Positions 1 to 64,000 of a stretch of 64,000 nt of DNA are shown here, piece by piece. Under the pieces are notes generated by a model. It worked only from the letters and a program-made list of their open reading frames with translations. It was not told where the DNA came from and made no database searches. The position numbers were made by a program, and so were the translations under genes. Positions within the stretch are counted from its first letter, which is position 1, and every line of letters begins with the position of its first letter. Source of the stretch: Candidatus Sulfotelmatobacter sp. (lineage in GTDB: Bacteria > Acidobacteriota > Terriglobia > Terriglobales > Acidobacteriaceae); NCBI GenBank assembly GCA_049583505.1, contig JBAUVZ010000217.1, positions 362 to 64,361 on the forward strand, read 5' to 3'.

Positions 1-92
1 CCGTACTTCTCGTCGATCACCCGCTTGAATTCCGCCGGGATCTTTAACCGTCCCTTTTCGTCGACGCGAGTTGGGTGATTGCCGCGAAACAT
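1..92 (-). CDS. mraZ: Transcriptional regulator MraZ, N-terminal fragment (gene continues past the left edge)
   Basis: Reverse complement of 1-92 reads ATG TTT CGC GGC AAT... = [30 protein letters not shown], the conserved MraZ N-terminus (KGRxxIP motif). Absent from the ORF track because it is truncated. Confidence 0.8.
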
Positions 93-290
93 GTGTAAAG
101 CCTCTGCGGAGGCCGGTTCCCTTTACGGGTCTGCTCTTTCTGTTAGCCACTACGACTGCAACAAGGGAGGTAAAAGCAGCGCAAAGTTCGGTCAAACTCG
201 GGTGGTTCGGGCTGTTTGTCGTGCTTTTGGGTCGGTTTCCCACCGGCTCCTCTTTGTCAGCTTCCTGTTCCCACGACTGCAACTGTCTTG

Positions 291-315
291 ACCACTCTGT
301 GCCACTTTGTACCAC
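291..315 (-). promoter_or_regulatory. Three direct GTGG(T/C) repeats with exact 10-bp spacing (putative MraZ operator)
   Basis: The plus strand shows ACCAC at 291-295, GCCAC at 301-305 and ACCAC at 311-315. On the minus strand this reads GTGGTacaaaGTGGCacagaGTGGT, immediately downstream of the putative -10 box. Confidence 0.55.
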
Positions 316-343
316 ATCTTACCCGTAAGTCATTGATTGTCAA
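316..343 (-). promoter_or_regulatory. Sigma70-like promoter upstream of mraZ (Pmra)
   Basis: Minus strand has TTGACA (338-343), a 16-nt spacer, then TAAGAT (316-321). This sits about 225 nt upstream of the mraZ ATG at 92. Confidence 0.5.
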
Positions 344-531
344 GCACAAACTTGAAGGTAGGGGTCCCACTCCGGAAGTGATTTGGCAAAATACGATCCG
401 TTGTGGTTAACCACAAAGACGACCACAAGGGGTTGGGTTTACGGTCCGGGTTCCTTCGCTATTTATTCGCTTAGATTTCTCTTGCACTCCGCGCTGCTGG
501 CGGACTTTCCTGTGGAAAACACTGGCGGATC

Positions 532-1533
532 TCAATACACCGCATTCCCTGCGCGGCTGGTGTGGACCTGTCCCGACACTACCGAGATCAAGTAAGGCTC
601 GCCGCCGTCGCCCCTCCAGGCCCGTACGTCGAACGTGGCTCCCGTGGGCGCCCGGTAGGCGGCGACATTGCGCAGGGTCAACGGCTGGCCGGGCTTCGAT
701 ACCTCCGGTGCGTCGGTGATTTGCAGAAAATAAACGCCGAGCCCAGTGCCCACCACCTTCGCTCTGCCGCTAGCCTCTACCAGCAAAGCCGATTTCTCAT
801 CGATGGCAATTTCGCGCGGCGTTTTCGACCACCCATCCTCGACGATCCGCGCCAGGAATCCCAGGCCGCGCCCCATGCGGTCGCGCTTCGCAAAATGACT
901 GTCGGTGAGAATGTTATCCAAGCCGGGAATCTTCAGAAAATCGCGTACCACGGTCACCCGCTTGATGTAGGGATCGGCGAGCACCTCGCGCGACGTCAGG
1001 TCGGCATCATCCGGCTTGTCTTCCAGGCACCCGTAGACAAACTGTCCCAGCACCGCCAATCCCGCGCTGGTTCCGCCGATGGGCTTACCCGCAGCCACGT
1101 GCGCGTTAATGGCATCCTCGACCGGAGTTCCCTTCCAGAAGTTGACGTAGCGAGACTGGTCGCCGCCGGCAATGAAAATCACCTCGGCTTGCCCGATGAT
1201 CTCAGCCACCCGTGGCAGCTGCGCTGCTTTCCGGCTGGGAATGATCAGCGTAGCCACTGAATTCATCTGACATAGACTGGCGACGTAGGGGTTGTAATCG
1301 GCGCCGCCGTGCGCCCGCACGACCAGGAAGTCGCCGCCATTGGCCTTCGCGCATAGCCAGCGAAACGCTTCGTCCAGATCGCTGCCCCCACCCATCATGG
1401 CTACTCCGGCTTCGGCGCGAGTTTGCACGTCCTGCGGGTTACCCTGGCGAATGTACTCGAAATCAGCCGCTTGGCTGACTGCGGCAGTGCCGCACAGCAC
1501 CAGACTGAAAAGCAAGAAGGGCGGGAATCTCAT
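532..1533 (-). CDS. Peptidase S51 family, cyanophycinase-like, secreted
   Basis: Contains IFIAGGDQSRY and IGGTSAGLAVLG (Ser nucleophile context typical of S51/cyanophycinase). Sec signal MRFPPFLLFSLVLCGTAAVSQA when started at ATG 1533; the ORF-track start at 1554 is a TTG. Confidence 0.75.
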   Translation of the reverse strand: MRFPPFLLFSLVLCGTAAVSQAADFEYIRQGNPQDVQTRAEAGVAMMGGGSDLDEAFRWLCAKANGGDFLVVRAHGGADYNPYVASLCQMNSVATLIIPSRKAAQLPRVAEIIGQAEVIFIAGGDQSRYVNFWKGTPVEDAINAHVAAGKPIGGTSAGLAVLGQFVYGCLEDKPDDADLTSREVLADPYIKRVTVVRDFLKIPGLDNILTDSHFAKRDRMGRGLGFLARIVEDGWSKTPREIAIDEKSALLVEASGRAKVVGTGLGVYFLQITDAPEVSKPGQPLTLRNVAAYRAPTGATFDVRAWRGDGGEPYLISVVSGQVHTSRAGNAVY

Positions 1534-1652
1534 GATCCGACGACTATACCGCAAGAAGATTGATGTGTAGTTGAAGGCGGTTTGATCGCCATCGGCTCAC
1601 AAATAGGTGTAGACTTCGTCCGTTTGTTCAATGATGACTTCCGGAGGAACTT

Positions 1653-2078
1653 ATGCATCTCAACCGAGGCAGGATTTGGCTCGGTGGTCTGGCAGGAGGC
1701 GTGGTCTGGACAATCTGGAGTTTTCTCGTCGGCCACTTTGTCATCACCGATGCGCGTTACCTGGCGGCCCAGAATGCTGGGCTGTTCCTGAAAACACCGC
1801 GCTATCCGTTCTTCGCAGTCCAGTGGACCGTCCTCCTGTTTATTCTGGCGATCGCGATCGCGCATCTTTATGCCTGGGCACGTCAGACTCTGGGAGCCGG
1901 TCCCGGCAGCGCGCTGAAGATTGGCTTTCTGGCCGGCTTTTTCGCCGGCTTTCCAGATAACTTCGGGCAGGCTACCTGGTCCGCTATCGACCGCGGACTT
2001 CCTTTTGGCTGGATGATCGACATGTGGCTGGGCGCCATCCTGGCCGCGCTGGTTGCGGGCTGGGTGTACAAAGACTAG
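1653..2078 (+). CDS. Small integral membrane protein (about 4 TM), function unknown
   Basis: 141-aa ORF with hydrophobic segments (GGLAGGVVWTIWSFLVGHF, WTVLLFILAIAIAHLYAW, IGFLAGFFAGF, WLGAILAALVAGWVY). Confidence 0.6.
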   Translation: MHLNRGRIWLGGLAGGVVWTIWSFLVGHFVITDARYLAAQNAGLFLKTPRYPFFAVQWTVLLFILAIAIAHLYAWARQTLGAGPGSALKIGFLAGFFAGFPDNFGQATWSAIDRGLPFGWMIDMWLGAILAALVAGWVYKD

Positions 2079-2086
2079 CGAGATTG

Positions 2087-2452
2087 CTACTTCGACGGTT
2101 CGACGAAGACCGCGGTCCCGTAGGCCAGCACTTCGGTGACACCTTGCATCACTTCGGTCGCGTCGTAGCGGGCACCTACCACAGCGTTGCCGCCCAGTTC
2201 TGCGGCATGCTGCAGCATGAGGTCGAAAGCTTCGGCGCGCGTTTTCTCGCACAAGTTGGTGAGCAGGGTGATATTGCCGCCAACCAGCGTTTGCAATCCC
2301 GCGCCGATCGTGCCGAAGATCGAGCGGGAGCGCACGACGATGCCGCGCACCACCCCCAGCGTGCGCGTCACGCGAAAACCATCCAGCTCGAACTGCGTCG
2401 TGACCATATTATGCGCCACCATCCGTCCGCCGCCTGCGTAGCTCGTCGCCAT
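2087..2452 (-). CDS. YbjQ/UPF0145 family heavy-metal-binding-domain protein
   Basis: Shows [15 protein letters not shown]...GGN...R.EA...M...[13 protein letters not shown], the characteristic YbjQ pattern. Confidence 0.8.
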
Positions 2453-2559
2453 CGCGTCATTCCTTTCTGAATCTGGATCCCGATTGTTCTTTTGCCGAGC
2501 AGCTAACTATAGCGCGATTACGATCGAGAATCAGCCATAGAGAGGATCTGGCCACCAAG

Positions 2560-2739
2560 TCACTCCAGCGCCGCCGCAATGAAGAATTCCTGCGACGCCA
2601 CATCGTACTTAACCTGCAACACATTCGGCTTACAGCAGACCTGGCAGTCTTCGACGTAGCTCTGCCGGTGTCCCGCGAACTCATCGACCGTGGTGGCATT
2701 CCACTCGCCGCAACCTGCACACTGAAAGCCGCATTCCAT
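2560..2739 (-). CDS. CPXCG motif-containing cysteine-rich protein
   Basis: CAGCGE...YVEDCQVCCKPN matches the CPxCG...EDCxVCCxP family signature. I preferred ATG 2739 over the longer ORF-track start at 2775. Confidence 0.65.
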   Translation of the reverse strand: MECGFQCAGCGEWNATTVDEFAGHRQSYVEDCQVCCKPNVLQVKYDVASQEFFIAAALE

Positions 2740-2846
2740 GAGGCAATTATGCCGCAGTTCCTTCGCGACCAGCACACCTACTGTTAAGTGGACATTTCAA
2801 CTGCCCTATAATGGCCGGACCCTTATTCTTTTGATTTGGAGGCTTC

Positions 2847-4163
2847 ATGATTTCGCGGCGGCGGTTTCTGGAAGTGGGCAGCGCAGCGGCAGGAGCCGCC
2901 GCCATGGCTCGTCCCCTGCTGGCCTCTAGCACCCCAACAGACGAAAAGACGAATGACTCTTCCCTGCCACCTTCTGTGGCGCGCTTGCAGTCGCGCAGGG
3001 GCGATGCCATTCCTATTACTCGCGAGGAACGGCACGAACGCCAGAAGCACGCCCGCACGCTGATGCGCGAGAACGCGCTTGACGGCATCGTGCTCATGGA
3101 AGGCACGTCACTGAGCTACTTCACCGGTATTCGTTGGTGGGGAGGCGAACGCCTGTTCGCGCTGGTTCTGCCAGCCAAAGGCGCGGAATTCTATGTGTGC
3201 CCGGCATTTGAAGAAGGCCGCGCGCGCGAGCAGATCTCCGGCGCGCCCGACGGCGAGAATCCTGATGTGCGCACCTGGCAGGAAGACGAAAGCCCCTACC
3301 AGCGCGTGGCGCAAGGCCTTAAAGAACGCGGCATGGGCAGCGGCAGGCTGGGGATCGAAGAGACGGTGCGCTTCTTCTTCTCCGATGGAATTGCCCAGGC
3401 CGCTCCGCAAGTCACGCTTACTAGCGCGACGCCTGTCACTGCGGGTTGCCGCCGGATCAAGAGCGCGCACGAGATCGCCCTGATGCGTTTGGCTAACCAG
3501 GTAACGCTGGCCGCGTACGAGGCCGTCTATCACGCGCTCCGCGAAGGCATGACGCAGCAGCAGGTGGAGGATTTGGTTGCAGCGGCTTACGGACAGCTTG
3601 GCTTCCCCGGCGAGGCCAGTGTACAGGTCGGTGAGTACTCCGCCCTGCCTCACGGATCGAGCACGCCGCAGGTGATTCGCGAAGGTTCGATCGTCATGAT
3701 TGACGATGGCTGCGACGTGGAAGGGTATCAATCGGACATCACGCGCACGTTCGTGCTGGGCAAGGCCTCCGAAAGAGTCGGCGACGAGATGAACAAAGTC
3801 TTCGAAATTGTGCACCGGGCGCAGTCGGCTGCATTGGCTGCGGCGCGTCCCGGAGCGGAATGCGGCTCCATCGATGCGGCGGCTCGAAAAGTAATTACTG
3901 ACGCGGGGTACGGGCCCGATTACAAATACTTTACCCACCGCCTGGGCCACGGCATCGGCCTGGACGGGCACGAGTGGCCTTATCTCGTCCGCGGCAACAC
4001 CACCAAGCTTGCATCTAACATGACTTTCAGCGACGAGCCCGGCATCTACATTCGAGGCGAATTCGGCATTCGCCTTGAAGACGATATGCACATCACGGAA
4101 AACGGGGGGGAGTTATTCACGCCGCAAAGTCCGTCGCTCGAAGATCCCTTCGGGAAAGGGTGA
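2847..4163 (+). CDS. M24 family Xaa-Pro peptidase with Tat signal
   Basis: N-terminal twin-arginine signal MISRRRFLEVGSAAAGAAAMA. The C-terminal pita-bread fold motifs are present (DDGCDVEGYQSDITRTF, HRLGHGIGLDGHE, SDEPGIY, IRLED). GGAGG lies 4 nt upstream of the ATG. Confidence 0.85.
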   Translation: MISRRRFLEVGSAAAGAAAMARPLLASSTPTDEKTNDSSLPPSVARLQSRRGDAIPITREERHERQKHARTLMRENALDGIVLMEGTSLSYFTGIRWWGGERLFALVLPAKGAEFYVCPAFEEGRAREQISGAPDGENPDVRTWQEDESPYQRVAQGLKERGMGSGRLGIEETVRFFFSDGIAQAAPQVTLTSATPVTAGCRRIKSAHEIALMRLANQVTLAAYEAVYHALREGMTQQQVEDLVAAAYGQLGFPGEASVQVGEYSALPHGSSTPQVIREGSIVMIDDGCDVEGYQSDITRTFVLGKASERVGDEMNKVFEIVHRAQSAALAAARPGAECGSIDAAARKVITDAGYGPDYKYFTHRLGHGIGLDGHEWPYLVRGNTTKLASNMTFSDEPGIYIRGEFGIRLEDDMHITENGGELFTPQSPSLEDPFGKG

Positions 4164-4201
4164 GAACTGCAATCTTCATCCCCACCTGCGGTTTCTCTGC
4201 T

Positions 4202-5083
4202 TCACCAGCGCAACTGGCGAAGGTAGTCGTAGCTGGTTTTGATGCTCTCGAACGGCGCTTTAGGCTTGTCGTGTTCGACGATGTAGTGCTTGATACCCGC
4301 CTTCTCGGATTGCGCAAAGATCCGCTTCCAGTCGATGACGCCGCTGCCGACTTCGGTCATGTCTTTGAGCGAGTCGCCGAAATCCTGGCCACCCGCTGCG
4401 GAAACGTTCGGAAGCTTCTTCATATCCTTGACGTGGACCAGGGGGAAGCGTCCGGGATAACGGTCGAAATACTTGAGCGGATCGCCGCCGCCGACGGTGA
4501 TCCAGCAGAGGTCAAGCTCCATCTTGACCAGGTTCGGGTCGCAAGTCTCGAGAAGAAAATCGTACGGCAGTTTTCCGTTGACGGGGAGGAACTCGAACCA
4601 GTGATTGTGATAGCCAAACTGGATGCCGGCCTTCTTGCTGGCGTCGCCGGCGCGGTTGAAGGCTTCAGCGGCACGCTTCCAGCCGTCCGGCTGATTGCGG
4701 ATTTCTTCGGGGATCCAGGGACAGATGATGTAACTCTGACCGATGATCTTGGCGGACTCGATCTGCTCCGGCCATTTGTCGCCGAGGACATCCCAATCGA
4801 CATGGCAGGAGGGTGAGACCAGACCATGGCGGTCGATAGCGGCGCGCAGCTCTTTGGGCGAGTGATCGAAATATCCCGCGAATTCGACTTCCTGGTAGCC
4901 GATCGCGGCAACTTTGGCCAGCGTGCCGTCGAAGTTCGCCTTCATCTCGTCGCGCACGGTGTAAAGCTCCACGCCGAGCTTTTCGATCTTGTGGTCCGCC
5001 GCGGCCCAGCCTATTCGGTTGGTCAGCAGCGTGGCGGCGGTAACGGTGGTGGCGGTCTCAAGGAAGGCGCGACGATTCATCAT
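4202..5083 (-). CDS. Sugar phosphate isomerase/epimerase (xylose isomerase-like TIM barrel), Tat-exported
   Basis: Tat signal MMNRRAFLETATTVTAATLL. Family pattern YQEVEFAG...GYHNHWFEF...ELDLCW. Confidence 0.8.
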   Translation of the reverse strand: MMNRRAFLETATTVTAATLLTNRIGWAAADHKIEKLGVELYTVRDEMKANFDGTLAKVAAIGYQEVEFAGYFDHSPKELRAAIDRHGLVSPSCHVDWDVLGDKWPEQIESAKIIGQSYIICPWIPEEIRNQPDGWKRAAEAFNRAGDASKKAGIQFGYHNHWFEFLPVNGKLPYDFLLETCDPNLVKMELDLCWITVGGGDPLKYFDRYPGRFPLVHVKDMKKLPNVSAAGGQDFGDSLKDMTEVGSGVIDWKRIFAQSEKAGIKHYIVEHDKPKAPFESIKTSYDYLRQLRW

Positions 5084-5211
5084 GGCAGTTCTCCGAAGTG
5101 CCGGTCAGAATGCGAGGCAATTATACGCACGAGAGGATGGCAGGAGGAGCGTCGCTGTCGAATGGGAAGGAGCGCGGCAACGCCAAGGCAGGCGCTGCCG
5201 GGCTGGGCTTG

Positions 5212-5754
5212 TTACTTCGATGGCACGACTTGAAGATTGTTGGTCACCGAGAAAGTGCCGGAGACCCCGTTCGCACGGATTCCGGCCAGGTTCTTGTCGC
5301 CGTCGTTGTCGACCACGCCTTCGAGAGCGACGTGGCCATTCTTCACGATGATGCGAATCGGCTTCTGCACGCCCAAGGCGTACTTCTCCAGCGCGGGATA
5401 CCCATAGATCGCGCGGTATAAACGCAGGCGCAGGCGATCATCCATGGGCGAGGGAGGAAGTACTTCGATCTGGTTATCCACCTTCTCCACGCCTTCGATG
5501 CGCTTCACTACGTTCTCGGAATCGGACTTGAGTGTAGGCCGCGTGACTTGCCCGAGCAGCGTGACAGTGAAGCCGTCCACTTTATAGGCGATATTATCGA
5601 ACACGCCGAAGTAAGGGAGCATGAGAAGCTCATGGCGAACTTCCCGGGTGATGCGTTCTTGCGACTTGGCCGAGGGCTGGTCACGATCCTGAGCAAGGCC
5701 CAGCGTCGCGATCGATAACAAAGTGATGACGAGAACCGGTAACCTGCACCTCAT
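5212..5754 (-). CDS. BON domain-containing secreted protein (two BON repeats)
   Basis: Signal peptide MRCRLPVLVITLLSIATLGLAQ. Two BON-like segments are present (VTLLGQV..P..K...E..V..I.GV..V.N.I.V and VALEGVVDNDGDK.LA...A..V.G...V.N.L.V). Confidence 0.75.
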   Translation of the reverse strand: MRCRLPVLVITLLSIATLGLAQDRDQPSAKSQERITREVRHELLMLPYFGVFDNIAYKVDGFTVTLLGQVTRPTLKSDSENVVKRIEGVEKVDNQIEVLPPSPMDDRLRLRLYRAIYGYPALEKYALGVQKPIRIIVKNGHVALEGVVDNDGDKNLAGIRANGVSGTFSVTNNLQVVPSK

Positions 5755-5988
5755 AATGGTTTCTCCTTTCTCGAACTTTTCTGGAACGGCCAGTTTACTC
5801 CAGGCTGTCGCCCATTGGGAAGGTAACAGGGTCTACCGTGTTTGCCGTAGACTGCAATTCGTGTGAAAGATAATCAGTCACAACACGATTTGCTGGAGGA
5901 CGCCAGCGAACTATTCAGGCGCAAAGAAGCGGTAGCTCAAGCCGTGAATGCTAAGACTTTTCTGGAACTGGTGGCGGCGTTGAACGCG

Positions 5989-6037
5989 CCGGTGCAGTGA
6001 GCAGGGGAGAGGATTTGGTTCCCGCTGACTGCACCGG
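5989..6037. terminator. Long imperfect hairpin 3' of the 6052-6669 gene and of a possible small plus-strand ORF
   Basis: CCGGTGCAGT (5989-5998) pairs perfectly with ACTGCACCGG (6028-6037). The stem extends through AGC/GCT and GGG/CCC, and the loop is about 14 nt. There is no U-tract on either side. Confidence 0.35.
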
Positions 6038-6051
6038 CGGCCTTGCCCGGT

Positions 6052-6669
6052 TCAAGCCGAAACGTTGAGGCCTCCGCTTGGAGAGGAGCTGCTTGAGGAA
6101 CTGCTGGCGGAAGAGGAGTCGCCCAGCAGGTTCAGAACGATCTGCTCATTGCTGTTGGGATTCAGATTGAAGGTAATCTCCTGGGCGTTGGAACCCTGGT
6201 TGCCAAAGCTGAGAGAGACCTGGTCTTCTCCGCCGTTGGCGGAGTTGCTGATGTCGATGGTGATCTGCTCAGGGCTCGTATTGCTGCTGTTGTTGCTGAG
6301 GTTGATGATAATTTCGGGGCCGCTGCTGGAGGCGGGGCTGGTGCTGGGCGGGTCTTCCGCGCCTGTCCCTCGTTGAAACGTGCTTTCGAGGGTACTGAAG
6401 GCTTGCTGGGCACCCGCCAGGTCTCCCGATTGCAGGGCTTGTCCGAGGGTGGTGAAATCCTGTTCCCGCTGGTTTTTCAGAAACGGATTTCCCCCCGCAA
6501 AGGGACCGCTTTGACCCAGCGCAACAATGTTGTTGTAGATGGTCTGAGCGCCAGCCAAGTCGCCGGACCCCAGCGCCTGTCCGAGTTGTTGCAGATCGCT
6601 CTGCCGAGTTTGAAAATACTGCTGCAGTTGCTGGTTCAACGAAATACTGGAAACGGCGGATGTCGACAT
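6052..6669 (-). CDS. Hypothetical protein with duplicated LGQALxSGDLAGAQ motif and Ser/Asn-rich C-terminus
   Basis: 205-aa ORF with no signal peptide. It has two copies of LGQAL(G/Q)SGDLAGAQ, a C-terminal alternating pattern (IIINLS, ITIDIS, ITFNLN, IVLNLL) and a poly-Ser tail. Confidence 0.6.
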   Translation of the reverse strand: MSTSAVSSISLNQQLQQYFQTRQSDLQQLGQALGSGDLAGAQTIYNNIVALGQSGPFAGGNPFLKNQREQDFTTLGQALQSGDLAGAQQAFSTLESTFQRGTGAEDPPSTSPASSSGPEIIINLSNNSSNTSPEQITIDISNSANGGEDQVSLSFGNQGSNAQEITFNLNPNSNEQIVLNLLGDSSSASSSSSSSSPSGGLNVSA

Positions 6670-6833
6670 TAGTGTCCCCTTAGGAATGGTGGATATGACG
6701 AGGAACTCTGTCTAGCCTCCTGTCATCCAAGGGCCACATCGGCTCTCGCCGGGACAAACTTTAGGTGTGCGGGTGCTCCGTTTCGGTTGAGATCTTCCCC
6801 AGCAAACTGCGTGGACAACAGGAAATGTCCTGA

Positions 6834-7334
6834 TCAAGCCGTTTGTGCCGGCTCGGGGTGGAACCCTTTTACCGCCAGGACGGCAAGCCCCACGAAAAGC
6901 ACCAGAACGACCAGCTGTGCAATCAGGAATGGCGGCTCTTTCTGGGTCGGTGCCAAAGCCTTCAGTGCTCCAACCTTTTCGAATAACTGCGCCACCAGAA
7001 CGAAGACATTTAGGTAGAGGGCCATGACGGCGCTGACGACGTAGATCGAGCGCCAGGCGCCGGCGAAATGCAAGAGATAGCGTGCCAGGATCGCAACCGC
7101 CAGTGCTACGAGTGAGATGATGCCGACCTTGTGCGACGGCAGAAGGTGATCGAATGGAAATCCGAACCCGGTTAGGCTCGTAGCCACAGTGGTGGCCAGA
7201 AAGAGTGCAGTCCAACCATCCATCCGCTTCCCGGTGAGGAATCCAAACATGACAACCAATCCGGAGCCGATTCCCACCAGGCTGATCAACACATGTAGGA
7301 GAGTGTATGTAGCCGTTGACATGCCGAAGATCAT
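6834..7334 (-). CDS. Integral membrane protein, function unknown
   Basis: 166-aa ORF with 4-5 clear hydrophobic helices. The longer overlapping ORF 6712-7383 is R/G/P-rich and looks like a shadow frame. Confidence 0.6.
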   Translation of the reverse strand: MIFGMSTATYTLLHVLISLVGIGSGLVVMFGFLTGKRMDGWTALFLATTVATSLTGFGFPFDHLLPSHKVGIISLVALAVAILARYLLHFAGAWRSIYVVSAVMALYLNVFVLVAQLFEKVGALKALAPTQKEPPFLIAQLVVLVLFVGLAVLAVKGFHPEPAQTA

Positions 7335-7457
7335 GCTCGTCCCCTTTCATAACACGATGTTCTTTACGTCCACCACGATACATTCATTCAGAAGCTCGGA
7401 CAAATTGCCTTGATGGTCTGGTCGCCACTAGAAAGGGGTACAGTTGCAGTGGGGCAA

Positions 7458-7730
7458 TTAGGGTTTGGCCGCCAGTTCCTGGCCACGTAGATGACCGGTA
7501 ATCGCCGACTTCAGCAGAAGTTCGTATATGTGTCTCGAAAGTTGGGCACCGCATTGGAGAAAAGGACGGGATGCACGGCAGTCGCTGCGGGGTTGAGGCA
7601 GGTCATTTTCCGGTACGCTGCTTTTCTGCTCTGGATCCATCCAGACAATCAAGCTATCGGTATCGAAAAAATAGCGAGCTTCCCCTAACTCACGGTCGAT
7701 GGAATACCGTTTGGACCTTATTATGTTCAT
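7458..7730 (-). CDS. Hypothetical protein (orphan), downstream partner of an overlapping gene pair
   Basis: 90-aa ORF whose ATG (7730) overlaps the upstream stop (ATGA, 7727-7730). I recognised no family. Confidence 0.4.
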   Translation of the reverse strand: MNIIRSKRYSIDRELGEARYFFDTDSLIVWMDPEQKSSVPENDLPQPRSDCRASRPFLQCGAQLSRHIYELLLKSAITGHLRGQELAAKP

Positions 7731-8050
7731 GGGACCTTCCTTCCCGCATCCCCGAGAGGATTCAGAGAGACCTTATCTTGATGCGAATATCGCCTGAACA
7801 GCCAGACCTCCTGCGGCGAACCGTAGCCGCGGGCGTAAGCTCCATTCGAGACAGCATAGGTCTTCAGTTCGCTCCAGTTCCATCGACTGCAAACAGGCGG
7901 CCGACGGCAAGGACAAAGCAACCTGTACTCTTCCGACGAGTCAGTCACCAAAGACACAAGGTACGCACCGTTGCGGTACGGACTAAACCCAATCAAGTAT
8001 CGGGCACTACATTCTGGACATTCTACGCAGTGACGAAGACGGTCAGCCAT
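7727..8050 (-). CDS. Hypothetical Cys-rich (zinc-ribbon-like) protein (orphan)
   Basis: CVECPEC...CPCRRPPVC cysteine pattern. ATG at 8050 is preferred over TTG at 8071. The opposite-strand ORF 7571-8104 is R/S-rich and looks non-coding. Confidence 0.45.
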   Translation of the reverse strand: MADRLRHCVECPECSARYLIGFSPYRNGAYLVSLVTDSSEEYRLLCPCRRPPVCSRWNWSELKTYAVSNGAYARGYGSPQEVWLFRRYSHQDKVSLNPLGDAGRKVP

Positions 8051-8554
8051 GCAGGTTCCAGTCAAAATCAAAATCGGTTACTGTTGGCGGAATCGAACAG
8101 ATAGAGAGCAGTAATTTCCTGCCCCGTGTCGGTTTGCTTCGTGCTTTAGCAACGTTCATTGAAGTTCCGTCGGCTTTGGCGCCAGGCAACGCGTCCGCCG
8201 GCTCCGAAGCTACGCCGAGGGGAGCGTAACCCGGCGCAACCCTTTCAAAACCAGATTTGGGACTAATAGACGGACAATAGGGACAAGATCACCACAAGGC
8301 AGGATTGACCTGGTGCGCGGGAGTTCCGAGAGTTAGTGGAATGCTCAAACCCACTCAATCATCCCGGAGGTTCGGCGGCCGCTGGCGACATCGACGCGCT
8401 CGATCTTGACGGGCACGCCGAGAACTTTCGCCTATATAGCCGGCCTCGATTGGGATGATGCCTGTAAACCGGGAGTAAGTGTCGACAAGTCATCCAGAAT
8501 CGTCGCATCGGCTGCAACATGCTGGTCTGGCTATCCGCTGTGTCCCGAACCAGG

Positions 8555-9703
8555 CTACTGCCCTTGATTGATCGTCGCTTGATACATCGCCTGCAGCAGG
8601 TCTTGGGAGTGCCCGTCGTAGTCGGCATCGAGCGACCACATGAAAGTACCGCCCAGCCCAAGGATCCAATCGGAGTATGAGACCCGGAGATAAGTCGAAA
8701 CCGGATCATCGTAGGTAATGTAGCCATCCGTCCCATCGGTTCTCAGCATGTACGGAACGAGTGCAATTGGGTCATAGAACGTCTCCCACCCATCCCGGTT
8801 GACACGATTCTTCATGAATGGCGCGTAATTCTCCGTCAAAACGTACTTGTTGTTGCACTCTTGGTCCTTGTCAGTCAACGAGTTCGGACACACTCCGAAT
8901 AACTGGTTGATGTTGGTGTAGAAATAGCCATAAAAGGGAGTTCCCATGTTCAGTTGGAGGGGCGGGACTACATTGAGAAATATCTTGGCAGCTCCCGCGG
9001 CACTGCCTCCCGGTTGGCACTCCCAGGGCTCGGGATCGTGCCCGTCCCAAAAAATCGGCGAATTGAGCTGGCCGTCATCGGTCCAGGGCCCGGCGCAGTC
9101 GTACATCATGATATTGAAATAGTCGATCGATTTCTGCAGTTGAGCGAGATCGTAACCGTATCCACCCCAGGGCGCTGCGTCGATGGACAGAACGTAGTCT
9201 GAGTTCGTGTCGCGGAGTCCCGCCATGAGTTCTACAAAGAAGTCGCGATCCTGCGTCGTCGCCGGATACTCCCAGTCGATGTCGAAGCCATCGTAGTCAT
9301 GTTTTGCAGCGAAGGCTGTAAGTTTCTCGATCAGGGTTAGAAGGGTGCCATTGGCCTCAACCCCGGGGAAGTCGCCGCCAATGAGCAGAAGAACCTTCAC
9401 CCCATTCGCATGTGCCTTGGTGATGAGGTCGGGCTCAAGGAAGCCACTGGGAACGGACAACGAACCATCTGCGTTAAAAGACACGCCAGCATGGTTTATG
9501 TGCGTCAACATGTTAAATGGAATCTGCGCCGCGCTGTAAGGTGGGTCCTCCGTCCTAGTCCAATAGCCGTAGTCGCCCACTATCCGTTTGGGGAGCTGTT
9601 GCGCGGCAGTGGAATCCTGCGCATAGGTCGGTTGAGAGAGAATCGCGCTGGCCGGAACAGCCAGCAGCAGCAGGCAAACCGGGAACCGTGAAAGGAATCT
9701 CAT
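8555..9703 (-). CDS. Glycoside hydrolase family 18 (chitinase-like), secreted
   Basis: Catalytic DGFDIDWEYP (DxxDxDxE) motif. Signal peptide MRFLSRFPVCLLLLAVPASA. Confidence 0.85.
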   Translation of the reverse strand: MRFLSRFPVCLLLLAVPASAILSQPTYAQDSTAAQQLPKRIVGDYGYWTRTEDPPYSAAQIPFNMLTHINHAGVSFNADGSLSVPSGFLEPDLITKAHANGVKVLLLIGGDFPGVEANGTLLTLIEKLTAFAAKHDYDGFDIDWEYPATTQDRDFFVELMAGLRDTNSDYVLSIDAAPWGGYGYDLAQLQKSIDYFNIMMYDCAGPWTDDGQLNSPIFWDGHDPEPWECQPGGSAAGAAKIFLNVVPPLQLNMGTPFYGYFYTNINQLFGVCPNSLTDKDQECNNKYVLTENYAPFMKNRVNRDGWETFYDPIALVPYMLRTDGTDGYITYDDPVSTYLRVSYSDWILGLGGTFMWSLDADYDGHSQDLLQAMYQATINQGQ

Positions 9704-9898
9704 TGACCTGTCCTCTGGGAGAAAGTTTCTTCGGGCATGTCCGGACTGGCCCGCGCCTAGCCCACCAAGGCGTCGAATCCGAGCATTCTACTACCGATTC
9801 AGGGCAGGTCGCGTACTAAATTTATCGACATCAACGACCCGAAGTAACACCAAAAGCCGCGCCGGACGCCTTCGTTGCCGGAGAAGGTGAGAAATCGG

Positions 9899-9946
9899 TC
9901 AATCTTTCAAAGCGTTAATCCTTCAAAGCCTTAATCCTTCAAAGCA
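9899..9946. repeat. 16-bp tandem repeat x3 spanning the stop codon of the 9931-11451 gene
   Basis: TCAATCTTTCAAAGCG / TTAATCCTTCAAAGCC / TTAATCCTTCAAAGCA. The last copy encodes the C-terminal ...ALKD plus the stop codon on the minus strand. Confidence 0.8.
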
Positions 9947-11451
9947 AGGACGGACACCGAGAAGGGCAGCAAGCGGACTTTCACATCTGCAACATTTTGC
10001 ATCATTGTGTCGGGTGACGTTCCTCCGATAGTCTGGATTGCAGCCCCCAAACATTCTTTCGGAAGCTCTACCGTAACCTCACGATTTCTCTGGTTAATCA
10101 GCAGCAACTTTCGGTGGCCGTCTCTGGTAAAAGCCTGGGCTTCGATGGCGTCGGACTCTGCCAGCGAACCATTGCTTCGTACTTCGGTGTCAGGAAGCTC
10201 GTCCCCTGGACCAAAATTATTCTTGAGCAGCTCCAGAACGGTGAAGCGTGCATTGGGTTTGCCGTTCGTCCAATCGACCATGCTGACACTCGGAAACTGA
10301 GAAGGGTAGCCGACGAGCTGCGATTCGCCCACGGTGTCGACGCCAAGTTTCGCCAGTTCGGCGTAGAGGTAGGCATACAAGGCTCCACTCAGATTCCAGT
10401 AGGCGGGGGGAATCGGTTTCTCTACGTGATTGGGCTCGCCTTGAACCATGTCACCGTTAAGGATTGAGCCGGCTTCGTTGACCATTATCTTGGTTGACGG
10501 CGACAGTCGATCCCGAATCTGAAGGATGTAGCGCGTGACCGCAAGAAACTCGCTTGCCTGACTAAAAAAGGTGTACTGCCAGTCCTCCAATGTTTGATCT
10601 CCCGATGGCGTGGCATAGACATGGAAGGAAATGTAGTCCAACGGCACACCCGGCTTGTGGTTCTTCGGGTCCAGAAAATATGCGAAGGTTCGCGGCGCCT
10701 CGGACGGAGAGGAGAGGGCAAGAGCAACAAACTTCATCTGCGGCGCGACCTTCAGCACCGCCTGCGTTATGGCATCGTAACGTTCTACGTAATGCTGGGG
10801 TGTGGTGTCGTGTTCTCCGTCAATCTCGTTGAAGACCTCCCAGTAACGGATGTCGTAGTGATGGCCCGAGGCGTGGAGTTTCCCCAATTCGTCGGTGAAG
10901 CCACCCTGCGTGTACCAGGCCGCCAGCCGCGCATAGTAGTCGGCGAGCGCCCCGACATCGTGGAGCTCGGTGCCTTGCGAATAGTCCCAGAAAACTTGAT
11001 TAGGATCATCCGGATACAAGACCGGCTTGGGCGTCTCGAACATCCACTCGGGGATGGTGCTGAAGCTGAAGACCGGGCTGCGACCTTCCGACGCATGCAG
11101 GAAGTCCTCGACCACGGGATCGATGTATTGGAAGTCCCAGAAGGTCTGGTTAGCGTCGGGAGGGCGCAACTCTGCAACGGCGAGTTTCGGATATGGATAC
11201 CAGAAGGCATAACGAACATAGTCAGTCCCCAGCCTGTGGAGAGCCTCGAGCGAGGCGTCGTGAATGGGTGATCCACGGCGCAGCATCGGATTGACAACGG
11301 CTTGCAGCGTGGGGACGGTGCGGTTGGGTGTTTTCTTCTCCCACTTCACAACCACTGAGGGTGCGCCCTGCGCAAGCAGGACACCGCTGGCGATCACCAC
11401 GAACAGCGCGAACATCAGAACGATTCGGTAGTTTTCTGTTTTCTTATGCAT
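9931..11451 (-). CDS. Clan GH-A glycoside hydrolase (GH39-like), secreted
   Basis: YWEVFNEID (acid/base NE motif) and MVNEAGS (candidate nucleophile). An N-terminal hydrophobic signal appears when started at ATG 11451. The exact GH family was not determinable by eye. Confidence 0.7.
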   Translation of the reverse strand: MHKKTENYRIVLMFALFVVIASGVLLAQGAPSVVVKWEKKTPNRTVPTLQAVVNPMLRRGSPIHDASLEALHRLGTDYVRYAFWYPYPKLAVAELRPPDANQTFWDFQYIDPVVEDFLHASEGRSPVFSFSTIPEWMFETPKPVLYPDDPNQVFWDYSQGTELHDVGALADYYARLAAWYTQGGFTDELGKLHASGHHYDIRYWEVFNEIDGEHDTTPQHYVERYDAITQAVLKVAPQMKFVALALSSPSEAPRTFAYFLDPKNHKPGVPLDYISFHVYATPSGDQTLEDWQYTFFSQASEFLAVTRYILQIRDRLSPSTKIMVNEAGSILNGDMVQGEPNHVEKPIPPAYWNLSGALYAYLYAELAKLGVDTVGESQLVGYPSQFPSVSMVDWTNGKPNARFTVLELLKNNFGPGDELPDTEVRSNGSLAESDAIEAQAFTRDGHRKLLLINQRNREVTVELPKECLGAAIQTIGGTSPDTMMQNVADVKVRLLPFSVSVLALKD

Positions 11452-11484
11452 TTGGTTAAGTTGCACGTTTATGAGCACTCGCTC

Positions 11485-13149
11485 TTACACAAGACTCAGC
11501 TCCAGCTTGGTGACGGAAGCGGGTGCGATTTGGATAGTGAGCACTCTTCCCGTCGATTGCAAGTCTCTGATCTGCGGAGTCACTACGTTTCGTTGATCGA
11601 AGGTGTTGTGAGCATGAAGATCGGAATTTGTGAGCACGGTTGTCGTCCCTGACTTTGTGGAGGCGCCTCGAACTGTGATTTCCGTCTCTCGGATTTCGCT
11701 CACGCTCGGGTTTACAACGGTGAGTACCAAATTCTTGGCATGCAGCGATGCGGAACCCTGCAATCCCCAGAACGGCGTTGGCTTGCCATCGCGCGCGTAT
11801 TGGACGTTTGGGGCCGAAATGATTGTGCGCACTGCCTGACCTCCCTGGTGTGCGGCATACATTGCGAAAGCATGGCCCACCGGCGTTACACAGAATTTAT
11901 CTCCATGGGCAAGGTAAAGGCTGTTCAGACAATTAATCAGCTGCGCCGGACTTGCCAGAGTGACCTTTTCCGGATGCCGGTTAAAGATATCAAGAGTCAT
12001 TGCGCTGAACAGGGCATCTCGGAGCGTGGGGACCTGCTCGAGGAAGTTATCCGCCGTGAGTTGACTGCCAGGACGATACCATTGACCCCATTCGTCAACC
12101 ACCAGCTTTACCCGATGTGCAGAATCAAACTCGCCCATCGCCTGCCAGTGACCCTCAATCAGAGATTCCAGCCGGCCGCCTTCGTGCAATACTTCGTACC
12201 AGTCCTGAGCATCAAACTTAAGCGCCTCGCCCTTGCCCGCATCCCAGTCCTGGGTGTGCCCCCGGCTCAGGTTCCAGGAATAATAGTGGAGCGCCCAGCC
12301 GAAGATAGAGGTGAATAGATCTTTGTCTTTTCGAGCAATCTCTTCAAAGAACCCGCGTGTCCATTGCCAGTTATCCTCATTCGGGCCCGAGGCAATCAAT
12401 GACAACGGCTGCCCATACAGTGGCAACCAACTGGTAAACCTGCGGAACTCGACCGAATATTCCTGGGCGGTAAAATTGCCGCCGCATCCCCAGGATTCAT
12501 TTCCCACTCCCCAGTAGCGGACATTATAGGGTTCGACGACGCCGGAAGCGGCTCGTTCGTCCGCCAACGTGGTGCTGCCTGCGGGGGAATTACAATACTC
12601 CACCCAACGATAGAAGGTCTCGACCGGCAACCTGCGAACATTGGCAGCAAGATAGGGTTGACAGCCAATCAGCTTGCAGAAGAGCATGAACTCATCTGTG
12701 CCGAAGCGGTTGGATTCATAGCGGTGATTCGCGGGATCCGAGCTGGGCTCGGCCTCAATCCAAAAATTCGTTCTTCGTGGACGTTTAGCCGCCGGACCGA
12801 CTCCGTCGCGCCAGTCGTAACTGTCCGCAAAGCAACCGCCCGGATACCGAACCACGGGAGCTTTGATCTTGCGCATCTCATCGATCAGATCTTTGCGAAT
12901 GCCGCCGATATTTTGGACCTTCGAATTTTCTCCAACCCAAACACCGTCATAGATCACGCCACCAATATGCTCGATAAAGTGTCCGTAGATATTCGGAGAG
13001 ATCGTGCCCAAAACCTCGTCCGGCAAAACCTCAATGCAAGAGTCGGGCGCGCTCGATGTGATCGTGCTCGCCAATCGCGCGGGTCTGGCGAGCAAGAATG
13101 CCGCTGCACCTAATGCGCTGTTGCGGATGAACTCTCTGCGCCTGATCAT
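11485..13149 (-). CDS. Alpha-L-arabinofuranosidase, GH51, Tat-exported
   Basis: RYPGGCFADSYDWRDGVGP and YWGVGNESWGCGG are GH51 hallmarks. Tat signal MIRRREFIRNSALGAAAFLLA. Confidence 0.85.
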   Translation of the reverse strand: MIRRREFIRNSALGAAAFLLARPARLASTITSSAPDSCIEVLPDEVLGTISPNIYGHFIEHIGGVIYDGVWVGENSKVQNIGGIRKDLIDEMRKIKAPVVRYPGGCFADSYDWRDGVGPAAKRPRRTNFWIEAEPSSDPANHRYESNRFGTDEFMLFCKLIGCQPYLAANVRRLPVETFYRWVEYCNSPAGSTTLADERAASGVVEPYNVRYWGVGNESWGCGGNFTAQEYSVEFRRFTSWLPLYGQPLSLIASGPNEDNWQWTRGFFEEIARKDKDLFTSIFGWALHYYSWNLSRGHTQDWDAGKGEALKFDAQDWYEVLHEGGRLESLIEGHWQAMGEFDSAHRVKLVVDEWGQWYRPGSQLTADNFLEQVPTLRDALFSAMTLDIFNRHPEKVTLASPAQLINCLNSLYLAHGDKFCVTPVGHAFAMYAAHQGGQAVRTIISAPNVQYARDGKPTPFWGLQGSASLHAKNLVLTVVNPSVSEIRETEITVRGASTKSGTTTVLTNSDLHAHNTFDQRNVVTPQIRDLQSTGRVLTIQIAPASVTKLELSLV

Positions 13150-13300
13150 GACCGTGCCCGACTCCAGAGATAGACGAGTGCCGCTCTTGGACTTCGCATC
13201 TCAGCTTCTGGGTTTATAGGATGAGATAAGCAACTTTCCAAACTTTTGAAATGCGGGAAGAGTATATACTCCCTTCGTCCTGCTAAAGCCCCTTTTAATC

Positions 13301-15892
13301 ATGCATCACTCTCCGAGCCCCTTTCGGCCAAACTGGCTGTCTCCGGCGGGACTCGTTTTGGGTTGCGGTCTGCTCTTTCTTTCCTCCGTTGCATTTGCTG
13401 AGCAGTCCAGGCAAACCCTGGAACTTTCACGGCCCATTCGATCATGGGAGTTCGTTTCGGCCGTGGGCACGCGTGCCGGGGTGTTCGGGAAAGAACAAGG
13501 AACTCTGGAAGCGTGGGTCTACCCGTTGAAAATCCTGCGTGATTTTCATTTGCGGTTCCATATCAATGGCGCCACGCTGCCTGCGGAAGCTCTCGCCCGA
13601 ACTTTGATAGTTCATCCAGAGTCGAACACCATTGTCTACAGCGGCGACGTTTTTTCCGTCCGCGAAACTTTGTTCGTACCGGTGCATGAATCTGGCGCCA
13701 TTATCGCCTTTGAAGTTGACACCGCCGAGCCTCTGGAAATCGAGGCTGTTTTCGAACGTGATTTTCAGCTGGAGTGGCCCGCAGCTCTTGCCGGAGTTGG
13801 TGAAGAGTGGGATCCAACGCTGCGCGCCTTTCGTTTCGGAGAAGAATCGGGAAAGTTTGAGGCCCTCGTCGGTTCTCCCACAGCGGTCAAGAGCTCCGAA
13901 GAATACTCCACCAACTATTTCTCCTCTCAGCAGGACTCCATTCTTCTGGGCCCGACAAAAAAAGGGAGCGAGACCAAGCTCATCGTCATTGCCGCAGCGT
14001 TCGAGGGACCGGCAGCGCTGGCGAAACTCTACGATCACTTGGCAAGAGACTATTCGGAGTTGTTGCAGAGCTCCACAACGTATTACCGCGACTATCTGGA
14101 GCGCACGATTAGCCTGAAGCTTCCAGACGCTCAACTCGAAACAGCGTATGACTGGGCGAAAGTGAGCATGCAGCAAGGCGTCGTGCAAAATCCCTTTTTG
14201 GGGGAAGGCCTGGTGGCCGGGTTCAACACGTCAGGCAACGACTATCGCCCTGGCTTCGCCTGGTTTTTTGGTCGAGACGCGGAGTGGACTTCTTTGGCGC
14301 TGGACGCGGAGGGCGACTTCTCAACTGTCCGTAGCGCTTTGGAATTTCTCGGCAAATACCAGCGGGCCGACGGCAAGATCCCTCATGAAATCGCTCAAAG
14401 CGCGAGCTTTACGGATTGGTTCAAGAACACCCCGTACGCTTACGCCTCCGCGGACGCTACGCCGCTGTTCATTATTGCCGTGAACGATTACGTGACGCAC
14501 AGCGGAGACGTTGGATTTGCTCAGCAGAAATGGGATAACCTCTGGAGAGCCTACCAGTTTCTCCGATCCACGAATGACGCGCAGGGACTGGCAGAGAACT
14601 CCGGCGCGGGTACCGGCTGGATCGAAGGCGGGCCACTCTATCCGGTGCGCACTGAGCTTTACCAAGCATCGCTGGGCATCGAAGCTACACGCGCACTTTC
14701 TCGCCTTGCTCATCTCCTGGATAAAGAAGATCTTGCTCAAGAGATGGAGCAGACGTTCGAACGACAAAAGCCACTTCTGGATAAGACGTTCTGGTCCACT
14801 GAAAAGAAAATCTACGCTTATGCTCTCGATACAAATGACAACCGCGTTGATGTCGCCAGCGTCCTGGCCACGGTTCCGATGTGGTTCAAGCAGCTTAACG
14901 GAGATCAAGCTCGAAGCATGATCGACGAGCTCGACCGCCCCGATCATCAGACTGACTGGGGCATGCGGATTCTTTCTTCGCAGAACCCGAAATACAATCC
15001 GGGCGGATATCACTATGGAACCGTATGGCCGCTATTCACTGGCTGGGCATCGATCGGGGAGTATAGGTACCATCGCCCGTTTCCCGCCTACTCGAATTTG
15101 CGGGCCAACGCTCTACTTACTCTGAACGGATCACTGGGCCACGTCGCTGAAGTTCTTTCCGGCGATTACTTTCAGACGCTAGCGACAGGAACCCCTCATC
15201 AGATTTGGTCGGCGGCTATGGTGGTCAATCCTCTGCTGAGCGGATTGCTTGGCTTGCAAGTAGACGCTACAAGTTGCCGGTTGGATTTCGCTCCTCACAT
15301 TCCAGCGGACTGGAGTTCGTTCTCCGTCGACAATGTGCGCCTTGGCGCAGTAGCGTTGAACTTAAATTACCAGCGGACGCCCGACAGTATTCGATTAGAG
15401 CTGCAATCGACGGGCACAGGACACTGCTCTCTGCAATTCTCGCCAGCGGTGAGTTTGCGCTCCAAGATTACGGGAGCTCGACTCAATGGACGCGCGCTGC
15501 CGTTTCAAATTGAAGCGAATTCATCGGATCAGCATGTAACCGTGACTGTCCCGATCATTGGTAACCGAAACACCATCGAAATCCGGATGAAGAATGACTT
15601 TGAGCTTAGCGAGGCATCGACTCTTCCAGCATTGGGGAGCACCAGCCACGGTTTGCGAGTGCTCTCTGAATCGTGGTCGTCGAAGCGGGACGCTCTAACC
15701 CTGGTAGTTTCGGGTGCGGCAGGAGAGAGTTATGAACTCTCCGCATGGAACCCGGACCAGATTTCTTCCATCGAAGGGGCTGCGCTTGAGAAGAAAGCCG
15801 GGGCAGCAGCGAAAGTCCGCGTACAATTTCCGGCGAGCGTGCCCGGAATCGATCCGCAGGCCACCGTGGTCTTTCATTTTGTAGGGAAGTGA
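13301..15892 (+). CDS. Six-hairpin glycosidase, amylo-alpha-1,6-glucosidase (GDE_C)-like, secreted
   Basis: GFAWFFGRDAEWTSLAL...GKIPHE...ADATPLF pattern typical of GDE_C / GH15-like (alpha/alpha)6 enzymes. Signal peptide present. Confidence 0.7.
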   Translation: MHHSPSPFRPNWLSPAGLVLGCGLLFLSSVAFAEQSRQTLELSRPIRSWEFVSAVGTRAGVFGKEQGTLEAWVYPLKILRDFHLRFHINGATLPAEALARTLIVHPESNTIVYSGDVFSVRETLFVPVHESGAIIAFEVDTAEPLEIEAVFERDFQLEWPAALAGVGEEWDPTLRAFRFGEESGKFEALVGSPTAVKSSEEYSTNYFSSQQDSILLGPTKKGSETKLIVIAAAFEGPAALAKLYDHLARDYSELLQSSTTYYRDYLERTISLKLPDAQLETAYDWAKVSMQQGVVQNPFLGEGLVAGFNTSGNDYRPGFAWFFGRDAEWTSLALDAEGDFSTVRSALEFLGKYQRADGKIPHEIAQSASFTDWFKNTPYAYASADATPLFIIAVNDYVTHSGDVGFAQQKWDNLWRAYQFLRSTNDAQGLAENSGAGTGWIEGGPLYPVRTELYQASLGIEATRALSRLAHLLDKEDLAQEMEQTFERQKPLLDKTFWSTEKKIYAYALDTNDNRVDVASVLATVPMWFKQLNGDQARSMIDELDRPDHQTDWGMRILSSQNPKYNPGGYHYGTVWPLFTGWASIGEYRYHRPFPAYSNLRANALLTLNGSLGHVAEVLSGDYFQTLATGTPHQIWSAAMVVNPLLSGLLGLQVDATSCRLDFAPHIPADWSSFSVDNVRLGAVALNLNYQRTPDSIRLELQSTGTGHCSLQFSPAVSLRSKITGARLNGRALPFQIEANSSDQHVTVTVPIIGNRNTIEIRMKNDFELSEASTLPALGSTSHGLRVLSESWSSKRDALTLVVSGAAGESYELSAWNPDQISSIEGAALEKKAGAAAKVRVQFPASVPGIDPQATVVFHFVGK

Positions 15893-15944
15893 GCGCGCAA
15901 TGCTTTAGGTAGCGGCTTTTGAAAATTATGGAGAGCGATGCGAA

Positions 15945-17651
15945 ATGCCTCAAAACTTCAGGTTCATAGCTTTACTAGTTGTCGGTGTGTGCCTTGCACT
16001 TTCTTTTTCCGAGGCGCAGGCAAGGGCGGTGGATGCCGAAGGCCACGCGTGGTGGCAGCATGCCGTTTTCTATGAAGTCTATCCGCGCAGTTTTGCCGAC
16101 AGCAACGGCGATGGTATCGGCGATCTCAGAGGGATCGAGTCCAAGCTCGACTATCTGAAGCAACTCGGCGTGGACGCCATCTGGATCACGCCCTGCTATC
16201 CCTCGCCCCAGGTCGATTTCGGCTACGACGTTTCTGATTACGAGAATATCGATCCCATGTACGGAACCTTGGCCGATTTCGACCACCTGGCAAAAGCCGC
16301 AAAAAAAAAGCACATCCGCATCATCATGGATTTCGTCATCAACCACACTTCTGACCAGCATCCGTGGTTCCTGGATTCAAAGTCATCGCGCACGTCCGCT
16401 CATCGCGACTGGTATATCTGGCGCGACGGCAAAGGCGACGGCCAACCTCCCAGCAATTGGATCTCAGGTTTTGGAGGTTCAACGTGGCGGTTCGATCCGA
16501 CAACCGGTCAGTATTACTACCACTACTTTGCCACCGCGCAGCCTGATCTGAACTGGCGCAACCCAGCCGTGGAAAAGGCCATGTTCGATGTCACTCGATT
16601 CTGGTACAAGCACGGCGTCTCCGGGTTTCGTCTGGATGCGGTTGATCTATTGTTCGAGGACCCCGATCTGCACGACAATCCTGTTCTGCCGGGAAAGAAC
16701 GAACTGGGCGACCTGAAAACGGACGAAAAATACAATGACAAACTGCCGGAGAATCATGACGTTCTTCGCCGCCTCAGGACCGTTGCGGACGAAAGCAATG
16801 CCGTTCTGGTGGGTGAGACCTACACGGAGAGTGCCGCCGAGCTAAAGGAATATTATGGGGCTCACAACGATGAAATCCAGTTGCCCATGGATTTCATGTT
16901 CTGTACTCTCGACAAGCTTTCCGCGCCCGATTTCCGCAAGCAGATTGCGCTTGCCGAGTCCACAGGCGGCTGGCCGACCTATGTCATTGGCAATCATGAT
17001 ATGGCGCGGTCCTTTGTGCGCTACGGTGACGGGAAGCACAACGACCAGATCGCCAAGCTGATGGCCGGTCTCTATCTGACGCTGCGGGGCACGCCGATCA
17101 TGTATTACGGCGAAGAGACCGGCATGGAGAACAATGATCCCATACGCAAGGAAGATGTGAAGGATCCGATGGGAATTACGGGGTGGCCGGGATACAAAGG
17201 CCGTGACGGCGAGCGCACTCCCATGCAATGGGACGACTCTGCCAACGCGGGTTTCACTCAGGGAACACCGTGGCTGCCCGTTCCGCCGAGTGCGAAGACA
17301 CACAATGTTGCGAGCGAATTGAACGATCCCGACTCCATCTTGCAGTTTTACCGGCAGTTGTTGGTATTACATCATCGAAATCATGCCCTTCTGGACGGAG
17401 ATTACGTCGCGTTGAACCAGGACGATCCCAACGTGCTTGCCTATCTGCGGCGATATAGGAAAGAGGCTGTGCTGGTCGTTCTGAATATGTCAGGAACGGC
17501 GCAGCAGGTCAGATTTAATCTCTCCGCAGAAGGCTTCTCGTCCACTAAGGCCAAGACTCTACTCACGACCTCGGCGCCAGCGCCCAGTGGCCAGTTGGAT
17601 CAGATCGCTCTGGAGCCATTCGCCGTCTACATCGCACAGGTCTCGCGATGA
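15945..17651 (+). CDS. GH13 alpha-glucosidase / oligo-1,6-glucosidase family, secreted
   Basis: WWQHAVFYEVYPRSFADSNGDGIGDLRG, DFVINHTS, GFRLDAVD, GETY and NHD conserved GH13 regions. Signal peptide MPQNFRFIALLVVGVCLALSFSEAQA. Confidence 0.9.
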   Translation: MPQNFRFIALLVVGVCLALSFSEAQARAVDAEGHAWWQHAVFYEVYPRSFADSNGDGIGDLRGIESKLDYLKQLGVDAIWITPCYPSPQVDFGYDVSDYENIDPMYGTLADFDHLAKAAKKKHIRIIMDFVINHTSDQHPWFLDSKSSRTSAHRDWYIWRDGKGDGQPPSNWISGFGGSTWRFDPTTGQYYYHYFATAQPDLNWRNPAVEKAMFDVTRFWYKHGVSGFRLDAVDLLFEDPDLHDNPVLPGKNELGDLKTDEKYNDKLPENHDVLRRLRTVADESNAVLVGETYTESAAELKEYYGAHNDEIQLPMDFMFCTLDKLSAPDFRKQIALAESTGGWPTYVIGNHDMARSFVRYGDGKHNDQIAKLMAGLYLTLRGTPIMYYGEETGMENNDPIRKEDVKDPMGITGWPGYKGRDGERTPMQWDDSANAGFTQGTPWLPVPPSAKTHNVASELNDPDSILQFYRQLLVLHHRNHALLDGDYVALNQDDPNVLAYLRRYRKEAVLVVLNMSGTAQQVRFNLSAEGFSSTKAKTLLTTSAPAPSGQLDQIALEPFAVYIAQVSR

Positions 17652-18820
17652 AGGAGGTTCGCGTGAGGAAAATTAGCCAACGACAGCTTTTGTGGTTACA
17701 GGCGATTCTTCTTGGCATCATTCTGACGTGCGGCTCTGTCCGGGCCCAGTCGGATGGCGGTCAGAGCGCAACGCTTTCCAGCCTTGCCTCACCCCATGCG
17801 TATGTTCAGAAGCGGGCTTCCAGCTATGACCGCACCGGCGGCAACGACGACTTTTACAAAATTGCTGCCGGAGACACGATCACACTGCTCGATGACTCCG
17901 GCCCCGGAATCATTACCCATATCTGGATCACCATCGCTTCGCCGGAGCAGTATCACTTAAAAAAACTTGTTCTACGCATGTATTGGGACGACGAACGCTC
18001 GCCGAGCGTCGAAGCTCCAATCGGCGATTTCTTCGGCCTCGGTCTTGGCGACTACTTCCAATTTGAATCCATCCCACTGTCTGTGGCTTCGGATAAAGCC
18101 TTGAACTCGTTTTTCCCCATGCCTTTTCGGAAACGAGCCCGAATCACCGTCACCAACGAAGGACGCGAAGGCGTCGATGCGTTTTATTTCAACATCGACT
18201 ATCAGGCCTTGCACAAAGACCTTGCGGCCGACACCATGTATTTTCACGCACAGTACCGTCAAGCAACGCCGGCCAAGGGCTGGACCAGTCAATGGGAATC
18301 AAACGACACACCAGCCGTGACCGCGAAGAAAAATCTTGATGGAGAGAACAATTACGTGTGGATGGAAGCGACCGGCCAGGGACACTTTGTCGGCGTGACC
18401 ATGTCAGTTCTTCAGAACCAGGACGGCTGGTGGGGCGAAGGCGACGACATGTTTTTTGTCGACGGAGAAAAGCGTCCCTCCATTAACGGCACTGGATCGG
18501 AAGACTACTTTCTGGGAGCTTGGGATTTTGGCGACCATCCGTTCTCCTATGCCATGTTCGGAGCACCGGTGAAAGGCGCCGAGCTTGCGGGTAGCCGATC
18601 TTCCGTGTATCGGTTTCACCTGGATTCGCCGATCCCTTTCGCCACATCTCTCAGAGCGACGATCGAGCATGGCCACGCCAATCATCGCTCCGACAACTAT
18701 TTCTCTGTCGCGTATTGGTACCAGAGGGAGCCGCATGCCGCTTTTCCTGCGCTGCCTCCGGTCGAACAGCGCCTTCCCCGTATTTATCCCGTGGGAGGTC
18801 CGGGAAATGCAATGAAGTGA
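17648..18820 (+). CDS. DUF2961 / GH172 family glycoside hydrolase, secreted
   Basis: SSYDRTGGNDDF...GPGIITHIWIT is the DUF2961 signature. The ATG overlaps the GH13 stop (ATGA at 17648-17651). Confidence 0.8.
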   Translation: MKEVRVRKISQRQLLWLQAILLGIILTCGSVRAQSDGGQSATLSSLASPHAYVQKRASSYDRTGGNDDFYKIAAGDTITLLDDSGPGIITHIWITIASPEQYHLKKLVLRMYWDDERSPSVEAPIGDFFGLGLGDYFQFESIPLSVASDKALNSFFPMPFRKRARITVTNEGREGVDAFYFNIDYQALHKDLAADTMYFHAQYRQATPAKGWTSQWESNDTPAVTAKKNLDGENNYVWMEATGQGHFVGVTMSVLQNQDGWWGEGDDMFFVDGEKRPSINGTGSEDYFLGAWDFGDHPFSYAMFGAPVKGAELAGSRSSVYRFHLDSPIPFATSLRATIEHGHANHRSDNYFSVAYWYQREPHAAFPALPPVEQRLPRIYPVGGPGNAMK

Positions 18821-18846
18821 CCATTTCCGAGCAATCGAGAGTCGCG

Positions 18847-21072
18847 ATGCGGCGCGCGAGACACCCTGGAATCGAAAGGAGTCAGTTCTTGGCATTGGGA
18901 GTGAAGCGATTTGTTATTACCAGCCTGCTGGGTTTTTCCAGCCTGGGTTGCGCCCAGGATACGCATTTTGAACCCGACCATCAGCAGATTCCAGCACCGG
19001 ATTGCCTGTCGATGAGAGGCGCATGGGAAGGTGGATCGAAACCTTGCACCCCAGAAGACCATGAAGCGTGGCTTGCCGACATCCGGCATTGGCGCAGCGA
19101 GCACTTGATTCGCGTCGGCTACGATGGATCGCGCTACGACCTGCCCCAGCTTAAATGGACGCAATCCAGTTTTTTTCAGCCGCAAATGATGGTGCAAGAC
19201 CGCTACTTCTATGACCCGGTCGCGCGCCGCTACACCGTCGACCGTTATCTCAATGATCTGGAAAGACGCTACGGAGGCATCGACGCGGTGTTGATCTGGC
19301 CGACCTATCCGAACATGGGCGTCGACGACCGGAATCAGCACGACCTGATTCGGAGCATGCCGGGAGGGATAGCGGGAGTGCGGCAGATGATCGCAGACTT
19401 TCATAAGCGCGGTGTGCGCGTGCTGTTTCCCATGATGATGTGGGACCAGGGCACCCACGACCCCGGCAGACCCTGGCCGCAGGCGGTTGCTGAGCTGATG
19501 GCGGAAGTCGGAGCCGACGGCATCAATGGCGATACGCAGGATGGCGTTCCGCTTGCCTTTTCAACGGCCGCCGATAAAACCGGGCATCCGCTCGCCTTTG
19601 AGCCGGAGGATGGGCCCTCCGATGAGGCTCTCGCCTGGAACGTCATGACCTGGGGACAGTACAACTTCCCGTTTGTGCCTCTGGTTGACAAGTACAAGTG
19701 GCTGGAACCGCGCCACATGGTGAATATCTCGGATCGCTGGAATCGCGACAAAACCAACGATCTGCAATTTGCCTTCTTCAATGGTGCCGGGTGGGAAAGC
19801 TGGGAAAACATTTGGGGTATCTGGAACGGGATCACGCCACGCGACTCCGAAGCAGCGCGCCAGGTCGCCACCATCGAACGTGCCATTGCCCCATTCCTGA
19901 TCAGCCCGGAATGGGAGCCGCTCGCGCCGACGCTACGCTTCGGAGTTTTTGCCAGCCGCTGGCCCCGGAATGACCAGACGGTCTGGACGATCGTAAATCG
20001 CAACGACTACGACGTGGAAGGTCGCGAGATCGAACTTCCACCAGAAGAAGGAATGCGGTACTTCGATCTTTATCACGGCGCTGAACTGAAGTCCGAAAGC
20101 AATCCGGAGGGCAAGGTGGTGCTCAGCTTCGATATCGAAGCGCACGGCTACGGAGCGTTGCTGGCTACGAAAGCGGCGCCCGATCCTGGCATCCTGGCGC
20201 TCATCGCGAAAATGAAAGAAATGACGGCCAAACCATTGGCCAGTTATTCGCACGAGTGGACCGTATTACAGCAGCAGATCGTACCAATAACTGCGACTAA
20301 GCCACCCTCAGCAGGTTCCACGGCACCCCCGGCCGGTATGGTAAAGATTCCGGCCGGAAACTTTGTCTTCAAAGTGCAGGGAATCGAGATCGAGGGATCC
20401 GATGACATCGGCGTGGACGTGCAATATCCCTGGGAGGATTCTCCACGGCGCTTCCACGAACATCCCATGCAGATGAAGCCATTCTGGATCGACACCTATC
20501 CCGTCACTAACGCGCAATTCAAAAAGTTTTTGGATAGTACGCACTATCATCCGCAGGATGACTTGAACTTTCTCCGTGATTGGAAAGGCGAAAGCTTTCC
20601 CGCGGGCTGGGACAACAAACCAGTTACCTGGATTTCTTTAGAAGATGCGCGTGCTTATGCGGCATGGGCGGGCAAGCGTCTGCCACATGAGTGGGAGTGG
20701 CAGTACGCGGCCCAAAGCGGGGATGGCCGCACATATCCCTGGGGAAATGACTGGAATGCAGGCGCGGTTCCTTTGCCAGACAAAAGCCGCAGCATGCGTG
20801 GGCCGGATGCACTGGATGCGCACCCGCTAGGCAAGAGTCCTTTCGGTGTGATGGACCTCGTCGGCAATGTGTGGCAGTGGACAGAAGAGTTCACGGACGA
20901 CCACACGCGCGCCGCGATTCTGCGCGGCGGCGAGTACTATCAGCCGCAAGGTTCGATATGGTATTTCCCTGTGACCTACAAGCTCAACGAACATGGCAAA
21001 CTCCTGCTGACGGCGCCGAGCCTGGATCGTTCTGGCGGAGTTGGCTTCCGTTGTGTCCTGGATGTGGAGTAG
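18847..21072 (+). CDS. Fusion protein: N-terminal TIM-barrel-like glycosidase-like region plus C-terminal FGE-sulfatase (SUMF1/EgtB/PvdO) domain
   Basis: The C-terminal 270 aa carry FWIDTYPVTNAQFKKF, WAGKRLPHEWEWQYAA, YPWGN, GNVWQWT and GFRCV, typical of FGE-sulfatase domains. I moved the start to ATG 18847 to remove the 105-nt overlap with the preceding gene. Confidence 0.7.
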   Translation: MRRARHPGIERSQFLALGVKRFVITSLLGFSSLGCAQDTHFEPDHQQIPAPDCLSMRGAWEGGSKPCTPEDHEAWLADIRHWRSEHLIRVGYDGSRYDLPQLKWTQSSFFQPQMMVQDRYFYDPVARRYTVDRYLNDLERRYGGIDAVLIWPTYPNMGVDDRNQHDLIRSMPGGIAGVRQMIADFHKRGVRVLFPMMMWDQGTHDPGRPWPQAVAELMAEVGADGINGDTQDGVPLAFSTAADKTGHPLAFEPEDGPSDEALAWNVMTWGQYNFPFVPLVDKYKWLEPRHMVNISDRWNRDKTNDLQFAFFNGAGWESWENIWGIWNGITPRDSEAARQVATIERAIAPFLISPEWEPLAPTLRFGVFASRWPRNDQTVWTIVNRNDYDVEGREIELPPEEGMRYFDLYHGAELKSESNPEGKVVLSFDIEAHGYGALLATKAAPDPGILALIAKMKEMTAKPLASYSHEWTVLQQQIVPITATKPPSAGSTAPPAGMVKIPAGNFVFKVQGIEIEGSDDIGVDVQYPWEDSPRRFHEHPMQMKPFWIDTYPVTNAQFKKFLDSTHYHPQDDLNFLRDWKGESFPAGWDNKPVTWISLEDARAYAAWAGKRLPHEWEWQYAAQSGDGRTYPWGNDWNAGAVPLPDKSRSMRGPDALDAHPLGKSPFGVMDLVGNVWQWTEEFTDDHTRAAILRGGEYYQPQGSIWYFPVTYKLNEHGKLLLTAPSLDRSGGVGFRCVLDVE

Positions 21073-21090
21073 CTCCAGCGAGGATTCCAT

Positions 21091-23505
21091 ATGCAATGGT
21101 TTAGCGGCAAGAAAGCCTCTTGCACGCGGTTGTTTGTCAGTTGTTTTTTTCTCTTGATCCCTGCCTGGTTAGCGGCGGGAGCCCAGGCCAACCCGAGCAC
21201 GCCCAAGTTTGACGGTATTCGCGTTGACGCCCTCGATGCCGATGCATGGAACGGCGTGGTTTTCGCAGCACGGGCGTTCCGGCAGCCCTCCGATTTTGCC
21301 TTCCGGTTCGGGTCGTTCAGCCAAGCTTTCATCGATGGACCGGCAATCTTCGATGCGGTTCGAGAAGTCGGGCCCCACGCCCCGGATGCGTCGTACTGCC
21401 GCATGTCGTGGGCAGTTCCCCCGCGCAATGCACTGATCACGCTCGAATGGTCGCGGATTGACGAGACTACTGTCGTAGGAACGATCACTGCTGACTCTGA
21501 TTTCCAAATTCTTCTGGAAACCTATATTCCCCTGGCAGCGAGTTCCTGGGGTTTGCCCGGCGTGTACGCGGTAGAAGAGAGCAAGCAGGCGATTGTAGGC
21601 GAACGCTACTTTGACGGCGTCTTTGGAACGTCCAGCCAATTTGTGGTGATGATCGATCGGCCGACGATGGGAAGCGGCACGTACCCTTCCCTCGATCAAC
21701 TGCGGGACACACTGAAAAATGCTGGAGTTCTGGTCAACTCACTCGACAGCGACCCGTCGAGGAATGCAGCAGGACTCCAGTTCGTGACGGGGCAGTCGCG
21801 CACGGCGCACTTTGTGGCCACGCTGGGATGGAACAGACAGGAACTTCTTGCGCGAGCCCAGGCATTGCTTGCGCCCGGGAAGATCGATGCCATGCTCAAG
21901 AAAAGCTCCGAAGCCTACGCAGGTCGGCGGCCCGCAGCGGACGGCCTGTTTGCGGGTGCCCCGGATGCGATCGGCAATAACATGTTCTGGAACACGCTGT
22001 ACGGTCCGCAGCCCGATCTGGTGTTTCCCAGTATCAGCCGGAAAGCCGCTCACAGCGCGGGATGGGTGCTGGGAGAGTGGGACGGCTTCTTCGGATCATT
22101 GCTGAGCAGCTTGGAGGACAAGGATCAATCCCTGGCCACGATTCGAGCGCTTCTGCTGGCTCAAACGGAGAGCGGATTGATTCCCAATGGCGTTACCGGA
22201 GGTGGTGACACGCCGGATCGTTCTCAGCCTCCGGTAGGAGCGTATTGCGTTTGGAAAGTATTGCAGCGCTATCCCGACGACGAAATGCTGAGGTGGGCTT
22301 ATCCCCGGCTCAAGAAGTGGCACGAGTGGTGGTTCAAAGACCGCGGTGACGGACAGCCGCGGCGCGATGGCAACCGGGATGGACTGCTCGAGTGGGGCAG
22401 CGACCGAGGATCGGGCGGGTCGGGCGGCGGGCGCGGTTTCCTGATGCAGGCTCGCTGGGAATCGGGGATGGATGACAATCCGATGTGGGATGACGTCCAC
22501 TACGATCCGCATACCTACACCATGGACCTCGATGATGTAGGATTGAACTCACTGTATGCGCTCGACGCGGAAAGTCTGGCAGCGCTCGCCGCGCAACTCG
22601 GCAAAGAAGACGATCGGCGAACTTTCCTGGCCGATTACGAGAAGATGAAAAGGTTGGTGCGGGAGAGGCTGTGGAATGAGAGTGATGGAATCTATGAGAA
22701 CCGATTTTGGAACGGCGAGTTCTCGAAGCGGCTTTCTCCGACTAACTTCTATCCGATGCTTGCCGGCATCGCTACGCCGGAACAAGCGGAAAGGATGGTG
22801 CGCCAGCACCTGCTCAATCCTGCGGAGTTCTGGGGAAACTATGTGGTTCCAACCACTTCGCGCAGCGACCCGGTATTTGCTGACCAGTATTACTGGCGTG
22901 GCAGCATTTGGGGGCCGACCAACTACCTCCTCTACCACGCCATTGATCGTTACGGCTTCGACCAGACCGCACTGGAGTTCGCGCAGAAGAGTTATGCCCT
23001 CTTCATGGACGACTGGAAAACAAACCAGCACGACAACGAGCTCTACCACGCCTGGGGCGGCAGCGGCGGTGGCGATATCCACTACACCTGGGGCGCCTTG
23101 TTGTGTCTGATCGGGCTCGAGCAATTCATGGACGCGAATCCGTGGGACGGGTTGCGATTTGGGGCGCTGAATCCTCGCGCTGAAGGCCACTTGTATCGCG
23201 CCACATGGCAGAATCACACCTACGGCGTATCCGTCGGACCCAGCAAAACTGAGGTGGCGCGCGATGGAAAAGTGCGTTTGCAAGCGGACGCGGGAATTGT
23301 GGTGCGAAGCTACGAACAATCTCCGGCTCGTGTAACTATGAGGCTAAAGAGCGAGCGTGGCTTCCACATTACGATCAGCGAGTTCGATGCTGGGCCGGTA
23401 AAGGTGGTGATTGACGGCAAGAGTGTCCCTCAAGTCAAAGTGATAGAGGGAGCGGCTAGCTTCGCGGTTTCGGGCGGAGAGCACGTGGTGGAACTGACGC
23501 GTTGA
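21091..23505 (+). CDS. GH63/trehalase-like six-hairpin glycoside hydrolase, secreted
   Basis: GEWDGFF, PPVGAYCVWKV, ARWESGMDDNPMWDD and WRGSIWGPTNY motifs resemble GH63/GH37 (alpha/alpha)6 enzymes. Signal peptide present. Confidence 0.7.
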   Translation: MQWFSGKKASCTRLFVSCFFLLIPAWLAAGAQANPSTPKFDGIRVDALDADAWNGVVFAARAFRQPSDFAFRFGSFSQAFIDGPAIFDAVREVGPHAPDASYCRMSWAVPPRNALITLEWSRIDETTVVGTITADSDFQILLETYIPLAASSWGLPGVYAVEESKQAIVGERYFDGVFGTSSQFVVMIDRPTMGSGTYPSLDQLRDTLKNAGVLVNSLDSDPSRNAAGLQFVTGQSRTAHFVATLGWNRQELLARAQALLAPGKIDAMLKKSSEAYAGRRPAADGLFAGAPDAIGNNMFWNTLYGPQPDLVFPSISRKAAHSAGWVLGEWDGFFGSLLSSLEDKDQSLATIRALLLAQTESGLIPNGVTGGGDTPDRSQPPVGAYCVWKVLQRYPDDEMLRWAYPRLKKWHEWWFKDRGDGQPRRDGNRDGLLEWGSDRGSGGSGGGRGFLMQARWESGMDDNPMWDDVHYDPHTYTMDLDDVGLNSLYALDAESLAALAAQLGKEDDRRTFLADYEKMKRLVRERLWNESDGIYENRFWNGEFSKRLSPTNFYPMLAGIATPEQAERMVRQHLLNPAEFWGNYVVPTTSRSDPVFADQYYWRGSIWGPTNYLLYHAIDRYGFDQTALEFAQKSYALFMDDWKTNQHDNELYHAWGGSGGGDIHYTWGALLCLIGLEQFMDANPWDGLRFGALNPRAEGHLYRATWQNHTYGVSVGPSKTEVARDGKVRLQADAGIVVRSYEQSPARVTMRLKSERGFHITISEFDAGPVKVVIDGKSVPQVKVIEGAASFAVSGGEHVVELTR

Positions 23506-23667
23506 TCTTGTTCGGAAGTTATTAGCCACGGCACTCTCCTATCGAGTCAGGAGCGGCCCGAAGGGATTATGCCTTAGGAAAACGGTCAAAGAACGGTCAA
23601 GTCCTCACGTGGGTTAGAACGTGCTGGTTCTACGCGTGCTGGATCTGCGCGCCCTTAAGAAAAACTA

Positions 23668-23690
23668 GCGGAGAGAGTGGGATTCGATTT
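23668..23690 (-). other. tRNA-Ser-like 3'-end fragment (T-loop, T-stem 3' half, acceptor 3' half); no tRNA body
   Basis: Minus strand reads TCGAAT-CCCAC-TCTCTCC-G followed by CTA. This matches T-loop, T-stem, a GGAGAGA-pairing acceptor strand and discriminator G. The upstream sequence does not fold as a tRNA. Confidence 0.3.
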
Positions 23691-23856
23691 TTTGCTATTT
23701 ACCGCAAATCGTGGTGAAAACTAGATATAGCGATAATAGCCTGTGTTTATGCTGGCTTCAAGCACATTTTCAACTTTGGGTCCGTTGCCTTCGGCGACCT
23801 CGCATGACCTCCATTGACCATGAAGTATCACTGGTGTCACTCCTACATGGCGTAAC

Positions 23857-24726
23857 TCACTCTTCTGGCTGCTCCACAGTGCCGCTAAAATGGGTGATTG
23901 TTGTTTCAAAAGCGCGAGTGGTCAGGCGGCCGAGCGGCCATTTTCGCAACTCTTCTGAGAGCACCTCGATTCCCCATGCCCCGCGGTATCCGGCGTCTTG
24001 CATCGCCGCGATAAAGCCTCTAATGTCGAATTCTCCTTCGCCACATAGCCGGCGGTGGTTTACGGTGTCTTCGTGCAGGCTCCAGGGACACTCAAACGTG
24101 CCGTCGTTCAGTTCGACGCTGATGATGTACTGCACGGGAACGCGGCGCAATTCAGCGTAAGGAATTTCGAGCTTCACGATATGCCAGGTATCGAAACAAA
24201 TGCCGCCATTGCTCGCGCCGGCGCCTTCCACGAGCTTGAGTGAATCCTCCAAAGTCCGGATCATGGCGAACGGCATCAACTCGAACCCCACTTTCGTTCC
24301 GCGCTCTGCAGCCTCCGCGCACAGTTCAGCGAAAGACTCGATCAGTCGCGGCATAGGCGCTGCTTCCTGATAGAAATCGCCGACCTTTACGTGATGTGCC
24401 TGCAAAGCTTCGGCAGCATCGAGCAGCAGCTTCTTACAAATATCCGATTTCCTCTTTCGTTCGCCATCAAGAAACCAGTCGGTGAGGAATTCAAGCTCGA
24501 CGTGCTTGATCCCGTTGTCGTCGAGAATCCGCTTCATCTCCTTGAGCGTGCGCGTCCTGAGCACATGCTCAAGGTCAGCGTGCCAGATTCCAAACCCGGT
24601 GAAACCCGCTCTAGCAGCCGATTCCACGCGGTCGCGGAAATCGAAAGGGCTGTATTCTCTGTCGGTGTGAGGAAGCCCACAGGAAATGGTCCAGTAGGAA
24701 GCGAGCAGATCAACCTTGCTCTTCAT
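23857..24726 (-). CDS. Sugar phosphate isomerase/epimerase (xylose isomerase-like TIM barrel), cytoplasmic
   Basis: Family pattern GFTGFGIWH...HVKVGDF...GFELMPF...CFDTWH. It is the last gene of a tightly spaced minus-strand operon. Confidence 0.8.
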   Translation of the reverse strand: MKSKVDLLASYWTISCGLPHTDREYSPFDFRDRVESAARAGFTGFGIWHADLEHVLRTRTLKEMKRILDDNGIKHVELEFLTDWFLDGERKRKSDICKKLLLDAAEALQAHHVKVGDFYQEAAPMPRLIESFAELCAEAAERGTKVGFELMPFAMIRTLEDSLKLVEGAGASNGGICFDTWHIVKLEIPYAELRRVPVQYIISVELNDGTFECPWSLHEDTVNHRRLCGEGEFDIRGFIAAMQDAGYRGAWGIEVLSEELRKWPLGRLTTRAFETTITHFSGTVEQPEE

Positions 24727-24735
24727 GGCACATTC

Positions 24736-25713
24736 TCACGCGGCCACGGCTTCGTGCGCCATAACAGATTTCACCGCCTCGACAATCTTGTCTTCATTGG
24801 GGACGACGTAGTTTTCCAGTGGTTCGCTGTAGGGAATAGGGGCGTCGAGAGCAGTCACCATTCTGAGTGCATGCAAGCACCCGACGGCATGTTCCGCGAT
24901 CTCGCCGGCGATCACCGCAGCCGCGGACGATTGCCGCGGCGCCTGGTCTACCAACACCACTCGGCCCGTCTTTTTCACGGAATTGACGATGGTCGTGACA
25001 TCGAGCGGTGCGAGCGTCCGTGGGTCGACGACCTCGGCGCTGATCCCTTCTTTGGCCAGCCGTTCCGCCGCGGCCAGCGCCTTCTTCACCATCCAGCCGA
25101 CGGCCACAATCGTTACGTCGGTGCCGGCGCGTTTGATATCAGCAACCCCGAGCGGCACAACGTATTCGCCATCGGGCACTTCGCCTTTATCCAAGGTGAG
25201 CATGTAGGGATGCAGATACACAACCGGGTTATCGTCGCGAATAGCTGCGGTCATCAGACCCTTTGCATCGGTCGGCGTCGAAGGCACCACAACTTTCAAA
25301 CCGGGGATGCCCATCATCGTGTGGTAAATGCAGTTGGAGTGCTGGCCGGCCCATCCCGCGCAAAAACCGTAGCCGGCTTTCAGCACCACCGGCACGCTCA
25401 CTTGACCGCCTGACATGTAGCGCAGCCGAGGAGCTTCGTTGATGACCTGGTCGAAAGCAACCAGCATGAATTCGCTCATCCACAGCTCGACGATGGGGCG
25501 CAATCCGGTCATGGCAGCGCCAATACCAATGCCAATCTCGGCCGTTTCCGAAATCGGCGCGAGGCGCACGCGCTCTTTGCCGAATTTCTTGAGCATGGGA
25601 TCGCGCTCAGTCATGGCCATATTCTGGCCGTAGAAGACAACGTTGGGATCGCGCTGCATCTCTTCGATAATGGCTGCGGCGATCGCATCGCCGTACATCA
25701 TTTCTCTCGCCAT
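24736..25713 (-). CDS. 2-oxoacid dehydrogenase E1 component, beta subunit (transketolase-like)
   Basis: MTYGDAI-type N-terminus, PISE...IGIGIGAA, and a C-terminal transketolase domain DPRTLAPLD. GAGGAG lies directly upstream of the ATG. Confidence 0.9.
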   Translation of the reverse strand: MAREMMYGDAIAAAIIEEMQRDPNVVFYGQNMAMTERDPMLKKFGKERVRLAPISETAEIGIGIGAAMTGLRPIVELWMSEFMLVAFDQVINEAPRLRYMSGGQVSVPVVLKAGYGFCAGWAGQHSNCIYHTMMGIPGLKVVVPSTPTDAKGLMTAAIRDDNPVVYLHPYMLTLDKGEVPDGEYVVPLGVADIKRAGTDVTIVAVGWMVKKALAAAERLAKEGISAEVVDPRTLAPLDVTTIVNSVKKTGRVVLVDQAPRQSSAAAVIAGEIAEHAVGCLHALRMVTALDAPIPYSEPLENYVVPNEDKIVEAVKSVMAHEAVAA

Positions 25714-25722
25714 GCTCTCCTC

Positions 25723-26781
25723 CTACGCGTAAACGTATAGCAACGCCTCTTCGGGCGCGGGCAGCGGGCTTGCCAGAGCGAACTGCACGGCATCCTCCAC
25801 CTCAGCGCGGGCGGCGGCCTCAATTCGCTTAGCCGAGGATTCGGTTAGCACTCGATCTTTCAGCAGGCGTGCGCGAAAGCGTTTTATGGGATCCTTGGAT
25901 TTCCAGTGCTCGAGTTCTTTCCGATTGCCATAGACCGCGACGGCCTCGTGCTCGGGAAACTGCGTTGGCAGTGGGGGGACCGTGATTACATTGCCGTGGG
26001 CGCTGAGCCGATAGAACTTCGTTTCGACCAGACTGGGTCCCTGGCCGGCACGCGCACGATCGGCAGCTTTCGCGACAACTTTTCGCACTGCTACTGGGTC
26101 CGTGCCATCAACGGTGGCGCCAGGGATGCTGAAGGCCTCTGCTTTCTTCGACAACGGATCGCCGGCCATGGCATTGGCATCCTCCAGGCTGAAGTGTGTG
26201 TACGCCTGATATTGATTGTTTTCGAGAACGTAGACGATTGGTAGTTTCCACACCGCAGCCATGTTGAGTGACTCGAAAAACGCGCCTTGTTTCGAAGCAC
26301 CGTCACCAAAGAAGCAGTAGACGATCTGGCCGCTCTTCTTTACCTGCGCCGTCAGAGCAGCGCCCGTGGCGTGGGCGATGCTCTGGCCAATAATTCCGGA
26401 AGTGCCGGGAAAATACCGAGCCGGGTCGGCCAGGTGCATGGAGCCGCCGAAACCGTGGCACAAACCGTCCTTGCGGCCAAAGATTTCCGCCATCATGTTG
26501 CGAAGGGGGGTTCCCAGAACGATCGGGTATCCGTGACAGCGGTAACTGGGCATCACGAAATCTGTACCGCGGCGCGTAGAGAGCGCCCCGACGATGCTGG
26601 CTTCAGCGCCATCGCCCAGGTGAGAATGTCCCCGGATTACACCGGGATGTTCGATAAAAGTGCGCTTGACGGATTCTTCGAACTCGCGAATGCGAACCAT
26701 CTGAGTGTACATCCATCGCAGTTGGTCGCTGCCGGCTTTCCCTTTTCGCGGTGCTGATTTGTTTGCGGTCTTTTGGGGCAT
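25723..26781 (-). CDS. 2-oxoacid dehydrogenase E1 component, alpha subunit (TPP-dependent)
   Basis: YRCHGY and the TPP motif GDGASKQGAFFESLNMAAVWKLPIVYVLENNQY. Start set at ATG 26781, preceded by AGGAGG. Confidence 0.9.
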   Translation of the reverse strand: MPQKTANKSAPRKGKAGSDQLRWMYTQMVRIREFEESVKRTFIEHPGVIRGHSHLGDGAEASIVGALSTRRGTDFVMPSYRCHGYPIVLGTPLRNMMAEIFGRKDGLCHGFGGSMHLADPARYFPGTSGIIGQSIAHATGAALTAQVKKSGQIVYCFFGDGASKQGAFFESLNMAAVWKLPIVYVLENNQYQAYTHFSLEDANAMAGDPLSKKAEAFSIPGATVDGTDPVAVRKVVAKAADRARAGQGPSLVETKFYRLSAHGNVITVPPLPTQFPEHEAVAVYGNRKELEHWKSKDPIKRFRARLLKDRVLTESSAKRIEAAARAEVEDAVQFALASPLPAPEEALLYVYA

Positions 26782-26791
26782 ATGGCGCCTC

Positions 26792-27058
26792 CTACCTCTT
26801 CGTTCTTGCAGTCTTTGCAGCCGATTCTGCGATCTCGCAGAGCGGGTCTCCGACCGGGACCTCCACGGTTTCGTGCGCCAGGAGCCTCGTAAGTATGCCA
26901 CTAAAAGGCGATTCGAGCTCGTAGCTGACCTTTTCGGTTTCCAACTCGACCAGCGGATCGCCGGCCTTGACGCGATCCCCTTCGTGCTTCAGCCAGCGCA
27001 CCACCACGGCTTTCGTGCTAGTGACGCCGCCGGATTTGGGTACGATCACGGTTGTCAA
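26792..27058 (-). CDS. Free-standing lipoyl (biotin/lipoyl attachment) domain protein
   Basis: GDRVKAGDPLVELETEKVSYELESPFSG is a lipoyl-lysine context (ETEK). There is no E2 catalytic domain. I propose the TTG start at 27058, preceded by GAGGA; the ORF track extends to 27169. Confidence 0.7.
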   Translation of the reverse strand: MTTVIVPKSGGVTSTKAVVVRWLKHEGDRVKAGDPLVELETEKVSYELESPFSGILTRLLAHETVEVPVGDPLCEIAESAAKTARTKR

Positions 27059-27142
27059 GAATGCATCCTCAGATAAGATGCTTACGTTTCCGGAGTTCGC
27101 TTTCCCCCAGGGGCTAAAGCCCGCATTTTTGCCAGTCCGAAC

Positions 27143-27162
27143 GGCTCGGCTAAGGCCGAGCC
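27143..27162. terminator. Perfect 8-bp GC-rich hairpin between the ligase and the lipoyl-protein gene
   Basis: GGCTCGGC-TAAG-GCCGAGCC, about 35 nt downstream of the ligase stop. No U-tract, so it could be an intra-operon processing or attenuation element. Confidence 0.3.
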
Positions 27163-27196
27163 CTTGCAAAACTGATTCATGAGATAGCTATAACTT

Positions 27197-28765
27197 CTAA
27201 TGCACCTGCCGTTCGGCGTGTTTCCAGAACGGGGCACACATCTTCTTTCGATCGATTTTGCCCGCAGCGGTCTTGGGTATCTCGTCAGAAAATTCGACCG
27301 ACTTTGGAGTCTTTACTCCACCCAACTTTTGCTTGCAGTGCGAAATAACCGCTGCCTCGGTCAAGGATACGCCCGGACGAAGCACAACGAATACCTTGAC
27401 TGCCTCTCCCCATGTGTCGTGTGGAACGCCAATCACGGCACACTCGTGGACTTCAGGCAGCGCCATCACGGCCGCTTCCACTTCGGCGCAGTAAATATTA
27501 AAGCCGCCGGAGATGATCATGTCTTTCTTCCGGTCGACGATGTAGACGTAGCCTTCTTCGTCCAGGTAACCGACATCGCCGGTGTGGTGCCAGCCGTGCG
27601 CGCGGATTTCCGCGGTGGCCTCCGGCATCTTGTAATAGCCGCCACAGATGAGCGAGCCACGCGCCACAATTTCTCCGCGCTCGCCCGGCGGCAAAATTCT
27701 GCCGGCGTCGTCCATGATGGCAAGGCGCACCGCCAGCGTGGGCTTGCCGCAACTGGCTAGCCGTTCCGGATGATCCCCGGCGGCCGCTGCCGCCACTGTT
27801 TTCGAATCCAGAAAGGTCAGGACCATCGGCGCTTCCGTCTGACCATAGGACTGACACATGCATGGGCCGAAGACTTCCACCGCGTTTCTTAATTTGTCTG
27901 GAGCCACAGGCGATCCCGCCAAGAGAAAACCGCGCAGGCTGGAATAATCAAACTTGCGCGCTTCCGGATGCGCGAGCAGATTGTAAAGTGCAGTTGGGGG
28001 AAGATAGAGGTGCGTCACCCGATAGCGCTCGATATTGCGAAGTACTTCAAGCGCATCAAACCTGGGCATAATCACATTGGTCGCCCCCAGCGAACACATT
28101 ACGAATGCCAGCACGCCCGCGGCATGCGACAGCGGTGCCGTGTTCAGACACACGGGATGTTCCACATCGCCGCGCCAATAGTGCGTGGCCAACTCTGTCA
28201 TCGTACCCAGCGCGAGATTGGTAACACGAACGCCTTTCGCCGGCCCGGTGGTTCCCCCTGTCGGCACCAGTCCGGCAAGCCGGTCAGGATTTCCGTAGGC
28301 ATCGCCCCAATCCGGCACCTCAGCACCTGAGCCACGCTCCATGAAAGCCTGCAAGGATGGATCTTCGTGATCTCCGCGATCGAGACAGATTACGCCGCGC
28401 AGCGAAGGCACGCGATGCTTGATTTCGCCGACGCTGTCTCGAAACTCGCTGTGATAGAAGAGCCAAGCCATTCCCACGTAGTTCATGTATTCGACGTTGG
28501 CGTCCAGGGCGTTGCGGTAATTAATGGGCACCCACACGGCTCCTGAGCGCATGATGCCCAGCATGCAAAACAGAACTCTGGCGTCATTGTGCGAATAGAT
28601 TCCGGCAGGCTCCTGATCGCGCAATCCGCTGGCACAAAGAGCGCGAGCGATGCTTTCCGTGGCGGCTTGCATCTCGCCATACGACCACGAGCCATCGTCA
28701 GCGATGATCGCTGTGCGATCGAGGTTGTCCTCGACGCCCTTGTCGAAATAGTCGATCGCACGCAT
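27197..28765 (-). CDS. ANL-superfamily AMP-dependent synthetase/ligase (acyl-CoA synthetase-like)
   Basis: PTGGTTGPAKGV (A3 core), YGQTE, GWHHTGDVGYLDEEGYVYIVDRKKD and PKTAAGKIDRKK. Start moved to ATG 28765 (MRAIDYF...), removing a low-complexity extension that overlaps the upstream gene. Confidence 0.85.
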   Translation of the reverse strand: MRAIDYFDKGVEDNLDRTAIIADDGSWSYGEMQAATESIARALCASGLRDQEPAGIYSHNDARVLFCMLGIMRSGAVWVPINYRNALDANVEYMNYVGMAWLFYHSEFRDSVGEIKHRVPSLRGVICLDRGDHEDPSLQAFMERGSGAEVPDWGDAYGNPDRLAGLVPTGGTTGPAKGVRVTNLALGTMTELATHYWRGDVEHPVCLNTAPLSHAAGVLAFVMCSLGATNVIMPRFDALEVLRNIERYRVTHLYLPPTALYNLLAHPEARKFDYSSLRGFLLAGSPVAPDKLRNAVEVFGPCMCQSYGQTEAPMVLTFLDSKTVAAAAAGDHPERLASCGKPTLAVRLAIMDDAGRILPPGERGEIVARGSLICGGYYKMPEATAEIRAHGWHHTGDVGYLDEEGYVYIVDRKKDMIISGGFNIYCAEVEAAVMALPEVHECAVIGVPHDTWGEAVKVFVVLRPGVSLTEAAVISHCKQKLGGVKTPKSVEFSDEIPKTAAGKIDRKKMCAPFWKHAERQVH

Positions 28766-28782
28766 GACCAGATTTCCGCCAG

Positions 28783-29892
28783 TCAGTGAGTCAGACGAAC
28801 CTTGGCGAGACCATGCTCTTCCAGAACCCGCAGTATTTCGTGATGTCCAAAGGCTTCCGCGGGAGAAGCAAAACCAACCTTGCGCGGGGCCGCATGCGCC
28901 AGATGGTGTGCTGCAAACGCCTGTAACAACCCCGTCTGGCGATAACAACAGGTGCCGAAGACCACGCACTGCGCGTAATCGGTGGAACCTCGGCCCACTA
29001 CGACGTCGATGGTGCGTTGCTCGCGCGGGTTTTCGCGAGGCGGCGTTCCCGCTTGTACCGCGTTGGCCATTTCGGCGAGCTTCTTTTCCCGTTCCGCTTT
29101 CGGCAGCGGCCGAATCTGTTCTTCAAACATTTTCTCCGTGGCCGCGACACCTTCCATGATTTGACGATCGAGCAAACCGCCCATCGACCGCACATTCGCG
29201 ATCTGCGGGTGGTTCTTGAACCAAACTGGTTGCGGGAAGCCTCCCCACGCGAGAGCCAACTGAGTTTGCAAATAGCCAGGAATGGCTACATCGTAGCGAC
29301 TGGCACGCGGCCAATCCTTGTATTGATTCTGCTCCAGATAATATGCGTCCGTTTGAATGACTGCAAAAATCGTCTGCGTGGAACCAAAAGTTGGAATGCC
29401 TTTGAACATGGTGACGGTTTCGAGGGTATCGATTGCCCCGGATTCCAGGCAAAGCCGGGCGGAGGCGTCGCTGACCGCGCACATAAAAGCCGTTGCGGGC
29501 GCGGCAAGAAGGCCGCGTTCTCGGAATTTCTCGCCCCAGTTCTCGGCGACCTCACGAATCCAAGCCTGCTCGCCCCCAATGTCGATGTAATGGCAACCCG
29601 CCTTCAAAGCCGCTTCAATAACTCTCGGTCCGTTATAGATGAATGGGCCGGCCGTGTTGCAAACAACCTTGCCGCCATCGAAGATACGCACCAAGTCTTC
29701 GAGAGTGCCGGAGGTTTCCACAATCTCAAAATCGGCGCTTTCAATTCCCGGGACGTGATCCGTCACCTGCTTGATTCTCGCAGCGCTTCTGCCGGCGGCG
29801 ATGAAGGGTGTGTTGTATTCGCGGAGGAATTCGACGATCAATCTTCCGGAGAAGCCATTGGCTCCGTAGACCACTACCGGTCTTTTGCTCAT
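28783..29892 (-). CDS. Saccharopine dehydrogenase-like NAD(P)-binding protein
   Basis: VVVYGANGFSGRLIVEFL Rossmann motif typical of the family. ATG 29892 lies 9 nt after AGGAG. Confidence 0.8.
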   Translation of the reverse strand: MSKRPVVVYGANGFSGRLIVEFLREYNTPFIAAGRSAARIKQVTDHVPGIESADFEIVETSGTLEDLVRIFDGGKVVCNTAGPFIYNGPRVIEAALKAGCHYIDIGGEQAWIREVAENWGEKFRERGLLAAPATAFMCAVSDASARLCLESGAIDTLETVTMFKGIPTFGSTQTIFAVIQTDAYYLEQNQYKDWPRASRYDVAIPGYLQTQLALAWGGFPQPVWFKNHPQIANVRSMGGLLDRQIMEGVAATEKMFEEQIRPLPKAEREKKLAEMANAVQAGTPPRENPREQRTIDVVVGRGSTDYAQCVVFGTCCYRQTGLLQAFAAHHLAHAAPRKVGFASPAEAFGHHEILRVLEEHGLAKVRLTH

Positions 29893-30140
29893 GGGCACCA
29901 GCTCCTGGGAAGGTAGCCTGTTGTTGGCCTAGGCACCATTCTGCCGGGGCGCCCCCTCGGCACACACTATGGCAGCGCAACGCTGCCTGCCCCGGCGAAT
30001 GGCCGCACCCGCCTGTTGGCTAGCCTCAATCGGGCACCAGGCCAGAGGACTTCCCCTGGTTCAGATGCCGATTGTAGGCTAAAGTATCCTTTTTGCCAGT
30101 AGGCACTTTTTTGTAACCTTTGATCCTTAAGGAGACTGAC

Positions 30141-30539
30141 GTGGAAGAATTTTACTGCCCCGTGAAGCTAACCACGGACGTGATTGGCGGCAAGTGGAAA
30201 CCGCTGATTCTGTTTTATTTAGAAGGTGGCACCAAGCGCTTTGGAGAGCTTCGCAAATTGATTCCCGGCATGACCAAGAAAATGCTGACCCAGCATCTGC
30301 GTGACCTGGAGCGCGATGAAGTCATTCGCCGGAAAGTGTATGCCGTGGTGCCGCCCAAGGTTGAATATTCGCTGACGAAGCATGGAGAAAGCCTCAAGCC
30401 CATCCTCAAGCAGATGTCGGCGTGGGGCGCGAAGCACCGCAAGCGCTACGGGATTCCAAGGAGTAAGAACCGGCCGTTGATGTTTCCCAATTCTTCAAGA
30501 CAGTCCGCGGCCTCGCAGCAGGCGCTATCAAGCGGCTAG
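30141..30539 (+). CDS. HxlR family transcriptional regulator
   Basis: CPV...IGGKWK.LIL..L..G.KRF.EL...IPG...KML...LR.LE.D..I.R......PP.VEYSLT..G is the HxlR wHTH signature. GTG 30141 is preceded by AAGGAG. It is divergent from the E1 operon. Confidence 0.85.
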
Positions 30540-30563
30540 CCCGCAGACAGAGTGCGACGACCT

Positions 30564-31670
30564 TCAGGCGCCCTTCCGCGTCACAACAGGTGGACCCCAA
30601 ATTTCCTCGGCCGTTTCGGCGACCAGGCGTAGCTTGGCCTCCTCATCTCCCACGCTTACCAGGTTGCCCTCGATCGTAGATGCAAAACCGCACTGCGGAC
30701 TGAGCGCCAGCCGCTCCAGAGGGATGAACTGCGAGGCTTGCTCGATGCGCTGTTTCAGTTCGTCCTTGCTCTCCAGGGTTGGCTTCTTGGAGCTGACGAG
30801 TCCCAGGACGACGGTGCGATCTTGGGGAACCTGGCGCAGTGGCTCGAAGCCGCCCGAACGCTCATCATCATATTCAAGAAGAAAGCGGTGAAAACGCGTT
30901 TTCTGAAATACCTTGGTGATCGGGCCGTAATCGCCGGAAGCATAGAACCGGCTTTGATTGTTGCCGCGGCAAAGGTGCAGGCCGAAAATAACGCCCGGGT
31001 GATTGCCAATCACCGCATTGTCCATTTCGGTGGAAAGATCGAGCAGACGGTCGGGATCATTGCCGCGCTGGCGGTATCCCTCGCGCAACTTCGGGTCGAG
31101 CAAAGCGGCATACTGCGGGGAGTCAATCTGGATATACGTGCATCCGAGGCGGATTAACTCTTCGACTTCATCCCGCAAAATGTCGACCAGATCGGCCAGA
31201 TAACTGTCAATCTTGGGATAAGCGGCAGACGACTTCTTGTTGTCGTAATAAGCCGCTGCCTGCTGTGCGCTGATCATGGTCGTTTTGGCAGGATGATTTG
31301 TACGTGCTCGTAAGTAGGTGAACTCCTCGGCGCACAAGGGGCGTTTCCGGCGCAGTTTGGAAATCACGACCGGCCGGGGCTGCAGTACCTCCTCACCTTT
31401 TTCATTGCGGAAAGGAATGGCCCAGCCGCCAAACTTATCAAAGCCCTCCACAGCATCAATCAAGTGCCCGTAGAAAGCGTAGCGGCGCATCTCGCCGTCG
31501 GTGAGTATTTCCAGCCCGGCGCGCTTCTGCAGCTCGACGGCTTCGTCCACCGCCCGGTCCTCGAGAGACTTGAACTCGGAATGTCTGATCTGTCCTTTCT
31601 CATGACGTTCGCGCGCCTCCTTCAAATACGAAGGGCGCAACAGACTTCCAACCACGTCGCTTCGATACAC
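30564..31670 (-). CDS. Cobalamin-independent methionine synthase (MetE C-terminal domain)-like family protein
   Basis: N-terminus VVGSLLRPSYLKEARE and C-terminus LSPQCGF are typical of the MetE/UROD-like family. The substrate is not inferable. Confidence 0.75.
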   Translation of the reverse strand: MYRSDVVGSLLRPSYLKEARERHEKGQIRHSEFKSLEDRAVDEAVELQKRAGLEILTDGEMRRYAFYGHLIDAVEGFDKFGGWAIPFRNEKGEEVLQPRPVVISKLRRKRPLCAEEFTYLRARTNHPAKTTMISAQQAAAYYDNKKSSAAYPKIDSYLADLVDILRDEVEELIRLGCTYIQIDSPQYAALLDPKLREGYRQRGNDPDRLLDLSTEMDNAVIGNHPGVIFGLHLCRGNNQSRFYASGDYGPITKVFQKTRFHRFLLEYDDERSGGFEPLRQVPQDRTVVLGLVSSKKPTLESKDELKQRIEQASQFIPLERLALSPQCGFASTIEGNLVSVGDEEAKLRLVAETAEEIWGPPVVTRKGA

Positions 31671-31682
31671 AAAACCTCCTTT

Positions 31683-33830
31683 TCAATGCCCCTGGACATG
31701 GGCGTCCTGATTGCGGCGAAAGATTGCATATGAGCGGATTGCGGCAGCATCATCGCGAGACAGTTCCGTCGAGAAAGAAACCATTCCTTCTGATTGCAGA
31801 TCGCCGCGCAACACCGTCTCAAACCATGTGTCGTCGGTGAGTGTGCTGCTGCGGCGCAAATCCGGCAGCACTCCTCCACTCACAGCGACATCCCCGTGGC
31901 ATCCGGCACAATAGCGTTGAAAAAGCTGCTCACCTTTGCGAACCGTTGCAGAACTCGCTGGATTTGGCAGCGCCGCCAATGGTGGCGGCTCGGTGGCCTG
32001 CAGGGGAAGCAGGCTCGCCTTCCCCCCGAGTTCGAAGACGAGCATACGGCTAATATTACGTACTCGCCCTGAAGCAAACGAGACTTCTCCCGCGGCCAGC
32101 GGAAACACGCCACCCCAACCTGCGAGTACGGCAATGTACTGTTGGCCTCCAATCTCATAAGTGACCGGACCCGCCATCACTCCGGTCTGAGCCGCGAATG
32201 ACCACAACTTCGCACCAGTATCGGCACGGTAAGCTTCGAAATTTCCGCTGGCCGTTCCTTCAAGCACCAGGTTCCCCGCCGTCGCGAGCGTACCGCCATT
32301 CCAGGGGCCGGGCCGTTCAACCGTCCAGGCAGCCTTTTGCTGCACTGGGTCCCAGGCCACCAATTTTCCTTTCACGGTACCGAGAATCATCTTCTTCACC
32401 TTGGGATCCTGCGGCATGCCGGCCGCCACTACATCGATTCCATAATTTGGGGCCAGCTTCTTCGCCAGGAAACTGTCCGGGAGCTTGTATCTGAAACCGG
32501 CATCGTTGACCGGAATGTAGGCAAGACCGGTGATCGGGCTGTACGACATCGGTTGCCAACTGTGCGCCCCAACTGGCCCGGGCACGATGGGTGCAGGATC
32601 GGCCCCAGCGTACCTCGCCACGGCAGTTTCGATGGGGCGACCGGTTCTCAGATCTACTCCACTCGCCCAGTTGACGAACGTGTAAGGCTTGGCAGAAAGG
32701 AGTTCGCCGTTAGTGCGGTCGATGACATAGAAGATGCCATTTTTCGGCGCCTGCAACAGAACTTTACGAGTACGACCGTCAATGGCGAGGTTGGCGAGGA
32801 TGATATCTTCGGCGGAGTCGAAATCCCAAGCATCGCCGGGGTCTTCCTGATAATGCCAGATGTACTCCCCGGTCTCCATTTTGAGCGCAACAATAGAGCA
32901 GGTGAACAAATTGTCGCCGCCCTTCGGGCTGCGAAATTTTTCGCTCCACGGTGTGCCGTTACCGGTGCCGATGTAGAGCTGATCGAGCTCCGGATCATAG
33001 GCGATCGCGTTCCAAACCGTGCCGCCGCCGCCAAGCTTCCACCACTCCCCACTCCAGGTCTGAGCAGCCTTCGCTAGAATCGGATTTTCAGACGGTTTCG
33101 AGCGATCGCCCGGCACGGTACAGAAGCGCCAGACTAATTTTCCGGTTTCGCTGTCGTATGCCGAAACATAACCGCGCACTCCGAATTCCCCGCCGCCGTT
33201 GCCGATGATCACTTTGCCCTTGACTACGCGTGGAGCGCCCGTAATTGTGTAGCGGAAGTTGGTATCGATGGTAAGCGTTTCCCAAACAAGACGGCCGGTC
33301 TTCGCGTCGAGGGCGATCAAGCGTCCATCGAGAGTTCCGACAAAAATCTTGCCATTCCATGCTGCGACTCCACGACTCACAACATCACAACATGCGTTCA
33401 CAGCCCAATTGCCGGGAACTTTCGGATCAAAGGACCACAGCCGTTCTCCGGTGGCGGCATTCAGCGCGAAGACTTTGCTCCATGCGCTGGTAAAGTACAT
33501 CACGCTGTCGACGACAAGGGGAGTCGCTTCCTGGCCTCTGTTCGTGTCCAGGTCGTAGTGCCAGGCCAATCCGAGTTGGGAGACATTATGATCGTTAATC
33601 TGATTCAACGGGCTGAAACGCTGCTCGCCGTAGGTGCGGCCGTAGGTCATCCAGTTCCCCGGCTCGCGATCTGCGTTGGTGATGCGAGATTCGTTGACAT
33701 CGGCAGGCTTGACAGGATTCTCGGAAGCAACTCTGTTTTGGTTGCACCCCGCGATCGCTGCCAGAAAAACTGTGAGAGCGAGAAGTCTGCTTATGCGGCG
33801 CCGCCGAAGTTTCGGATTTTGAAGTCTCAT
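31683..33830 (-). CDS. PQQ-dependent quinohemoprotein alcohol dehydrogenase (type II), probable lipoprotein
   Basis: Eight-bladed propeller W-motif repeats, a vicinal ACCD Cys pair, and a C-terminal cytochrome c domain CAGCHG. The signal has the lipobox AIAGC. Confidence 0.9.
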   Translation of the reverse strand: MRLQNPKLRRRRISRLLALTVFLAAIAGCNQNRVASENPVKPADVNESRITNADREPGNWMTYGRTYGEQRFSPLNQINDHNVSQLGLAWHYDLDTNRGQEATPLVVDSVMYFTSAWSKVFALNAATGERLWSFDPKVPGNWAVNACCDVVSRGVAAWNGKIFVGTLDGRLIALDAKTGRLVWETLTIDTNFRYTITGAPRVVKGKVIIGNGGGEFGVRGYVSAYDSETGKLVWRFCTVPGDRSKPSENPILAKAAQTWSGEWWKLGGGGTVWNAIAYDPELDQLYIGTGNGTPWSEKFRSPKGGDNLFTCSIVALKMETGEYIWHYQEDPGDAWDFDSAEDIILANLAIDGRTRKVLLQAPKNGIFYVIDRTNGELLSAKPYTFVNWASGVDLRTGRPIETAVARYAGADPAPIVPGPVGAHSWQPMSYSPITGLAYIPVNDAGFRYKLPDSFLAKKLAPNYGIDVVAAGMPQDPKVKKMILGTVKGKLVAWDPVQQKAAWTVERPGPWNGGTLATAGNLVLEGTASGNFEAYRADTGAKLWSFAAQTGVMAGPVTYEIGGQQYIAVLAGWGGVFPLAAGEVSFASGRVRNISRMLVFELGGKASLLPLQATEPPPLAALPNPASSATVRKGEQLFQRYCAGCHGDVAVSGGVLPDLRRSSTLTDDTWFETVLRGDLQSEGMVSFSTELSRDDAAAIRSYAIFRRNQDAHVQGH

Positions 33831-33846
33831 GCTGAGGCGCGCAAAA

Positions 33847-34428
33847 TCACACGTCGAAGAAGACTGTTTCGCGATCTCCTTGAAGTATCACATCGAACAG
33901 CCAATATCCGGGACGGGCTGGATCCCGGCGCGCCATGAGCGTGTCCCGCCGCTCGGGCGGAATCAGTTGGAGCACTGGGTCCTTGTCGTTGGCGGCATCT
34001 CCAGCGAAATAAACTCGCGTGTAGAGCTGCTTCAGCATTCCGCGGGCGAACACCGCAAGGGTCAGATGCGGCGCCTGCAACGTGCCGTTGGGAACGCGTC
34101 CGGGCTTTATGGTCTCAAGCACGCAACTGCCATCTTCTCCAGTGGCGAGACGACCGAAACCGATCCATCCCGGATCGAGCAGTTTGGGTTGCGAATCGTC
34201 CCGATGGTTGTACTTGCCATTGGAGTCAGCCTGCCAAATTTCCAGCATCGCATCATTAACCGGGACGCCGTCGCCATCCAGTACGCGAAACGTGATCCAT
34301 ACCCGTTCTCCCTTGGCCTGCGGACCTGCGACACACCGGACGCAGTGCTCGTCGGTGGTCAGCTCAATCCGGAAAAATGGGCCGACCGTCTGCGAGGGGG
34401 TCGGGACCAGATTCGTGTCAGAGTTCAA
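33847..34428 (-). CDS. pcaG: Protocatechuate 3,4-dioxygenase alpha subunit
   Basis: TPSQTVGPFF N-terminal motif, and it lies directly downstream of pcaH. The start is uncertain: TTG 34428 after GGAGG, or TTG 34458. Confidence 0.85.
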   Translation of the reverse strand: MNSDTNLVPTPSQTVGPFFRIELTTDEHCVRCVAGPQAKGERVWITFRVLDGDGVPVNDAMLEIWQADSNGKYNHRDDSQPKLLDPGWIGFGRLATGEDGSCVLETIKPGRVPNGTLQAPHLTLAVFARGMLKQLYTRVYFAGDAANDKDPVLQLIPPERRDTLMARRDPARPGYWLFDVILQGDRETVFFDV

Positions 34429-35140
34429 AAGGTGTGGCCTCCGGCCCGCGCAACACAATGTCGAACTTGAAACCCTTCGCCCATTGCGGCTGCGTCGTCT
34501 CCAGATCGAATTTCGAAATCAGCCGTTGTCTTGCTCGCTCATCCGGTATGGACTGAAAGATGGGATCGTATTCAAACAATGGATCACCTGGAAAATACAT
34601 CTGCGTCACCAGACGGGAGATAAATGCGGCCCCAAAGACCGAAAAGTGAATATGCGCGGGCCGCCACGCATTGTAGTGATTGAACCACGGGTATGCCCCG
34701 GGCTTAATGGTGATGAAACGGTAGGCTCCGTGTTCATCGGTCATGGTTCGACCCGCGCCACTGAAGTTAGGATCGAGCGGAGCGGGATGTTGGTCGTTAA
34801 TGTGCCGATACCTTCCGGCGGAGTTCGCCTGCCAAATCTCGAGAAGCGTGTTGGGGACGGGCCGCCCGTTGCTTTCGAGAACGCGACCGCTCACGATGAT
34901 GCGCTCACCGATCGGTTCACCCGGGTGCTGGCAAGTCAGATCGTTATCTTTTTCCCCGACCCTTTCATGCCCAAGAACCGGTCCGGTAATTTCCGAAAGC
35001 GTATGCGGCAGCAGGATAAGGGGCCTTAAGGGCGCGCGCTTGACAGTGGCCTGGTAAGGCTCATACAACGACGGCGGCTGACTGTCCCTGGGGGGCCGGG
35101 CATAGGGTCTGATTGAAACGCGCGTAGTCACAGAATCCAT
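34418..35140 (-). CDS. pcaH: Protocatechuate 3,4-dioxygenase beta subunit
   Basis: LLEIWQANSAGRYRH...DPNF.G.GR..TD..G.Y.F.TIKPGAYPW...NAWRPAHIHFS is the intradiol dioxygenase signature with its Fe ligands. Confidence 0.9.
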   Translation of the reverse strand: MDSVTTRVSIRPYARPPRDSQPPSLYEPYQATVKRAPLRPLILLPHTLSEITGPVLGHERVGEKDNDLTCQHPGEPIGERIIVSGRVLESNGRPVPNTLLEIWQANSAGRYRHINDQHPAPLDPNFSGAGRTMTDEHGAYRFITIKPGAYPWFNHYNAWRPAHIHFSVFGAAFISRLVTQMYFPGDPLFEYDPIFQSIPDERARQRLISKFDLETTQPQWAKGFKFDIVLRGPEATPFEL

Positions 35141-35225
35141 GCATCTCCTGGGGTCGACGCGCGCACTTTCGGCAAGAGAGTCATCGCTCGTTTCCGACCA
35201 CTGATCGTTCGCTTAAAGTCGCCGC

Positions 35226-36719
35226 TCACAGTCGCGCGCACACCGACTTGGCTTCGGTATACAACTCTAACGCCGGTTTGCCCCACTCGCGTCCCCAACC
35301 CGACTGTTTGTACCCTCCGAAAGGCAGAGCGGAATCGAAGACGTTGTAGCAGTTGATCCAAACCGTCCCCGCTTTCAACTTTTTCGCCAAAAGATGTGCC
35401 TTGCTGATGTCACGCGTCCATACGGCTGACGCCAGACCGTAAATGCTGTCGTTGGCAAAGCCCGCCACTTCGTTGAGGTCGCTGAACGGAATCGCCGTGA
35501 CTACCGGACCGAAGATTTCTTCGCGGACTACTTTCATGCCCGGCTTCACGTCGACCAGCACCGTGGGTTCAACAAAGTATCCTGGTCCATCGATCTTCTT
35601 GCCGCCGACCACCGCCTTAGCGCCGTCCTTACTGCCGGAGGCGAGATAGCCGCAGACTCGATCTTGCTGTTCTTTTGAAACCAGTGGCCCCATGTTGTTG
35701 GCGGGATCGATTCCTGGACCGATATGGAAGCTCTTAGTGAAGTCGGCAACGCCTTCCACCACTTTGTCGAAAACACTCTTGTGTGCAAACAGCCGCGAAC
35801 CGGCGGCGCAGATTTCGCCCTGGTTAAAGAAAATAGCCATCGCGCTGCCCGGGATAGCCTGTTCCAGGTCGGCATCCTGAAGAACAACGTTCGGGGACTT
35901 GCCGCCCAACTCCAACGAGACCTTTTTCAGATTTCCGCTGGCCGCGTTCAAAATGAGCTTGCCAACCTCGGTCGATCCAGTGAAAGCAATCTTGTCTACA
36001 TCCGGATGGGCTGGGAGAGCGGCTCCGGCCGTTTCTCCGAAACCCGGCACAATGTTGACCACGCCTTCCGGGAAGCCTGCCTCCATGACCAACTCTCCCA
36101 GTCGCAGCGCGGTCAAAGGAGTCTGTTCAGCAGGCTTCAAAACACAGGTGCAGCCCACCGCCAAGGCCGGCCCCAGCTTCATCGATGCCATAATCAACGG
36201 GAAATTCCACGGGATAATCTGACCCACGACACCCACGGGCTCGCGAAGGGTATAAGCGAGGTATTGTGCTCCCTGAGCAGAAATCGGAATCGTGGCGCCT
36301 TCCACCTTCGTCGCCCAGCCCGCGTAGTACCGAAACGCGTCGGACACGGTCGGGACGTCCACAATACGAGAGAAGAACACTGGTTTGCCATTGTCGAGCG
36401 TTTCCAGTTCAGCCAGTTCTTCGTTATGCTCGTCAACTAACTCGGCGAGTTTCCACAGCAGCCTGCCTCGTTCCGACGGCGACATCTCGGGCCATGGGCC
36501 GGATTCGAAAGCTTTGCGGGCAGCTTTGACCGCCAGATCGATGTCGGCTTTACTTCCTTCCGCGACACGCGCCAACACCCCGCCCGTGGCGGGATTGTAG
36601 GTCTCAAAGGTTTTGCCGGAAACCGCATTAACCCATTTGCCCCCGATCAACATTTTCCGCGGTTTGGCGACGAACTCGGTAACACTATTTTGTATTTGCG
36701 GCACTACGGTGGTAGCCAT
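35226..36719 (-). CDS. NAD(P)-dependent aldehyde dehydrogenase
   Basis: FTGSTEVGK, ELGGKSP, the catalytic Cys context (GEICAAGSR) and EEIFGPV. ATG 36719 is preceded by AGGAGG. Confidence 0.9.
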   Translation of the reverse strand: MATTVVPQIQNSVTEFVAKPRKMLIGGKWVNAVSGKTFETYNPATGGVLARVAEGSKADIDLAVKAARKAFESGPWPEMSPSERGRLLWKLAELVDEHNEELAELETLDNGKPVFFSRIVDVPTVSDAFRYYAGWATKVEGATIPISAQGAQYLAYTLREPVGVVGQIIPWNFPLIMASMKLGPALAVGCTCVLKPAEQTPLTALRLGELVMEAGFPEGVVNIVPGFGETAGAALPAHPDVDKIAFTGSTEVGKLILNAASGNLKKVSLELGGKSPNVVLQDADLEQAIPGSAMAIFFNQGEICAAGSRLFAHKSVFDKVVEGVADFTKSFHIGPGIDPANNMGPLVSKEQQDRVCGYLASGSKDGAKAVVGGKKIDGPGYFVEPTVLVDVKPGMKVVREEIFGPVVTAIPFSDLNEVAGFANDSIYGLASAVWTRDISKAHLLAKKLKAGTVWINCYNVFDSALPFGGYKQSGWGREWGKPALELYTEAKSVCARL

Positions 36720-36782
36720 GTCTCCTCCTGCTTGTACCAACTCAATCTGAATCGTAATTTCTCGTGCGCTTTTTCAGATGCT

Positions 36783-38282
36783 TCATGCGCGGACCCAGCC
36801 GTATTGAGTGTTGCTCGGCGCTGGATTTCCCGCTTCCTTGTATTGTTTCCGCAGCCGGTCTACGTAATCCGCCGGCACCGGATTGCCCTTCGCCTGTGGA
36901 TTAATTCCGTACAAGCGAGCGGCATTGAGTCCAAAGATCTTGGCCTTTACGTCTGGAGTAAGCGGTGCGTAACCGAATTGCTTCATCAGCAATTCTGGCA
37001 TCTCCAGGCGGCGCAGGGCTTCGATCTGCCACTGCGGCGATCCCCACCATATGGAGTCGGTCCCCCAGAGTACGTGATCGGCGCCGAATGCCTGAATAAT
37101 CATTCCCAACACGTGGGCTCCCAATGTGGGATTCGTCACGACCATGGTGCCGAAGCTGGTTCCCAGTTCCATGTACACGTTCGTCATGTAGGAATTCTTG
37201 CGCCGGTAGTCGCACAGATCGGAAACCCAGGGAACGTAGGGATTCTTGCGGAAGCCGTCCTCAGCGGCAGGCAATGCGTCTTCGACGGTCTTGAGGCCGG
37301 AGTGATAAAGCAGGAAATTCAGCTCCGGAAAATCCTTCGAAGCCTTGACCATGTCTTTCGGATGGAAGTGCGCCTCATTAAAAACGCCAATGGCTAATCC
37401 CTTGTGCAGGCAAATGTTACGTATCTTCAGCTTATCGCGGGTATACTCCAGCGCTGGATATGTGATCTTCTCGTCGTCCATCCACCATCCGTCTTTATCT
37501 GCGCCCAATCCCTGCCCCGTATAGCCCTTCCACGCGTCAATCTTCAGGGTCTCGGCTTGGCGATGCATGTTTTCGAGATTCTTCGTCCCTAAGTCGGGAG
37601 AAAACAGGCCGTGGCTCATCATTCGTTGGGAACGCGTCAGTTCATTAACAATATTGCGGGTTCGCACCATTTCATCGGGCGGGATGACCATCTTGGCGTC
37701 GGTTATGTCGGGTATCCCGCTTAGGCAGGCTACATCCGTATCACTGTCGAGAAAAACTTCTTTAATGTAGTTTTCCAGCTCGAAATCGGATTGTCTAGGC
37801 TCTTTCCCCTTCAGGACGGGATTAAATTGTCCGGCTGAGCGGCGAGTGTCGAAAACGTTCGCCGGTCCTATAAAATGCCGCCCTGCGGCCACGTGATGGG
37901 TTTGCACGTCGAAGATGAAATAATCCGTCTTCATTGCGCGGGCAGCGGCCGGGTCGTGCAACTCCGCTGCATCTACTTTGAAGAAGTGACCGAACACGCA
38001 ATTCATGGCAGCAAAGCCCGCGGCCATGCCGCATGTCATGCGAAAGAACTCCCGGCGGTCGATGCCAAGTTTCTTCGAGATTCTGCTGCCCATGTCGAAC
38101 AACATGTTCTCCACCGCGCGTTGCTTTGCCGTCTGTGGAAGGGGAATGAATTCCTCGTTGGAGACGACTTGCGTAGGGATGGGAAGGTGCCGGTCAAGGT
38201 AATCATCGAGTTCGTGCTTGCGCACCCAGCCCCCGTGATTGTTAGGCTTGCGGATCGGGGGGATGGTCTTGGAGTTGCTCAT
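36783..38282 (-). CDS. Amidohydrolase (PF04909-like metal-dependent hydrolase) with a Tat-like motif
   Basis: The C-terminal TIM-barrel hydrolase pattern is present (LYHSG, GTDSIWWG). DRREFFRMTCGMAAGFAAM is a twin-arginine motif about 70 aa from the chosen ATG 38282. An alternative start near 38090 would make it a canonical Tat signal. Confidence 0.7.
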   Translation of the reverse strand: MSNSKTIPPIRKPNNHGGWVRKHELDDYLDRHLPIPTQVVSNEEFIPLPQTAKQRAVENMLFDMGSRISKKLGIDRREFFRMTCGMAAGFAAMNCVFGHFFKVDAAELHDPAAARAMKTDYFIFDVQTHHVAAGRHFIGPANVFDTRRSAGQFNPVLKGKEPRQSDFELENYIKEVFLDSDTDVACLSGIPDITDAKMVIPPDEMVRTRNIVNELTRSQRMMSHGLFSPDLGTKNLENMHRQAETLKIDAWKGYTGQGLGADKDGWWMDDEKITYPALEYTRDKLKIRNICLHKGLAIGVFNEAHFHPKDMVKASKDFPELNFLLYHSGLKTVEDALPAAEDGFRKNPYVPWVSDLCDYRRKNSYMTNVYMELGTSFGTMVVTNPTLGAHVLGMIIQAFGADHVLWGTDSIWWGSPQWQIEALRRLEMPELLMKQFGYAPLTPDVKAKIFGLNAARLYGINPQAKGNPVPADYVDRLRKQYKEAGNPAPSNTQYGWVRA

Positions 38283-38443
38283 GCTCTGATCTCCCCAATC
38301 TGCGGGAGGAATGCCCATGATCCCGCTGAGTGCAGAGGCAAGGAGGGATTTGCATCGCACTTGCGGTTGAAGGTGGACTCTGTTTCTCAGCAAATGCTCG
38401 AATTGCCCCGCTACCCAAAACCCCTACCACGTTTTCGCCCGTT

Positions 38444-38881
38444 TCACTTTCCCTGTATCGATTCAAGGTATCGGTTGAGATTGGCAATGCGCATCTGAAG
38501 CTGCTCTTCGTGGCCCTGGCTCATCTTCCAGAATACGGGGCCCCAGACGGGCATATCCTGATCGCCATGCGCCACCAGTTTGGTCTGCCCGCGAAGAATG
38601 CTGGTGACTTTATTCGAGGGGTACTTCCCACCATTTTGCTGGGCCAACACGGTCAGATCGGCCGGAGCCTGCTTTAGGGCGCCAGCAGCGGGACCGTCTC
38701 CCTTGGCGTCTTTGCCGTGGCAGGAGGCGCAGTAGCTCATGAACATTTCCTTACCCGAAGCAGGCGAGGTAGCGGGCGCCGTGGTGTGCTTGACCGTGGG
38801 CGTTGCGGCCTCCTGCCCAGCGGAAATAAACGGAACTGCGACCGCCAATGCGGCCAGGAAATTCAAGTATCGAAATCTCAT
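38444..38881 (-). CDS. Class I c-type cytochrome, secreted
   Basis: Signal peptide plus the single haem motif CASCHG and a distal Met (DMPVWG). Confidence 0.8.
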   Translation of the reverse strand: MRFRYLNFLAALAVAVPFISAGQEAATPTVKHTTAPATSPASGKEMFMSYCASCHGKDAKGDGPAAGALKQAPADLTVLAQQNGGKYPSNKVTSILRGQTKLVAHGDQDMPVWGPVFWKMSQGHEEQLQMRIANLNRYLESIQGK

Positions 38882-38959
38882 GAAACCCTCCCCATCAGAA
38901 AGCCTCGATCAAGCCGCCCAGGCCCGAAGGGTGTATGCGCCTGGGAGTTATATTTTGCC

Positions 38960-41900
38960 TTAAAAGGTGAATCTCGCAGAGAACTGAAGCTGTCGCGGAT
39001 TGAACGCCGTGCGCGGCAATCCAAAGTTTGTATTTGGCGTCGTTGGAATGAACAGAGTCGTTCCGATTGGGGTAGGAGCCAACGACCCCCCAGGAACCGA
39101 GATTCCCCCGTTCGGGCAGGCCACGGATGGCGAGCCCTGCTGAATTGCCCGGGTCATGGCGTCGTTGTAATGCTTTGGAACGCCTCCGCAAAACACAGGT
39201 GAGCCGTAAACACCGGTAACTTCATCAAAATTGGCCCGGTTCAGCAGGTTGAACGCATCGAACGCGAGGTTCGCGGTCAAGCGGTCATTGATGTGCACAG
39301 CCCGGGTTACCCGCAGGTCCCAGTTGTAATACGGATCGCCGGTGTACGTATTCCTGTCGATCATGGTCTTGCAGTCTTGTACGTCGGGACATGAGCCCGC
39401 GACGAAGGCGGAGCCGCCGACGCGGTCCGTGGAACCGCCGGCAACATCGTTTAGGGTGTTGCTGCCGTAATAAATCGTGAAAGGCCGGCCCGATTCCAGG
39501 GTGACGATATTGCTCAGCTCAAAATTTCGCCACGGCCCATTTTGCGGCGCAATAGCGGTAAAGTTGGCCACCACGCGATGCCGGGCATCCTGGTTGGAGT
39601 TGGCGCGTTCCGCCGCGTAGTCAAACTGGTTGGGCGGCAGGTTGATGAAGGTCGTGAAGTTGCCATTGTCGATGGTGTGGGAATAGGTGTAGTTGGCCGT
39701 CAGGCTGAAATGCTTCCCACGTTCAAGCACGGTCAGCGTTCCACCGTGGTAAATGGCGTTGGCAACGTCGTTGTTGTAATCTTCGAGGCCCGAGCTGATG
39801 GTTCGCAGGCCGGAGCCAAGAGCACCACCGAAGAAGGGCCCTAGCCCGGCAATCGCGCCTGTTCCAAGGGTCGGTGTTCCGGTGCAGGGCGAGAGTGTGC
39901 CATCGGCATTGAGCCATCCCGGCACCCATTCCGGCAGCGGGTCGGTGACTGCCGACTTGGTGGTGCCCGCCGGGCAGGGGATGTTGAGGTTGTTCCCGCG
40001 AACCAACTTGTGGGCCTCCACGAAAAGATAGCTTAGCTGGAGTGCAAAACCACGGCCGAGCTGGTGATCAATCTCGAAGCTGCCCTGCTCGGCATAAGGC
40101 GCCCGCGCGTTGTGGTCCATGCCACCCTCGCCAATGCCGCAAGCACCGGTGGTAAAGCAGGTGCCGGCCATCTCTACAGACGGGAAGGCCGTATTATAGG
40201 CACCTGTTTGTATGATTTTGGCTGCAAGACAAGGCGCCTCCGGAACACCAGCGCAGGGTGAGCCGGGAGGGCCGGGCGATGGCGGGTCTGCCAGAAGCTG
40301 ATAACCCTGCCCAGCCTGCGCTAGATTGGACGCGATGTTGGGAAACTTCTGGGGCTGAATTCCGGCGCCGCTGCAAATGGCTGCGATACCCGATGTCGCC
40401 TGATTGCCGCACTGGTACCCTGCCACAATCTTCTGCGTGTTGGGCACGAAGAAGAAGGTCAGATTTTGCCGGTCGAAGAAAATCCCGTATCCCGCGCGAA
40501 TCACTGTACTGCTGTTAGGAGCATAAGCTAGCCCGATACGCGGCTGAAACTCGTTGTAGTCATTGTTCACAAATGCCGAGAGGCCGGTTTCATAATCCCA
40601 TCGCAAGCCGTAATTCAGGGTAAATTTGGGAGTCAGTTTCCATTGATCCTGCGCGAACCCGCCCCAGTATCCGTGGTTAATATTCCGGCTGAAGCCGTTA
40701 AATAGCGAGGAAGGGTAAGCATTGGCCCACGTCGAATTAGGGAATCCGCCGCCGTTGAGAGGATTGGCTGTGGTAACGGTCGGAGTGCACGGAGTGGGGC
40801 CGGAGGCATTGCCGCCACAGGCAGTGGGATTGGTCGGCAGCGGTGTGCCAGCATACACAAACACGACGCCGTTATCTTGGGGAACTGGACATGGGATGGT
40901 AGATGCGTCGAGGCCCGTACCGGCGGTTGGATAGCTCGCGCCGAAATTCCTGTTGAAATATTCTGCGAAATCTGTGAAGCAGCTTATGCCGGGTACGAGC
41001 AGGCGTGTAGGCATAAAGCCGGGGAAGTTCTCCAGACTCGTCAGCCAGTTGCCATCAACTCCAAACTTTGCAAGGTGATTGCTCTTGACCCAGGAGAGGG
41101 ACTCTGAGAGTTGGACTCGAGTCTCGTAAAGCCGGTCGTTCGTTCCGAAATTATGGCCGACTTCGAGATCATTCAGGATGCTGAAGTCCGGCTGGCCCGT
41201 CGCGCCGGGAAAGTTGTAGTGCCGGCGCGCGTATTGTGCGAGCACCGTATTGACTAAATTGGACCTCAGTGACGAGTTCACGGTGGCGACGACGGCCTGG
41301 TCGCGAATGAAAAGATCGCGGCCTCCGCTGGGCACACCCACGCCTCCACCATCCAGTGTTTGCCCCACAAGTTGGTTCGTTGATCGGCTGTCCTCCACGT
41401 CGTAGCGGAAAGCCAGGCGATTGTTCGTGGTCAGTTGATGGTCGATTCTGGCAAAACCGGAATCGTCGTTGCCGGTTTTCAGAAAGCCTTGCAGAAATCC
41501 GAAAGCTTGGCCCTGGGTGATATTGGCCGGATTGCCGGCAAAATTGGGCAGACACGTGTTGACCGCGCCGAGGCACGCCTCGGGAGCCAGCCCCATCAGC
41601 GCCTTGGCTTGGTCTATGAGCAAAATGTTGTTGACCAGATCGGGCGGATAGACCGGGGATTGGGCGCTGCGCTTACCTTCATAGTTGAGAAAGAAGAAAG
41701 TCTTGTCCCTTACAATGGGCCCGCCCAGCGAAGCACCGAACGAGTTCTGCCGAACAGCGTGCGGCAGCGGGGGAGGCTGTAGCGGCGAGTGCGCGTCGAA
41801 GGCGCTGTTTTGAAAAAATTCGTAGAGCGAACCATGCAAATTGTTGGTACCTGACTTGGTCACGATGTTAACGATTCCGCCCATCGCACGGCCGTATTCC

Positions 41901-42601
41901 GCGCCAAAGCTGTTGTTCACGACGCGGAACTCCTGCACGGACTCCTGGGGGGGCGTGGAGCGCTGGATGCCACTGGCGGAGTTGACGAAGTCAGCGCCGT
42001 CCACCGTGATCTCGTTGCTGAACGAGCGCATACCGCCAAACGAGATTTGTGTCACTTCAAACTCGGTGAAAGTTGTGCCCAGGCTGGTGCGGCTAGTGGC
42101 CACACCGGGAGTGAGCAGCGCAAAATCCGTAAACACGCGACTGCTTATGGGCAACGACTCAATCTGTTCGGTCTCGACGACCTGGCTGATCTCGGTCTTG
42201 GTGGGCTCGATGAGTGCGGCTTCGGTGGTCACGGTAATGACTTCGGAGGCGCCCGCAACCTTCAAAACAGGGCTGACGGTGAAGACTTGGCCAACGGTAA
42301 GGACGATGCCAGTCTGCTGATACTTGGCGAAGGTGCGTGCGGTAACCGTTAACTCGTATTTCCCGGGGGGAAGGTTGGGTACTACGAAAAAGCCCGTCGT
42401 GTTAGTTGTTGCCTGAAAACTTTGGTTGGTATCGGGCTCACGCACAACCACCTGCGCGCTAACCACCACTCGCCCTGCAGCGTCGACGACCGTGCCGTTC
42501 AGCTGCGCGAAGCTAAGGGCACCTTGAGACACGGCGAATGGCGCAGAAGCTGCCAGTACAACCAGGAGGCAAAGAACAACACCCAACAAGCGTGTTCTCA
42601 T
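38960..42601 (-). CDS. TonB-dependent receptor with N-terminal carboxypeptidase-regulatory-like domain
   Basis: Signal peptide, then a CarboxypepD_reg-like beta-sandwich (GTVVDAAGRVV..A.V.V....T...F.A.T...G.F.V.NLPPGKYELTV). A plug and a long barrel follow, with a terminal aromatic residue (SARFTF). Start set at ATG 42601. Confidence 0.85.
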   Translation of the reverse strand: MRTRLLGVVLCLLVVLAASAPFAVSQGALSFAQLNGTVVDAAGRVVVSAQVVVREPDTNQSFQATTNTTGFFVVPNLPPGKYELTVTARTFAKYQQTGIVLTVGQVFTVSPVLKVAGASEVITVTTEAALIEPTKTEISQVVETEQIESLPISSRVFTDFALLTPGVATSRTSLGTTFTEFEVTQISFGGMRSFSNEITVDGADFVNSASGIQRSTPPQESVQEFRVVNNSFGAEYGRAMGGIVNIVTKSGTNNLHGSLYEFFQNSAFDAHSPLQPPPLPHAVRQNSFGASLGGPIVRDKTFFFLNYEGKRSAQSPVYPPDLVNNILLIDQAKALMGLAPEACLGAVNTCLPNFAGNPANITQGQAFGFLQGFLKTGNDDSGFARIDHQLTTNNRLAFRYDVEDSRSTNQLVGQTLDGGGVGVPSGGRDLFIRDQAVVATVNSSLRSNLVNTVLAQYARRHYNFPGATGQPDFSILNDLEVGHNFGTNDRLYETRVQLSESLSWVKSNHLAKFGVDGNWLTSLENFPGFMPTRLLVPGISCFTDFAEYFNRNFGASYPTAGTGLDASTIPCPVPQDNGVVFVYAGTPLPTNPTACGGNASGPTPCTPTVTTANPLNGGGFPNSTWANAYPSSLFNGFSRNINHGYWGGFAQDQWKLTPKFTLNYGLRWDYETGLSAFVNNDYNEFQPRIGLAYAPNSSTVIRAGYGIFFDRQNLTFFFVPNTQKIVAGYQCGNQATSGIAAICSGAGIQPQKFPNIASNLAQAGQGYQLLADPPSPGPPGSPCAGVPEAPCLAAKIIQTGAYNTAFPSVEMAGTCFTTGACGIGEGGMDHNARAPYAEQGSFEIDHQLGRGFALQLSYLFVEAHKLVRGNNLNIPCPAGTTKSAVTDPLPEWVPGWLNADGTLSPCTGTPTLGTGAIAGLGPFFGGALGSGLRTISSGLEDYNNDVANAIYHGGTLTVLERGKHFSLTANYTYSHTIDNGNFTTFINLPPNQFDYAAERANSNQDARHRVVANFTAIAPQNGPWRNFELSNIVTLESGRPFTIYYGSNTLNDVAGGSTDRVGGSAFVAGSCPDVQDCKTMIDRNTYTGDPYYNWDLRVTRAVHINDRLTANLAFDAFNLLNRANFDEVTGVYGSPVFCGGVPKHYNDAMTRAIQQGSPSVACPNGGISVPGGSLAPTPIGTTLFIPTTPNTNFGLPRTAFNPRQLQFSARFTF

Positions 42602-42686
42602 AAAGTCCCCTTCCTGAGCGAATCGTTTCCAATGCAAAAGCAGAAACACGGCCCAAACAGCCAATCTGAGAGCCGACTAGCAGTCC

Positions 42687-42714
42687 ATCAGTATTGATCA
42701 GTATCGAGATCAGG
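42687..42714. repeat. 10-bp phased direct repeat ATCAGTAT(T/C)G x2 plus a partial third copy, upstream of the TonB receptor gene
   Basis: ATCAGTATTG ATCAGTATCG AGATCAGG, located 86-113 nt upstream of ATG 42601. Confidence 0.5.
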
Positions 42715-42885
42715 AGCGGAAAACCGCACCCCACAGATTCCCCCGGAAAACGGCCCCATAATTACTATGTTCCAATGCATACTGTCAACCCAAAAATGTA
42801 TACAGGAATCGATATAGGACCGAGTCGTCGTCGTTTTTCGTTGAACTTAAGCGAAGCGCTCAAATTTACTGTATGCAATCAGCGA

Positions 42886-43743
42886 TTACCGGATTCCCGG
42901 CACGGCCAGCAGCTCCCCAAGGCTGCGTAGGACACGGTGTGGCCTTCTGCCCGGAGGCTGCCTGGCCCAGTCGGACGCTTTCGAGATGCCCGTGGTCACC
43001 CCGAAACCCACGGCGCCCCCTTGTCGCGCCATAATCATTTCGACCAGAGGATCGTCTCCGACCACCCCCACCTTGCTCTTGGGGATGCCCAGCCTTTTCG
43101 CCACTAACCTCAATGCGTGGAGGGATGGTTTCCCGGTGAGAATCATGGGCACGCGTGTGATCCTGCGCACCGCTGCCGAGATCGCGTAGGAATAACCCAT
43201 GGTCTTGCCGCCAGCAGTAGCGAAAAATGGGACGTCCGAAGCTACATACAGCTCGGCCCCGTTCCAGATCGCCTTCACGGCAGCCTCGATGTCTTTCATG
43301 CGGCAGTCGGGATGCCATCCGATGTAGACGGCATCGACACGGTCAGTACCTTCGTCGTTGGGGAAAACCGCCTGCATTCCTGCCCGTGCCAGCGGCTGTC
43401 CAACGCCGGGGGTCCCTAACACCAGAACTCGCTCAACACTGCGGCGGGGCATAAGGTCGGCGGCCACGCTGGAGGGAGTGAGCAGAGCCTCATCGGAGAT
43501 CGGCAGGCCGACAGCGCGCAGCTTGGGCGCCTGTTCTTCCGGTGGATAGTTCGTTCCATTGGTGAGGACAACGAAAGGAATGCCGCGAGCCTTTAATGCG
43601 TTCAGTATCTCAACGGCGCCGGGCAGTACTTGATATCCGCTTAGGGAACGATCACCCAAGACCAAGGTGCCATCGAGGTCAAACACAAAACCCTGTACGG
43701 GTCTGAGCCGTCCATCCTTGCGAAGGCTCGATCTGTGTTTCAT
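42886..43743 (-). CDS. HAD-IIA family phosphatase (NagD / p-nitrophenylphosphatase-like)
   Basis: DLDGTL nucleophile motif, LTNG and a C-terminal GDDP motif. The ATG overlaps the upstream stop (ATGA 43740-43743). Confidence 0.8.
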   Translation of the reverse strand: MKHRSSLRKDGRLRPVQGFVFDLDGTLVLGDRSLSGYQVLPGAVEILNALKARGIPFVVLTNGTNYPPEEQAPKLRAVGLPISDEALLTPSSVAADLMPRRSVERVLVLGTPGVGQPLARAGMQAVFPNDEGTDRVDAVYIGWHPDCRMKDIEAAVKAIWNGAELYVASDVPFFATAGGKTMGYSYAISAAVRRITRVPMILTGKPSLHALRLVAKRLGIPKSKVGVVGDDPLVEMIMARQGGAVGFGVTTGISKASDWARQPPGRRPHRVLRSLGELLAVPGIR

Positions 43744-45233
43744 GCTCTCGCCTTGCGCCGCGCCGGCGTGCCGTTCAACTCCAGCCTGAAGCCAGGCTTC
43801 TCAACCGACAGGCGTCCGATGTCGCTACGCGCTGCAAGCTGGCGAAGCAAGTGAATCACGGGGGCGAGGTCGGGATTGTAGGTTTGCGATGCGGGTCGAG
43901 CAACTTTCATGGCGTCGACTTGCTCGGCGGGCATTGTCGCGCGGAGGAGAAATTCCTCATCGCTCAGTTCGAGCCCAATTCGTCTTCGCAACTCGGCAAG
44001 AGGCAGCATATCCGGTTCCTGGCGAAGCTCGCGCGTGCGGGCCATGGAATCGATACGATCCATGACATCCGGCGCAATGGGCAGACTGGGTTTCCCGAAC
44101 CGGCCAAGGGCGTAGCGAATCACTTCGTCGGGCACAAGGGCGTAGCGTTCCTTGTCCTTGCGAGTTATGTTCATCACCGCCTGGCTCAGCAGCATCTGCG
44201 AGAAGGGGGTCATCACAATCGGCCAGCCCAATTCCTGACGCACCCGGCCTAATTCTTCAATGACTGCGCCTTCCAGGTGTGCGAGCCCGCTTTCCGCCAA
44301 GTGCCGCCGCATGGTGCCAGTCATGCCTCCGGGCAACTGGTGATGGAAGTATGCGGCGTCAAAAGGCTGCGGGCGGCCGGCAGGAAGTCCTTCCGCTTCT
44401 GCCAGGCGTGTGAAATAGCGGCTAACTTCATTCAAAGCTTCGTCGTCAATATCGATCTGGTGCCCGAGTTCTCGCAGATTGGCCACAACCCGCTCGGCGG
44501 GCGGATTGGAAATCCCGTCGCTCGCCGCGCCCGAGGCGCACTGCACCGTGCCCACCCCCCAGTTCGGTGCGTCCATGTAGACCAACTCGCCAAGCCCGAT
44601 AGTGCAGTGCGAGTGGAGTTCCAAAGGTTTGTCACCAATCACGGCCTTGACCGCCGGAATCATGTTGCGCGCGCGCAGCGGGCTCAGAAGTCCGCCGGGG
44701 TCCTTGATATATAGGGCGTCAATATCCGGACTGGCGGCAAGTTTGCGGGCACGCTCTACGTAGCGTGCGTCATCATCAATGGGGCTTACCGTGAACACTA
44801 AAGCAGCGACGACATATTCGGCGCCAACCTGTTTGATCGTGCGCGCGCAGGCGATATTGGAGTCGGCATTGTTCATCGGATCAGCCAGAGCAAAGCGGCG
44901 AATCCCGTTTTTCACGAGCGTAGCGAACGCCAGCTTCATGAATTCAGGGCTTGCCGTCTCCCAGGAAATAAAGCGGAACCCGGTCGAGAGAAATTGAAGT
45001 GGCGTATTCGGTGTGGCCCTAGCCATCAGTCGAATCCGCTCCCATGGGTCTTCTTTTTTGTAGCGGACCGCAACGCCCATGTGGGTCGAGGTAGTGAAGT
45101 CGATGGCCTTGAAACCGACGCGGTCCATGACCGGCGCAATGGTCAGAGTTTTTGCGGTGTCGATGCCAAGGGCCGCCCAAAGACTCTGGTTGCCGTCGCG
45201 GAGTGAAGTCTCAACGATCTGAATATTCGCCAC
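43740..45233 (-). CDS. Biotin-dependent carboxyltransferase subunit, oxaloacetate decarboxylase alpha / pyruvate carboxylase B / transcarboxylase 5S type, without a biotinyl domain
   Basis: IVETSLRDGNQSLWA and the HMGL-like TIM barrel (LELHSHCTIG), followed by a PYC_OADA-like region. The protein ends without an AMKM segment. Confidence 0.85.
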   Translation of the reverse strand: MANIQIVETSLRDGNQSLWAALGIDTAKTLTIAPVMDRVGFKAIDFTTSTHMGVAVRYKKEDPWERIRLMARATPNTPLQFLSTGFRFISWETASPEFMKLAFATLVKNGIRRFALADPMNNADSNIACARTIKQVGAEYVVAALVFTVSPIDDDARYVERARKLAASPDIDALYIKDPGGLLSPLRARNMIPAVKAVIGDKPLELHSHCTIGLGELVYMDAPNWGVGTVQCASGAASDGISNPPAERVVANLRELGHQIDIDDEALNEVSRYFTRLAEAEGLPAGRPQPFDAAYFHHQLPGGMTGTMRRHLAESGLAHLEGAVIEELGRVRQELGWPIVMTPFSQMLLSQAVMNITRKDKERYALVPDEVIRYALGRFGKPSLPIAPDVMDRIDSMARTRELRQEPDMLPLAELRRRIGLELSDEEFLLRATMPAEQVDAMKVARPASQTYNPDLAPVIHLLRQLAARSDIGRLSVEKPGFRLELNGTPARRKARA

Positions 45234-45236
45234 AGT

Positions 45237-45686
45237 TCATGCCTCTGGACGCACGCGCATCAGAACTTCGCCATACTCGACCGCTCCGCCGTTCTTCACC
45301 AATATCTCAACTACCTCGCCTTTTACGCCCGCACGGACCGTGTGCATGAGTTTCATGACTTCGATGATGCCGACCATTGTCTCCTCCGCGACCTTCGACC
45401 CAACTTCCACGAACGGAGGCTCACCCGGCTTGGGCGTGACATAGAAGATTCCCAGCAGTGGAGCGGTGATTTCCAGCAGGCCCGGTTCAGATGCCGGCTT
45501 TGGTGCCGGCTGTAGCGGCGAATTTGGCGGCGGCGAGCCTGGTGGCGCGGAAGCGGAAGCCTGCGGCAGCGCAGACCCTCGCTGTAGACTTAATTTCACA
45601 CCATCCATCTCGAGCGTCAATTGATCGAAGCTCGATTCCTCGAGGATGCGCATGATCTCGGCCACATCTTTGGCCGTGAGCGTCAA
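45237..45686 (-). CDS. Biotin carboxyl carrier protein (BCCP)
   Basis: C-terminal GIIEVMKLMHTVRAGVKGEV (biotinyl-Lys in EVMKL) and a Pro/Ala-rich linker. The TTG start is preceded by GGAGG and overlaps the upstream stop (TTGA 45683-45686). Confidence 0.85.
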   Translation of the reverse strand: MTLTAKDVAEIMRILEESSFDQLTLEMDGVKLSLQRGSALPQASASAPPGSPPPNSPLQPAPKPASEPGLLEITAPLLGIFYVTPKPGEPPFVEVGSKVAEETMVGIIEVMKLMHTVRAGVKGEVVEILVKNGGAVEYGEVLMRVRPEA

Positions 45687-46732
45687 CGGCGGCCTCCAAA
45701 GATGTTCATCACATGCGAAAGCGGATTCTCCGCCGGCTTCGCAACGGGGGCTTTGTCTTTGCCAGACCAGACCGTCTCGGGACGGCTCTGCAACAAAATG
45801 ATCTCGCCCCGGTGATCAATCGCCCATTCGATATCCTGGGGCCGCCCGTAATGACGCTCGATTTTGCGGCCAATTTCCGCCAGCGCCTCCAGTTCCTCGT
45901 CGCTAATCGAAGGTGCGCGCCGAAACTCTTCCGGAGTTTCCATATGCTTGATCCCGCCGCTCTCCGCGGGCACGTCTTGTATGCGCTTGTCGGAAATATC
46001 ACGCACCGAAATTTGGCCTGTTATTTTGCCGATGACAAAGCGATCGGGTGTGACTTCACCGCTCACTACAGCGGAGCCGAGACCCCAAGCTGACTCGATG
46101 GTAATCACGGAGCGATCGCCGGTCAGCGGGCTGCGCGTAAACATCACTCCCGCCGAGCGCGCCTCTACCATCTTTTGGACGACGACCGCAATCGCCACTC
46201 CGTTTTCCGGCGTGCCGTCTTTGAGGCGGTACGAGATCGATGGAACGGAGTACAGGCTGGCCCAACAAGATCGGACGTACTCCAAAACAGTCTCGCTGCC
46301 CTTCACCCAGAGATAAGTATCCTGCAGTCCGGCGAAACTGGCTTCCTCCGAATCCTCCGAAGTAGCCGAAGAGCGTACTGCCAATGGCGAACTGAGATCC
46401 GGTCCGCACAGATCTTCATGCGCCGCCACGATATCTGCGCAAACGTCTTCCGGCAACGGCGCGCTCTTGACACGGGTGCGAAGTTCTTCGGACAACAGGC
46501 GAATTTCTCTTAGGTCCTGTAGCGACAGCGCCTCCACCCGTGAGCGGATACGGTTTTCCTTTTCCAGTTCGGCCAAGACTCGTTCAAACCCCTGAGTGGT
46601 TACGACGAAACCAGGTGGCACGGCGATATTGGCGCGGGTCAACTCCCCCAAGGAACCGCCCTTGCCTCCAACCATTGCGCGATCGGCGAGTGTAATCTCG
46701 GCGAACCAACTGATGTTTGCGGTAGAACGCAT
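45683..46732 (-). CDS. PEP synthase/PPDK N-terminal ATP-grasp domain protein (phenylphosphate synthase beta-like)
   Basis: MVGGKGGSLGEL...VPPGFVVTT, RSSATSEDS..ASFAGLQDTYL and DIEWAI are PPDK_N hallmarks. 349 aa, with no swivel or PEP-binding domains. Confidence 0.85.
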   Translation of the reverse strand: MRSTANISWFAEITLADRAMVGGKGGSLGELTRANIAVPPGFVVTTQGFERVLAELEKENRIRSRVEALSLQDLREIRLLSEELRTRVKSAPLPEDVCADIVAAHEDLCGPDLSSPLAVRSSATSEDSEEASFAGLQDTYLWVKGSETVLEYVRSCWASLYSVPSISYRLKDGTPENGVAIAVVVQKMVEARSAGVMFTRSPLTGDRSVITIESAWGLGSAVVSGEVTPDRFVIGKITGQISVRDISDKRIQDVPAESGGIKHMETPEEFRRAPSISDEELEALAEIGRKIERHYGRPQDIEWAIDHRGEIILLQSRPETVWSGKDKAPVAKPAENPLSHVMNIFGGRR

Positions 46733-46746
46733 CGTTGCTTTGAATT

Positions 46747-46788
46747 CCGGCTGTCCAATCCCGACTGTTCAATCCGGCTGTTCAGATA
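46747..46788. repeat. Three tandem ~14-nt copies of CCGRCTGTYCARAT in the cupin / ATP-grasp intercistronic spacer
   Basis: CCGGCTGTCCAATC CCGACTGTTCAATC CGGCTGTTCAGATA. The last copy covers the cupin stop codon (46782-46784). Confidence 0.7.
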
Positions 46789-47333
46789 TAAAGCTGTTTG
46801 TTAATCGGAATGCCGTGCTCGCGGCAATAGCTCTCGTAGTGATTGATGAACCACCACACATCGACCGTTTCGACGAATTTGCCGTTGTCATCGTAAAACT
46901 CGAGCGGCCCCTGGAGCCAACCGAACAACTTGACGCCGTTGGGATGGTCGCTCACGAGGGTATGGACCAGTCCCGGCGTCTCGTAGATGAAGTTGCCGGG
47001 ACCGGCAACCCAATCGTATTCGAGATAGCGGGCGCTGCCCTCGAGGCAGATCATTACGACGGTGCCGCGATGCTTGTGTGTGCCAATGACGCCGGCAGAC
47101 TTTATCCACAGAATGTTACTGAAAATGTTATGGCGAGTATCGAAAAGAAGATGGCGAATTGCGGCATTGGGGCCGAACGGCACCCAGGGACTCTCTTGCT
47201 CCGAAGAGCCGACAAACGTGCCCGCGATGCCGTGCCGCTTGATCACATCCGTATAAGCTTCCGGTACGTCCACGATTTTGTAAGCCGTAGACGGCGGAGC
47301 CGTCATTCTCGTAATGCTCGATGTTGTCATCAT
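46782..47333 (-). CDS. Cupin-fold protein, 2,4'-dihydroxyacetophenone dioxygenase (DAD)-like family
   Basis: Cupin His cluster GTHKHRGTVVMICLEG...PGLVHTL. The family assignment comes from pattern memory only. ATG 47333/47330 is preceded by AGGAGG; the ORF track extends to 47411. Confidence 0.65.
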   Translation of the reverse strand: MMTTSSITRMTAPPSTAYKIVDVPEAYTDVIKRHGIAGTFVGSSEQESPWVPFGPNAAIRHLLFDTRHNIFSNILWIKSAGVIGTHKHRGTVVMICLEGSARYLEYDWVAGPGNFIYETPGLVHTLVSDHPNGVKLFGWLQGPLEFYDDNGKFVETVDVWWFINHYESYCREHGIPINKQLYI

Positions 47334-47424
47334 GCGCCTCCTCGCGCGGCTTGGCCGCGCCGTCAACTCTGCATCTGCGGTGGTTGAAGCTCTCGTACCG
47401 AATGCCGACAAATAGAAAGCAAGA

Positions 47425-49245
47425 CTACTGAAGAATCGTCACCACGCCCCGGCCGCCATCCACGCGAATGCGCTGGCCGTCCTTAATCTTCTGTGTCGCT
47501 GTGCCTGTGCCCACTACTGCCGGCAATCCGTATTCCCGGGCAACGATTGCCGCGTGGCTCATCGAGCCGCCGATGTCGGAGACGGCTGCCGCAATCTTCT
47601 GAAAAACCGGCGCCCAACTCGGGTTGGTAACGTGACAGACGAGAATGTCGCCGCGTCGCAGGCGGTCAATTTCGTCCACCGACATCACCACCCGGGCGAT
47701 GCCCTCGACTACGCCGCTGGACGCGGCGAATCCCTTGATCTCATTGGAATCCGGCTTCTCGCCAGCGGCCAGCCATGAATCCAGGTTTTCACGGGTAATG
47801 CCCCACAGCATGACAATGGCAGGGTCATCAATGACGTCGGGGACGGGGCCCAGGGCCGGGGGAGTTTCGTGCCTCGCCCATTCGGCAATCGCTGCTTTGC
47901 GCTCCTGCACAATCGGCATCCAGCGCGCGGGGCCACGCGGCGGGGAGCCGTTTGACCACGAGGTCATGAGATCGATAATCGCCGCCTCGACTTCATAGTG
48001 AGTCAGGTGAAAAATGTCCTCGGCGTTTGGGAAGAAACCACGCTCGGCCAATAGCGCCCCAAATTCCCGAATCTTGTTAAAGAACAGATTGGTGTACCAA
48101 TGCTCACAATAAAATTTGTGTCCTTCGACGTAAGGGAACACGCGATGCACGAGCTGAATCATCTGGTCATACGCGGCGCGCTCTTGCTCGCTATTGAGCA
48201 GCTCGCGGTAATCATGGATGAGCTGCTGGCGCTCAGCCATCAGCTTGGCGACCGGCCGCTCGATGCGTTCGCCGGCTTTCAAATTGGCGATGTAGCCGGG
48301 CAGCGAGGCAAAGGGCATCGAGAGATCGTCGTTCCAGGAACGATGGTAGTGGTAGAAGCCGTCACCAACATTAATGTTGAACCACGGGTCGCGCGAGACC
48401 GCCAACTCCTCGAGCCACTTCCGGCCAGATTTAGACCGCTCCAGAGCTTGCATGATGTCGCCGGGAGCAGCGCCATCGTGGAAAAGGGCATCGACTCCCA
48501 GTTCAATAGCGCATTTGGCGAGGCGGCGGAGCTCGTCGTCGGGACGAAAGATTTCCGCTTCCATGCCGGCGACCATGCAGGCCACCGTCTGGTCGCTGAT
48601 TTCCGGGAAGGCCTTTTTACAAAAATCAAAGAAAGTAAGATATGCGCCATAGCCGAGCAGGAGAAACTCGAAGTGATGGTGCCACATGCGGAAGTAGCCT
48701 TCGAGCGTCTTCTGGTAGATATCGAGGAGGTAGTGGTTGGAGGCAATGCCGCGCCCAGCGCGGACATGCTCCAGGGGCTCGAACTCGGGCAGCGAAAGCT
48801 TCGGTAGCGCCTCGGCAGCCCGGATCAGGGCCAGCATCTTGTTTTTCCAGTGTGCGAATAATTCTTCCCAGTGCTCGTAGTAATAGAAGGCCCGTTGCTG
48901 GAATTCCTTTGTGCGCCGGGCAATCTCGACAGGATCGGTCACCGCGTTGCCGCCGATGTAGATTCGCCCGTTGATGATGCGGTAATCAATTCCGAGCGTC
49001 GTCGGGAGGCTGTGCACCCGCGTGTTGGCCGCGCCCAGGGCGCAATAAGCGGCTTCTGCCGTGGTGACGTCGAACACGCTCATTGGCTCCGGGAAATGCA
49101 TGGAGTTGTAAAACCAGAAGCGGTCGTCATCTTCTTTGGCGAACTGCATGTAGTAGGGATAGGCGGCTTGCGCCGTTTGCGTGCCCGGGATGACCTTCAA
49201 GGAACTCGGAAGCGGAAAGCATCGCGTGTTGACGGTTGTGCTCAT
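47425..49245 (-). CDS. PEP-utilizing enzyme with C-terminal phosphohistidine swivel domain (phenylphosphate synthase alpha-like)
   Basis: C-terminal VCHVTNPSWAPVFQKIAAAVSDIGGSMSHAAIVAREYGLPAVVG is the swivel His domain. It follows about 480 aa with no ATP-grasp. ATG 49245 is preceded by GGAAGG. Confidence 0.8.
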   Translation of the reverse strand: MSTTVNTRCFPLPSSLKVIPGTQTAQAAYPYYMQFAKEDDDRFWFYNSMHFPEPMSVFDVTTAEAAYCALGAANTRVHSLPTTLGIDYRIINGRIYIGGNAVTDPVEIARRTKEFQQRAFYYYEHWEELFAHWKNKMLALIRAAEALPKLSLPEFEPLEHVRAGRGIASNHYLLDIYQKTLEGYFRMWHHHFEFLLLGYGAYLTFFDFCKKAFPEISDQTVACMVAGMEAEIFRPDDELRRLAKCAIELGVDALFHDGAAPGDIMQALERSKSGRKWLEELAVSRDPWFNINVGDGFYHYHRSWNDDLSMPFASLPGYIANLKAGERIERPVAKLMAERQQLIHDYRELLNSEQERAAYDQMIQLVHRVFPYVEGHKFYCEHWYTNLFFNKIREFGALLAERGFFPNAEDIFHLTHYEVEAAIIDLMTSWSNGSPPRGPARWMPIVQERKAAIAEWARHETPPALGPVPDVIDDPAIVMLWGITRENLDSWLAAGEKPDSNEIKGFAASSGVVEGIARVVMSVDEIDRLRRGDILVCHVTNPSWAPVFQKIAAAVSDIGGSMSHAAIVAREYGLPAVVGTGTATQKIKDGQRIRVDGGRGVVTILQ

Positions 49246-49511
49246 GCGTACCTTCCGATCGACGGCTGTATTTCGCACCCGACCCTACTGAGATTGGACC
49301 GGAGATGTCGATTCCCTTTCCTGCTTTGAAGCCCATGTTCCGCGGCCGGAGAAGACGCTGTCGAGGAGCCTCCGCACAGTGGTTTAGATCCGAAACATAC
49401 CTGCAGTTGGAATCCCCCAGTAATGGCGGAGATTATACCCCTACTCGCAAGGCCCTTTGCAGAGGCTTTCGCAACGACGAATGTTCATCCAGTTACACGA
49501 GCCTATCCCCG

Positions 49512-50042
49512 CTATCGGCTTCCGTTCCGCGATTTGACGAAACCTCGATCAAGAGGTGCGCGGCTTTCATCGTTGTTCAGGTGAACGAATTTCTTCAGGA
49601 GTTGCATAAAAATCTTTTGCTCTTCCCTGTTCAGCGCTTGAAGCAGGCGGCTGGCGAGAACGGCGCTGCGGGGAATAAGCTTTTTCAGGAGCGCGGCCCC
49701 TTCCGGAGTCAGATGAAGCAGGCGAAAGCGTTTGCTCTTCATCGGCATCATCCGGCGGACAAGTCCCCGCTCCTCCAGTCGCACGGCGAGATCGGCGGCG
49801 GTGGAAGTATCGAGGGCACAAAATCTCGCCAACGTGACTTGATCAATCTCCGGATGCTCCTGAAGAACACGCAGCACGCAATATTGGATAGGGGTAATAC
49901 CATTACCCATGGTCGAATGAAACAACGAAACCGCTATCTGTTGGGCGCGCCGGATTAAGTGGCCCGGTTCGTCGTACACCTCTCCGGCCGACCCGTTGTT
50001 GCGGCGGATCCTCTGCGTAGATCGCTTGGCAGTAAAGCTCAT
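49512..50042 (-). CDS. MarR family transcriptional regulator
   Basis: ITPIQYCVLRVL....IDQVTLARFCALDTSTAADLAVRLEERGLV.R is the wHTH MarR pattern. It is divergent from the CoA ligase gene. Confidence 0.85.
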   Translation of the reverse strand: MSFTAKRSTQRIRRNNGSAGEVYDEPGHLIRRAQQIAVSLFHSTMGNGITPIQYCVLRVLQEHPEIDQVTLARFCALDTSTAADLAVRLEERGLVRRMMPMKSKRFRLLHLTPEGAALLKKLIPRSAVLASRLLQALNREEQKIFMQLLKKFVHLNNDESRAPLDRGFVKSRNGSR

Positions 50043-50156
50043 GCTGGCCCTATTGTAAGAGAAGACGTGGGCGCTTCCCACCGCTTGCGGCGCGGGACTA
50101 CATCCAGTAAGCTCGTCCCGTTGAGTACACTGAACCATAGTACGGATTCTCACCAT

Positions 50157-51995
50157 TTGCCGCTACGGCCAGTACGCTTCTTCTCCCCCGATGTCGAACT
50201 AACCCGCCGTGCGGACGGCAGTTTGCTGATGCGGTCCGTGGAGCCTTTGGGGGAATACAACTCTCGCGTGGGGGAGTGGCTGGACCGGTGGGCGCGGGAA
50301 GCGCCAGACCGTACTTTTATTGTTGAGCAGACTCCAACGGGAGAGCGATGTACCTCTTACGGAGAGGCTCGAAAGTCGGTGCTGCTGCTGGCTGAGGGCT
50401 TGCTCAGCTACGGACTGGGTCCGGAGCGGCCGCTCGCAATTCTCGCCGAAAATGGGATCGATCACGCACTCATCATGTTGGCGGCGGTTTACGTGGGCAT
50501 TCCGGTTGCTCCCATTGCTCCTGCTTACGCCCTGCAATCGATCGATTACGTAAAGCTGTCCTATGCTTTTAAGCTACTGACCCCCGGAATGGTCGTGGTC
50601 GACGATGGGGCGCGTTATCGCCAACCGATTGAATACGCTCTCAAAACCGATATTCCAGTAATCGCGCTACGCAACGCGTCAGCCGCTGCCAAATGGCGCG
50701 ATCTTGCATCGCTGCAGGGTGATGGCAGTCATCACGGTGAAGTGCGCGAGGCAGCGGCGCGGGTCGATCGGCAAACGATCGCAAAGTTTCTGTTTACCTC
50801 CGGCTCGACCGGCATGCCGAAAGTTGTCATCAACACGCATGGCATGATCTGCTGCAATTCCCAGATGAAGCGCCAGGTTGCGCCATGCCTGGAGGAAGAA
50901 CCGCCCGTGATGGTCGATTGGGCTCCCTGGAATCACACCGCGGGCAGCAACAGCAATTTCAGTATCATTCTTCACAATGGTGGAACTCTGTATATCGATC
51001 CCGGAAAACCGACTCCCGCAAAGTTTGCCGCCAGCCTGGAACTGCTCCGGCGGGTTTCGCCGACCATTTACTTCAATGTGCCTCGCGGCTACGAACTGTT
51101 GCTACCGCACTTGGAGGCCGACCGCAAATTTCGCGAGCATTTTTTTCGCCGTCTGCAGTTTCTCTGGTATGCAGCGGCTTCGATGCAGCCGGCGACCTGG
51201 TTCGATCTCGAACGGCTCGCCGTGGAAACGGTTGGGCACAGGATTTTAACCGTGAGCGGCCTCGGTATGACCGAAACCGCACCCATTGCGCTCTTCGGCA
51301 ACGCCGAGGCAAGCGGCCCCGGCGTGGTTGGCATACCGGTCGCGGGCGTCGAGCTCAAGCTCATCCCGGACGATACCAGCTTCGAAGTGCGTTATCGGGG
51401 TCCGAATGTCACGCCGGGCTATTGGCGCGATCCTGCGGCCACCGAGGCTGTTTTCGATGAAGAAGGATTCCTGCGCTCCGGCGATCTGCTGAGTTTTATT
51501 GACCCGCAACGTCCGCAGGCGGGTCTGCGTTTCGATGGAAGGATGAATGAAGTTTTCAAGCTGGACTCGGGCACTAAGGTCAGCGCCGGCAAGTTGCGCC
51601 TGGACGCACTGGACGTGCTGCGCCCCCTGGCCCAGGAAGTTGTGGTCGCCGGAGCTGACCGCAAAGACGTGCGCATCCTTATTTTTCCCGACTGGGAGGT
51701 ATGCGCCGCCGCTGCCGGTCTGGATGGCGCCGCTAAGCCCGCACAAATCGCCGTGAACCCAACCGTCCGGGCTATGTTTCACGAACGCCTCGCCAAACTC
51801 TACTCCGCCGGAACCGGCAGCTCCAACCGCATCGTCGCTGGGTTGCTGGTCGAAGACCCGCCATCCAGCGAGGCCGGCGAGCTGACAGAGAAAGGCACGG
51901 TCAACAGCCGCGCCTTGCAGCGCAATCGGCCTGAGCTTCTCGACGCTTTGTTCGGGGACCGAGATGAACGCGTGCTGCGTGCAGGACGTGCTTGA
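50157..51995 (+). CDS. Feruloyl-CoA synthetase-like ANL ligase (hydroxycinnamate-CoA ligase candidate)
   Basis: FFSPDVELTRRADGSLLMRSVEPLGEY...WAREAPDRTF resembles Fcs-type N-termini. FTSGSTGMPKVV (A3 core) and GLGMTETAP are present. Start proposed at TTG 50157. Confidence 0.75.
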   Translation: MPLRPVRFFSPDVELTRRADGSLLMRSVEPLGEYNSRVGEWLDRWAREAPDRTFIVEQTPTGERCTSYGEARKSVLLLAEGLLSYGLGPERPLAILAENGIDHALIMLAAVYVGIPVAPIAPAYALQSIDYVKLSYAFKLLTPGMVVVDDGARYRQPIEYALKTDIPVIALRNASAAAKWRDLASLQGDGSHHGEVREAAARVDRQTIAKFLFTSGSTGMPKVVINTHGMICCNSQMKRQVAPCLEEEPPVMVDWAPWNHTAGSNSNFSIILHNGGTLYIDPGKPTPAKFAASLELLRRVSPTIYFNVPRGYELLLPHLEADRKFREHFFRRLQFLWYAAASMQPATWFDLERLAVETVGHRILTVSGLGMTETAPIALFGNAEASGPGVVGIPVAGVELKLIPDDTSFEVRYRGPNVTPGYWRDPAATEAVFDEEGFLRSGDLLSFIDPQRPQAGLRFDGRMNEVFKLDSGTKVSAGKLRLDALDVLRPLAQEVVVAGADRKDVRILIFPDWEVCAAAAGLDGAAKPAQIAVNPTVRAMFHERLAKLYSAGTGSSNRIVAGLLVEDPPSSEAGELTEKGTVNSRALQRNRPELLDALFGDRDERVLRAGRA

Positions 51996-52036
51996 TTTCA
52001 ATCAGCATCGTCTGGATTGTGAAGCAAACCGATTGC

Positions 52037-54175
52037 CTACTGCAATGCTGACGTCTTGTCCCACTGTTCGAAGCTCACTCCCTCGGCCGCAAGGCGCTCA
52101 ATCAATGCGGCCGGGCGCCAATAATGACCGAGCGTTTCATGATAGTGGCGAATGCGCTCTAGCACGAGGGGAAGTCCCAGCGCATCGGCGTAAAACATCG
52201 GCCCTCCCATGTGGCGTGGAAAACCGTAGCCGCTGGTCCAGACCACATCAATATCGGCGGCGCGTGCTGCGATCCCTTCTTCGAGCACCATGGCCCCGAC
52301 ATTGATCAGCGACAACAAGCATCGCTCAACGATCTCTTGATCGCCGATCTCGCGCCGCTTTATACCTCTCTCGGACGCAAGCTTCTCAATGAGGCTGATC
52401 ACTTCGGGGTCGGGCACAGCTTCCCGGCTGCCACTTTCATAACGATAGAAACCGCGGCTGGTCTTCTGCCCAAGGCGGCCCATCTCCGTGAGGCGGTCGG
52501 CGATGACGAAGTACGGGTCAGGGCGGCTCTCCCGCTTGAAAAGCTGGATGCGCGCCTTGGTACCGACATCGTTGCCCCCCAGGTCGCTTACTCGCTGCGG
52601 CCCCATGGCGAAGCCAAAGTTCTCGAGCGCGTCGTCAACCTGTGCCGGTGTGGCGCCCTCCAGCAGCAACTGCTCGGCTTCGCGCCAGTAGCCATCGAGC
52701 ATCATCCGGTTCCCGATGAAACCGAAAGCGTCACGCGAAATAACCGCAATCTTTTTGAGCAACTTTGCGACGCACAATGCCGCTGACAGGCTGTCGGGCG
52801 TGGTATAGGAAGTGCGAACAATCTCCAAAAGCTTCGACGCGTGTGCCGGAACAAAAAAATGCAGGCCCAATACGCGTTCTGGATGCGCCGTGGCACGGGC
52901 CAGTTCGATCACAGAAAGCGTAGAGGTATTGGTGGCGATGAGGCGCTGAGAAGGAACAAGAGAGTCGAGGCGCGACAAGACCTCCTTTTTCAACTCCAGG
53001 TCTTCGAATACAGCTTCGATTACAAGATCGGCATCGGCCACCTCGGCCAAAGCCGGGCTGCTTCTGATGCGCTGAATACGCTCCTCGGCGACGCTTTGGG
53101 TAATGCGGCCACGCTTAACGCTGGATGCGTAGCCTGATTGAACAGACTCACGGCTGCGATTCAGGGCGGCAGGATCGTTATCATTGACCAGCACTTCGAG
53201 TCCAGCGTCTGCAAAAGCCATAGCGATGCCGCTGCCCATCGTCCCGACGCCAACGATCGCCACGCGCCGGATTGCTGGTGGCTGAGCTGGTCTGACATTG
53301 ACAGAAGACACTCCCGGTAATTTTCCGGACTCGCGCTCTGCGAAGAATACGTGCCGCAGCGCCAGACTCTCGCGCGAAGCCAATGACTTTTGTGCAAGAC
53401 CGGCTTCTATGGCGATCCCTTCCGAGAATGGCAGTTTGGAAGCTTTGATCGCCTCGATTACCAGATACTGCGTTGTGCGTCCCCTCAGCGCGCGGCCATG
53501 ACGAAGCAGTGCAGCGTCAATCGCGCCTTCATCGAGGTCGTCGACGACGGTGCGGTTACACGTCGGGCGCGGGCCGAGTTGCGCGTCTACAACGCGTTTG
53601 CAGAAACTGAGCGCGGCCTCCCGTAGATCTCCTTCCGCAACCTCATCCACCAGTCCCTTGGCCTTGGCATCAAGCCCGGAAATCGGTGTGCCAGACAGAA
53701 TCATATCTAACGCCGCGCTGGCGCCGATCAACCTTGGGAGGCGTTGTGTCCCGCCAGCGCCCGGAATGATTCCCAGCGTGATCTCCGGCAATCCGAGTTT
53801 TGCGTCTTTGTGCGCGAGGCGATAATGACAGGCCATGGCCAGTTCCAGTCCACCGCCGACAGCGAGTCCCTGCATCGCGGCGACCACAGGGACGGGAGAG
53901 GATTCAATTTTGCTCTGAACTGGCTGAAAAGAGGGCTCGCCTTGCGGACGATCGAACTCAGTGATATCGGCGCCTGCGCTGAACATCTCGCCGCGGGACG
54001 TGATTAACAACACCTTGACGCCGCCGTTCTGTTCGGCGCGCGCGAAGGCATCCACGAGCCCCTGCCTCACAGAGTGGCTGATCGCGTTCACTGGCGGATT
54101 GTCGGTCCAAATCAGCCCCACAGGCCCGAAGACATCGAATGTCACGATTGTTGACGCGGCTGTGTGTCCGTTCAT
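52037..54175 (-). CDS. Bifunctional enoyl-CoA hydratase / 3-hydroxyacyl-CoA dehydrogenase (FadB/FadJ-like)
   Basis: An N-terminal crotonase fold (FSAGADI, GGGLELAMACH) followed by a Rossmann motif VAIVGVGTMGSGIA and 3HCDH domains. Start set at ATG 54175. Confidence 0.9.
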   Translation of the reverse strand: MNGHTAASTIVTFDVFGPVGLIWTDNPPVNAISHSVRQGLVDAFARAEQNGGVKVLLITSRGEMFSAGADITEFDRPQGEPSFQPVQSKIESSPVPVVAAMQGLAVGGGLELAMACHYRLAHKDAKLGLPEITLGIIPGAGGTQRLPRLIGASAALDMILSGTPISGLDAKAKGLVDEVAEGDLREAALSFCKRVVDAQLGPRPTCNRTVVDDLDEGAIDAALLRHGRALRGRTTQYLVIEAIKASKLPFSEGIAIEAGLAQKSLASRESLALRHVFFAERESGKLPGVSSVNVRPAQPPAIRRVAIVGVGTMGSGIAMAFADAGLEVLVNDNDPAALNRSRESVQSGYASSVKRGRITQSVAEERIQRIRSSPALAEVADADLVIEAVFEDLELKKEVLSRLDSLVPSQRLIATNTSTLSVIELARATAHPERVLGLHFFVPAHASKLLEIVRTSYTTPDSLSAALCVAKLLKKIAVISRDAFGFIGNRMMLDGYWREAEQLLLEGATPAQVDDALENFGFAMGPQRVSDLGGNDVGTKARIQLFKRESRPDPYFVIADRLTEMGRLGQKTSRGFYRYESGSREAVPDPEVISLIEKLASERGIKRREIGDQEIVERCLLSLINVGAMVLEEGIAARAADIDVVWTSGYGFPRHMGGPMFYADALGLPLVLERIRHYHETLGHYWRPAALIERLAAEGVSFEQWDKTSALQ

Positions 54176-54211
54176 GTCTCTATCTTTAGCATATGACAAA
54201 ATGCTTTCATG

Positions 54212-54225
54212 TTCCGTATACTGAA
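54212..54225. promoter_or_regulatory. Operator-like near-palindrome TTCCGTATACTGAA in the fadB-like / ligM-like divergent spacer
   Basis: It differs at one position from the core of the perfect palindrome at 56559-56574. Both are followed by (C/T)GTCG. Confidence 0.45.
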
Positions 54226-54240
54226 CGTCGCCTTGCCTAG

Positions 54241-56552
<2,312 letters not shown>

Positions 56553-56558
56553 CGCACT

Positions 56559-56574
56559 ATTCAGTATACTGAAT
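56559..56574. promoter_or_regulatory. Perfect 16-bp palindrome ATTCAGTATACTGAAT (operator candidate) in the metF / dioxygenase divergent spacer
   Basis: Self-complementary 16-mer starting 7 nt upstream of the metF ATG. A second palindrome, ATGTATACAT, lies at about 56616-56625. Confidence 0.5.
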
Positions 56575-56815
56575 GTCGGTACATTTGCTCATGGCGATTG
56601 GAGAATTGTCAAGCGCGATGTATACATATATGTGCGCTTCTCCTGCATCGGACCGGCCACAAGGAACATTTGACACCCTGTTCGACAGGTTGTTCGTGAT
56701 CGAGAGCTTTAGTGAGTGTGCTTGCGCCGTCTGCGAGGAAACTGTGGCGGATGATCCGGCCCGCGGGTAAGGAGCCAAGCCAACGTTGAAAAGCTGCGCT
56801 CACAAAAGGTGAATC

Positions 56816-57784
56816 GTGGAAAACGAGCCGATAATGGATCTCGCTCATCTCGGCCACTTGGAATTGCTCACTCCCAAGCCGGAAGAGAGCCTGCGGTTTT
56901 TCGTGCAGGTTATGGGAATGACGGAGAGCGGGCGGCAAGGCGACTCGGTCTACTTGCATGCCTATGATGATTATGAGCGGCATTCGCTGAAACTCACGGC
57001 ATCTAAACTCCCGGGTCTAGGCCATGTAGCGTATCGCGCCCGGAGTCCGCAAGCTCTCGAGCGGCGAGTGGCGGCCCTCAAAGGATCGGGCTTCGACATC
57101 GGCTGGACGGAAGGCGACCTGGCACATGGGCCTGCGTTTCTTTGCCAAGACCCGGACGGACATAAGATCGAGCTTTACTACGAAACCCAGTGGTATCAGG
57201 CGCCGCCTGAGCTGCGGCCCGCACTCAAGAATCAGGCGCAGAAATTTCCCGCACGCGGCATCAACGTGCGTCGCCTCGACCACTGGAACGGGCTCGCGGC
57301 CGATGTCAAAGCCAACCGCGAGTTCTTCGAAAGATATCTCGGCTTTCGCTTGACCGAGCAAATTGTCATGGACGACGGCTCGGAAGCCGGCATCTGGATG
57401 ACGTGCACGAATAAAAGCTACGATTTTGCCTACACGCGCGACCACACCGGTGCCACGGGACGCTTTCACCACATCACCTATGCAGTCAACAGCCGGGAAG
57501 AAGTTTTGCTTGCGGCGGATATCTGCCTGGAAAATGGCGTTTACATCGAAACTGGTCCTCATAAACACGCAATTCAGCAGACCTTCTTCTTATACGTGTA
57601 CGAGCCCGGAGGCAACCGGGTTGAGATTGCCAATGCCGGTGCGCGTCTGATCCTGGCCCCGGACTGGAAGCCGATCCGATGGAGTGAAGCCGAACGGAAG
57701 AAAGGACAAGCGTGGGGGCTGAAAACGATCGAATCGTTTCATACGTACGGAACGCCTCCGGTGGAGCCGCAAGCAAAGCCATAG
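56816..57784 (+). CDS. Type I (VOC superfamily) extradiol ring-cleavage dioxygenase, catechol 2,3-dioxygenase-like
   Basis: Two-domain VOC pattern: HLGHLELLT...FF...MG, LGHVAYR, then RLDHWNG...F....LGF and FHHITYAV...GPHKH...FFLYVYEPGGNRVE. Confidence 0.85.
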   Translation: MENEPIMDLAHLGHLELLTPKPEESLRFFVQVMGMTESGRQGDSVYLHAYDDYERHSLKLTASKLPGLGHVAYRARSPQALERRVAALKGSGFDIGWTEGDLAHGPAFLCQDPDGHKIELYYETQWYQAPPELRPALKNQAQKFPARGINVRRLDHWNGLAADVKANREFFERYLGFRLTEQIVMDDGSEAGIWMTCTNKSYDFAYTRDHTGATGRFHHITYAVNSREEVLLAADICLENGVYIETGPHKHAIQQTFFLYVYEPGGNRVEIANAGARLILAPDWKPIRWSEAERKKGQAWGLKTIESFHTYGTPPVEPQAKP

Positions 57785-57811
57785 GCGGCAAGCGGTCAAA
57801 TACATAACACA

Positions 57812-58531
57812 ATGAACAGCAAACGCACAGCCCTCGTCGTGAGCGCCCATGCGGCGGACTTTGTATGGCGGGCAGGCGGGGCGATCGCCTTGTATGCCGA
57901 GCGGGGCTGGGAGGTTACCGTTGTTTGTCTGTCGTTTGGGGAGCGTGGCGAATCGGCGAAACTCTGGCGCGAGCCGGGCATGACGATGGAGAAAGTCAAA
58001 AGCAACAGGAAAGATGAGGCGACGCACGCGGCTGGGATTCTCGGGGCCAAGATGATTTTCTTCGATGTTGGCGACTACCCCATGAGAATTTCGGATAGCG
58101 TCCTTTACGACCTAGCTATGCTTTACCGAAAAGTCCGGCCGGAGTTCGTCCTTACCCACTCCCTCAAAGATCCTTACAATTTCGATCATCCTCTGGTTTC
58201 TCATGCTGCGCAGGAGGCGCGCATCGTGGCGCAGGCGCATGGGCACGAACCGGGCACGCCGGTAATCGGTGCGCCGCCGGTTTTCCTGTTCGAGCCACAC
58301 CAGCCAGAACAGTGCGAATTTAAGCCCCAGTTGCTGCTCGACGTCACTCCAGTTTGGCCCAAGAAATATGAGGCCTTCAAAGCCATGAACGCCCAGGAGC
58401 ATCTCTGGCATTACTACGAGCGGGTTGCGCTGCAGCGCGGTGTGCAGGCCTCGCGCAATTCCAATAAGACCATCAAATATGGAGAAGCCTATCAGCGCGT
58501 ATTTCCGCAGGTCACGGAGGAGCTGGCATGA
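57812..58531 (+). CDS. galB: PIG-L/LmbE family protein, GalB-like 4-oxalomesaconate hydratase candidate
   Basis: [15 protein letters not shown] and the HxxDxH-type PIG-L motif region. It sits in the position of galB, next to the aldolase and the tautomerase. Confidence 0.7.
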
Positions 58532-59205
58532 ACGAACCTGTTGTGGTTCGCAACGTGGAGCAACCGCCTGCCGAAGTCGTGGCCGCCCTGGAAAAACTCG
58601 GTGTAACCACGGTGCACGAAGCGCAAGGACGTTGCGGCCTACTCGCCTCCTACATGCGTCCGATTTTTCCCGGCACCACCATAGCCGGCCCTGCAGTAAC
58701 CGTCTCGCTTCCTCCCGGCGACAACCTGATGATCCACGTGGCCGTTGAAGTATGCCACGAAGGAAATATTCTCGTCGTGGCTCCGACTTCACCCTGCACT
58801 GACGGTTATTTTGGCGAGCTGCTCGCGACGTCGCTCCGTGCGCATGGCGTAACGGGACTAGTGATTGATGCGGGTTGTCGTGATATTCGCCCTTTAACGG
58901 AAATGAAGTTTCCCGTCTGGAGCCGTGCCATCCATTCCCAGGGAACCGTCAAGAGCACACTCGGATCGGTGAATCTTCCGGTGGTATGTGCGGGAGCGCT
59001 GGTGGAAGCCGGTGATGTGATCGTCGCAGATGATGATGGAGTCGTCGTGGTCAAGCGAACCGTGGCGGGCGAAGTGGCCTCGGCCGCGGAGCAGCGGGCG
59101 CGCAAGGAAGATGCGACACGCCAGCGGCTGGCCCGCGGTGAACTCGGACTTGACATCTACGGCTTGCGGAAGAAGGTCGCGGACCTGGGACTGAAATACA
59201 TCTGA
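58528..59205 (+). CDS. ligK: 4-carboxy-4-hydroxy-2-oxoadipate aldolase / oxaloacetate decarboxylase (RraA-like)
   Basis: RraA-fold pattern VHEAQGR..L, GDNLMIH.A......G..LVV and [10 protein letters not shown]....GV.GLVIDAG.RD. The ATG overlaps the galB-like stop (ATGA 58528-58531). Confidence 0.85.
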
Positions 59206-59219
59206 AAGCTCTTGCCGCA

Positions 59220-60317
59220 ATGTTTCAAACCTTGCAAACAGCCATCCCTTGTACGCTGATGCGCGGCGGCACGTCAAAAGGCCCTTTCTTTCTGGCTAAC
59301 GACCTACCCAGCGATGTGCAAACACGGGACCGGGTGTTGCTGGCTGCTATGGGCTCGCCCGATACCAGACAGATCGACGGCATCGGCGGTGCAGATCCTC
59401 TGACCAGCAAAGTCGCCATCCTTTCCCGTTCGTCGCGGCCCGGAATTGATGTCGATTATCTCTTTGCTCAAGTTTCTGTGGACCGTCCGCTGGTCGATGT
59501 GACTCCAACCTGCGGAAACATGTTGGCGGGCGTTGGCCCCTTTGCGATCGAGCGCGGCCTGGTTGCACCCGAAGATCCCATCACGCCGGTGACAATTTAT
59601 ATGGTGAACACGGAAACTGTGGCCGTCGCCCACGTGCCCACGCCGGGTGGCGAAGTTACCTATGCCGGGGAAGCATCGATTGCCGGCGTCCCGGGTACGG
59701 CGGCCGCGATTCGCATCGATTTCCGCGATACTGGTGGTTCGGTTTGCGGCGCCCTATTGCCGACCGGCAACATGATCGACCAGATCGACGGAATCGAAGT
59801 GACCCTGATCGACAACGGCATGCCTATGGTTGTGCTGCGCGCTTCAGATCTTGGGAAATCCGGGTACGAAACCCCGGTGGACCTTAACTCCGACCAGGAA
59901 CTCAAAACACGTCTGGAGGCAATTCGTATTCTGGCGGGGGAGCGCATGGGCTTGGGCGACGTGCGTTCGAAGGTGGTCCCGAAGATGACCCTGATCGCGC
60001 CGCCGCAAGCTGGTGGGCACGTAATGACGCGCACTTTCATTCCGCACAAATGTCACTCGGCCATCGGAGTCTTGATGGCGGTGACGGTGGGCACGGCGTG
60101 CATTCTTCCCCAGTCAGTCGCCCGTGGCATCGTGCGCCCCCAAGACGGGCCAGTGCAACTACTCTCGATTGAGCATCCCAGCGGCGAATTTTCGGTTGAG
60201 TTTCAGGTGGAACACAGTGGCGGCGGTCTGAAGGTGATGCGCTCGAGCCTGATTCGAACAGCTCGTGCGCTTTTTCGGGGCGAGTTGCTGGTGCCGGCAA
60301 GCGTGTGGGAGGGATAA
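59220..60317 (+). CDS. galD: 4-oxalomesaconate tautomerase (PrpF family)
   Basis: IPCTLMRGGTSKGPFF N-terminus and CGNMLAGVGPFAIE are PrpF/GalD family hallmarks. Confidence 0.8.
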   Translation: MFQTLQTAIPCTLMRGGTSKGPFFLANDLPSDVQTRDRVLLAAMGSPDTRQIDGIGGADPLTSKVAILSRSSRPGIDVDYLFAQVSVDRPLVDVTPTCGNMLAGVGPFAIERGLVAPEDPITPVTIYMVNTETVAVAHVPTPGGEVTYAGEASIAGVPGTAAAIRIDFRDTGGSVCGALLPTGNMIDQIDGIEVTLIDNGMPMVVLRASDLGKSGYETPVDLNSDQELKTRLEAIRILAGERMGLGDVRSKVVPKMTLIAPPQAGGHVMTRTFIPHKCHSAIGVLMAVTVGTACILPQSVARGIVRPQDGPVQLLSIEHPSGEFSVEFQVEHSGGGLKVMRSSLIRTARALFRGELLVPASVWEG

Positions 60318-60373
60318 GCATCGTCACCTCCGCCGGTGTTTCGCGAACCACGTAACATGCGGAAGTTTCCTAA

Positions 60374-61093
60374 TTAACGGTCGAGAGCTGAGGTTTCTGA
60401 AGCTGCCCCCACCGATCGCAAACCACCACGCGAAAGATTCATGCTTATCTTTGCCCCTATTGCGTGCTCGGCCATCAGGGCGGCCACGCGAGAGCTCTCA
60501 CCGTTTTCCAGCGCCTGAACGATGGCGTGATGCTGGCGGTGCGAGTAGAGCAGGTGGTCGTACATGCGTGGAAGATCAATTTTGTCAAAAGCAATGGCAT
60601 GCGCCGCCGCAAATGGAATTCGCCCGTTGCGTTCGATCGCCTCGGTGACCACTTTGCTCCCAGATCCCTCGACAATCAGCGAATGGAATTGTCGATTCAT
60701 GTCGCCGTACCGCGCTTCGTCTGCCAGAACCAGCTGTCCTTTGGCAATGATTTCGTCTCCCTCACGGAGACATTCGTGTAGAGAGCGGATGAGGCGCCGG
60801 GACGGACCTTGTTCCGCTAACATACGAGCCGCCAGGGCTTCGAGCGCACCGCGTACGTCGATCGCATCCATGATTTCCTGCGGCGTGAATGCCCTCACAA
60901 CAAAACCGCGAGTGTCGAGCTGAGTCAGTACCCCTTCCTGCGCGAGGATGGGTAGAGCCTCACGCACCGGGGTCCGGGAAACTCCGAGCTTGACCGCAAG
61001 TTCGACCTCTCGCACGCGCTCGCCCGGAGGCAGTTCCCCGTGGAGAATCATTTCGCGTATTCTGACGATTACCCTTGAATTCTTTCCCGCCAT
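60374..61093 (-). CDS. GntR family transcriptional regulator (FadR/FCD subfamily)
   Basis: ELAVKLGVSRTPVREALPILAQEGVL wHTH region plus a C-terminal all-helical FCD-like domain. Confidence 0.85.
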   Translation of the reverse strand: MAGKNSRVIVRIREMILHGELPPGERVREVELAVKLGVSRTPVREALPILAQEGVLTQLDTRGFVVRAFTPQEIMDAIDVRGALEALAARMLAEQGPSRRLIRSLHECLREGDEIIAKGQLVLADEARYGDMNRQFHSLIVEGSGSKVVTEAIERNGRIPFAAAHAIAFDKIDLPRMYDHLLYSHRQHHAIVQALENGESSRVAALMAEHAIGAKISMNLSRGGLRSVGAASETSALDR

Positions 61094-61187
61094 TTGTATG
61101 CAAATCGGACACGCCTGCAATTCGCGCCGAAATCCGTGCAGATTCTACTACGCGAGTTGCAGGTTCCCGGGTTGAGATTAACAGTCC

Positions 61188-62036
61188 TCACGCCTCGAGC
61201 CCAAAGAAGCGCATAGCATTTTCCTTCAGGATGAGCGGGCGCACTTCATCGCGAATCGACAGCTTCTGGAAATCGGCCAGCCATCGGTCGGGCGAAATCA
61301 GCGGATAGTCCGAGCCGAACAACACCTTGTGTTTGAGCAGGGTGTTCGCATATTGCACAAGTATCGGCGGGAAATATTTGGGCGACCAACCCGAGAGATC
61401 GATGTAAACCTGCGGCTTGTGCAGGCACACGGAGATGGCCTCGTCCTGCCAGGGAAATGAGGGGTGCGCCATGATAATTGGCATATCTGGGAAGTCGACG
61501 GCCACGTCGTCAATATCCATCGGGTTGCCGTATTTCAAGTGAACCCCGCCGCCCCCGGGCAACCCTGCGCCGATGCCGCTATGGCCAGTATGAAAGATCA
61601 CCGGCAATTTGGCCTGGTTGAGGACTTCGTAAAAAGGGTAGACCAATTTGTCATTGGCATGGAACTGTTGCACGGGAGGATGGAGCTTGAAACCGCGAAT
61701 GCCTCCCGCTGCGATAAGCCGTTGCGCTTCCTCCACCGCCGCCTTGCCGCGCATGGGGTCGACGCTGGCGAAGGCAAACATGATGTCGGAGTTTTCGGCG
61801 GCGAAGGCCGCGACCTCGTCGTTCGGAATGGGTGTGCGTCCGGTAAGCCGCTCGTCCACGCTGAAAATCACGCAGCCGATTTTGCGTGAGCGATAATACT
61901 CAGCCAGAGCATAGCGGTCGCGGTCCACGCCGGAGTTGCCGAAGTATTTCTTTACTGCTTCGTTGACCGCATTCTGGCCGTCTTCACTTTCAAAGTGAAC
62001 GTGCACGTCAATGGCAATCAGGTCGCGAGCGTTCAT
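61188..62036 (-). CDS. Amidohydrolase-2 (PF04909) family hydrolase; CouO-like beta-ketoacyl-CoA hydrolase or LigI/LigW-like enzyme are candidates
   Basis: The AIDVHVHF metal/His motif, GFKLHP, IFHTGHS and GSDYP are present. ATG 62036 overlaps the pcaL stop (ATGA 62033-62036). The ORF-track start at 62177 adds an R-rich extension inside pcaL. Confidence 0.75.
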   Translation of the reverse strand: MNARDLIAIDVHVHFESEDGQNAVNEAVKKYFGNSGVDRDRYALAEYYRSRKIGCVIFSVDERLTGRTPIPNDEVAAFAAENSDIMFAFASVDPMRGKAAVEEAQRLIAAGGIRGFKLHPPVQQFHANDKLVYPFYEVLNQAKLPVIFHTGHSGIGAGLPGGGGVHLKYGNPMDIDDVAVDFPDMPIIMAHPSFPWQDEAISVCLHKPQVYIDLSGWSPKYFPPILVQYANTLLKHKVLFGSDYPLISPDRWLADFQKLSIRDEVRPLILKENAMRFFGLEA

Positions 62037-63232
62037 TTCTTCGTCTCGTGGGGTAGCTGTAACGCCGGCTGCAATCCTGTGTCTTCCAACTCTTTCTGGG
62101 CGATGTGAAACGCCGTGTTGGCCGCGGGCACGCCGGCATAAATCGCGGTTTGAAGCAGCAGCTCTTTCAGATCGCACGGCTCCAATTCATGCCGCAATCC
62201 CGAGCGCAGGTGCATGGCAAACTCTTCCCAGCGCCCGAGTGCCGCCATGGTTGCGAGCACAAGCAATCGCCGCGTCCGTACATCCAATTCCGGACGCGTC
62301 CAGATGGCTCCCCACGCGTAGCGCGTGATCAAATCTTGAAATTCGCGGTTGAAATCGTTGGTCGCAGCAATGGCTCGATCGACGTAATCATCGCCCAGCG
62401 TTGCACGGCGCATGGCGAATCCTGCGTTGGAGCGCTGAGCATCATCCGGCTGGGGCAGCAGAAATTCGAGCAGCGCTGCAAGAAATGACCGGGGCCGCTC
62501 CAGGTTTGAAAGGTGAGCTGCCGGCAACTGCAGAGAACGCGCGTTCGGAATTTGCTTCGCCAAGACTTCGCCGTTGCCTGCCCAGGGAGTTGAAACATCG
62601 CGATCCCCTGAAAGTATTAGGGTCGGAACACGAATGCTCCGCAGGGTCTCCCGCGAATCGAAGTCGCGCAGCGCGGCACAACATCCGGCGTATCCGACTG
62701 GATCAGTTCCCAACAACAACGATTTCACCGCGTTCGCGTAGGCGTTGGCATTGGCCAGAGTTTGTGGCGAGAAAAATCGCTGCATCGCCATATCCACGAT
62801 GGCAGCCATTCCTCCCTCACTTACCATTTTGATTCTCGTTTCCCAGTTGCTGCGCTCGCCAAACCTTGGCGAGGTGTTGGCGAGAACCAGGCTAGTGAGG
62901 CGATCTGCGGCGTTCACGCCAAGCCACTGGCCAATTGCGCCTCCTAACGAGAGGCCGCAAAAGGCAAACTTGCGAATGCCCAGGGAATCAGCCAGGGCGA
63001 GCACATCCCGTCCGAGCAGTTCGATCGCGTATTCGCCTTTGGTTACGTCCGAAGCGCCATGGCCGCGGGTGTCGTATCGCAATACCTGAAAATGGGAAAG
63101 CAGATCGGGAACTTGCGGGGCCCACATCGCATGGTCGGTGCCGATCGAATGGGAAAGGACCAGCACCGGCTTTTCAGGCATTCCCTCGAGCCGGTAGAAC
63201 AGCCGGGCACGGTTGCAATTGGCGAATGGCAA
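62033..63232 (-). CDS. pcaL: Fused 3-oxoadipate enol-lactonase / 4-carboxymuconolactone decarboxylase
   Basis: N-terminal alpha/beta hydrolase (VLVLSHSIGTD, nucleophile elbow GLSLGG). The C-terminal CMD domain is also present (WGAIWTRPELDVRTRRLLVLA...QTAIYAGVPAA). Confidence 0.85.
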   Translation of the reverse strand: MPFANCNRARLFYRLEGMPEKPVLVLSHSIGTDHAMWAPQVPDLLSHFQVLRYDTRGHGASDVTKGEYAIELLGRDVLALADSLGIRKFAFCGLSLGGAIGQWLGVNAADRLTSLVLANTSPRFGERSNWETRIKMVSEGGMAAIVDMAMQRFFSPQTLANANAYANAVKSLLLGTDPVGYAGCCAALRDFDSRETLRSIRVPTLILSGDRDVSTPWAGNGEVLAKQIPNARSLQLPAAHLSNLERPRSFLAALLEFLLPQPDDAQRSNAGFAMRRATLGDDYVDRAIAATNDFNREFQDLITRYAWGAIWTRPELDVRTRRLLVLATMAALGRWEEFAMHLRSGLRHELEPCDLKELLLQTAIYAGVPAANTAFHIAQKELEDTGLQPALQLPHETKK

Positions 63233-63236
63233 GTTC

Positions 63237-64000
63237 TTAATGCTCCCTCTTGTTCGAGGTGGCGCTATTCAGCAATGCCACGCGGAACGCCTCCGCCGAT
63301 CCGAGGTACTGCTCTGGGATCGCGAGTTGGTCAAGCATAGAACGATTCAGGCGTGAGCTGACTTCGGGCAACTCTGCCAACAGTGCAACGAGATCTTTCT
63401 TCTGTGCAATGCTCTTTTGTATTGCGTCCTCCAGGAGCTTACGAGCAACGTCTCGCCCCAAGTCAGCGGCCAGGAGCATCATCGCCCGCTCGGCGAAGAT
63501 CAGGCCCCTTGTGTTGGCAATGTTTTGCCGCATGCGCGCTGGGTCCACCGAAAGCCCCTCCGCAACTTCTGCCAGCGATGATGCCGCCGACCCCGTCGAC
63601 TGAACTATGGACGCTACCGTCGGCCATTCAGATTGCCAGCCACCGAGGGCGCGTTCGTGCTCCTGCACCATTGCCGAAAGAAAACTCGCGACCAACACGG
63701 GAACTCGCTCGGCGGCGGCAAGAGTCAGCGCGCAAGCAATTGGATTTCGTTTGTGCGGCATGGTGGAGGACCCGCCTCTGCCCTCGCCACTCGGTTCGGA
63801 CACTTCGGCCACTTCGCTCTGCATCAGCAAACTGATGTCACGCGCCATCTTGCCCAGCGAACCGGTCAGTACACCGCAGCAGCAGACGAGATTGGCCAGG
63901 CGGTCGCGATGCGTATGCCAGGGCGCTTCGGGGCAGCGCAATCCAAGTTCTTCGGCGAGCGCGCGAGCGACCACTGTTCCTTTATCTGCCAATGATGCCA
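63237..64000 (-). CDS. pcaB: 3-carboxy-cis,cis-muconate cycloisomerase, C-terminal part (gene continues past the right edge)
   Basis: Fumarate-lyase signature GSSTMPHKRNP. It sits directly upstream of pcaL with a 4-nt gap. The reading frame is open to the window end. Confidence 0.85.
   Translation of the reverse strand, partial: ASLADKGTVVARALAEELGLRCPEAPWHTHRDRLANLVCCCGVLTGSLGKMARDISLLMQSEVAEVSEPSGEGRGGSSTMPHKRNPIACALTLAAAERVPVLVASFLSAMVQEHERALGGWQSEWPTVASIVQSTGSAASSLAEVAEGLSVDPARMRQNIANTRGLIFAERAMMLLAADLGRDVARKLLEDAIQKSIAQKKDLVALLAELPEVSSRLNRSMLDQLAIPEQYLGSAEAFRVALLNSATSNKREH

Follow-up and report, generated by a model that had tools for sequence, protein, structure and literature searches.

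Acetoin dehydrogenase systems of the AcoABC(L) type have a TPP-dependent E1 of the heterotetramer type, made up of E1 alpha and E1 beta, and Aco-type E1s have classically been assayed as acetoin:DCPIP oxidoreductases. Outside central metabolism, the QncN/QncL/QncM system of tetrahydroisoquinoline antibiotic biosynthesis employs a TPP-dependent E1-like enzyme that passes a C2 (glycolyl) unit via lipoyl, and includes an E2-like protein with a catalytic domain, plus ACP and NRPS. Adjacent genes for E1 alpha, E1 beta and a lipoyl protein of ~80 aa are present in Novosphingobium sp. PP1Y Mpl, Croceicoccus marinus pCME4A9I, Rubrobacter indicoceani and Shinella sp. WSC3-e, with a variant in Phaeobacter inhibens. 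To our knowledge, none of these split clusters of cultured bacteria has been biochemically characterised, and our literature search found no biochemical work on E1 alpha/beta arranged with a free lipoyl protein. The initial annotation of the locus described here regarded free lipoyl carriers as known mainly from glycine cleavage and sHdr; this understates how common they are beside E1 alpha/beta, as such trios are annotated in several cultured bacteria, some with separate E2-catalytic and E3 genes.

We analysed a 64 kb stretch of DNA (the window) from a Terriglobales, "Ca. Sulfotelmatobacter"-like soil acidobacterium. Six minus-strand ORFs, separated by 9, 9, 10, 138 and 17 nt and each with a Shine-Dalgarno-like sequence ahead of its proposed start, lie opposite a divergent regulator gene. 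Rechecking of ORFs and of domains, the latter called with Pfam and NCBIfam, reproduced the initially annotated gene coordinates, gaps, domains and ETEK lipoyl lysine:

23857–24726, minus strand: xylose-isomerase-like TIM barrel, 289 aa, final gene of the operon (AP_endonuc_2 PF01261, 1e-27)
24736–25713, minus strand: E1 beta, 325 aa (Transket_pyr and Transketolase_C)
25723–26781, minus strand: TPP-dependent E1 alpha, AcoA/PDH-alpha-like, 352 aa (E1_dh, 9e-67)
25936–25995, minus strand: stretch of E1 alpha containing a clade-specific insertion of ~12–14 residues just past the conserved catalytic His262 (SAH-GNVITVPPLPTQFPEHEAV; E1 alpha alignment)
26215–26307, minus strand: TPP-binding motif of E1 alpha, G159-D-G ... 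E-N188-N189 (columns invariant in the E1 alpha alignment)
26792–27058, minus strand: free-standing lipoyl-domain protein (lip), 88 aa, TTG start after GAGGA (Biotin_lipoyl PF00364, 5e-17)
26930–26932, minus strand: codon of Lys43, the predicted lipoyl-lysine (ELETEK43VSYELESP; motif near-invariant in ~45 orthologs)
27059–27196, minus strand: 138-nt spacer between ANL and lip, at the boundary of two modules (stable GC hairpin at ~27143–27162, without a T-run)
27197–28765, minus strand: ANL-superfamily acyl-CoA ligase, 522 aa (AMP-binding and AMP-binding_C)
28783–29892, minus strand: DUF5938/saccharopine-reductase-fold NAD(P) oxidoreductase, 369 aa, first gene of the operon (PF19362, 4e-80, and PF03435; Sacchrp_dh_NADP + DUF5938)
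29893–30140, no strand: divergent intergenic (promoter) region between DUF5938 and HxlR (sigma-70-like match at 30099–30071, minus strand)
30141–30539, plus strand: HxlR-family regulator, divergent from the operon (PF01638, 8e-35)

The window was compared with ~160 related loci, from 80 species-level genomes and 80 further metagenome contigs (666 kb of metagenome loci). Its arrangement is syntenic in ~45 of the 80 genomes, plus the 80 metagenome contigs, which is far beyond chance. The lip gene lies directly upstream of E1 alpha in 71 of 72 contigs, E1 beta then follows E1 alpha in 51/51, and lip is present at all 33 acidobacterial E1 loci of the genome set; lip, E1 alpha and E1 beta form an obligatory trio in related loci. 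E1 alpha/beta paired with a free lipoyl protein, and lacking E2 and E3 genes in the vicinity, is thus a genuine unit under strong conservation. Three Thermoleophilia loci have E1 alpha/beta and the TIM barrel with no lipoyl gene within reach, and E1 may therefore not strictly require the lip carrier. Wherever it occurs among the ~160 related loci, lip is a stand-alone ORF of ~80–95 aa, and representative clusters more than 50% identical to it all measure 88–139 aa. Among NCBIfam models, lip scores best against the N-terminal lipoyl domain of AcoC, and a further match is to PRK11892, a model of lipoyl-bearing PdhB; the BCCP of the window carries the biotin motif EVMKLM, unlike the ETEK of lip. 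That lip might be the N-terminal piece of a frameshifted E2, a possibility raised at the outset, is ruled out by its shortness at all loci and by the start of E1 alpha within tens of nucleotides.

Neither PF00198 (E2 catalytic) nor a pyridine-nucleotide disulfide oxidoreductase domain was detected with Pfam in the ~50 ORFs spanning the entire window. When genuine E2, AcoC, a split E2 catalytic domain and E3 served as tblastn queries, all matches ran through the lipoyl N-terminus and fell at the lip gene, in agreement with the initial observation that an E2 acyltransferase domain and a dihydrolipoamide dehydrogenase are missing from the window. Across the window, the 80 genome loci and the 666 kb of metagenome loci, neither an E2 catalytic domain nor an E3 turned up, the search having covered one 64-kb window for this organism and ±10-kb flanks for the related loci.

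The TPP motif and catalytic His of E1 alpha are intact in the alignment. E1 alpha scored 300 bits against TIGR03182 (cutoff 394), for which genuine aco-operon E1 alpha sequences are likewise sub-threshold (325–344 bits), and E1 beta scored 307 bits against NF006667, under the cutoff of 321. The HMM assignment that the initial annotation had called for came out as AcoA/PDH-alpha-like, below the NCBIfam equivalog cutoffs. The nearest PDB entry to E1 alpha is human PDH E1 alpha (3e-52). Among the aligned sequences, the insertion after His262 occurs only in those from Acidobacteria and Gaiellales, and YRCHGYP stands in place of HRGHGH. E1 alpha shares only ~40% identity with the AcoA proteins of Acinetobacter and Mycetohabitans and forms a separate clade with the 12–14-aa insertion. 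Judged by sequence, the E1 is neither a true PDH E1 nor orthologous to classical AcoAB, an orthology that the initial annotation had raised as a possibility.

The TIM barrel is confined to loci that also carry E1: it occurs in 24/36 loci with E1 and 0/23 without in the genome set, and in 31 of 36 E1-anchored contigs. The nearest PDB sequences are Lmo2234 (2g0w, 1e-24) and the 3-dehydroshikimate dehydratase domain of QuiC1 (5hmq, 2e-11); the QuiC dehydratase domain is its nearest characterised relative, yet a distant one. The initial annotation took the TIM barrel as a hint of a keto-sugar or ketose-phosphate substrate. Instead, the neighbours recurring across loci are pcaHG, pcaB/L, a PcaF-like thiolase, a LigM-like O-demethylase, a VanA-like oxygenase and ALDH, and on this basis the context indicates protocatechuate/lignin-aromatic catabolism and not sugar metabolism. 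In the window, pcaB/L and LigM-like genes occur in addition to the following neighbours:

30564–31670, minus strand: MetE-like (YxjG/1ypx-type) single-domain protein, conserved neighbour (PF01717; 1ypx, 5e-64; clusters with genes from 54 loci)
31683–33830, minus strand: type II quinohemoprotein (PQQ + cytochrome c) alcohol dehydrogenase, conserved neighbour (TIGR03075, 662 bits; 1kv9, 5e-230; clusters with genes from 59 loci)
33847–35140, minus strand: protocatechuate 3,4-dioxygenase alpha-/beta-like genes, pcaGH (Dioxygenase_C + PCDO_beta_N)
35226–36740, minus strand: aldehyde dehydrogenase, conserved neighbour (PF00171, 7e-176; clusters with genes from 51 loci)

A PcaH-like gene adjoins the cluster in 41 loci. 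The pcaGH genes of the window are 66% identical to their Gaiellales neighbour, and aromatic partner genes are shared with the Gaiellales locus, so that the co-localisation extends over two phyla.

The ANL gene is paired with DUF5938 in 56/59 loci, and its nearest PDB sequences are FadD8 (8ivi, 2e-82) and feruloyl-CoA synthetase (8wev, 3e-64). A PDB sequence search with the DUF5938 protein returned no homologs. Its AF2 model (pLDDT 91.4, pTM 0.91) gave carboxyspermidine dehydrogenase, L-lysine dehydrogenase and saccharopine reductase as best Foldseek matches (TM ~0.73), and it has the same full two-domain fold as this family (TM 0.71–0.75), including the N-terminal Rossmann Sacchrp_dh_NADP domain, but only 13–16% identity; its genomic partners are CoA ligases and thiolases, not amino-acid or polyamine genes. 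DUF5938 and ANL occur without E1 in 23/59 acidobacterial loci and are widespread in Proteobacteria and Actinobacteria beside SCPx-type thiolases, SDRs or ACADs, without E1/lipoyl genes. Conversely, E1 modules lack ANL in 6/46 contigs and DUF5938 in 8/34. DUF5938 and ANL are a module separable from lip-E1-TIM, which argues against a ligase and reductase processing a lipoyl-bound unit. The ANL gene is immediately upstream of lip in 40/46 contigs, and a variant order (MetE-ANL-lip-E1ab-TIM) retains ANL beside lip although DUF5938 is lost; the tight linkage leaves room for more direct functional coupling than we assume. The 138-nt spacer folds at -48.9 kcal/mol (z = -2.4), and searches of it called no terminator-like site and gave no Rfam match. 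The HxlR gene is divergent from DUF5938 in 46 of 59 loci and directly divergent from lip-E1ab-TIM in 6 contigs.

On balance, we consider it probable that the locus encodes an AcoAB-like E1 that cleaves side chains and whose lipoyl carrier is detached, with E2 and E3 encoded elsewhere, in a two-module operon of an aromatic island. This composite catabolic operon would be governed by the divergent HxlR-type regulator within a lignin-aromatic/protocatechuate degradation island. The first module (lip-E1alpha-E1beta-TIM) would belong, in 'split' form, to the 2-oxoacid/acetoin dehydrogenases; in it the TIM-barrel isomerase or dehydratase probably prepares the E1 substrate, the alpha2beta2 TPP E1 would cleave a C-C bond in the side chain of an aromatic substrate (ketol, diketone or 2-oxoacid), and the acyl unit would be transferred by reductive acylation to lipoyl-Lys43 of the dedicated 88-aa carrier. 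Because neither an E2 core nor an E3 is encoded nearby, the acyl group would most likely pass from the dihydrolipoyl carrier to CoA through an E2 catalytic domain, and the carrier be re-oxidised by a dihydrolipoyl dehydrogenase, both encoded elsewhere, by analogy with Shinella and Phaeobacter, where separate genes exist. The second module (DUF5938 and ANL) would turn a carboxylic-acid intermediate into the CoA ester and contribute an NAD(P)-dependent step, its products then entering thiolytic or beta-oxidation-like processing. Such E1 chemistry would be in keeping with the as yet unidentified enzymes that cleave GP-1, GP-2 and GD to vanillin and a C2 unit (PMC8612281).

In the model that follows from the initial annotation, the six genes would form one dedicated non-canonical pathway without need of E2/E3. 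Here lip would be an ACP-like shuttle, and E1 would make an acyl or glycolaldehyde unit, perhaps out of a ketose phosphate supplied by the TIM barrel, that passes straight to ANL and the saccharopine-DH-like reductase. The proximity of ANL to lip, kept despite DUF5938 loss, gaps of 9–17 nt, the E2/E3 missing within ±10 kb in >150 loci and a Croceicoccus ANL enzyme that likewise adjoins the E1ab-lip trio agree with this model. It is nevertheless quite unlikely, as processing of a lipoyl-parked unit by ligase and reductase does not fit a DUF5938-ANL pair that is self-sufficient in many phyla, or the six E1 contigs without ANL and eight without DUF5938. Moreover, the hairpin spacer sits exactly on the module boundary, ANL is a standard FadD/feruloyl-CoA-synthetase-like CoA ligase, and the context is aromatic, not sugar phosphate, with no ACP/NRPS genes found in the window.

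An ordinary acetoin/pyruvate dehydrogenase E1, with an AcoC-type E2 and an E3 elsewhere, lip as a dispensable extra lipoyl domain (compare the N-terminal one on alpha-proteobacterial PdhB) and a coincidental aromatic neighbourhood, would account for the TIGR03182 score and for the AcoC and PdhB matches of lip. We consider it unlikely given the separate E1 alpha clade with its loop insertion and altered motif, the presence of pca, LigM-like, VanA-like and ALDH genes around the cluster in two phyla, a strict TIM-barrel co-occurrence foreign to aco operons, and an HxlR-type regulator in a window that shows no acetoin reductase, butanediol dehydrogenase or AcoR-type regulator next to the module. 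Alternatively, the only role of lip could be to accept two electrons from E1 or to mediate its redox chemistry, like a natural 'DCPIP', with the acyl group freed hydrolytically as an acid and re-activated to a CoA ester by ANL, so that E2 is unneeded. The lack of a nearby E2 gene, the frequent ANL-lip adjacency and the classical DCPIP assay speak for such a route, which we hold to be very unlikely: it is energetically wasteful, the operon has no conserved thioesterase, E1 modules exist without ANL, and E3-type re-oxidation of the carrier would still be needed.

The favoured module, an E1 with a detached carrier, has E1 chemistry, TPP motif, catalytic His and lipoyl-lysine motif in common with canonical PDH/OGDH/BCKDH, but its locus has neither a lipoyl-bearing E2 core nor E3, and both E1 subunits fall under the equivalog cutoffs. 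With AcoABC(L) it shares the heterotetramer-type E1 of the same sub-threshold TIGR03182 group and a lipoyl domain most like the AcoC N-terminus, and no E3 gene is annotated beside acoABC in the Mycetohabitans aco cluster either. It differs in that its lipoyl domain stands alone as an 88-aa protein with no AcoC alpha/beta-hydrolase-type or PF00198-type transferase nearby, in the ~40% identity and insertion of E1 alpha, and in its partners (TIM barrel, DUF5938, ANL and aromatic-catabolism genes versus acetoin reductase). Compared with QncN/QncL/QncM, the window has no ACP, NRPS or E2 catalytic domain, and its context is catabolic. E1 alpha of the split clusters of cultured bacteria is 38–43% identical to that of the window, and the sphingomonad clusters have Rieske oxygenases, a PQQ dehydrogenase and an ANL enzyme as neighbours. 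Their gene order is E1a-E1b-lip versus lip-E1a-E1b in the window, and their partners are M24 peptidase and SDR, or sugar kinases and GlpD, versus TIM, DUF5938 and ANL. Shinella encodes a separate 225-aa E2 catalytic protein near its 80-aa lipoyl protein, and Phaeobacter a 292-aa E2 catalytic protein and LpdA (E3) near its own ("split E2"), whereas the window trio has no equivalent nearby. The conserved arrangement of an E1 with its own free lipoyl carrier is real and recurs in other bacteria.

The feature is real and strongly conserved: a split E1 of the 2-oxoacid/acetoin dehydrogenase type, recruited to aromatic catabolism, whose lipoyl carrier is detached. The six minus-strand ORFs and the divergent HxlR gene of the initial annotation were reproduced exactly, including gaps of 9, 9, 10, 138, and 17 nt, and its domain calls (TIM barrel, E1 beta, E1 alpha, lipoyl, ANL, and saccharopine-type) were upheld by Pfam and NCBIfam. 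A Shine-Dalgarno-like sequence precedes each proposed start. The operon and its divergent regulator read:

30141-30539, plus strand, HxlR-type regulator
28783-29892, minus strand, DUF5938, saccharopine-reductase-fold protein (PF03435, 5e-8)
27197-28765, minus strand, ANL, with both acyl-CoA synthetase domains (PF00501, 9e-67; PF13193, 2e-23)
27059-27196, ANL-lip spacer of 138 nt
26792-27058, minus strand, lip, free-standing 88-aa lipoyl-domain protein (PF00364, 5e-17)
25723-26781, minus strand, E1 alpha, alpha subunit of a heterotetrameric TPP-dependent E1 (E1_dh, PF00676, 9e-67)
24736-25713, minus strand, E1 beta, the matching beta subunit (Transket_pyr and Transketolase_C), encoded 9 nt from E1 alpha
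23857-24726, minus strand, TIM, xylose-isomerase-like TIM barrel

Gene neighbourhoods were surveyed in 80 species-level genomic loci anchored on DUF5938, of which the 59 with enough flanking sequence were counted, and, as a complement, in 80 metagenome contigs selected by their E1 alpha gene. The window's DUF5938 protein shares 75-96% identity with proteins from Terriglobales and 'Ca. Sulfotelmatobacter' MAGs. In the genomic set, whose loci, like the contigs, are not phylogenetically independent of one another, ANL was present in 56/59 loci, a divergent HxlR gene in 46/59, E1 alpha plus E1 beta in 36/59, and lip in 33/59, the latter comprising every acidobacterial locus with an E1. TIM occurred in 24/59 loci, each time with E1, and in none of the 23 loci without it. 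In the metagenome contigs, lip lies directly upstream of E1 alpha in 71 of 72 cases (in the one exception a gap of 254 nt separates them) and E1 beta comes next after E1 alpha in 51/51, while TIM was found in 31/36, ANL in 40/46, and DUF5938 in 26/34. The association of E1 alpha, E1 beta, and lip proposed in the initial annotation is thus obligatory; the link of this trio to ANL and the saccharopine dehydrogenase-like protein, which it had included, is separable.

The top NCBIfam matches of lip are all lipoyl E2s, the best being the N-terminal lipoyl domain of AcoC. Its near-invariant motif ELETEK43VSYE has the lipoyl-type E-T-[DE]-K-[AVS] hairpin and not the A/V-M-K-M/L of biotin carriers, and motif and family matches together rule out a biotin carrier. 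The second Biotin_lipoyl protein of the window (45237-45686) is a BCCP with the biotin motif EVMKLM. Lipoylation of lip is predicted at Lys43; lipA, lipB, and lplA were absent among the window ORFs scanned. In orthologous loci lip is always a stand-alone ORF of ~80-95 aa, in which the motif VELETEKVSYELESP is near-invariant. Among 1.8 billion representative proteins searched, all clusters more than 50% identical to lip are 88-139 aa long, and long E2 proteins reach at most 48% identity.

Neither an E2 catalytic domain nor an E3 was found in the window, in agreement with the initial annotation, by Pfam searches of ~50 ORFs spanning all 64 kb or by tblastn, for which E3, AcoC, a genuine aco E2, and a split E2 catalytic domain served as queries; none was present within +/-10 kb in ~160 related loci. 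A frameshifted E2 is ruled out because lip is a short ORF in all orthologs and E1 alpha starts 10 nt past its stop; obvious sequencing frameshifts were seen in only two MAGs. An E2/E3 pair just beyond a rearrangement likewise fails as an explanation, since none occurs within that distance and what lies downstream of TIM is not conserved across loci. Three Thermoleophilia/Gaiellales loci (L073, L074, and L078, ~700-5600) have the order LigM-like gene, TIM, E1 alpha, E1 beta, followed by a second, divergent E1 alpha/E1 beta pair that shares 36-44% identity with the window pair; the 21 kb available showed no lipoyl gene. An ACS-like 662-aa ANL adjoins DUF5938 there in place of the FadD-like ANL.

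The operon consists of two separable modules, lip-E1 alpha-E1 beta(-TIM) and DUF5938-ANL. DUF5938-ANL occurs without E1 in 23/59 acidobacterial loci, eight E1 contigs have the order MetE-ANL-lip-E1ab-TIM (E1ab, both E1 subunits) without DUF5938 or HxlR, and in six others HxlR is directly divergent from lip-E1ab-TIM without DUF5938 and ANL. An SCPx-type thiolase is inserted between ANL and lip in some loci. The exact boundary of the two modules in the window is the 138-nt spacer, which contains a stable GGGCUCGGCC-UUAG-CCGAGCC hairpin (z = -2.4) without a T-run and could carry a processing or attenuation signal between them. Its length in orthologs ranges from 17 to ~250 nt; no RNA element or riboswitch was found in the operon spacers, and the 138-nt spacer had no Rfam match.

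Outside Acidobacteriota, DUF5938 belongs to a conserved group whose other members are a CoA ligase of the AMP-binding type (FadD-like or acetoacetate-CoA-ligase-like) and a 'lipid-transfer'/thiolase protein. This holds in Phyllobacterium, Variovorax, Burkholderia, Tsukamurella, Azoarcus, and Pseudomonas, and E1 or lipoyl genes were never found beside it there. In the six plasmids examined (L081-L086, from Phyllobacterium, Variovorax SRS16, B. cenocepacia, Tsukamurella, Azoarcus KH32C, and P. aeruginosa), the SCPx-type protein is present in 5/6, and an SDR or ACAD gene often adjoins. The Azoarcus gene lies next to histidine phosphatase, phosphotransferase, SDR, and ACAD genes, a set resembling levulinate (lva)-type 4-oxo/4-hydroxy-acid catabolism. 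The DUF5938 protein has no sequence relative in the PDB. Its confident AF2 model (pLDDT 91.4, pTM 0.91) matches 8deb, 8h52, 3abi, and 1ff9 over its full length (TM 0.68-0.75), superposing on carboxyspermidine dehydrogenase, L-lysine dehydrogenase, and saccharopine reductase (TM ~0.73, 13-16% identity), and has the Rossmann Sacchrp_dh_NADP and alpha/beta substrate domains of the saccharopine reductase-fold family. Because of this full-length superposition, 'saccharopine-dehydrogenase-like' was right at the level of fold; it carries no claim on substrate, and the partners of DUF5938 (CoA ligase, thiolase, SDR, ACAD) argue for a substrate class different from saccharopine, carboxyspermidine, or lysine. 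The closest structures to ANL are FadD8 and feruloyl-CoA synthetase, and its score is below every NCBIfam cutoff among the matches listed.

Upstream, the conserved neighbours are a type II quinohemoprotein alcohol dehydrogenase (PQQ-ADH) and a YxjG/1ypx-type MetE-like protein. In the window, pcaGH lies directly past PQQ-ADH, followed by an ALDH gene, and an Amidohydro_2 protein and a TonB-dependent receptor are also encoded. Further blocks are:

8555-23505, glycoside hydrolase block: GH18, a weak GH39-like match, alpha-L-arabinofuranosidase, two MGH1/GH63-like proteins, alpha-amylase, DUF2961, and a 785-aa FGE-sulfatase-domain protein
42886-49278, minus strand, HAD phosphatase, HMGL/PYC_OADA carboxylase, BCCP (EVMKLM), PPDK_N protein, cupin, and PEP-utiliser mobile-domain protein
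49959-51995, ACS-like 678-aa ANL
52037-54250, FadB-like protein
54277-60317, LigM-like GCV_T O-demethylase (54277-55674), MTHFR-like protein, extradiol (glyoxalase-fold) dioxygenase, PIG-L, RraA/LigK-like aldolase, and PrpF/LigU-like isomerase
62033-63992, PcaL-like fusion (abhydrolase plus CMD) and PcaB

The 42886-49278 block looks like an acetovanillone/4-hydroxyacetophenone kinase, biotin carboxylase, and phosphatase set (acvABCDEF/hpe-like). The last two blocks place portions of the meta- and ortho-cleavage protocatechuate routes side by side. ORF clustering of ~160 loci returned ALDH (51 loci), PcaH (41), a PcaF-like thiolase (35), TonB-dependent receptors (30), Amidohydro_2 (19), and PcaB (17) as recurrent neighbours, along with hydantoinase A/B-type carboxylase subunits, PcaL, and a PobA-like hydroxylase. 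A Blastocatellia locus has a VanA-like oxygenase followed by TIM-lip-E1ab, and in Gaiellales the LigM-like gene ahead of TIM-E1ab is accompanied by PcaH, PcaD/C, and PIG-L orthologs of window genes. Several loci (L139, L150, L167, and others) carry upstream of HxlR the order hydantoinase A, hydantoinase B, URO-D-like, (TetR), Amidohydro_2, PcaF-like thiolase. The window lacks this hydantoinase A/B-URO-D-like-thiolase set, whose presence in these relatives suggests that they have a route of ATP-dependent ketone carboxylation of the acetophenone/acetone-carboxylase type.

The initial annotation had read TIM as a hint of a keto-sugar or ketose-phosphate substrate. The glycoside hydrolase block abuts the operon but is not a conserved partner in other loci, whereas pca, ALDH, and O-demethylase genes recur; a sugar substrate is therefore not supported, and the gene neighbourhoods place the operon in the funnelling of (methoxylated) aromatics to protocatechuate. 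TIM itself is closest to Lmo2234; its resemblance to the QuiC1 3-dehydroshikimate dehydratase domain is weaker. The window encodes another xylose-isomerase-like TIM barrel (4202-5083, minus strand), in a position unrelated to the E1 module.

The TPP/Mg motif G159-D-G ... N188-N189 is invariant in our alignment of E1 alpha sequences, and H262, which we take to be the conserved alpha-subunit active-site histidine needed for reductive acylation, is conserved without exception in 11 E1 alpha sequences, genuine AcoA among them. E1 alpha scores 300 bits against TIGR03182 (cutoff 393.85) and 215 against TIGR03181 (cutoff 411), below the level of a PDH E1 alpha equivalog; genuine aco-operon E1 alphas reach 325-344 bits against TIGR03182, also below cutoff, and other free-lipoyl-type E1 alphas 309-356. 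Because its score lies in this zone, profile comparison assigns it to a broad AcoA-like group and not to the true PDH E1s. Within that group, E1 alpha is ~40% identical to Aco-type and to other free-lipoyl-type E1s alike, which rules out reading the substrate from its sequence. With a Gaiellales ortholog (58% identity) it forms a separate clade, in which YRCHGYP replaces HRGHGH and a 12-14-residue insertion directly follows His262 (residues ~263-282, window 25936-25995). The insertion lies where PDH E1 alpha has its regulatory/lipoyl-docking loop and could be a docking site for the free carrier.

We regard one reading as best supported and as somewhat more probable than its negation, namely an AcoAB-like E1 with a free carrier in aromatic side-chain cleavage. 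The E1 would catalyse TPP-dependent C-C cleavage of an aromatic side-chain ketol, diketone, or 2-oxoacid, plausibly produced by the co-occurring TIM-barrel isomerase or dehydratase, and would reductively acylate Lys43 of its dedicated carrier. Acyl discharge and carrier re-oxidation would fall to a transferase domain and Lpd encoded elsewhere, and the DUF5938-ANL pair would handle a carboxylic-acid intermediate as CoA ester. A less probable rival is an ACP-like lipoyl shuttle that hands the unit to ANL and DUF5938, close to the initial proposal of a unit parked on lip and handled by ligase and reductase. The separability of the modules and the widespread DUF5938-ANL pairs without E1 do not support this coupling, which the position of ANL next to lip in most loci nonetheless keeps as an unlikely reading. 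A further reading is a self-contained E2-less system, in which the Aco-like E1 cleaves aryl ketols or diketones (Hibbert ketones, e.g. GP-2) or aryl-glyoxylates after isomerisation by TIM, the acetyl or aroyl group is parked on lip as a diffusible acyl/redox carrier, and ANL, thiolase, and DUF5938 take over; we consider it improbable. If true, it would reveal the enzymes, so far missing, that cleave side chains in G-diketone/GP catabolism, along with an ACP-like role for a lipoyl protein in a degradative pathway. Two other rivals, also less probable, are an ordinary acetoin or pyruvate E1 and a lipoyl protein that serves as electron acceptor only.

For the preferred AcoAB-like reading, Hibbert ketones and G-diketone derivatives are an attractive candidate substrate class, GP-2 being an aryl analogue of acetoin; aryl-glyoxylates are a possible alternative. 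Cleavage of these lignin-derived ketones to vanillin and a C2 unit has no assigned enzyme in N. aromaticivorans, and in model degraders no enzyme has yet been assigned to lignin side-chain cleavage (PMC8612281). The conserved place beside protocatechuate, O-demethylase, ALDH, and PQQ-ADH genes makes the E1 module a candidate for TPP-dependent lignin side-chain cleavage, and one that can be tested, in abundant peat and soil Acidobacteria, on lignin-derived ketols, diketones, and aryl-2-oxoacids. DUF5938 with CoA ligase and SCPx-type thiolase is set apart here as a second widespread, uncharacterised module.

A detached lipoyl carrier obligatorily paired with E1ab, with no E2 core nearby, is a recurrent bacterial architecture, found under generic annotation in Acidobacteriota, Sphingomonadales, Rubrobacter, and Rhizobiaceae, and thereby raises the question of how acyl-dihydrolipoyl is discharged without a scaffolded E2. 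Our literature searches found no biochemical study of an E1ab plus free lipoyl system and nothing useful on DUF5938, on haloarchaeal E1-lipoyl operons, on saccharopine dehydrogenases paired with lipid-transfer proteins, or on acetoin dehydrogenase and lignin. Operons of E1ab with lipoyl-only proteins are presumably also present in Haloferax volcanii. The free-standing lipoyl proteins that we found described are GcvH-type or LarG carriers, apart from a statement that single-domain lipoyl proteins form a class in archaea (PMC3904984).

Compared with known systems, the operon differs from canonical 2-oxoacid and acetoin dehydrogenase complexes, in which the lipoyl domain is fused to an E2 core (PF00198 or the AcoC alpha/beta-hydrolase type). 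It also differs from the GcvH/LbpA-type free carriers of glycine cleavage and sHdr, as lip has no GCV_H (PF01597) match at E<=1e-3 and no gcvP or hdr genes in its context. QncN/L/M-type loading of C2 units employs an E2-like transferase and an ACP/NRPS acceptor, whereas PF00198, PP-binding, and condensation domains were absent among the window ORFs scanned. Closer parallels came from tblastn against annotated plasmids and chromids, in which E1 alpha-E1 beta followed by a ~80-aa lipoyl protein is recurrent and generically annotated. The clusters of Rubrobacter indicoceani and Shinella sp. have a sugar-kinase/GlpD context, and Shinella sp. additionally has lipA and a separate gene for an E2 catalytic protein of 225 aa. 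Croceicoccus marinus (L090), Novosphingobium sp. PP1Y (L092), and Phaeobacter inhibens (L094) share the block SDR, M24 (creatinase/Xaa-Pro-peptidase-like), E1 alpha, E1 beta, lipoyl protein. Its neighbours in the two sphingomonads are a membrane-type PQQ dehydrogenase, Rieske oxygenases, and an ANL enzyme; the Phaeobacter block precedes ALDH, a 292-aa E2 catalytic-only protein, and LpdA, so that lipoyl protein, E2 catalytic protein, and LpdA are encoded there as separate genes.

Follow-up and report, generated by a model that had tools for sequence, protein, structure and literature searches.

The closest described systems to the locus analyzed here are acvABCDEF of Sphingobium sp. SYK-6 (Higuchi et al., bioRxiv 10.1101/2022.04.28.489975) and hpeHICBAD(EF) of Rhodococcus rhodochrous GD02 (Dexter et al. 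2022, PMC9618137). Both combine a PpsA/PpsB-like two-subunit dikinase with a separate biotin carboxyl carrier protein (BCCP), a biotin carboxylase (BC), a PycB-like carboxyltransferase (CT) and a NagD-like HAD phosphatase, NagD being the nearest characterized homologue of HpeD (PMC9618137), and both are embedded in vanillate and protocatechuate catabolism. In SYK-6, deleting any single acv gene, including the BC gene acvD, abolished growth on acetovanillone (bioRxiv 10.1101/2022.04.28.489975); housekeeping AccC is therefore no substitute there, and making good a lost BC is no trivial matter. In published surveys, hpe genes frequently lie apart, with kinase and carboxylase genes clustered in only 52 of 836 cases (PMC13101465).

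We find the same gene order, minus the BC and plus a cupin of the 2,4'-dihydroxyacetophenone dioxygenase (DAD) family between the kinase genes, on the minus strand at 42886-49245 of the window, the 64-kb stretch of DNA analyzed here. Dikinase, BCCP, CT and phosphatase are all shared with Acv/Hpe, as is the setting among vanillate and protocatechuate genes, here joined by ferulate genes. Unlike Acv/Hpe, the operon has a MarR-family rather than an AraC-type regulator, its host is a soil acidobacterium, and neither the operon nor the remaining window encodes a BC. On balance, we favor the reading that this MarR-led, Candidatus Sulfotelmatobacter-like operon encodes a modified Acv/Hpe pathway for hydroxyphenylethanones, in which the BC is supplied from elsewhere and a cupin branch has been added.

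All six ORFs of this close-packed operon lie where an earlier note had placed them, and its account of their junctions agreed with the sequence, and that of their domains with the Pfam and NCBIfam matches. They encode, in order, dikinase subunit A, the cupin, dikinase subunit B, BCCP, CT and a HAD-IIA phosphatase. The stop codon of subunit B overlaps the TTG start of BCCP at 45683-45686, and that of CT overlaps the ATG start of the phosphatase at 43740-43743; read directly from the sequence, the TGA of BCCP is followed by ACT (45236-45234) and then by the GTG start of CT at 45233. Directly upstream, a MarR-family gene (about 49512-50042, minus strand; Pfam MarR/MarR_2, start inferred from 177-aa orthologues) forms a seventh co-directional gene, identical in position and orientation in the related loci L001-L003. 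Beyond it, a divergent AMP-forming acyl-CoA ligase (50172-51995, plus strand, start approximate; PF00501), a conserved neighbor in L001-L003 and L089, is a candidate activator of aroyl-acetate or hydroxycinnamate. A fused enoyl-CoA hydratase/3-hydroxyacyl-CoA dehydrogenase (52037-54250, minus strand; ECH_1, 3HCDH_N, 3HCDH) is also conserved, and the beta-oxidative side-chain pathway that it represents joins at the same beta-ketoacyl-CoA. Immediately downstream lies a TonB-dependent outer-membrane receptor (38960-42664, minus strand; OMP_b-brl_4, CarboxypepD_reg, Plug), in the same position in L001-L003 and L089.

Subunit A (606 aa; 47425-49245, minus strand), of the AcvA/HpeH/PpsA type, consists of a substrate-binding region and a C-terminal phospho-histidine swivel domain (PF00391, PEP-utilizers; residues 541-611) and scores 785 bits against NCBIfam NF006153 (PRK08296.1-5; cutoff 578). 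It is 77-95% identical across 80 genomes, and matches an acv-like Rhizobium cluster at 56%, Azoarcus ppsA at 44% and a cre-like gene at 41%. Subunit B (349 aa; 45683-46732, minus strand), of the AcvB/HpeI/PpsB type, is the ATP-grasp nucleotide-binding subunit (PF01326 PPDK_N, E = 4e-103), 52% identical to its Rhizobium counterpart and 44% to Azoarcus ppsB. Both subunits are thus closer to the acv type than to true pps/ppc clusters (44%) or to cre clusters (41-43%). On the earlier question of whether subunit A groups with PEP synthase or rifampin phosphotransferase, it falls into PRK08296 and into neither of those models.

BCCP (149 aa; 45237-45686, minus strand; PF00364, and TIGR00531 at 108.7 bits) has an AccB-like N-terminal domain, a Pro/Ala linker and a biotinyl domain with the motif IIEVMKLMH; the N-terminal domain and MKL motif are kept in BC-less and BC-containing loci alike, and dN/dS for BCCP was 0.15-0.28. 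The CT (497 aa; 43740-45233, minus strand; PF00682, HMGL-like, and PF02436, PYC_OADA) is of the PycB/5S, AcvE type, carries LRDGNQS, YIKDPGG and HSHCT motifs without a fused biotinyl domain, and has PycB as its top PDB match (5ks8, E = 2e-55). Its metal and catalytic motifs (RDGNQS, KD, HSH) are intact, and are also retained in BC-less loci. While a pyruvate/oxaloacetate-type CT had been listed as an oddity, it is the norm for Acv/Hpe, where AcvE is itself called PycB-like at 26% identity to PycB (bioRxiv 10.1101/2022.04.28.489975). The HAD-IIA (NagD-like) phosphatase (285 aa; 42886-43743, minus strand; PF13344, PF13242, TIGR01460; DLDGT) is of the AcvF/HpeD type.

We recovered no BC in the 64-kb window by motif regexes, by tblastn with a cluster BC as query, or with an HMM of 45 cluster BCs run with filters off against the six-frame translation (best E 0.47, 5 bits), which upholds the earlier claim. 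Nor is there a BC within ±10 kb in orthologous loci whose contigs span 0.5-1.9 Mb. Across 62 related loci with both BCCP and CT, the BC was present in 39 and absent in 23. The 3-nt BCCP-CT junction (45234-45236, minus strand) is the exact site of a ~1.37-kb BC gene in those 39 loci, among them L021, L023, L005, L087, L096 and L097. BC-less loci have BCCP-CT gaps of 5-200 nt and occur in Acidobacteriota, Steroidobacteraceae and Hyphomonadaceae. On gene trees, the embedded cupin state changed 6-7 times and BC presence 5-6 times, the latter by Fitch parsimony in each of 60 bootstrap trees. The same gene set is shared by more than 20 independent assemblies, a recurrence far beyond chance. The architecture described earlier as unusual, with no BC and an inserted cupin, is not singular: the cluster is widespread and highly labile, and this is one of its states.

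These comparisons suggest that the BC gene (the acvD/hpe BC equivalent) was cleanly excised, as has happened at least five times in the gene family, and hence that carboxybiotin may be made by a BC from elsewhere in the genome. In BC-less loci, dN/dS was 0.06-0.12 for CT and 0.15-0.33 for BCCP, indicating purifying selection as in BC-containing loci, and no column of the BCCP, CT or HAD alignments separates the two groups, which argues against altered chemistry. Given this selection and the lack of convergent substitutions in BC-less lineages, a BC encoded elsewhere is the likeliest reading of the BC-less operon. Against this reading, in a small sample the acvD-like orthologues (3 of 3) lay within canonical clusters, and none stood alone. 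Subunits A and B, BCCP, CT and HAD are 73-85% identical to those of L021 and L023, which have the canonical A-B-BCCP-BC-CT-HAD order, and 42-56% identical to those of a canonical cluster that the cultured species Rhizobium leguminosarum carries; acetoacetate-CoA ligase and amidohydrolase genes follow that cluster, as in hpeEF. It is this uncharacterized Rhizobium cluster, together with synteny, that supports the putative orthology to Acv/Hpe.

For the cupin (182-183 aa; 46782-47333, minus strand; Cupin_7/Cupin_2), the most probable start is the ATG at 47333 or that at 47330, which are preceded by a GAGGAGG Shine-Dalgarno sequence and give the orthologue length; a TTG start at 47411 was set aside. 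It matches DAD structures (PDB 4p9g/5bpx) at E = 1e-20, and DAD is also the best structural match of its AF2 model, followed by Dke1. H85, H87, H123, Y102, E117 and V91 are invariant among 120 homologues, and the cupin is most likely a C-C-cleaving Fe(II) dioxygenase. Across four phyla or classes, the gene is found at varying positions within acv-like clusters or next to them. Two loci (L006, L071) hold A-cupin-B-HAD modules and have no gene for a carboxylase within ±10 kb, which suggests that phosphorylated intermediates may enter an O2-dependent branch. The gain of an iron dioxygenase gene is a hint that lignin-derived aryl ketones may have an oxygen-dependent side route not yet described.

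We propose the following pathway. By homology to the described enzymes, subunits A and B would phosphorylate ketones of the acetovanillone or 4-hydroxyacetophenone type at the phenolic OH, converting ATP to AMP, Pi and aryl phosphate. Biotinyl-BCCP and the PycB-like CT, with carboxybiotin presumably supplied through housekeeping AccC or an unlinked BC paralogue, would then carboxylate the acetyl methyl group to give a phospho-aroylacetate, from which the phosphatase would strip the phosphate. The adjoining ligase and beta-oxidation-type genes could convert the aroylacetate to vanillate or 4-hydroxybenzoate, from where the window's LigM-like demethylase and protocatechuate genes would take over. 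The cupin may act on these same ketones, probably in phosphorylated form, at an alpha-oxygenated or enolizable side chain, in a branch running from kinase to dioxygenase to phosphatase.

A different reading would dispense with the BC: the CT would charge biotin from a donor (for example oxaloacetate, the ancestral half-reaction) and pass CO2 to the phospho-aryl ketone as an ATP-free single-CT transcarboxylase. The CT, a homologue of 5S/PycB, has its motifs intact, selection maintains BCCP and CT with the BC missing, and both the failure of AccC to rescue the SYK-6 acvD deletion and the lack of a stand-alone acvD among the three sampled orthologues fit. We nevertheless consider it unlikely, as the BC was lost independently at least five times and yet no CT or BCCP residue marks the BC-less loci, and known transcarboxylases use two different CT subunits. 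Characterized HpeCBA, moreover, strictly needs ATP and HCO3- (PMC9618137). That BCCP and CT are instead decaying remnants in an operon that carboxylates nothing is highly improbable. While a subunit considered essential is absent, more than 20 BC-less genomes have intact ORFs, the motifs for catalysis and biotinylation are retained, and dN/dS values equal to those of BC-containing loci contradict decay. Also hardly credible is a kinase pair unrelated to aryl-ketone catabolism (phenylphosphate synthase, PEP synthase or antibiotic phosphotransferase). Swivel and ATP-grasp domains are common to all of these, but PEP-synthase and Rph models cover only the swivel of subunit A (at most 139 bits against cutoffs of 600-1700), the locus, unlike Azoarcus, lacks both a CBS-domain ppsC and ppc genes, and synteny with BCCP-(BC)-CT-HAD holds in 60+ genomes.

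The cupin invites two further alternatives. It could be the productive step of a kinase-cupin-phosphatase pathway, with BC-less BCCP-CT as an enolizing helper or in a minor role. The carboxylase-free modules and the kinship to C-C-cleaving Fe dioxygenases (DAD, Dke1) would agree with this, as would the enrichment of embedded cupins in BC-less loci (15 of 22, versus 4 of 39 BC-containing loci), an enrichment dominated by one clade and not phylogenetically independent. With seven BC-less loci lacking an embedded cupin, four loci having both cupin and BC, and the BCCP biotinylation motif and CT as conserved as in BC-containing loci, we think this doubtful. A non-catalytic accessory role in the dikinase, comparable to that of PpsC, which stimulates phenylphosphate synthase, appears improbable. 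The gene does sit between the kinase subunit genes in many genomes, with gaps of 10-100 nt, and a third, stimulatory protein (a CBS-domain protein in Azoarcus) accompanies ppsAB; against this, the full DAD catalytic set (three His, Tyr, Glu) is invariant in the 120 homologues, a cupin is missing from the neighborhood of most related kinases, and there are cupin genes with no kinase, beside a LigM-like gene in Streptomyces and beside TonB receptors in Sphingobium and L091.

Read as an Acv/Hpe variant with an outside BC, the operon can be set against three further known systems. PpsABC/PpcABCD of Thauera and Azoarcus has kinase subunits of 70 kDa and 40 kDa that are homologous to A and B (44% identity) and shares the logic of phenol phosphorylation before carboxylation; the operon differs in having no CBS-domain PpsC or UbiD-type Ppc carboxylase, and its predicted carboxylation is biotin-dependent and on the side chain, whereas that of PpcABCD is on the ring. 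Shared or separate BCs are known from two-subunit PycA/PycB (PDB 5ks8) and from actinobacterial acyl-CoA carboxylases, where one AccA3 serves several AccD subunits; these provide precedent for a CT and BCCP whose BC is encoded elsewhere. The CT here is most PycB-like, while, unlike in those systems, the BCCP stands free as an AccB-like protein and a partner BC would lie outside the 64 kb. DAD of Alcaligenes sp. 4HAP (PDB 4p9g/5bpx; PMC4219425) shares with the cupin its fold, its 3-His iron site, the invariant equivalents of Tyr93, Glu108 and Val82, and a tie to the catabolism of 4-hydroxyacetophenone-type compounds. At about 30-40% identity to DAD, the cupin has an extra N-terminal segment of ~40 residues and a remodeled distal pocket, in which Trp61, Asp63 and Phe129 (phenolic-OH binding, ring stacking) are replaced by Phe/Tyr, Asn and Gly/Ala, and, unlike DAD, it is genomically coupled to an aryl kinase and a phosphatase.

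The six minus-strand open reading frames of the operon at 42886-49245 were all recovered at the coordinates reported by the earlier note, with the 4-nt overlaps that it described at 45683-45686 and 43740-43743 and with a 3-nt gap (45234-45236, read directly in the sequence) between the stop codon of the biotin carboxyl carrier protein (BCCP) gene and the GTG start of the carboxyltransferase (CT) gene. The 606-aa subunit A ends in a PEP-utilizers swivel domain (Pfam PF00391) and scored 785 bits against the NCBIfam model NF006153 (PRK08296.1-5), exceeding the cutoff, while the 349-aa subunit B is a PPDK_N protein (PF01326); together they correspond to a two-subunit aryl dikinase made of a ~70-kDa His-swivel and a ~40-kDa PPDK_N ATP-grasp protein. 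A PDB search with A matched the swivel domain alone, and none of the matches was to an HpeHI structure. Between A and B lies a gene with Cupin_7/Cupin_2 domains, whose start we corrected; it is probably the ATG at 47333 or 47330, which a GAGGAGG motif precedes, and the resulting length of 182-183 aa agrees with that of the orthologues. BCCP is a free-standing, AccB-like protein of 149 aa (PF00364) with the biotinyl-lysine motif EVMKLM, as in the Acv and Hpe systems; CT is an AcvE-type protein with HMGL-like and PYC_OADA domains and without a biotinyl domain (PDB 5ks8, E 2e-55); and the last gene encodes a NagD-like HAD-IIA hydrolase (PF13344/PF13242, TIGR01460), again as in Acv/Hpe. Because a MarR gene lies directly upstream in the same direction, we count the unit as seven genes. 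A promoter and terminator scan of 42.4-50.4 kb gave counts equal to shuffle expectation.

We then asked how widespread this arrangement is. Metagenomes from soil and peat contain hundreds of CT homologues (79-98% identical), of which those with a label belong to Candidatus Sulfotelmatobacter and Terriglobales, and three contigs carrying such homologues share the MarR-A-cupin-B-BCCP-CT-HAD unit of the window and its flanking genes. An alignment scan with A, using one genome per species, yielded 539 relatives, the best 80 of which, with A identities of 77% or more, belong to Acidobacteriota, Steroidobacteraceae, other Gammaproteobacteria, Alphaproteobacteria, Burkholderiaceae and one Verrucomicrobiia MAG. 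A tblastn classification of all loci, with the window proteins and a biotin carboxylase (BC) as queries, showed that 62 held both BCCP and CT. A ~450-aa AccC-type BC sits between the two in 39 of these; the other 23 are BC-less, with BCCP and CT spaced 5-200 nt apart, and comprise the window clade, another clade of Acidobacteriota in which the cupin may be present or absent, two Steroidobacteraceae and one Hyphomonadaceae MAG. Fitch parsimony on neighbour-joining A+CT trees required 5-6 changes for the presence of BC and 6-7 for the embedded cupin, a result shared by the observed tree and each of 60 bootstrap replicates. The architecture, which the earlier note had called unusual, is no singular oddity but one common state of a labile cluster.

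The window proteins are 73-85% identical to those of loci with the canonical order A-B-BCCP-BC-CT-HAD, and 42-56% identical to those on the Rhizobium leguminosarum plasmid pRlBT01c, a cultured reference in which the canonical order is followed by an acetoacetate-CoA ligase and an amidohydrolase. Subunit A is nearer to these canonical-order loci and the Rhizobium cluster than to pps or cre clusters, its identity being 44% to Azoarcus KH32C (bona fide ppsABC-ppc) and 41% to Rhodococcus oxybenzonivorans (cre-like). Among loci L007-L086, A is 77-95% and the cupin 73-97% identical across phyla (Acidobacteriota, Gamma-, Alpha- and Betaproteobacteria, Verrucomicrobiia and Streptomyces), values far above the expectation for vertical descent, which implies that the module has spread horizontally among soil bacteria in recent times. 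Some loci are irregular, with B apparently absent (L069, L073), CT or BC split or missing (L008, L037, L024) or CT called as two genes (L095); these may be frameshifts of long-read assembly or real pseudogenes. On the megaplasmid of Thermomicrobium roseum DSM 5159 (L094:7995-12505), an A-B pair 48% and 37% identical to that of the window has a convergent accC after it, and BCCP, CT and HAD genes are missing from its vicinity.

The claim that no BC is encoded in the 64 kb withstood motif searches, tblastn with a cluster BC and an HMM search, all of which were negative; the HMM, derived from 45 related BCs and applied without filters to the six-frame translation of the 64 kb, gave a best E of 0.47. 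The operon therefore encodes BCCP and CT without the BC that would complete the set, and its 3-nt BCCP-CT junction holds no dedicated AccC-type gene corresponding to AcvD or the Hpe BC subunit. We rejected the explanation that a BC lies just outside the window, because the window extends 43 kb to one side of the operon and 15 kb to the other, and because no BC stands within ±10 kb of orthologous loci on contigs of 0.5-1.9 Mb. An assembly artefact was likewise rejected, given 23 independent BC-less assemblies. As for an unlinked acvD-like BC, no Sulfotelmatobacter label occurs among the best 120 homologues of the BC of L021, the nearest BC-containing relative, and the orthologues of that BC with inspected context, a small sample, sat in canonical clusters in three of three cases. 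Decay of the orphaned carboxylase genes was rejected from dN/dS, which in BC-less lineages was 0.06-0.12 for CT and 0.15-0.33 for BCCP, the same ranges as in BC-containing lineages.

By these sequence criteria, the BC-less BCCP-CT pair appears to be still functional. The AccB-like N-terminal domain, EVMKLM and the CT motifs RDGNQS, KD and HSH are all kept in BC-less loci, and no column separates BC-less from BC-containing loci in the BCCP, CT or HAD alignments; A and B have one separating column each, and both are probably phylogenetic. Continued selection, retained motifs and the lack of separating columns despite repeated, independent loss fit a BC supplied from elsewhere, and they speak against a convergent change of chemistry. 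We infer that carboxybiotin for the BC-less pair would come from a BC encoded elsewhere in the genome. In SYK-6, each acv gene was deleted singly, acvD included, and every mutant lost growth on acetovanillone (bioRxiv 10.1101/2022.04.28.489975); as the acvD mutant did not grow, housekeeping AccC provides no rescue in that strain. The dedicated BC has been lost repeatedly even though it is genetically essential in SYK-6. If the BC-less pair works with a foreign BC, or with none, the minimal gene set for engineering the pathway changes.

The cupin belongs to the family of 2,4'-dihydroxyacetophenone dioxygenase (DAD), with matches to PDB 4p9g and 5bpx at E 1e-20. We mapped it onto the published DAD structure (PMC4219425) and checked 120 homologues, in all of which the three Fe-binding histidines (H85, H87, H123), Y102 (DAD Tyr93), E117 (DAD Glu108) and the equivalent of DAD Val82 are invariant. 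The cupin fold, 3-His iron site, Tyr93 and Glu108 of the DAD family are therefore all present, Tyr93 being the residue that binds the alpha-hydroxyl in DAD (PMC4219425). The residues of the 4'-hydroxyphenyl pocket are not conserved: of the DAD residues that bind the phenolic OH of the 4'-hydroxyphenyl substrate or stack on its ring, Trp61, Asp63 and Phe129 (PMC4219425), the first is replaced by F/Y70, the second by N72 (119 of 120) and the third by G/A137. An AF2 model of moderate quality (pLDDT 66) had 5bpx as its top Foldseek match (TM 0.65/0.75), followed by uncharacterised cupins and then by the acetylacetone dioxygenase Dke1. Identification of the cupin as VceA or VceB was rejected, since the SYK-6 paper describes these as another kind of enzyme, and the papers searchable contained no link between DAD cupins and acv or hpe.

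The location of the cupin gene varies. It occurs between A and B in clusters with or without BC, two genes upstream and paired with a SnoaL-like gene in L005, after the HAD gene in L078, and elsewhere 4-6 kb from the cluster; it also occurs without the kinase, beside a LigM-like gene in Streptomyces and beside TonB receptors in Sphingobium and L091, where a 509-aa Amidohydro_2 gene follows it directly. The loci L088:8995-10048 (a plasmid of Sphingobium sp. TomTYG74), L005:10001-11021 and L004:8695-10558 show the same cupin (72-80% identical) in such settings: as a pair with a SnoaL-like gene, behind a TonB receptor and adjoining a gcvT(LigM-like)-metF-purU-folD one-carbon cluster, or, in Streptomyces, with its gene overlapping the end of a GCV_T gene. 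This suggests that the cupin is tied to O-demethylation or C1 handling independently of the kinase.

Two loci in Steroidobacteraceae and Gammaproteobacteria MAGs (L006:3819-8168 and L071:9893-14350) hold an A-cupin-B-HAD module and, within 10 kb, neither BCCP nor BC nor CT; both modules adjoin a complete homogentisate pathway. The module of L071 lies directly downstream of genes for an AcsA-like ligase, HPPD, homogentisate dioxygenase, fumarylacetoacetase, a GST/MAAI-like protein, MarR and DUF6152, and its own downstream neighbours are two MFS transporters, a triple SnoaL_4 protein and a TauD dioxygenase. Since kinase and phosphatase alone would form a futile cycle, the simplest reading is that the cupin transforms a phosphorylated intermediate. 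Loss of the Asp/Trp phenol binders and the enlarged pocket would be compatible with a phosphorylated or bulkier para substituent. We think it improbable that the whole of a bolder scheme holds, in which the cupin, its phenol-binding Asp/Trp lost and its distal pocket enlarged, is an aryl-phosphate dioxygenase defining an undescribed carboxylase-independent O2 route (kinase, dioxygenase, phosphatase) for lignin-derived aryl ketones, and the BC-less BCCP-CT needs no dedicated ATP-dependent BC because it relies on a foreign BC, on transcarboxylation or on enolisation. This strongly conserved DAD-like dioxygenase is repeatedly wired into kinase genes, and its gene is also present with those of the kinase and the phosphatase in a module without any carboxylase. 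If the cupin does use phosphorylated intermediates, acetovanillone-type compounds could be turned aerobically into vanillate by a shorter route that costs less ATP, with direct use in lignin valorisation.

The operon is surrounded by genes of lignin-aromatic catabolism: a divergent AMP-forming ligase, a fused enoyl-CoA hydratase/3-hydroxyacyl-CoA dehydrogenase, LigM-like GCV_T and MTHFR-like proteins, an extradiol dioxygenase, an RraA/LigK-like aldolase, a PrpF/LigU-like isomerase, two Amidohydro_2 proteins, an aldehyde dehydrogenase, protocatechuate 3,4-dioxygenase alpha and beta subunits, a PcaL-like fusion, a PQQ dehydrogenase and a TonB-dependent receptor. Genes of two protocatechuate routes share the window (33847-35140, 56816-60317 and 62033-63232), one comprising protocatechuate 3,4-dioxygenase and the PcaL-like fusion, the other the extradiol dioxygenase with the LigK-like (RraA) and LigU-like (PrpF) lower-pathway genes. 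Of the two Amidohydro_2 proteins (61188-62177 and 36783-38393), one may be the CouO/HpeF-type beta-ketoacyl-CoA hydrolase completing the pathway. The stretch at 24736-29898, upstream of a Meth_synt_2-like gene and the PQQ dehydrogenase, encodes TPP-dependent E1 alpha and beta, an AMP-binding ligase and a saccharopine-dehydrogenase-like/DUF5938 protein. Genes for glycoside hydrolases and peptidases occupy the left 24 kb, among them those of an island at 8555-23505 (GH18, arabinofuranosidase, alpha-amylase, MGH1-like, trehalase-like, DUF2961 and an FGE-sulfatase-domain protein) with no relation to the aromatic genes.

From homology and synteny, we propose that A and B would phosphorylate the phenolic OH of ketones of the acetovanillone/4-hydroxyacetophenone type, that BCCP and CT, charged by some BC, would carboxylate the methyl group, and that the HAD phosphatase would take off the phosphate. 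The divergent ligase may then activate the aroylacetate, which would join the beta-ketoacyl-CoA node of the neighbouring beta-oxidative hydroxycinnamate route, and the resulting vanillate or 4-hydroxybenzoate would be handled further by the LigM-like demethylase and the enzymes of protocatechuate cleavage; the cupin would add a putative branch of O2-dependent C-C cleavage. As this locus and its relatives show, the Acv/Hpe pathway is common among the Steroidobacteraceae and the uncultured Acidobacteriota of peat and soil.

The Acv/Hpe pathway was first described in 2022. The acvABCDEF genes of Sphingobium sp. SYK-6 encode, in order, PpsA-like and PpsB-like kinase subunits, BCCP, BC, CT and a HAD phosphatase, and its CT, AcvE, is 26% identical to PycB (bioRxiv 10.1101/2022.04.28.489975), so a PycB-type CT, counted as unusual in the earlier note, is what this pathway normally has. 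HpeHI of Rhodococcus rhodochrous GD02 transfers phosphate to acetovanillone and 4-hydroxyacetophenone, HpeCBA uses one ATP and accepts the ketones for carboxylation only in this phosphorylated form, and HpeD, whose closest characterised homologue is NagD, dephosphorylates the carboxylated product (PMC9618137). Homologues of hpe are usually dispersed, kinase and carboxylase genes being clustered in just 52 of the 836 cases surveyed, and only four strains, or mutants derived from them, have been shown to grow on these ketones (PMC13101465). Compared with Pps/Ppc, the window lacks the CBS-domain PpsC and the UbiD-type ppc that are present in the Azoarcus KH32C reference. Compared with acv and hpe, it has exactly the same gene order, minus BC and plus the cupin; the original observation is correct and its assignment to the acv/hpe family sound, and the operon is a variant of a known pathway, not a new system.

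Follow-up and report, generated by a model that had tools for sequence, protein, structure and literature searches.

The question raised by this locus is which enzyme opens the aromatic ring. In the 64,000-nucleotide stretch of the Candidatus Sulfotelmatobacter sp. genome analysed here (the window), three lower-pathway gallate genes lie behind a gene for a two-domain VOC-fold dioxygenase. The first-pass annotation proposed that a type I (VOC) extradiol dioxygenase has been recruited in place of a LigB-type enzyme, and the genome inventory, the gal orthologues, synteny across the clade and a same-slot displacement among relatives all support this. We think it probable that the VOC enzyme is a non-orthologous gallate (possibly also 3-O-methylgallate) dioxygenase making 4-oxalomesaconate; its substrate, product and regiochemistry are predictions from sequence. 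The relevant features, in window positions, are as follows.

33949-34990, minus strand: pcaG and pcaH, protocatechuate 3,4-dioxygenase (PF00775 at C217:34310-35351)
54212-54225, unstranded: operator-like near-palindrome TTCCGTATACTGAA upstream of ligM, from a whole-genome site scan
54277-55674, plus strand: ligM-type tetrahydrofolate-dependent vanillate/3-O-methylgallate O-demethylase (NF047885)
55641-56552, minus strand: MetF-like methylenetetrahydrofolate reductase, pointing away from the dioxygenase operon (PF02219, 32 bits, cut-off 24)
56559-56574, unstranded: perfect palindrome of 16 bp, ATTCAGTATACTGAAT, between metF and the dioxygenase gene, a candidate operator for the GntR regulator
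56816-57784, plus strand: VOC dioxygenase, 322 aa, GTG start, with the Shine-Dalgarno-like sequence AAAGGTGA upstream
57812-58531, plus strand: galB, PIG-L-fold 4-oxalomesaconate (KCH) hydratase (PF02585; PDB 5CGZ match)
58528-59205, plus strand: galC/ligK, 4-carboxy-4-hydroxy-2-oxoadipate aldolase/oxaloacetate decarboxylase (PF03737, TIGR02798, NF006731)
59220-60317, plus strand: galD/ligU, PrpF-fold 4-oxalomesaconate tautomerase (PF04303, NF033377)
60374-61120, minus strand: GntR/FCD-family regulator, convergent with galD (PF00392 and PF07729)
61188-62177, minus strand: Amidohydro_2 protein, Pfam match from residue 56
62033-63232, minus strand: pcaDC fusion (NF051488, 463 bits, cut-off 390)
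63237-63992, minus strand: 3' part of a pcaB-like lyase (Lyase_1 and ADSL_C)

The four co-directional open reading frames at 56816-60317 are exactly those first described, with intergenic gaps of 27, -4 and 14 nt, and the letters at 58528-58531 do read ATGA, the overlap noted there. The LigM-type demethylase and MetF-like genes said to lie upstream, and the GntR regulator said to lie downstream, are likewise in place. The demethylase scores 754.6 bits with NF047885 (cut-off 580) and 680 with the DesA model, under the latter's cut-off of 800; it is the only LigM/DesA family gene in the whole genome, and DesA was not found there. By analogy with the ligM-metF pairing in Sphingobium SYK-6, the MetF-like protein may recycle C1-folate. 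The GntR/FCD regulator is syntenic in nine related loci.

The Amidohydro_2 gene was absent from the earlier description. The open reading frame runs 145 nt into pcaDC and its Pfam match starts at residue 56, so translation probably begins close to 62030. By sequence the protein is not LigI-, LigJ- or LigW-like, and its sole PDB match is 3IRS. The gene accompanies the cluster in five related loci (L001-L003, L006 and L010), in one of which (L006) it lies upstream of ligM and the dioxygenase gene on the same strand.

Judged by their sequences, the products of the last three operon genes are orthologue-level matches to characterised gal enzymes. GalB matches P. putida GalB (PDB 5CGZ) with an E value of 5.1e-104 over 235 residues; GalC scores 334.8 bits with the TIGR02798 ligK model (cut-off 304.5), is also above the cut-off of NF006731 and matches PDB 3NOJ at 7.5e-83; and GalD scores 533 bits with the NF033377 OMA tautomerase model (cut-off 440) and matches PDB 6P3H and 6P3J at about 1e-125 (3e-126 for 6P3J).

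The dioxygenase matches PF00903 in two stretches that represent two tandem VOC (beta-alpha-beta-beta-beta) domains, and it aligns over its full length with solved two-domain enzymes (9WGJ, 1.3e-118; 3LM4, 3e-76; HPCD, 1e-30). It shares with HPCD (PDB 1F1X/2IGA) and AphC/3LM4 the fold, the 2-His-1-carboxylate triad and equivalents of HPCD Tyr257, His248, Asn157 and Trp192, although identity to these enzymes is about 25-45% and the genomic setting here is that of a gal lower pathway instead of a semialdehyde route. The metal ligands H156, H219 and E270 align with HPCD H155, H214 and E267 and are kept in relatives, and the second-sphere residues Y260 and H251 (HPCD Tyr257 and His248) are also conserved. 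The expected second-sphere acid-base histidine is missing, however; Tyr202 stands at the position of HPCD His200 (XylE His199, BphC His195), a match given by three pairwise alignments that are free of gaps from W194 to D203. A MAFFT alignment pairs the same residues, and in it all intact full-length relatives from outside the clade have histidine here. Of 120 close homologues, 119 retain the surrounding NK[STGR]YD motif, as do 79 of 80 loci. In the tree one branch (support 97/91) separates the Tyr202 sequences from the rest, and the VOC enzyme belongs to a monophyletic clade in which tyrosine replaces the second-sphere catalytic histidine. HPCD Arg243 is replaced by Thr246, and a different basic motif, ERKKGQAWG at residues 293-301, places R294-K295-K296 near HPCD Arg293; in the clade this motif, ER(K/R)(K/R)GQAWG, sits where HPCD has its carboxylate-binding arginine. 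The closest solved structure, 9WGJ chain A (323 aa), is also of the Tyr type (NKSYD) and carries ERKRGQAWG. Our literature search found no paper on it. We note that its deposited name, "Catechol 1,2-dioxygenase", is an automatic annotation also used elsewhere in the family (P0400).

As the first-pass annotation stated, the window contains no LigB-type dioxygenase (no PF02900 match), and a search of the whole 5.6-Mb genome, which is 97.3% complete, returned zero PF02900 matches. In the same genome this is the only two-domain VOC dioxygenase, a DmpF/DmpG catechol meta-pathway is lacking (neither PF07836 nor PF09290 is matched), and pcaHG is the only intradiol enzyme. We saw no LigC or LigI partner for the operon, which also has no accompanying CHMS dehydrogenase or PDC hydrolase and no esterase or LigI-like gene within or next to it. 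A tannase search of the genome gave no match, and its control search was equally silent.

A shared palindromic candidate operator appears to link the dioxygenase operon to ligM. Only two sites with at most one mismatch to TTCAGTATACTGAA are present in the 5.6-Mb genome, and TTC(A/C)GTATACTGAA, again at no more than one mismatch, is found before ligM and in the metF/VOC spacer and nowhere else in the genome. The site upstream of ligM is kept at the same place in nine related Terriglobales loci (L001, L002, L004, L005, L007-L010 and L016); both sites are kept in nine related loci, and the spacer site in a tenth. A sigma-70-like -10 hexamer, TATACT, overlaps the spacer palindrome, in a promoter scan that did not rise above shuffled sequences. 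The GntR/FCD regulator is the candidate binder of these palindromes.

Among 80 loci with homologues of at least 77% identity, 44 have galB and/or ligK within 8 kb of the dioxygenase gene, in several architectures. When deeper Tyr-type members (56-61% identity) are compared as well, the Tyr202 clade has galB/galC(/galD) as neighbours in at least six gene orders, spread over five phyla. In the acidobacterial genome G133, galD is followed by galB-galC-VOC; L087 and Nonomuraea have galB-galC-galD-VOC; and pAt plasmids of Agrobacterium tumefaciens from walnut have PIG-L-VOC-ligK-OMA tautomerase-tannase, with the same core in A. vitis, Thioclava and Rhizobium. Pantoea piersonii has LysR-aromatic acid MFS symporter-VOC divergent from galB-ligK-galD, a layout that we take to resemble P. 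putida galR-galT-galA with the VOC gene in the GalA slot. Related acidobacteria of one class display displacement in the same slot, G032 and G103 having PIGL-RraA followed by a LigB-type open reading frame and G133 having PIGL-RraA-VOC. The VOC-gal cluster occurs without a LigB gene in G000, G133, Bradyrhizobium jicamae (G251) and G254. Homologues are also present in genomes lacking GalB (G144, G162, G186 and G244), and some that are 85-88% identical have no gal genes nearby, among them a DUF6152-VOC pair in Bryobacterales and many Bradyrhizobium loci.

We therefore favour, as probable, the view that the four genes serve aerobic gallate catabolism as one operon, with ring cleavage falling to an Fe(II)/Mn(II) extradiol dioxygenase of type I (VOC fold) and not to a LigB-superfamily enzyme (GalA/DesB). 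Gallate would come from tannins, or from 3-O-methylgallate by way of the co-regulated LigM demethylase; the VOC enzyme would cleave it between C4 and C5 to 4-oxalomesaconate, which GalD would tautomerise, GalB hydrate and GalC split into pyruvate and oxaloacetate. The same LigM may convert vanillate to protocatechuate, which would then pass separately through pcaHG-pcaB-pcaDC. Gallate is favoured over protocatechuate because the window has pcaHG, pcaB and pcaDC and the operon is without a CHMS dehydrogenase or PDC hydrolase. With 4-substituted catechols, classical type I enzymes make the proximal cut, and a VOC route to oxalomesaconate would therefore need unusual regiochemistry.

Among other readings, it is unlikely that the enzyme is mainly a 3-O-methylgallate 3,4-dioxygenase like DesZ or MgaAB, its product CHMOD being hydrolysed to oxalomesaconate or cyclised to PDC before entering GalD, GalB and GalC. 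The candidate operator shared with ligM, a vanillate/3-O-methylgallate demethylase gene, fits this. So do nine loci in which the nearest homologues (85-89% identity) are followed directly by an alpha/beta hydrolase gene and usually by RraA; a hydrolase gene of this kind adjoins the dioxygenase gene in L011 and in Roseomonas, and the known CHMOD hydrolases, DesC and MgaC, are of this type (PMC12314914). Bradyrhizobium clusters contain, besides a PhtD-like gene, a LigI-like lactonase (NF042924, 298 bits, below the cut-off of 500) that would suit a PDC intermediate. Contexts of this kind point to 3-O-methylgallate or to some different substrate. The window operon, however, has neither an esterase nor a LigI-like gene, its Amidohydro_2 neighbour has no LigI match, LigM would already turn 3-O-methylgallate into gallate, and the tannase and galR-galT-like contexts favour gallate itself.

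That the enzyme instead cleaves protocatechuate (4,5- or 2,3-type), with an unlinked dehydrogenase oxidising the semialdehyde to a muconate for GalD, GalB and GalC to process, we regard as improbable. Aldehyde dehydrogenase genes do adjoin the dioxygenase gene in L087 and Thermus oshimai (with pobA nearby in Thermus), in Nesterenkonia the His-type sister group has Aldh, FAH-family and SnoaL genes as neighbours, 23 of 80 loci and most plasmids examined share a DUF1932 NAD(P) oxidoreductase, and LigM makes protocatechuate from vanillate. Against these stand the operon's want of a dehydrogenase and of a LigC or LigI partner, and the complete ortho route in the same window.

Non-oxidative hydroxybenzoate decarboxylases are found in the Amidohydro_2 superfamily, and Amidohydro_2 and PhtD-like genes accompany the cluster. 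The substrate might be another pyrogallol or catechol, such as pyrogallol formed by a decarboxylase among these neighbours, or gallate might undergo proximal (2,3) cleavage, as guessed in PMC8442903, and feed an undescribed route. This is quite improbable, given that GalB, GalC and GalD are closely orthologous to enzymes specific for 4-carboxylated intermediates, that a basic motif is conserved at the carboxylate-binding place of HPCD, and that the Amidohydro_2 gene in this window runs in the direction opposite to the operon. Finally, the database name, catechol (or alkylcatechol) 2,3-dioxygenase with coincidental gal neighbours, can claim a score with the TIGR03211 equivalog model (EC 1.13.11.2) of 342.9 bits, narrowly over the cut-off of 320.2, AphC/3LM4-type alkylcatechol enzymes as the nearest characterised structural relatives and the roughly 45% of close homologues without gal genes within 8 kb, but it is very improbable in a genome that lacks the DmpG/DmpF lower meta-pathway, for an enzyme next to galB, galC and galD whose gal linkage recurs so widely, which has tyrosine for the catalytic histidine and pocket basic residues absent from AphC.

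Returning to the favoured gallate dioxygenase, the system may be compared with the gallate pathway of P. putida KT2440 (GalA, GalD, GalB, GalC; GalT, GalP, GalR), with which it shares orthologue-level GalB, GalC and GalD and the predicted logic of gallate to oxalomesaconate to pyruvate and oxaloacetate. It differs in that the ring-cleavage enzyme has the VOC and not the LigB fold, the regulator is GntR/FCD and not LysR, the operon has no transporter or porin gene, and co-regulation with a LigM demethylase is suggested by the shared candidate operator. Membership of the VOC enzyme in the GalA/DesB family (EC 1.13.11.57) is ruled out by the absence of a PF02900 match in the protein; without the LigB fold it can therefore only work like GalA and is no member of its family. 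The genomic associations are nevertheless those of GalA: an operon with galB, galC and galD here, tannase in Agrobacterium pAt and the LysR-MFS layout in Pantoea. The syringate branch of Sphingobium sp. SYK-6 and Novosphingobium (DesA, LigM, DesB, DesZ, LigAB, LigU, LigJ, LigK) is similar in its LigM-type demethylase with MetF adjoining ring-cleavage and lower-pathway genes and in its LigK-type aldolase and LigU-type tautomerase. Its three ring-cleavage enzymes are all LigB-type, however, its hydratase is LigJ (Amidohydro_2) where here it is GalB (PIG-L), and it has the DesA that is missing here.

Partial prior art for a type I enzyme in gallate use is provided by AHK27425.1 of R. opacus PD630, also annotated catechol 2,3-dioxygenase, whose deletion abolishes gallate consumption and whose expression in E. 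coli removes gallate (Cai et al., Sci Adv 2021, PMC8442903). That genome has no DesB or LigAB homologues; Cai et al. did not identify the product but guessed at 2,3-cleavage; 4-methylcatechol is another substrate of the enzyme, and they reported no linkage to galB, galC or galD (PMC8442903). Compared by the reported positions of its ligands, H158, H221 and E272, it has the 63/51 spacing of the Tyr202 clade and 9WGJ and not the 62/51 spacing of AphC/3LM4.

The meaning of the locus is that a soil acidobacterium appears to keep the last three enzymes for breaking down gallate, a tannin and lignin phenolic, behind a ring-opener from a protein family other than that of the textbooks, one that databases label "catechol 2,3-dioxygenase". 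More tentatively, with slightly less than an even chance in our estimation, the Tyr202 clade would be a mechanistically distinct branch of VOC enzymes, the first of this fold to cut the gallate ring between two hydroxyl-bearing carbons and yield 4-oxalomesaconate, with regiochemistry opposite to the proximal cleavage of 4-substituted catechols by typical type I enzymes and with tyrosine for a supposedly indispensable acid-base histidine. The role of Tyr202 is likewise inferred; if this reading is true, the tyrosine may be accommodated because the third hydroxyl of gallate joins in proton transfer. In soil and peat, the clade would then be the chief means by which Acidobacteriota, Bradyrhizobium, rhizobia and many actinomycetes cleave gallate.

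The four co-directional genes of the operon, with intergenic gaps of 27, -4 and 14 nt, have exactly the coordinates and plus-strand orientation proposed in the first-pass annotation; the ATGA overlap it claimed at 58528-58531 is read there in the sequence, and Pfam and NCBIfam searches recovered the neighbours it had named, a LigM-type demethylase and a MetF-like gene upstream and a GntR regulator downstream. The features of the region are:

56816-57784, + strand: two-domain VOC (type I) extradiol dioxygenase; PF00903 in two stretches, TIGR03211 "catechol 2,3-dioxygenase" at 342.9 bits (cut-off 320.2)
57812-58531, + strand: PIG-L protein (galB), by Pfam/NCBIfam and structure match 5CGZ
58528-59205, + strand: RraA-like protein (galC/ligK), above the LigK/PcmE equivalog cut-off (334.8 vs 304.5)
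59220-60317, + strand: PrpF protein (galD), above the 4-oxalomesaconate tautomerase cut-off (533 vs 440)
upstream of the VOC gene, + strand: LigM-type demethylase, NF047885 at 754.6 bits (cut-off 580)
upstream of and divergent from the VOC gene, - strand: MetF-like gene
downstream of the operon, convergent: GntR/FCD regulator
61188-62177, - strand: Amidohydro_2 gene, absent from the first-pass annotation

The PIG-L protein matches P. putida GalB (5CGZ, "4-oxalmesaconate hydratase") over its whole length at E 5e-104, the aldolase matches 3NOJ at E 7.5e-83, and for the PrpF protein the matches are 6P3H and 6P3J, both structures of oxalomesaconate isomerase, at ~1e-125. Because of these matches the predicted route from oxalomesaconate to pyruvate and oxaloacetate is firmly identified in the operon. 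Among deacetylases the best match to the PIG-L protein is at 7e-08; deacetylase activity, the concern raised earlier, is unlikely. A promoter and terminator scan gave no signal above shuffles. In one rhizosphere metatranscriptome (X20), where DNA carry-over is possible, contigs of a ~89% identical relative cover all four genes and bridge both junctions; assembled contigs do not demonstrate a transcript, and this is not taken as evidence here.

A perfect palindrome, ATTCAGTATACTGAAT, lies at 56559-56574 in the metF/VOC spacer, and a one-mismatch copy is present at 54212-54225 upstream of ligM; the two share the operator-like consensus TTC[A/C]GTATACTGAA, and no other site in the genome comes within one mismatch of the 14-mer. 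Both are found at the same positions in nine related loci, and the spacer site in a tenth, although the neighbouring proteins have diverged to 60-80% identity. Because they share these conserved sites, ligM, metF and the dioxygenase operon form one regulon, which the adjacent GntR/FCD protein probably governs.

The sole solved-structure match of the Amidohydro_2 protein is the uncharacterised 3IRS; in sequence it is unlike LigI, LigJ and LigW, and an Atlas search returned generic names only. Its gene accompanies the cluster in several Terriglobales loci; in one of them, L006, it precedes ligM and the dioxygenase in the same orientation. Since the ORF shares 145 nt with pcaDC, the true start is probably later. 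The only paralogue in the genome is at 12250-12963 of contig C168, which also carries operator-like sites at 24751 and 24824, with two mismatches each and 73 bp apart.

The closest solved structure to the VOC dioxygenase is 9WGJ (E 1e-118, ~60% identity), deposited as "Catechol 1,2-dioxygenase", for which a literature search found no paper; next are the Rhodococcus AphC/3LM4 type (~1e-76) and then catechol and homoprotocatechuate 2,3-dioxygenases (~1e-30). Alignment to homoprotocatechuate 2,3-dioxygenase (HPCD) shows that the metal triad is intact (H156, H219 and E270) and that HPCD Tyr257, His248, Asn157 and Trp192 are kept as Y260, H251, N158 and W194. The second-sphere acid-base residue His200 of HPCD, however, aligns with Tyr202 ("NKSYD") in a stretch that is gap-free from W194 to D203, whereas 3LM4, 7Q2A and 3HPV all have His there. 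The carboxylate-binding Arg243 of HPCD is replaced by Thr, and the region of HPCD Arg293 reads ERKKGQAWG, compared with ERKRGQAWG in 9WGJ and DIDTGLAVG in alkylcatechol enzymes. In an alignment that took in representatives from a 1.8-billion-protein library, the Tyr202 column is His in every intact full-length relative outside the clade, and Tyr is retained in 119 of 120 close homologues and, counted by locus, in 79 of 80. The Tyr rows of a maximum-likelihood tree form one side of a single branch (support 97/91), for which one change suffices, and their sister is a small His-type group. As counter-observations, the His-type sister P0121 forms a fusion with an RraA gene, and a more distant His-type relative in Nesterenkonia lies with Aldh, FAH-family and SnoaL genes. 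For the proteins P0146 and P0173 the contigs are too short to show neighbouring genes. Adaptation to a trihydroxy-carboxylate substrate would account for Tyr202 and the basic motif.

The assembly (5.64 Mb, 511 contigs, 97.3% complete) is that of a Terriglobales acidobacterium, and the nearest loci carry the label Candidatus Sulfotelmatobacter. The whole-genome LigB-family search suggested with the first-pass annotation found no such gene across it. The operon VOC gene is its only two-domain VOC dioxygenase gene and the only candidate found for making oxalomesaconate. There is one LigM/DesA-family gene, and a tannase (PF07519) search gave no match in this genome and likewise none in control genomes, so that this negative carries no information. 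Also in the window, an upstream aromatic island at 30564-38393 (- strand) encodes a MetE-like Meth_synt_2 protein, a PQQ dehydrogenase with a cytochrome c domain, pcaG, pcaH, an aldehyde dehydrogenase (best NCBIfam phenylacetaldehyde dehydrogenase StyD, 652 bits, under the cut-off of 850) and a partial Amidohydro_2 ORF. At 42886-49278 (- strand) a run of HAD hydrolase, HMGL-like/PYC_OADA carboxylase-type, PPDK_N ATP-binding and PEP-utilising mobile domain proteins resembles a split carboxylation or phosphorylation module of PEP-synthase-like type, and adjoins an AMP-binding ligase and a FadB-like gene.

Soil Acidobacteriota, Bradyrhizobium and Xanthobacteraceae abound in homologues of 77-96% identity to the VOC dioxygenase, and galB and/or ligK lie within 8 kb in 44 of 80 loci (37/65 among those with full flanks). 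Five architectures were seen: (i) the window's own arrangement, with VOC-galB-galC-galD diverging from ligM and metF, in 12 Terriglobales loci; (ii) in nine loci, VOC followed by an alpha/beta hydrolase, RraA and, as a rule, a DUF1932 dehydrogenase; (iii) galB-galC-PhtD-like-VOC in ~20 proteobacterial loci, mostly of Bradyrhizobium and allies, where in ~8 of them a LigI-like gene and TctC come first; (iv) in Bryobacterales, DUF6152 paired with VOC and no gal genes; and (v) no recognisable partners. The deeper Tyr-type members (56-61% identity) are found in the orders galD, then galB-galC-VOC (genome G133), galB-galC-galD-VOC-Aldh (locus L087), galB-galC-galD-VOC (Nonomuraea) and PIG-L-VOC-ligK-OMA tautomerase (Agrobacterium, Thioclava and Rhizobium plasmids). 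On walnut-derived pAt plasmids of A. tumefaciens the four-gene cluster is followed by a gene for tannase/feruloyl esterase. In Pantoea piersonii, galB-ligK-galD is faced by the VOC gene together with genes for a LysR regulator and an aromatic-acid MFS symporter; this is the galR-galT-galA layout of P. putida with the VOC enzyme in the place of GalA. These two contexts point to gallate as the substrate.

GalB orthologues are present in six genomes of a sample of 251 of the class. In two, the genome under study (G000) and G133, the GalB gene adjoins the VOC gene and no LigB gene is found; in G032 and G103 an ORF fills the same slot after PIGL-RraA that we call LigB-type only, as its score is under the GalA equivalog cut-off. 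In G143 galB-galC lies at a contig edge and neither dioxygenase type was found, and in G197 there is no linkage between the genes. The genome of locus L005 (G254), like that of B. jicamae (G251), has the VOC-gal cluster and no LigB gene. This distribution is the pattern expected of non-orthologous displacement; counter-observations are VOC dioxygenase orthologues in genomes without GalB, and an aldehyde dehydrogenase and pobA beside the cluster in Thermus oshimai. When loci L034-L080 (Bradyrhizobium, Pseudolabrys and others) are set against the window, the dioxygenases of Acidobacteriota and Bradyrhizobium are 78-81% identical, while the adjoining GalB and GalC are only 57-62% identical, and acidobacterial rows nest among proteobacterial ones in the tree; this suggests that the dioxygenase moved between phyla separately from the lower pathway.

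Several other neighbours recur. In 23 of 80 loci (L003-L005, L008-L011, L016 and others) and on most plasmids examined (L096-L098, L100-L103) the VOC-gal cluster comes with a DUF1932 / 6-phosphogluconate-dehydrogenase-like NAD(P) oxidoreductase; the window lacks it, and the known gal pathway has no role for such an enzyme. A ~174 aa DUF6152 protein is encoded ~0.5 kb upstream of the dioxygenase in four Bryobacterales loci without gal genes (L019, L024, L025 and L028) and ~3.4 kb downstream of it in L017; the dioxygenases so paired are 87-88% identical to that of the window, which gives this enzyme a second setting. Plasmids of clinical and skin Roseomonas carry both ring-cleavage types within one operon; on R. 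gilardii plasmid pRo-1 (L098, locus positions 5420-7972) three genes stand in a row, for a LigB-type class III dioxygenase, an alpha/beta hydrolase and a Tyr-type VOC dioxygenase of 78% identity.

All substrate and product assignment is by gene context, from which the VOC dioxygenase probably opens gallate directly to 4-oxalomesaconate. Two adjacent gallate hydroxyls would bind the metal, and O2 attack at C4 with insertion towards C5 would give 4-oxalomesaconate without an aldehyde, so that the operon would need no dehydrogenase or lactonase; GalD, GalB and GalC would complete the route. A preference for 3-O-methylgallate, which would fit the operator shared with ligM, is unlikely. Somewhat less likely again is protocatechuate cleavage by the VOC dioxygenase with an unlinked dehydrogenase; the genome has one pair of intradiol dioxygenase genes, pcaHG (window 33949-34990), and pcaB and a pcaDC fusion directly adjoin the gal cluster, so protocatechuate has a separate ortho route.

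Literature searches on gallate cleavage by VOC-fold or type I enzymes found no description of the Tyr202 clade and no paper on a VOC-fold enzyme forming oxalomesaconate; B. ligniniphilus BLC23O (283 aa) is a different enzyme, and a paper on R. palustris has no bearing. The syringate pathway of Pseudomonas sp. NGC7 relies on the LigAB-type MgaAB. R. opacus PD630 has no DesB or LigAB homologues, its gallate consumption requires the type I "catechol 2,3-dioxygenase" AHK27425.1, and E. coli expressing this protein removes gallate (Cai et al., Sci Adv 2021, PMC8442903). Its reported ligands, numbered H158, H221 and E272, have the 63/51 spacing of the Tyr202 clade and 9WGJ rather than the 62/51 of AphC. 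Rhodococcus plasmid matches to the VOC dioxygenase are only ~43% identical and AphC-like, no Rhodococcus protein is among the best 120 actinobacterial homologues, and we found no further paper citing the accession. Proximal cleavage of gallate, or another pyrogallol as substrate, is improbable for the window's enzyme; cleavage at 2,3 by AHK27425.1 was its authors' guess, with no product identified (PMC8442903). A plain catechol enzyme, as the TIGR03211 name has it, is very improbable, and neither DmpG, DmpF nor a classical catechol meta-pathway was found in the genome.

The pathway itself is already known; the novelty lies in the ring-opening enzyme, in its fold and its active site, and this enzyme is widespread and wrongly annotated. 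With Tyr naturally in place of His at the second-sphere position studied most closely in extradiol dioxygenases, the clade would offer a ready test of the proposed acid-base mechanism; 9WGJ already provides the structure of a homologue with 60% identity, and cultured carriers of the clade are Pantoea piersonii, B. jicamae PAC68 and Agrobacterium strains with pAt. Establishing what the clade does would also clarify the unexplained gallate route of R. opacus PD630, a strain used in lignin valorisation. Hydrolysable tannins and syringyl lignin, large pools of carbon in the forest soils and peats dominated by Acidobacteriota and Bradyrhizobium, are funnelled through gallate and its methyl ethers. 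If the clade is the gallate-cleaving enzyme, thousands of "catechol 2,3-dioxygenase" database entries would be mislabelled, and gene surveys restricted to LigB overlook much of the soil's capacity for this step.
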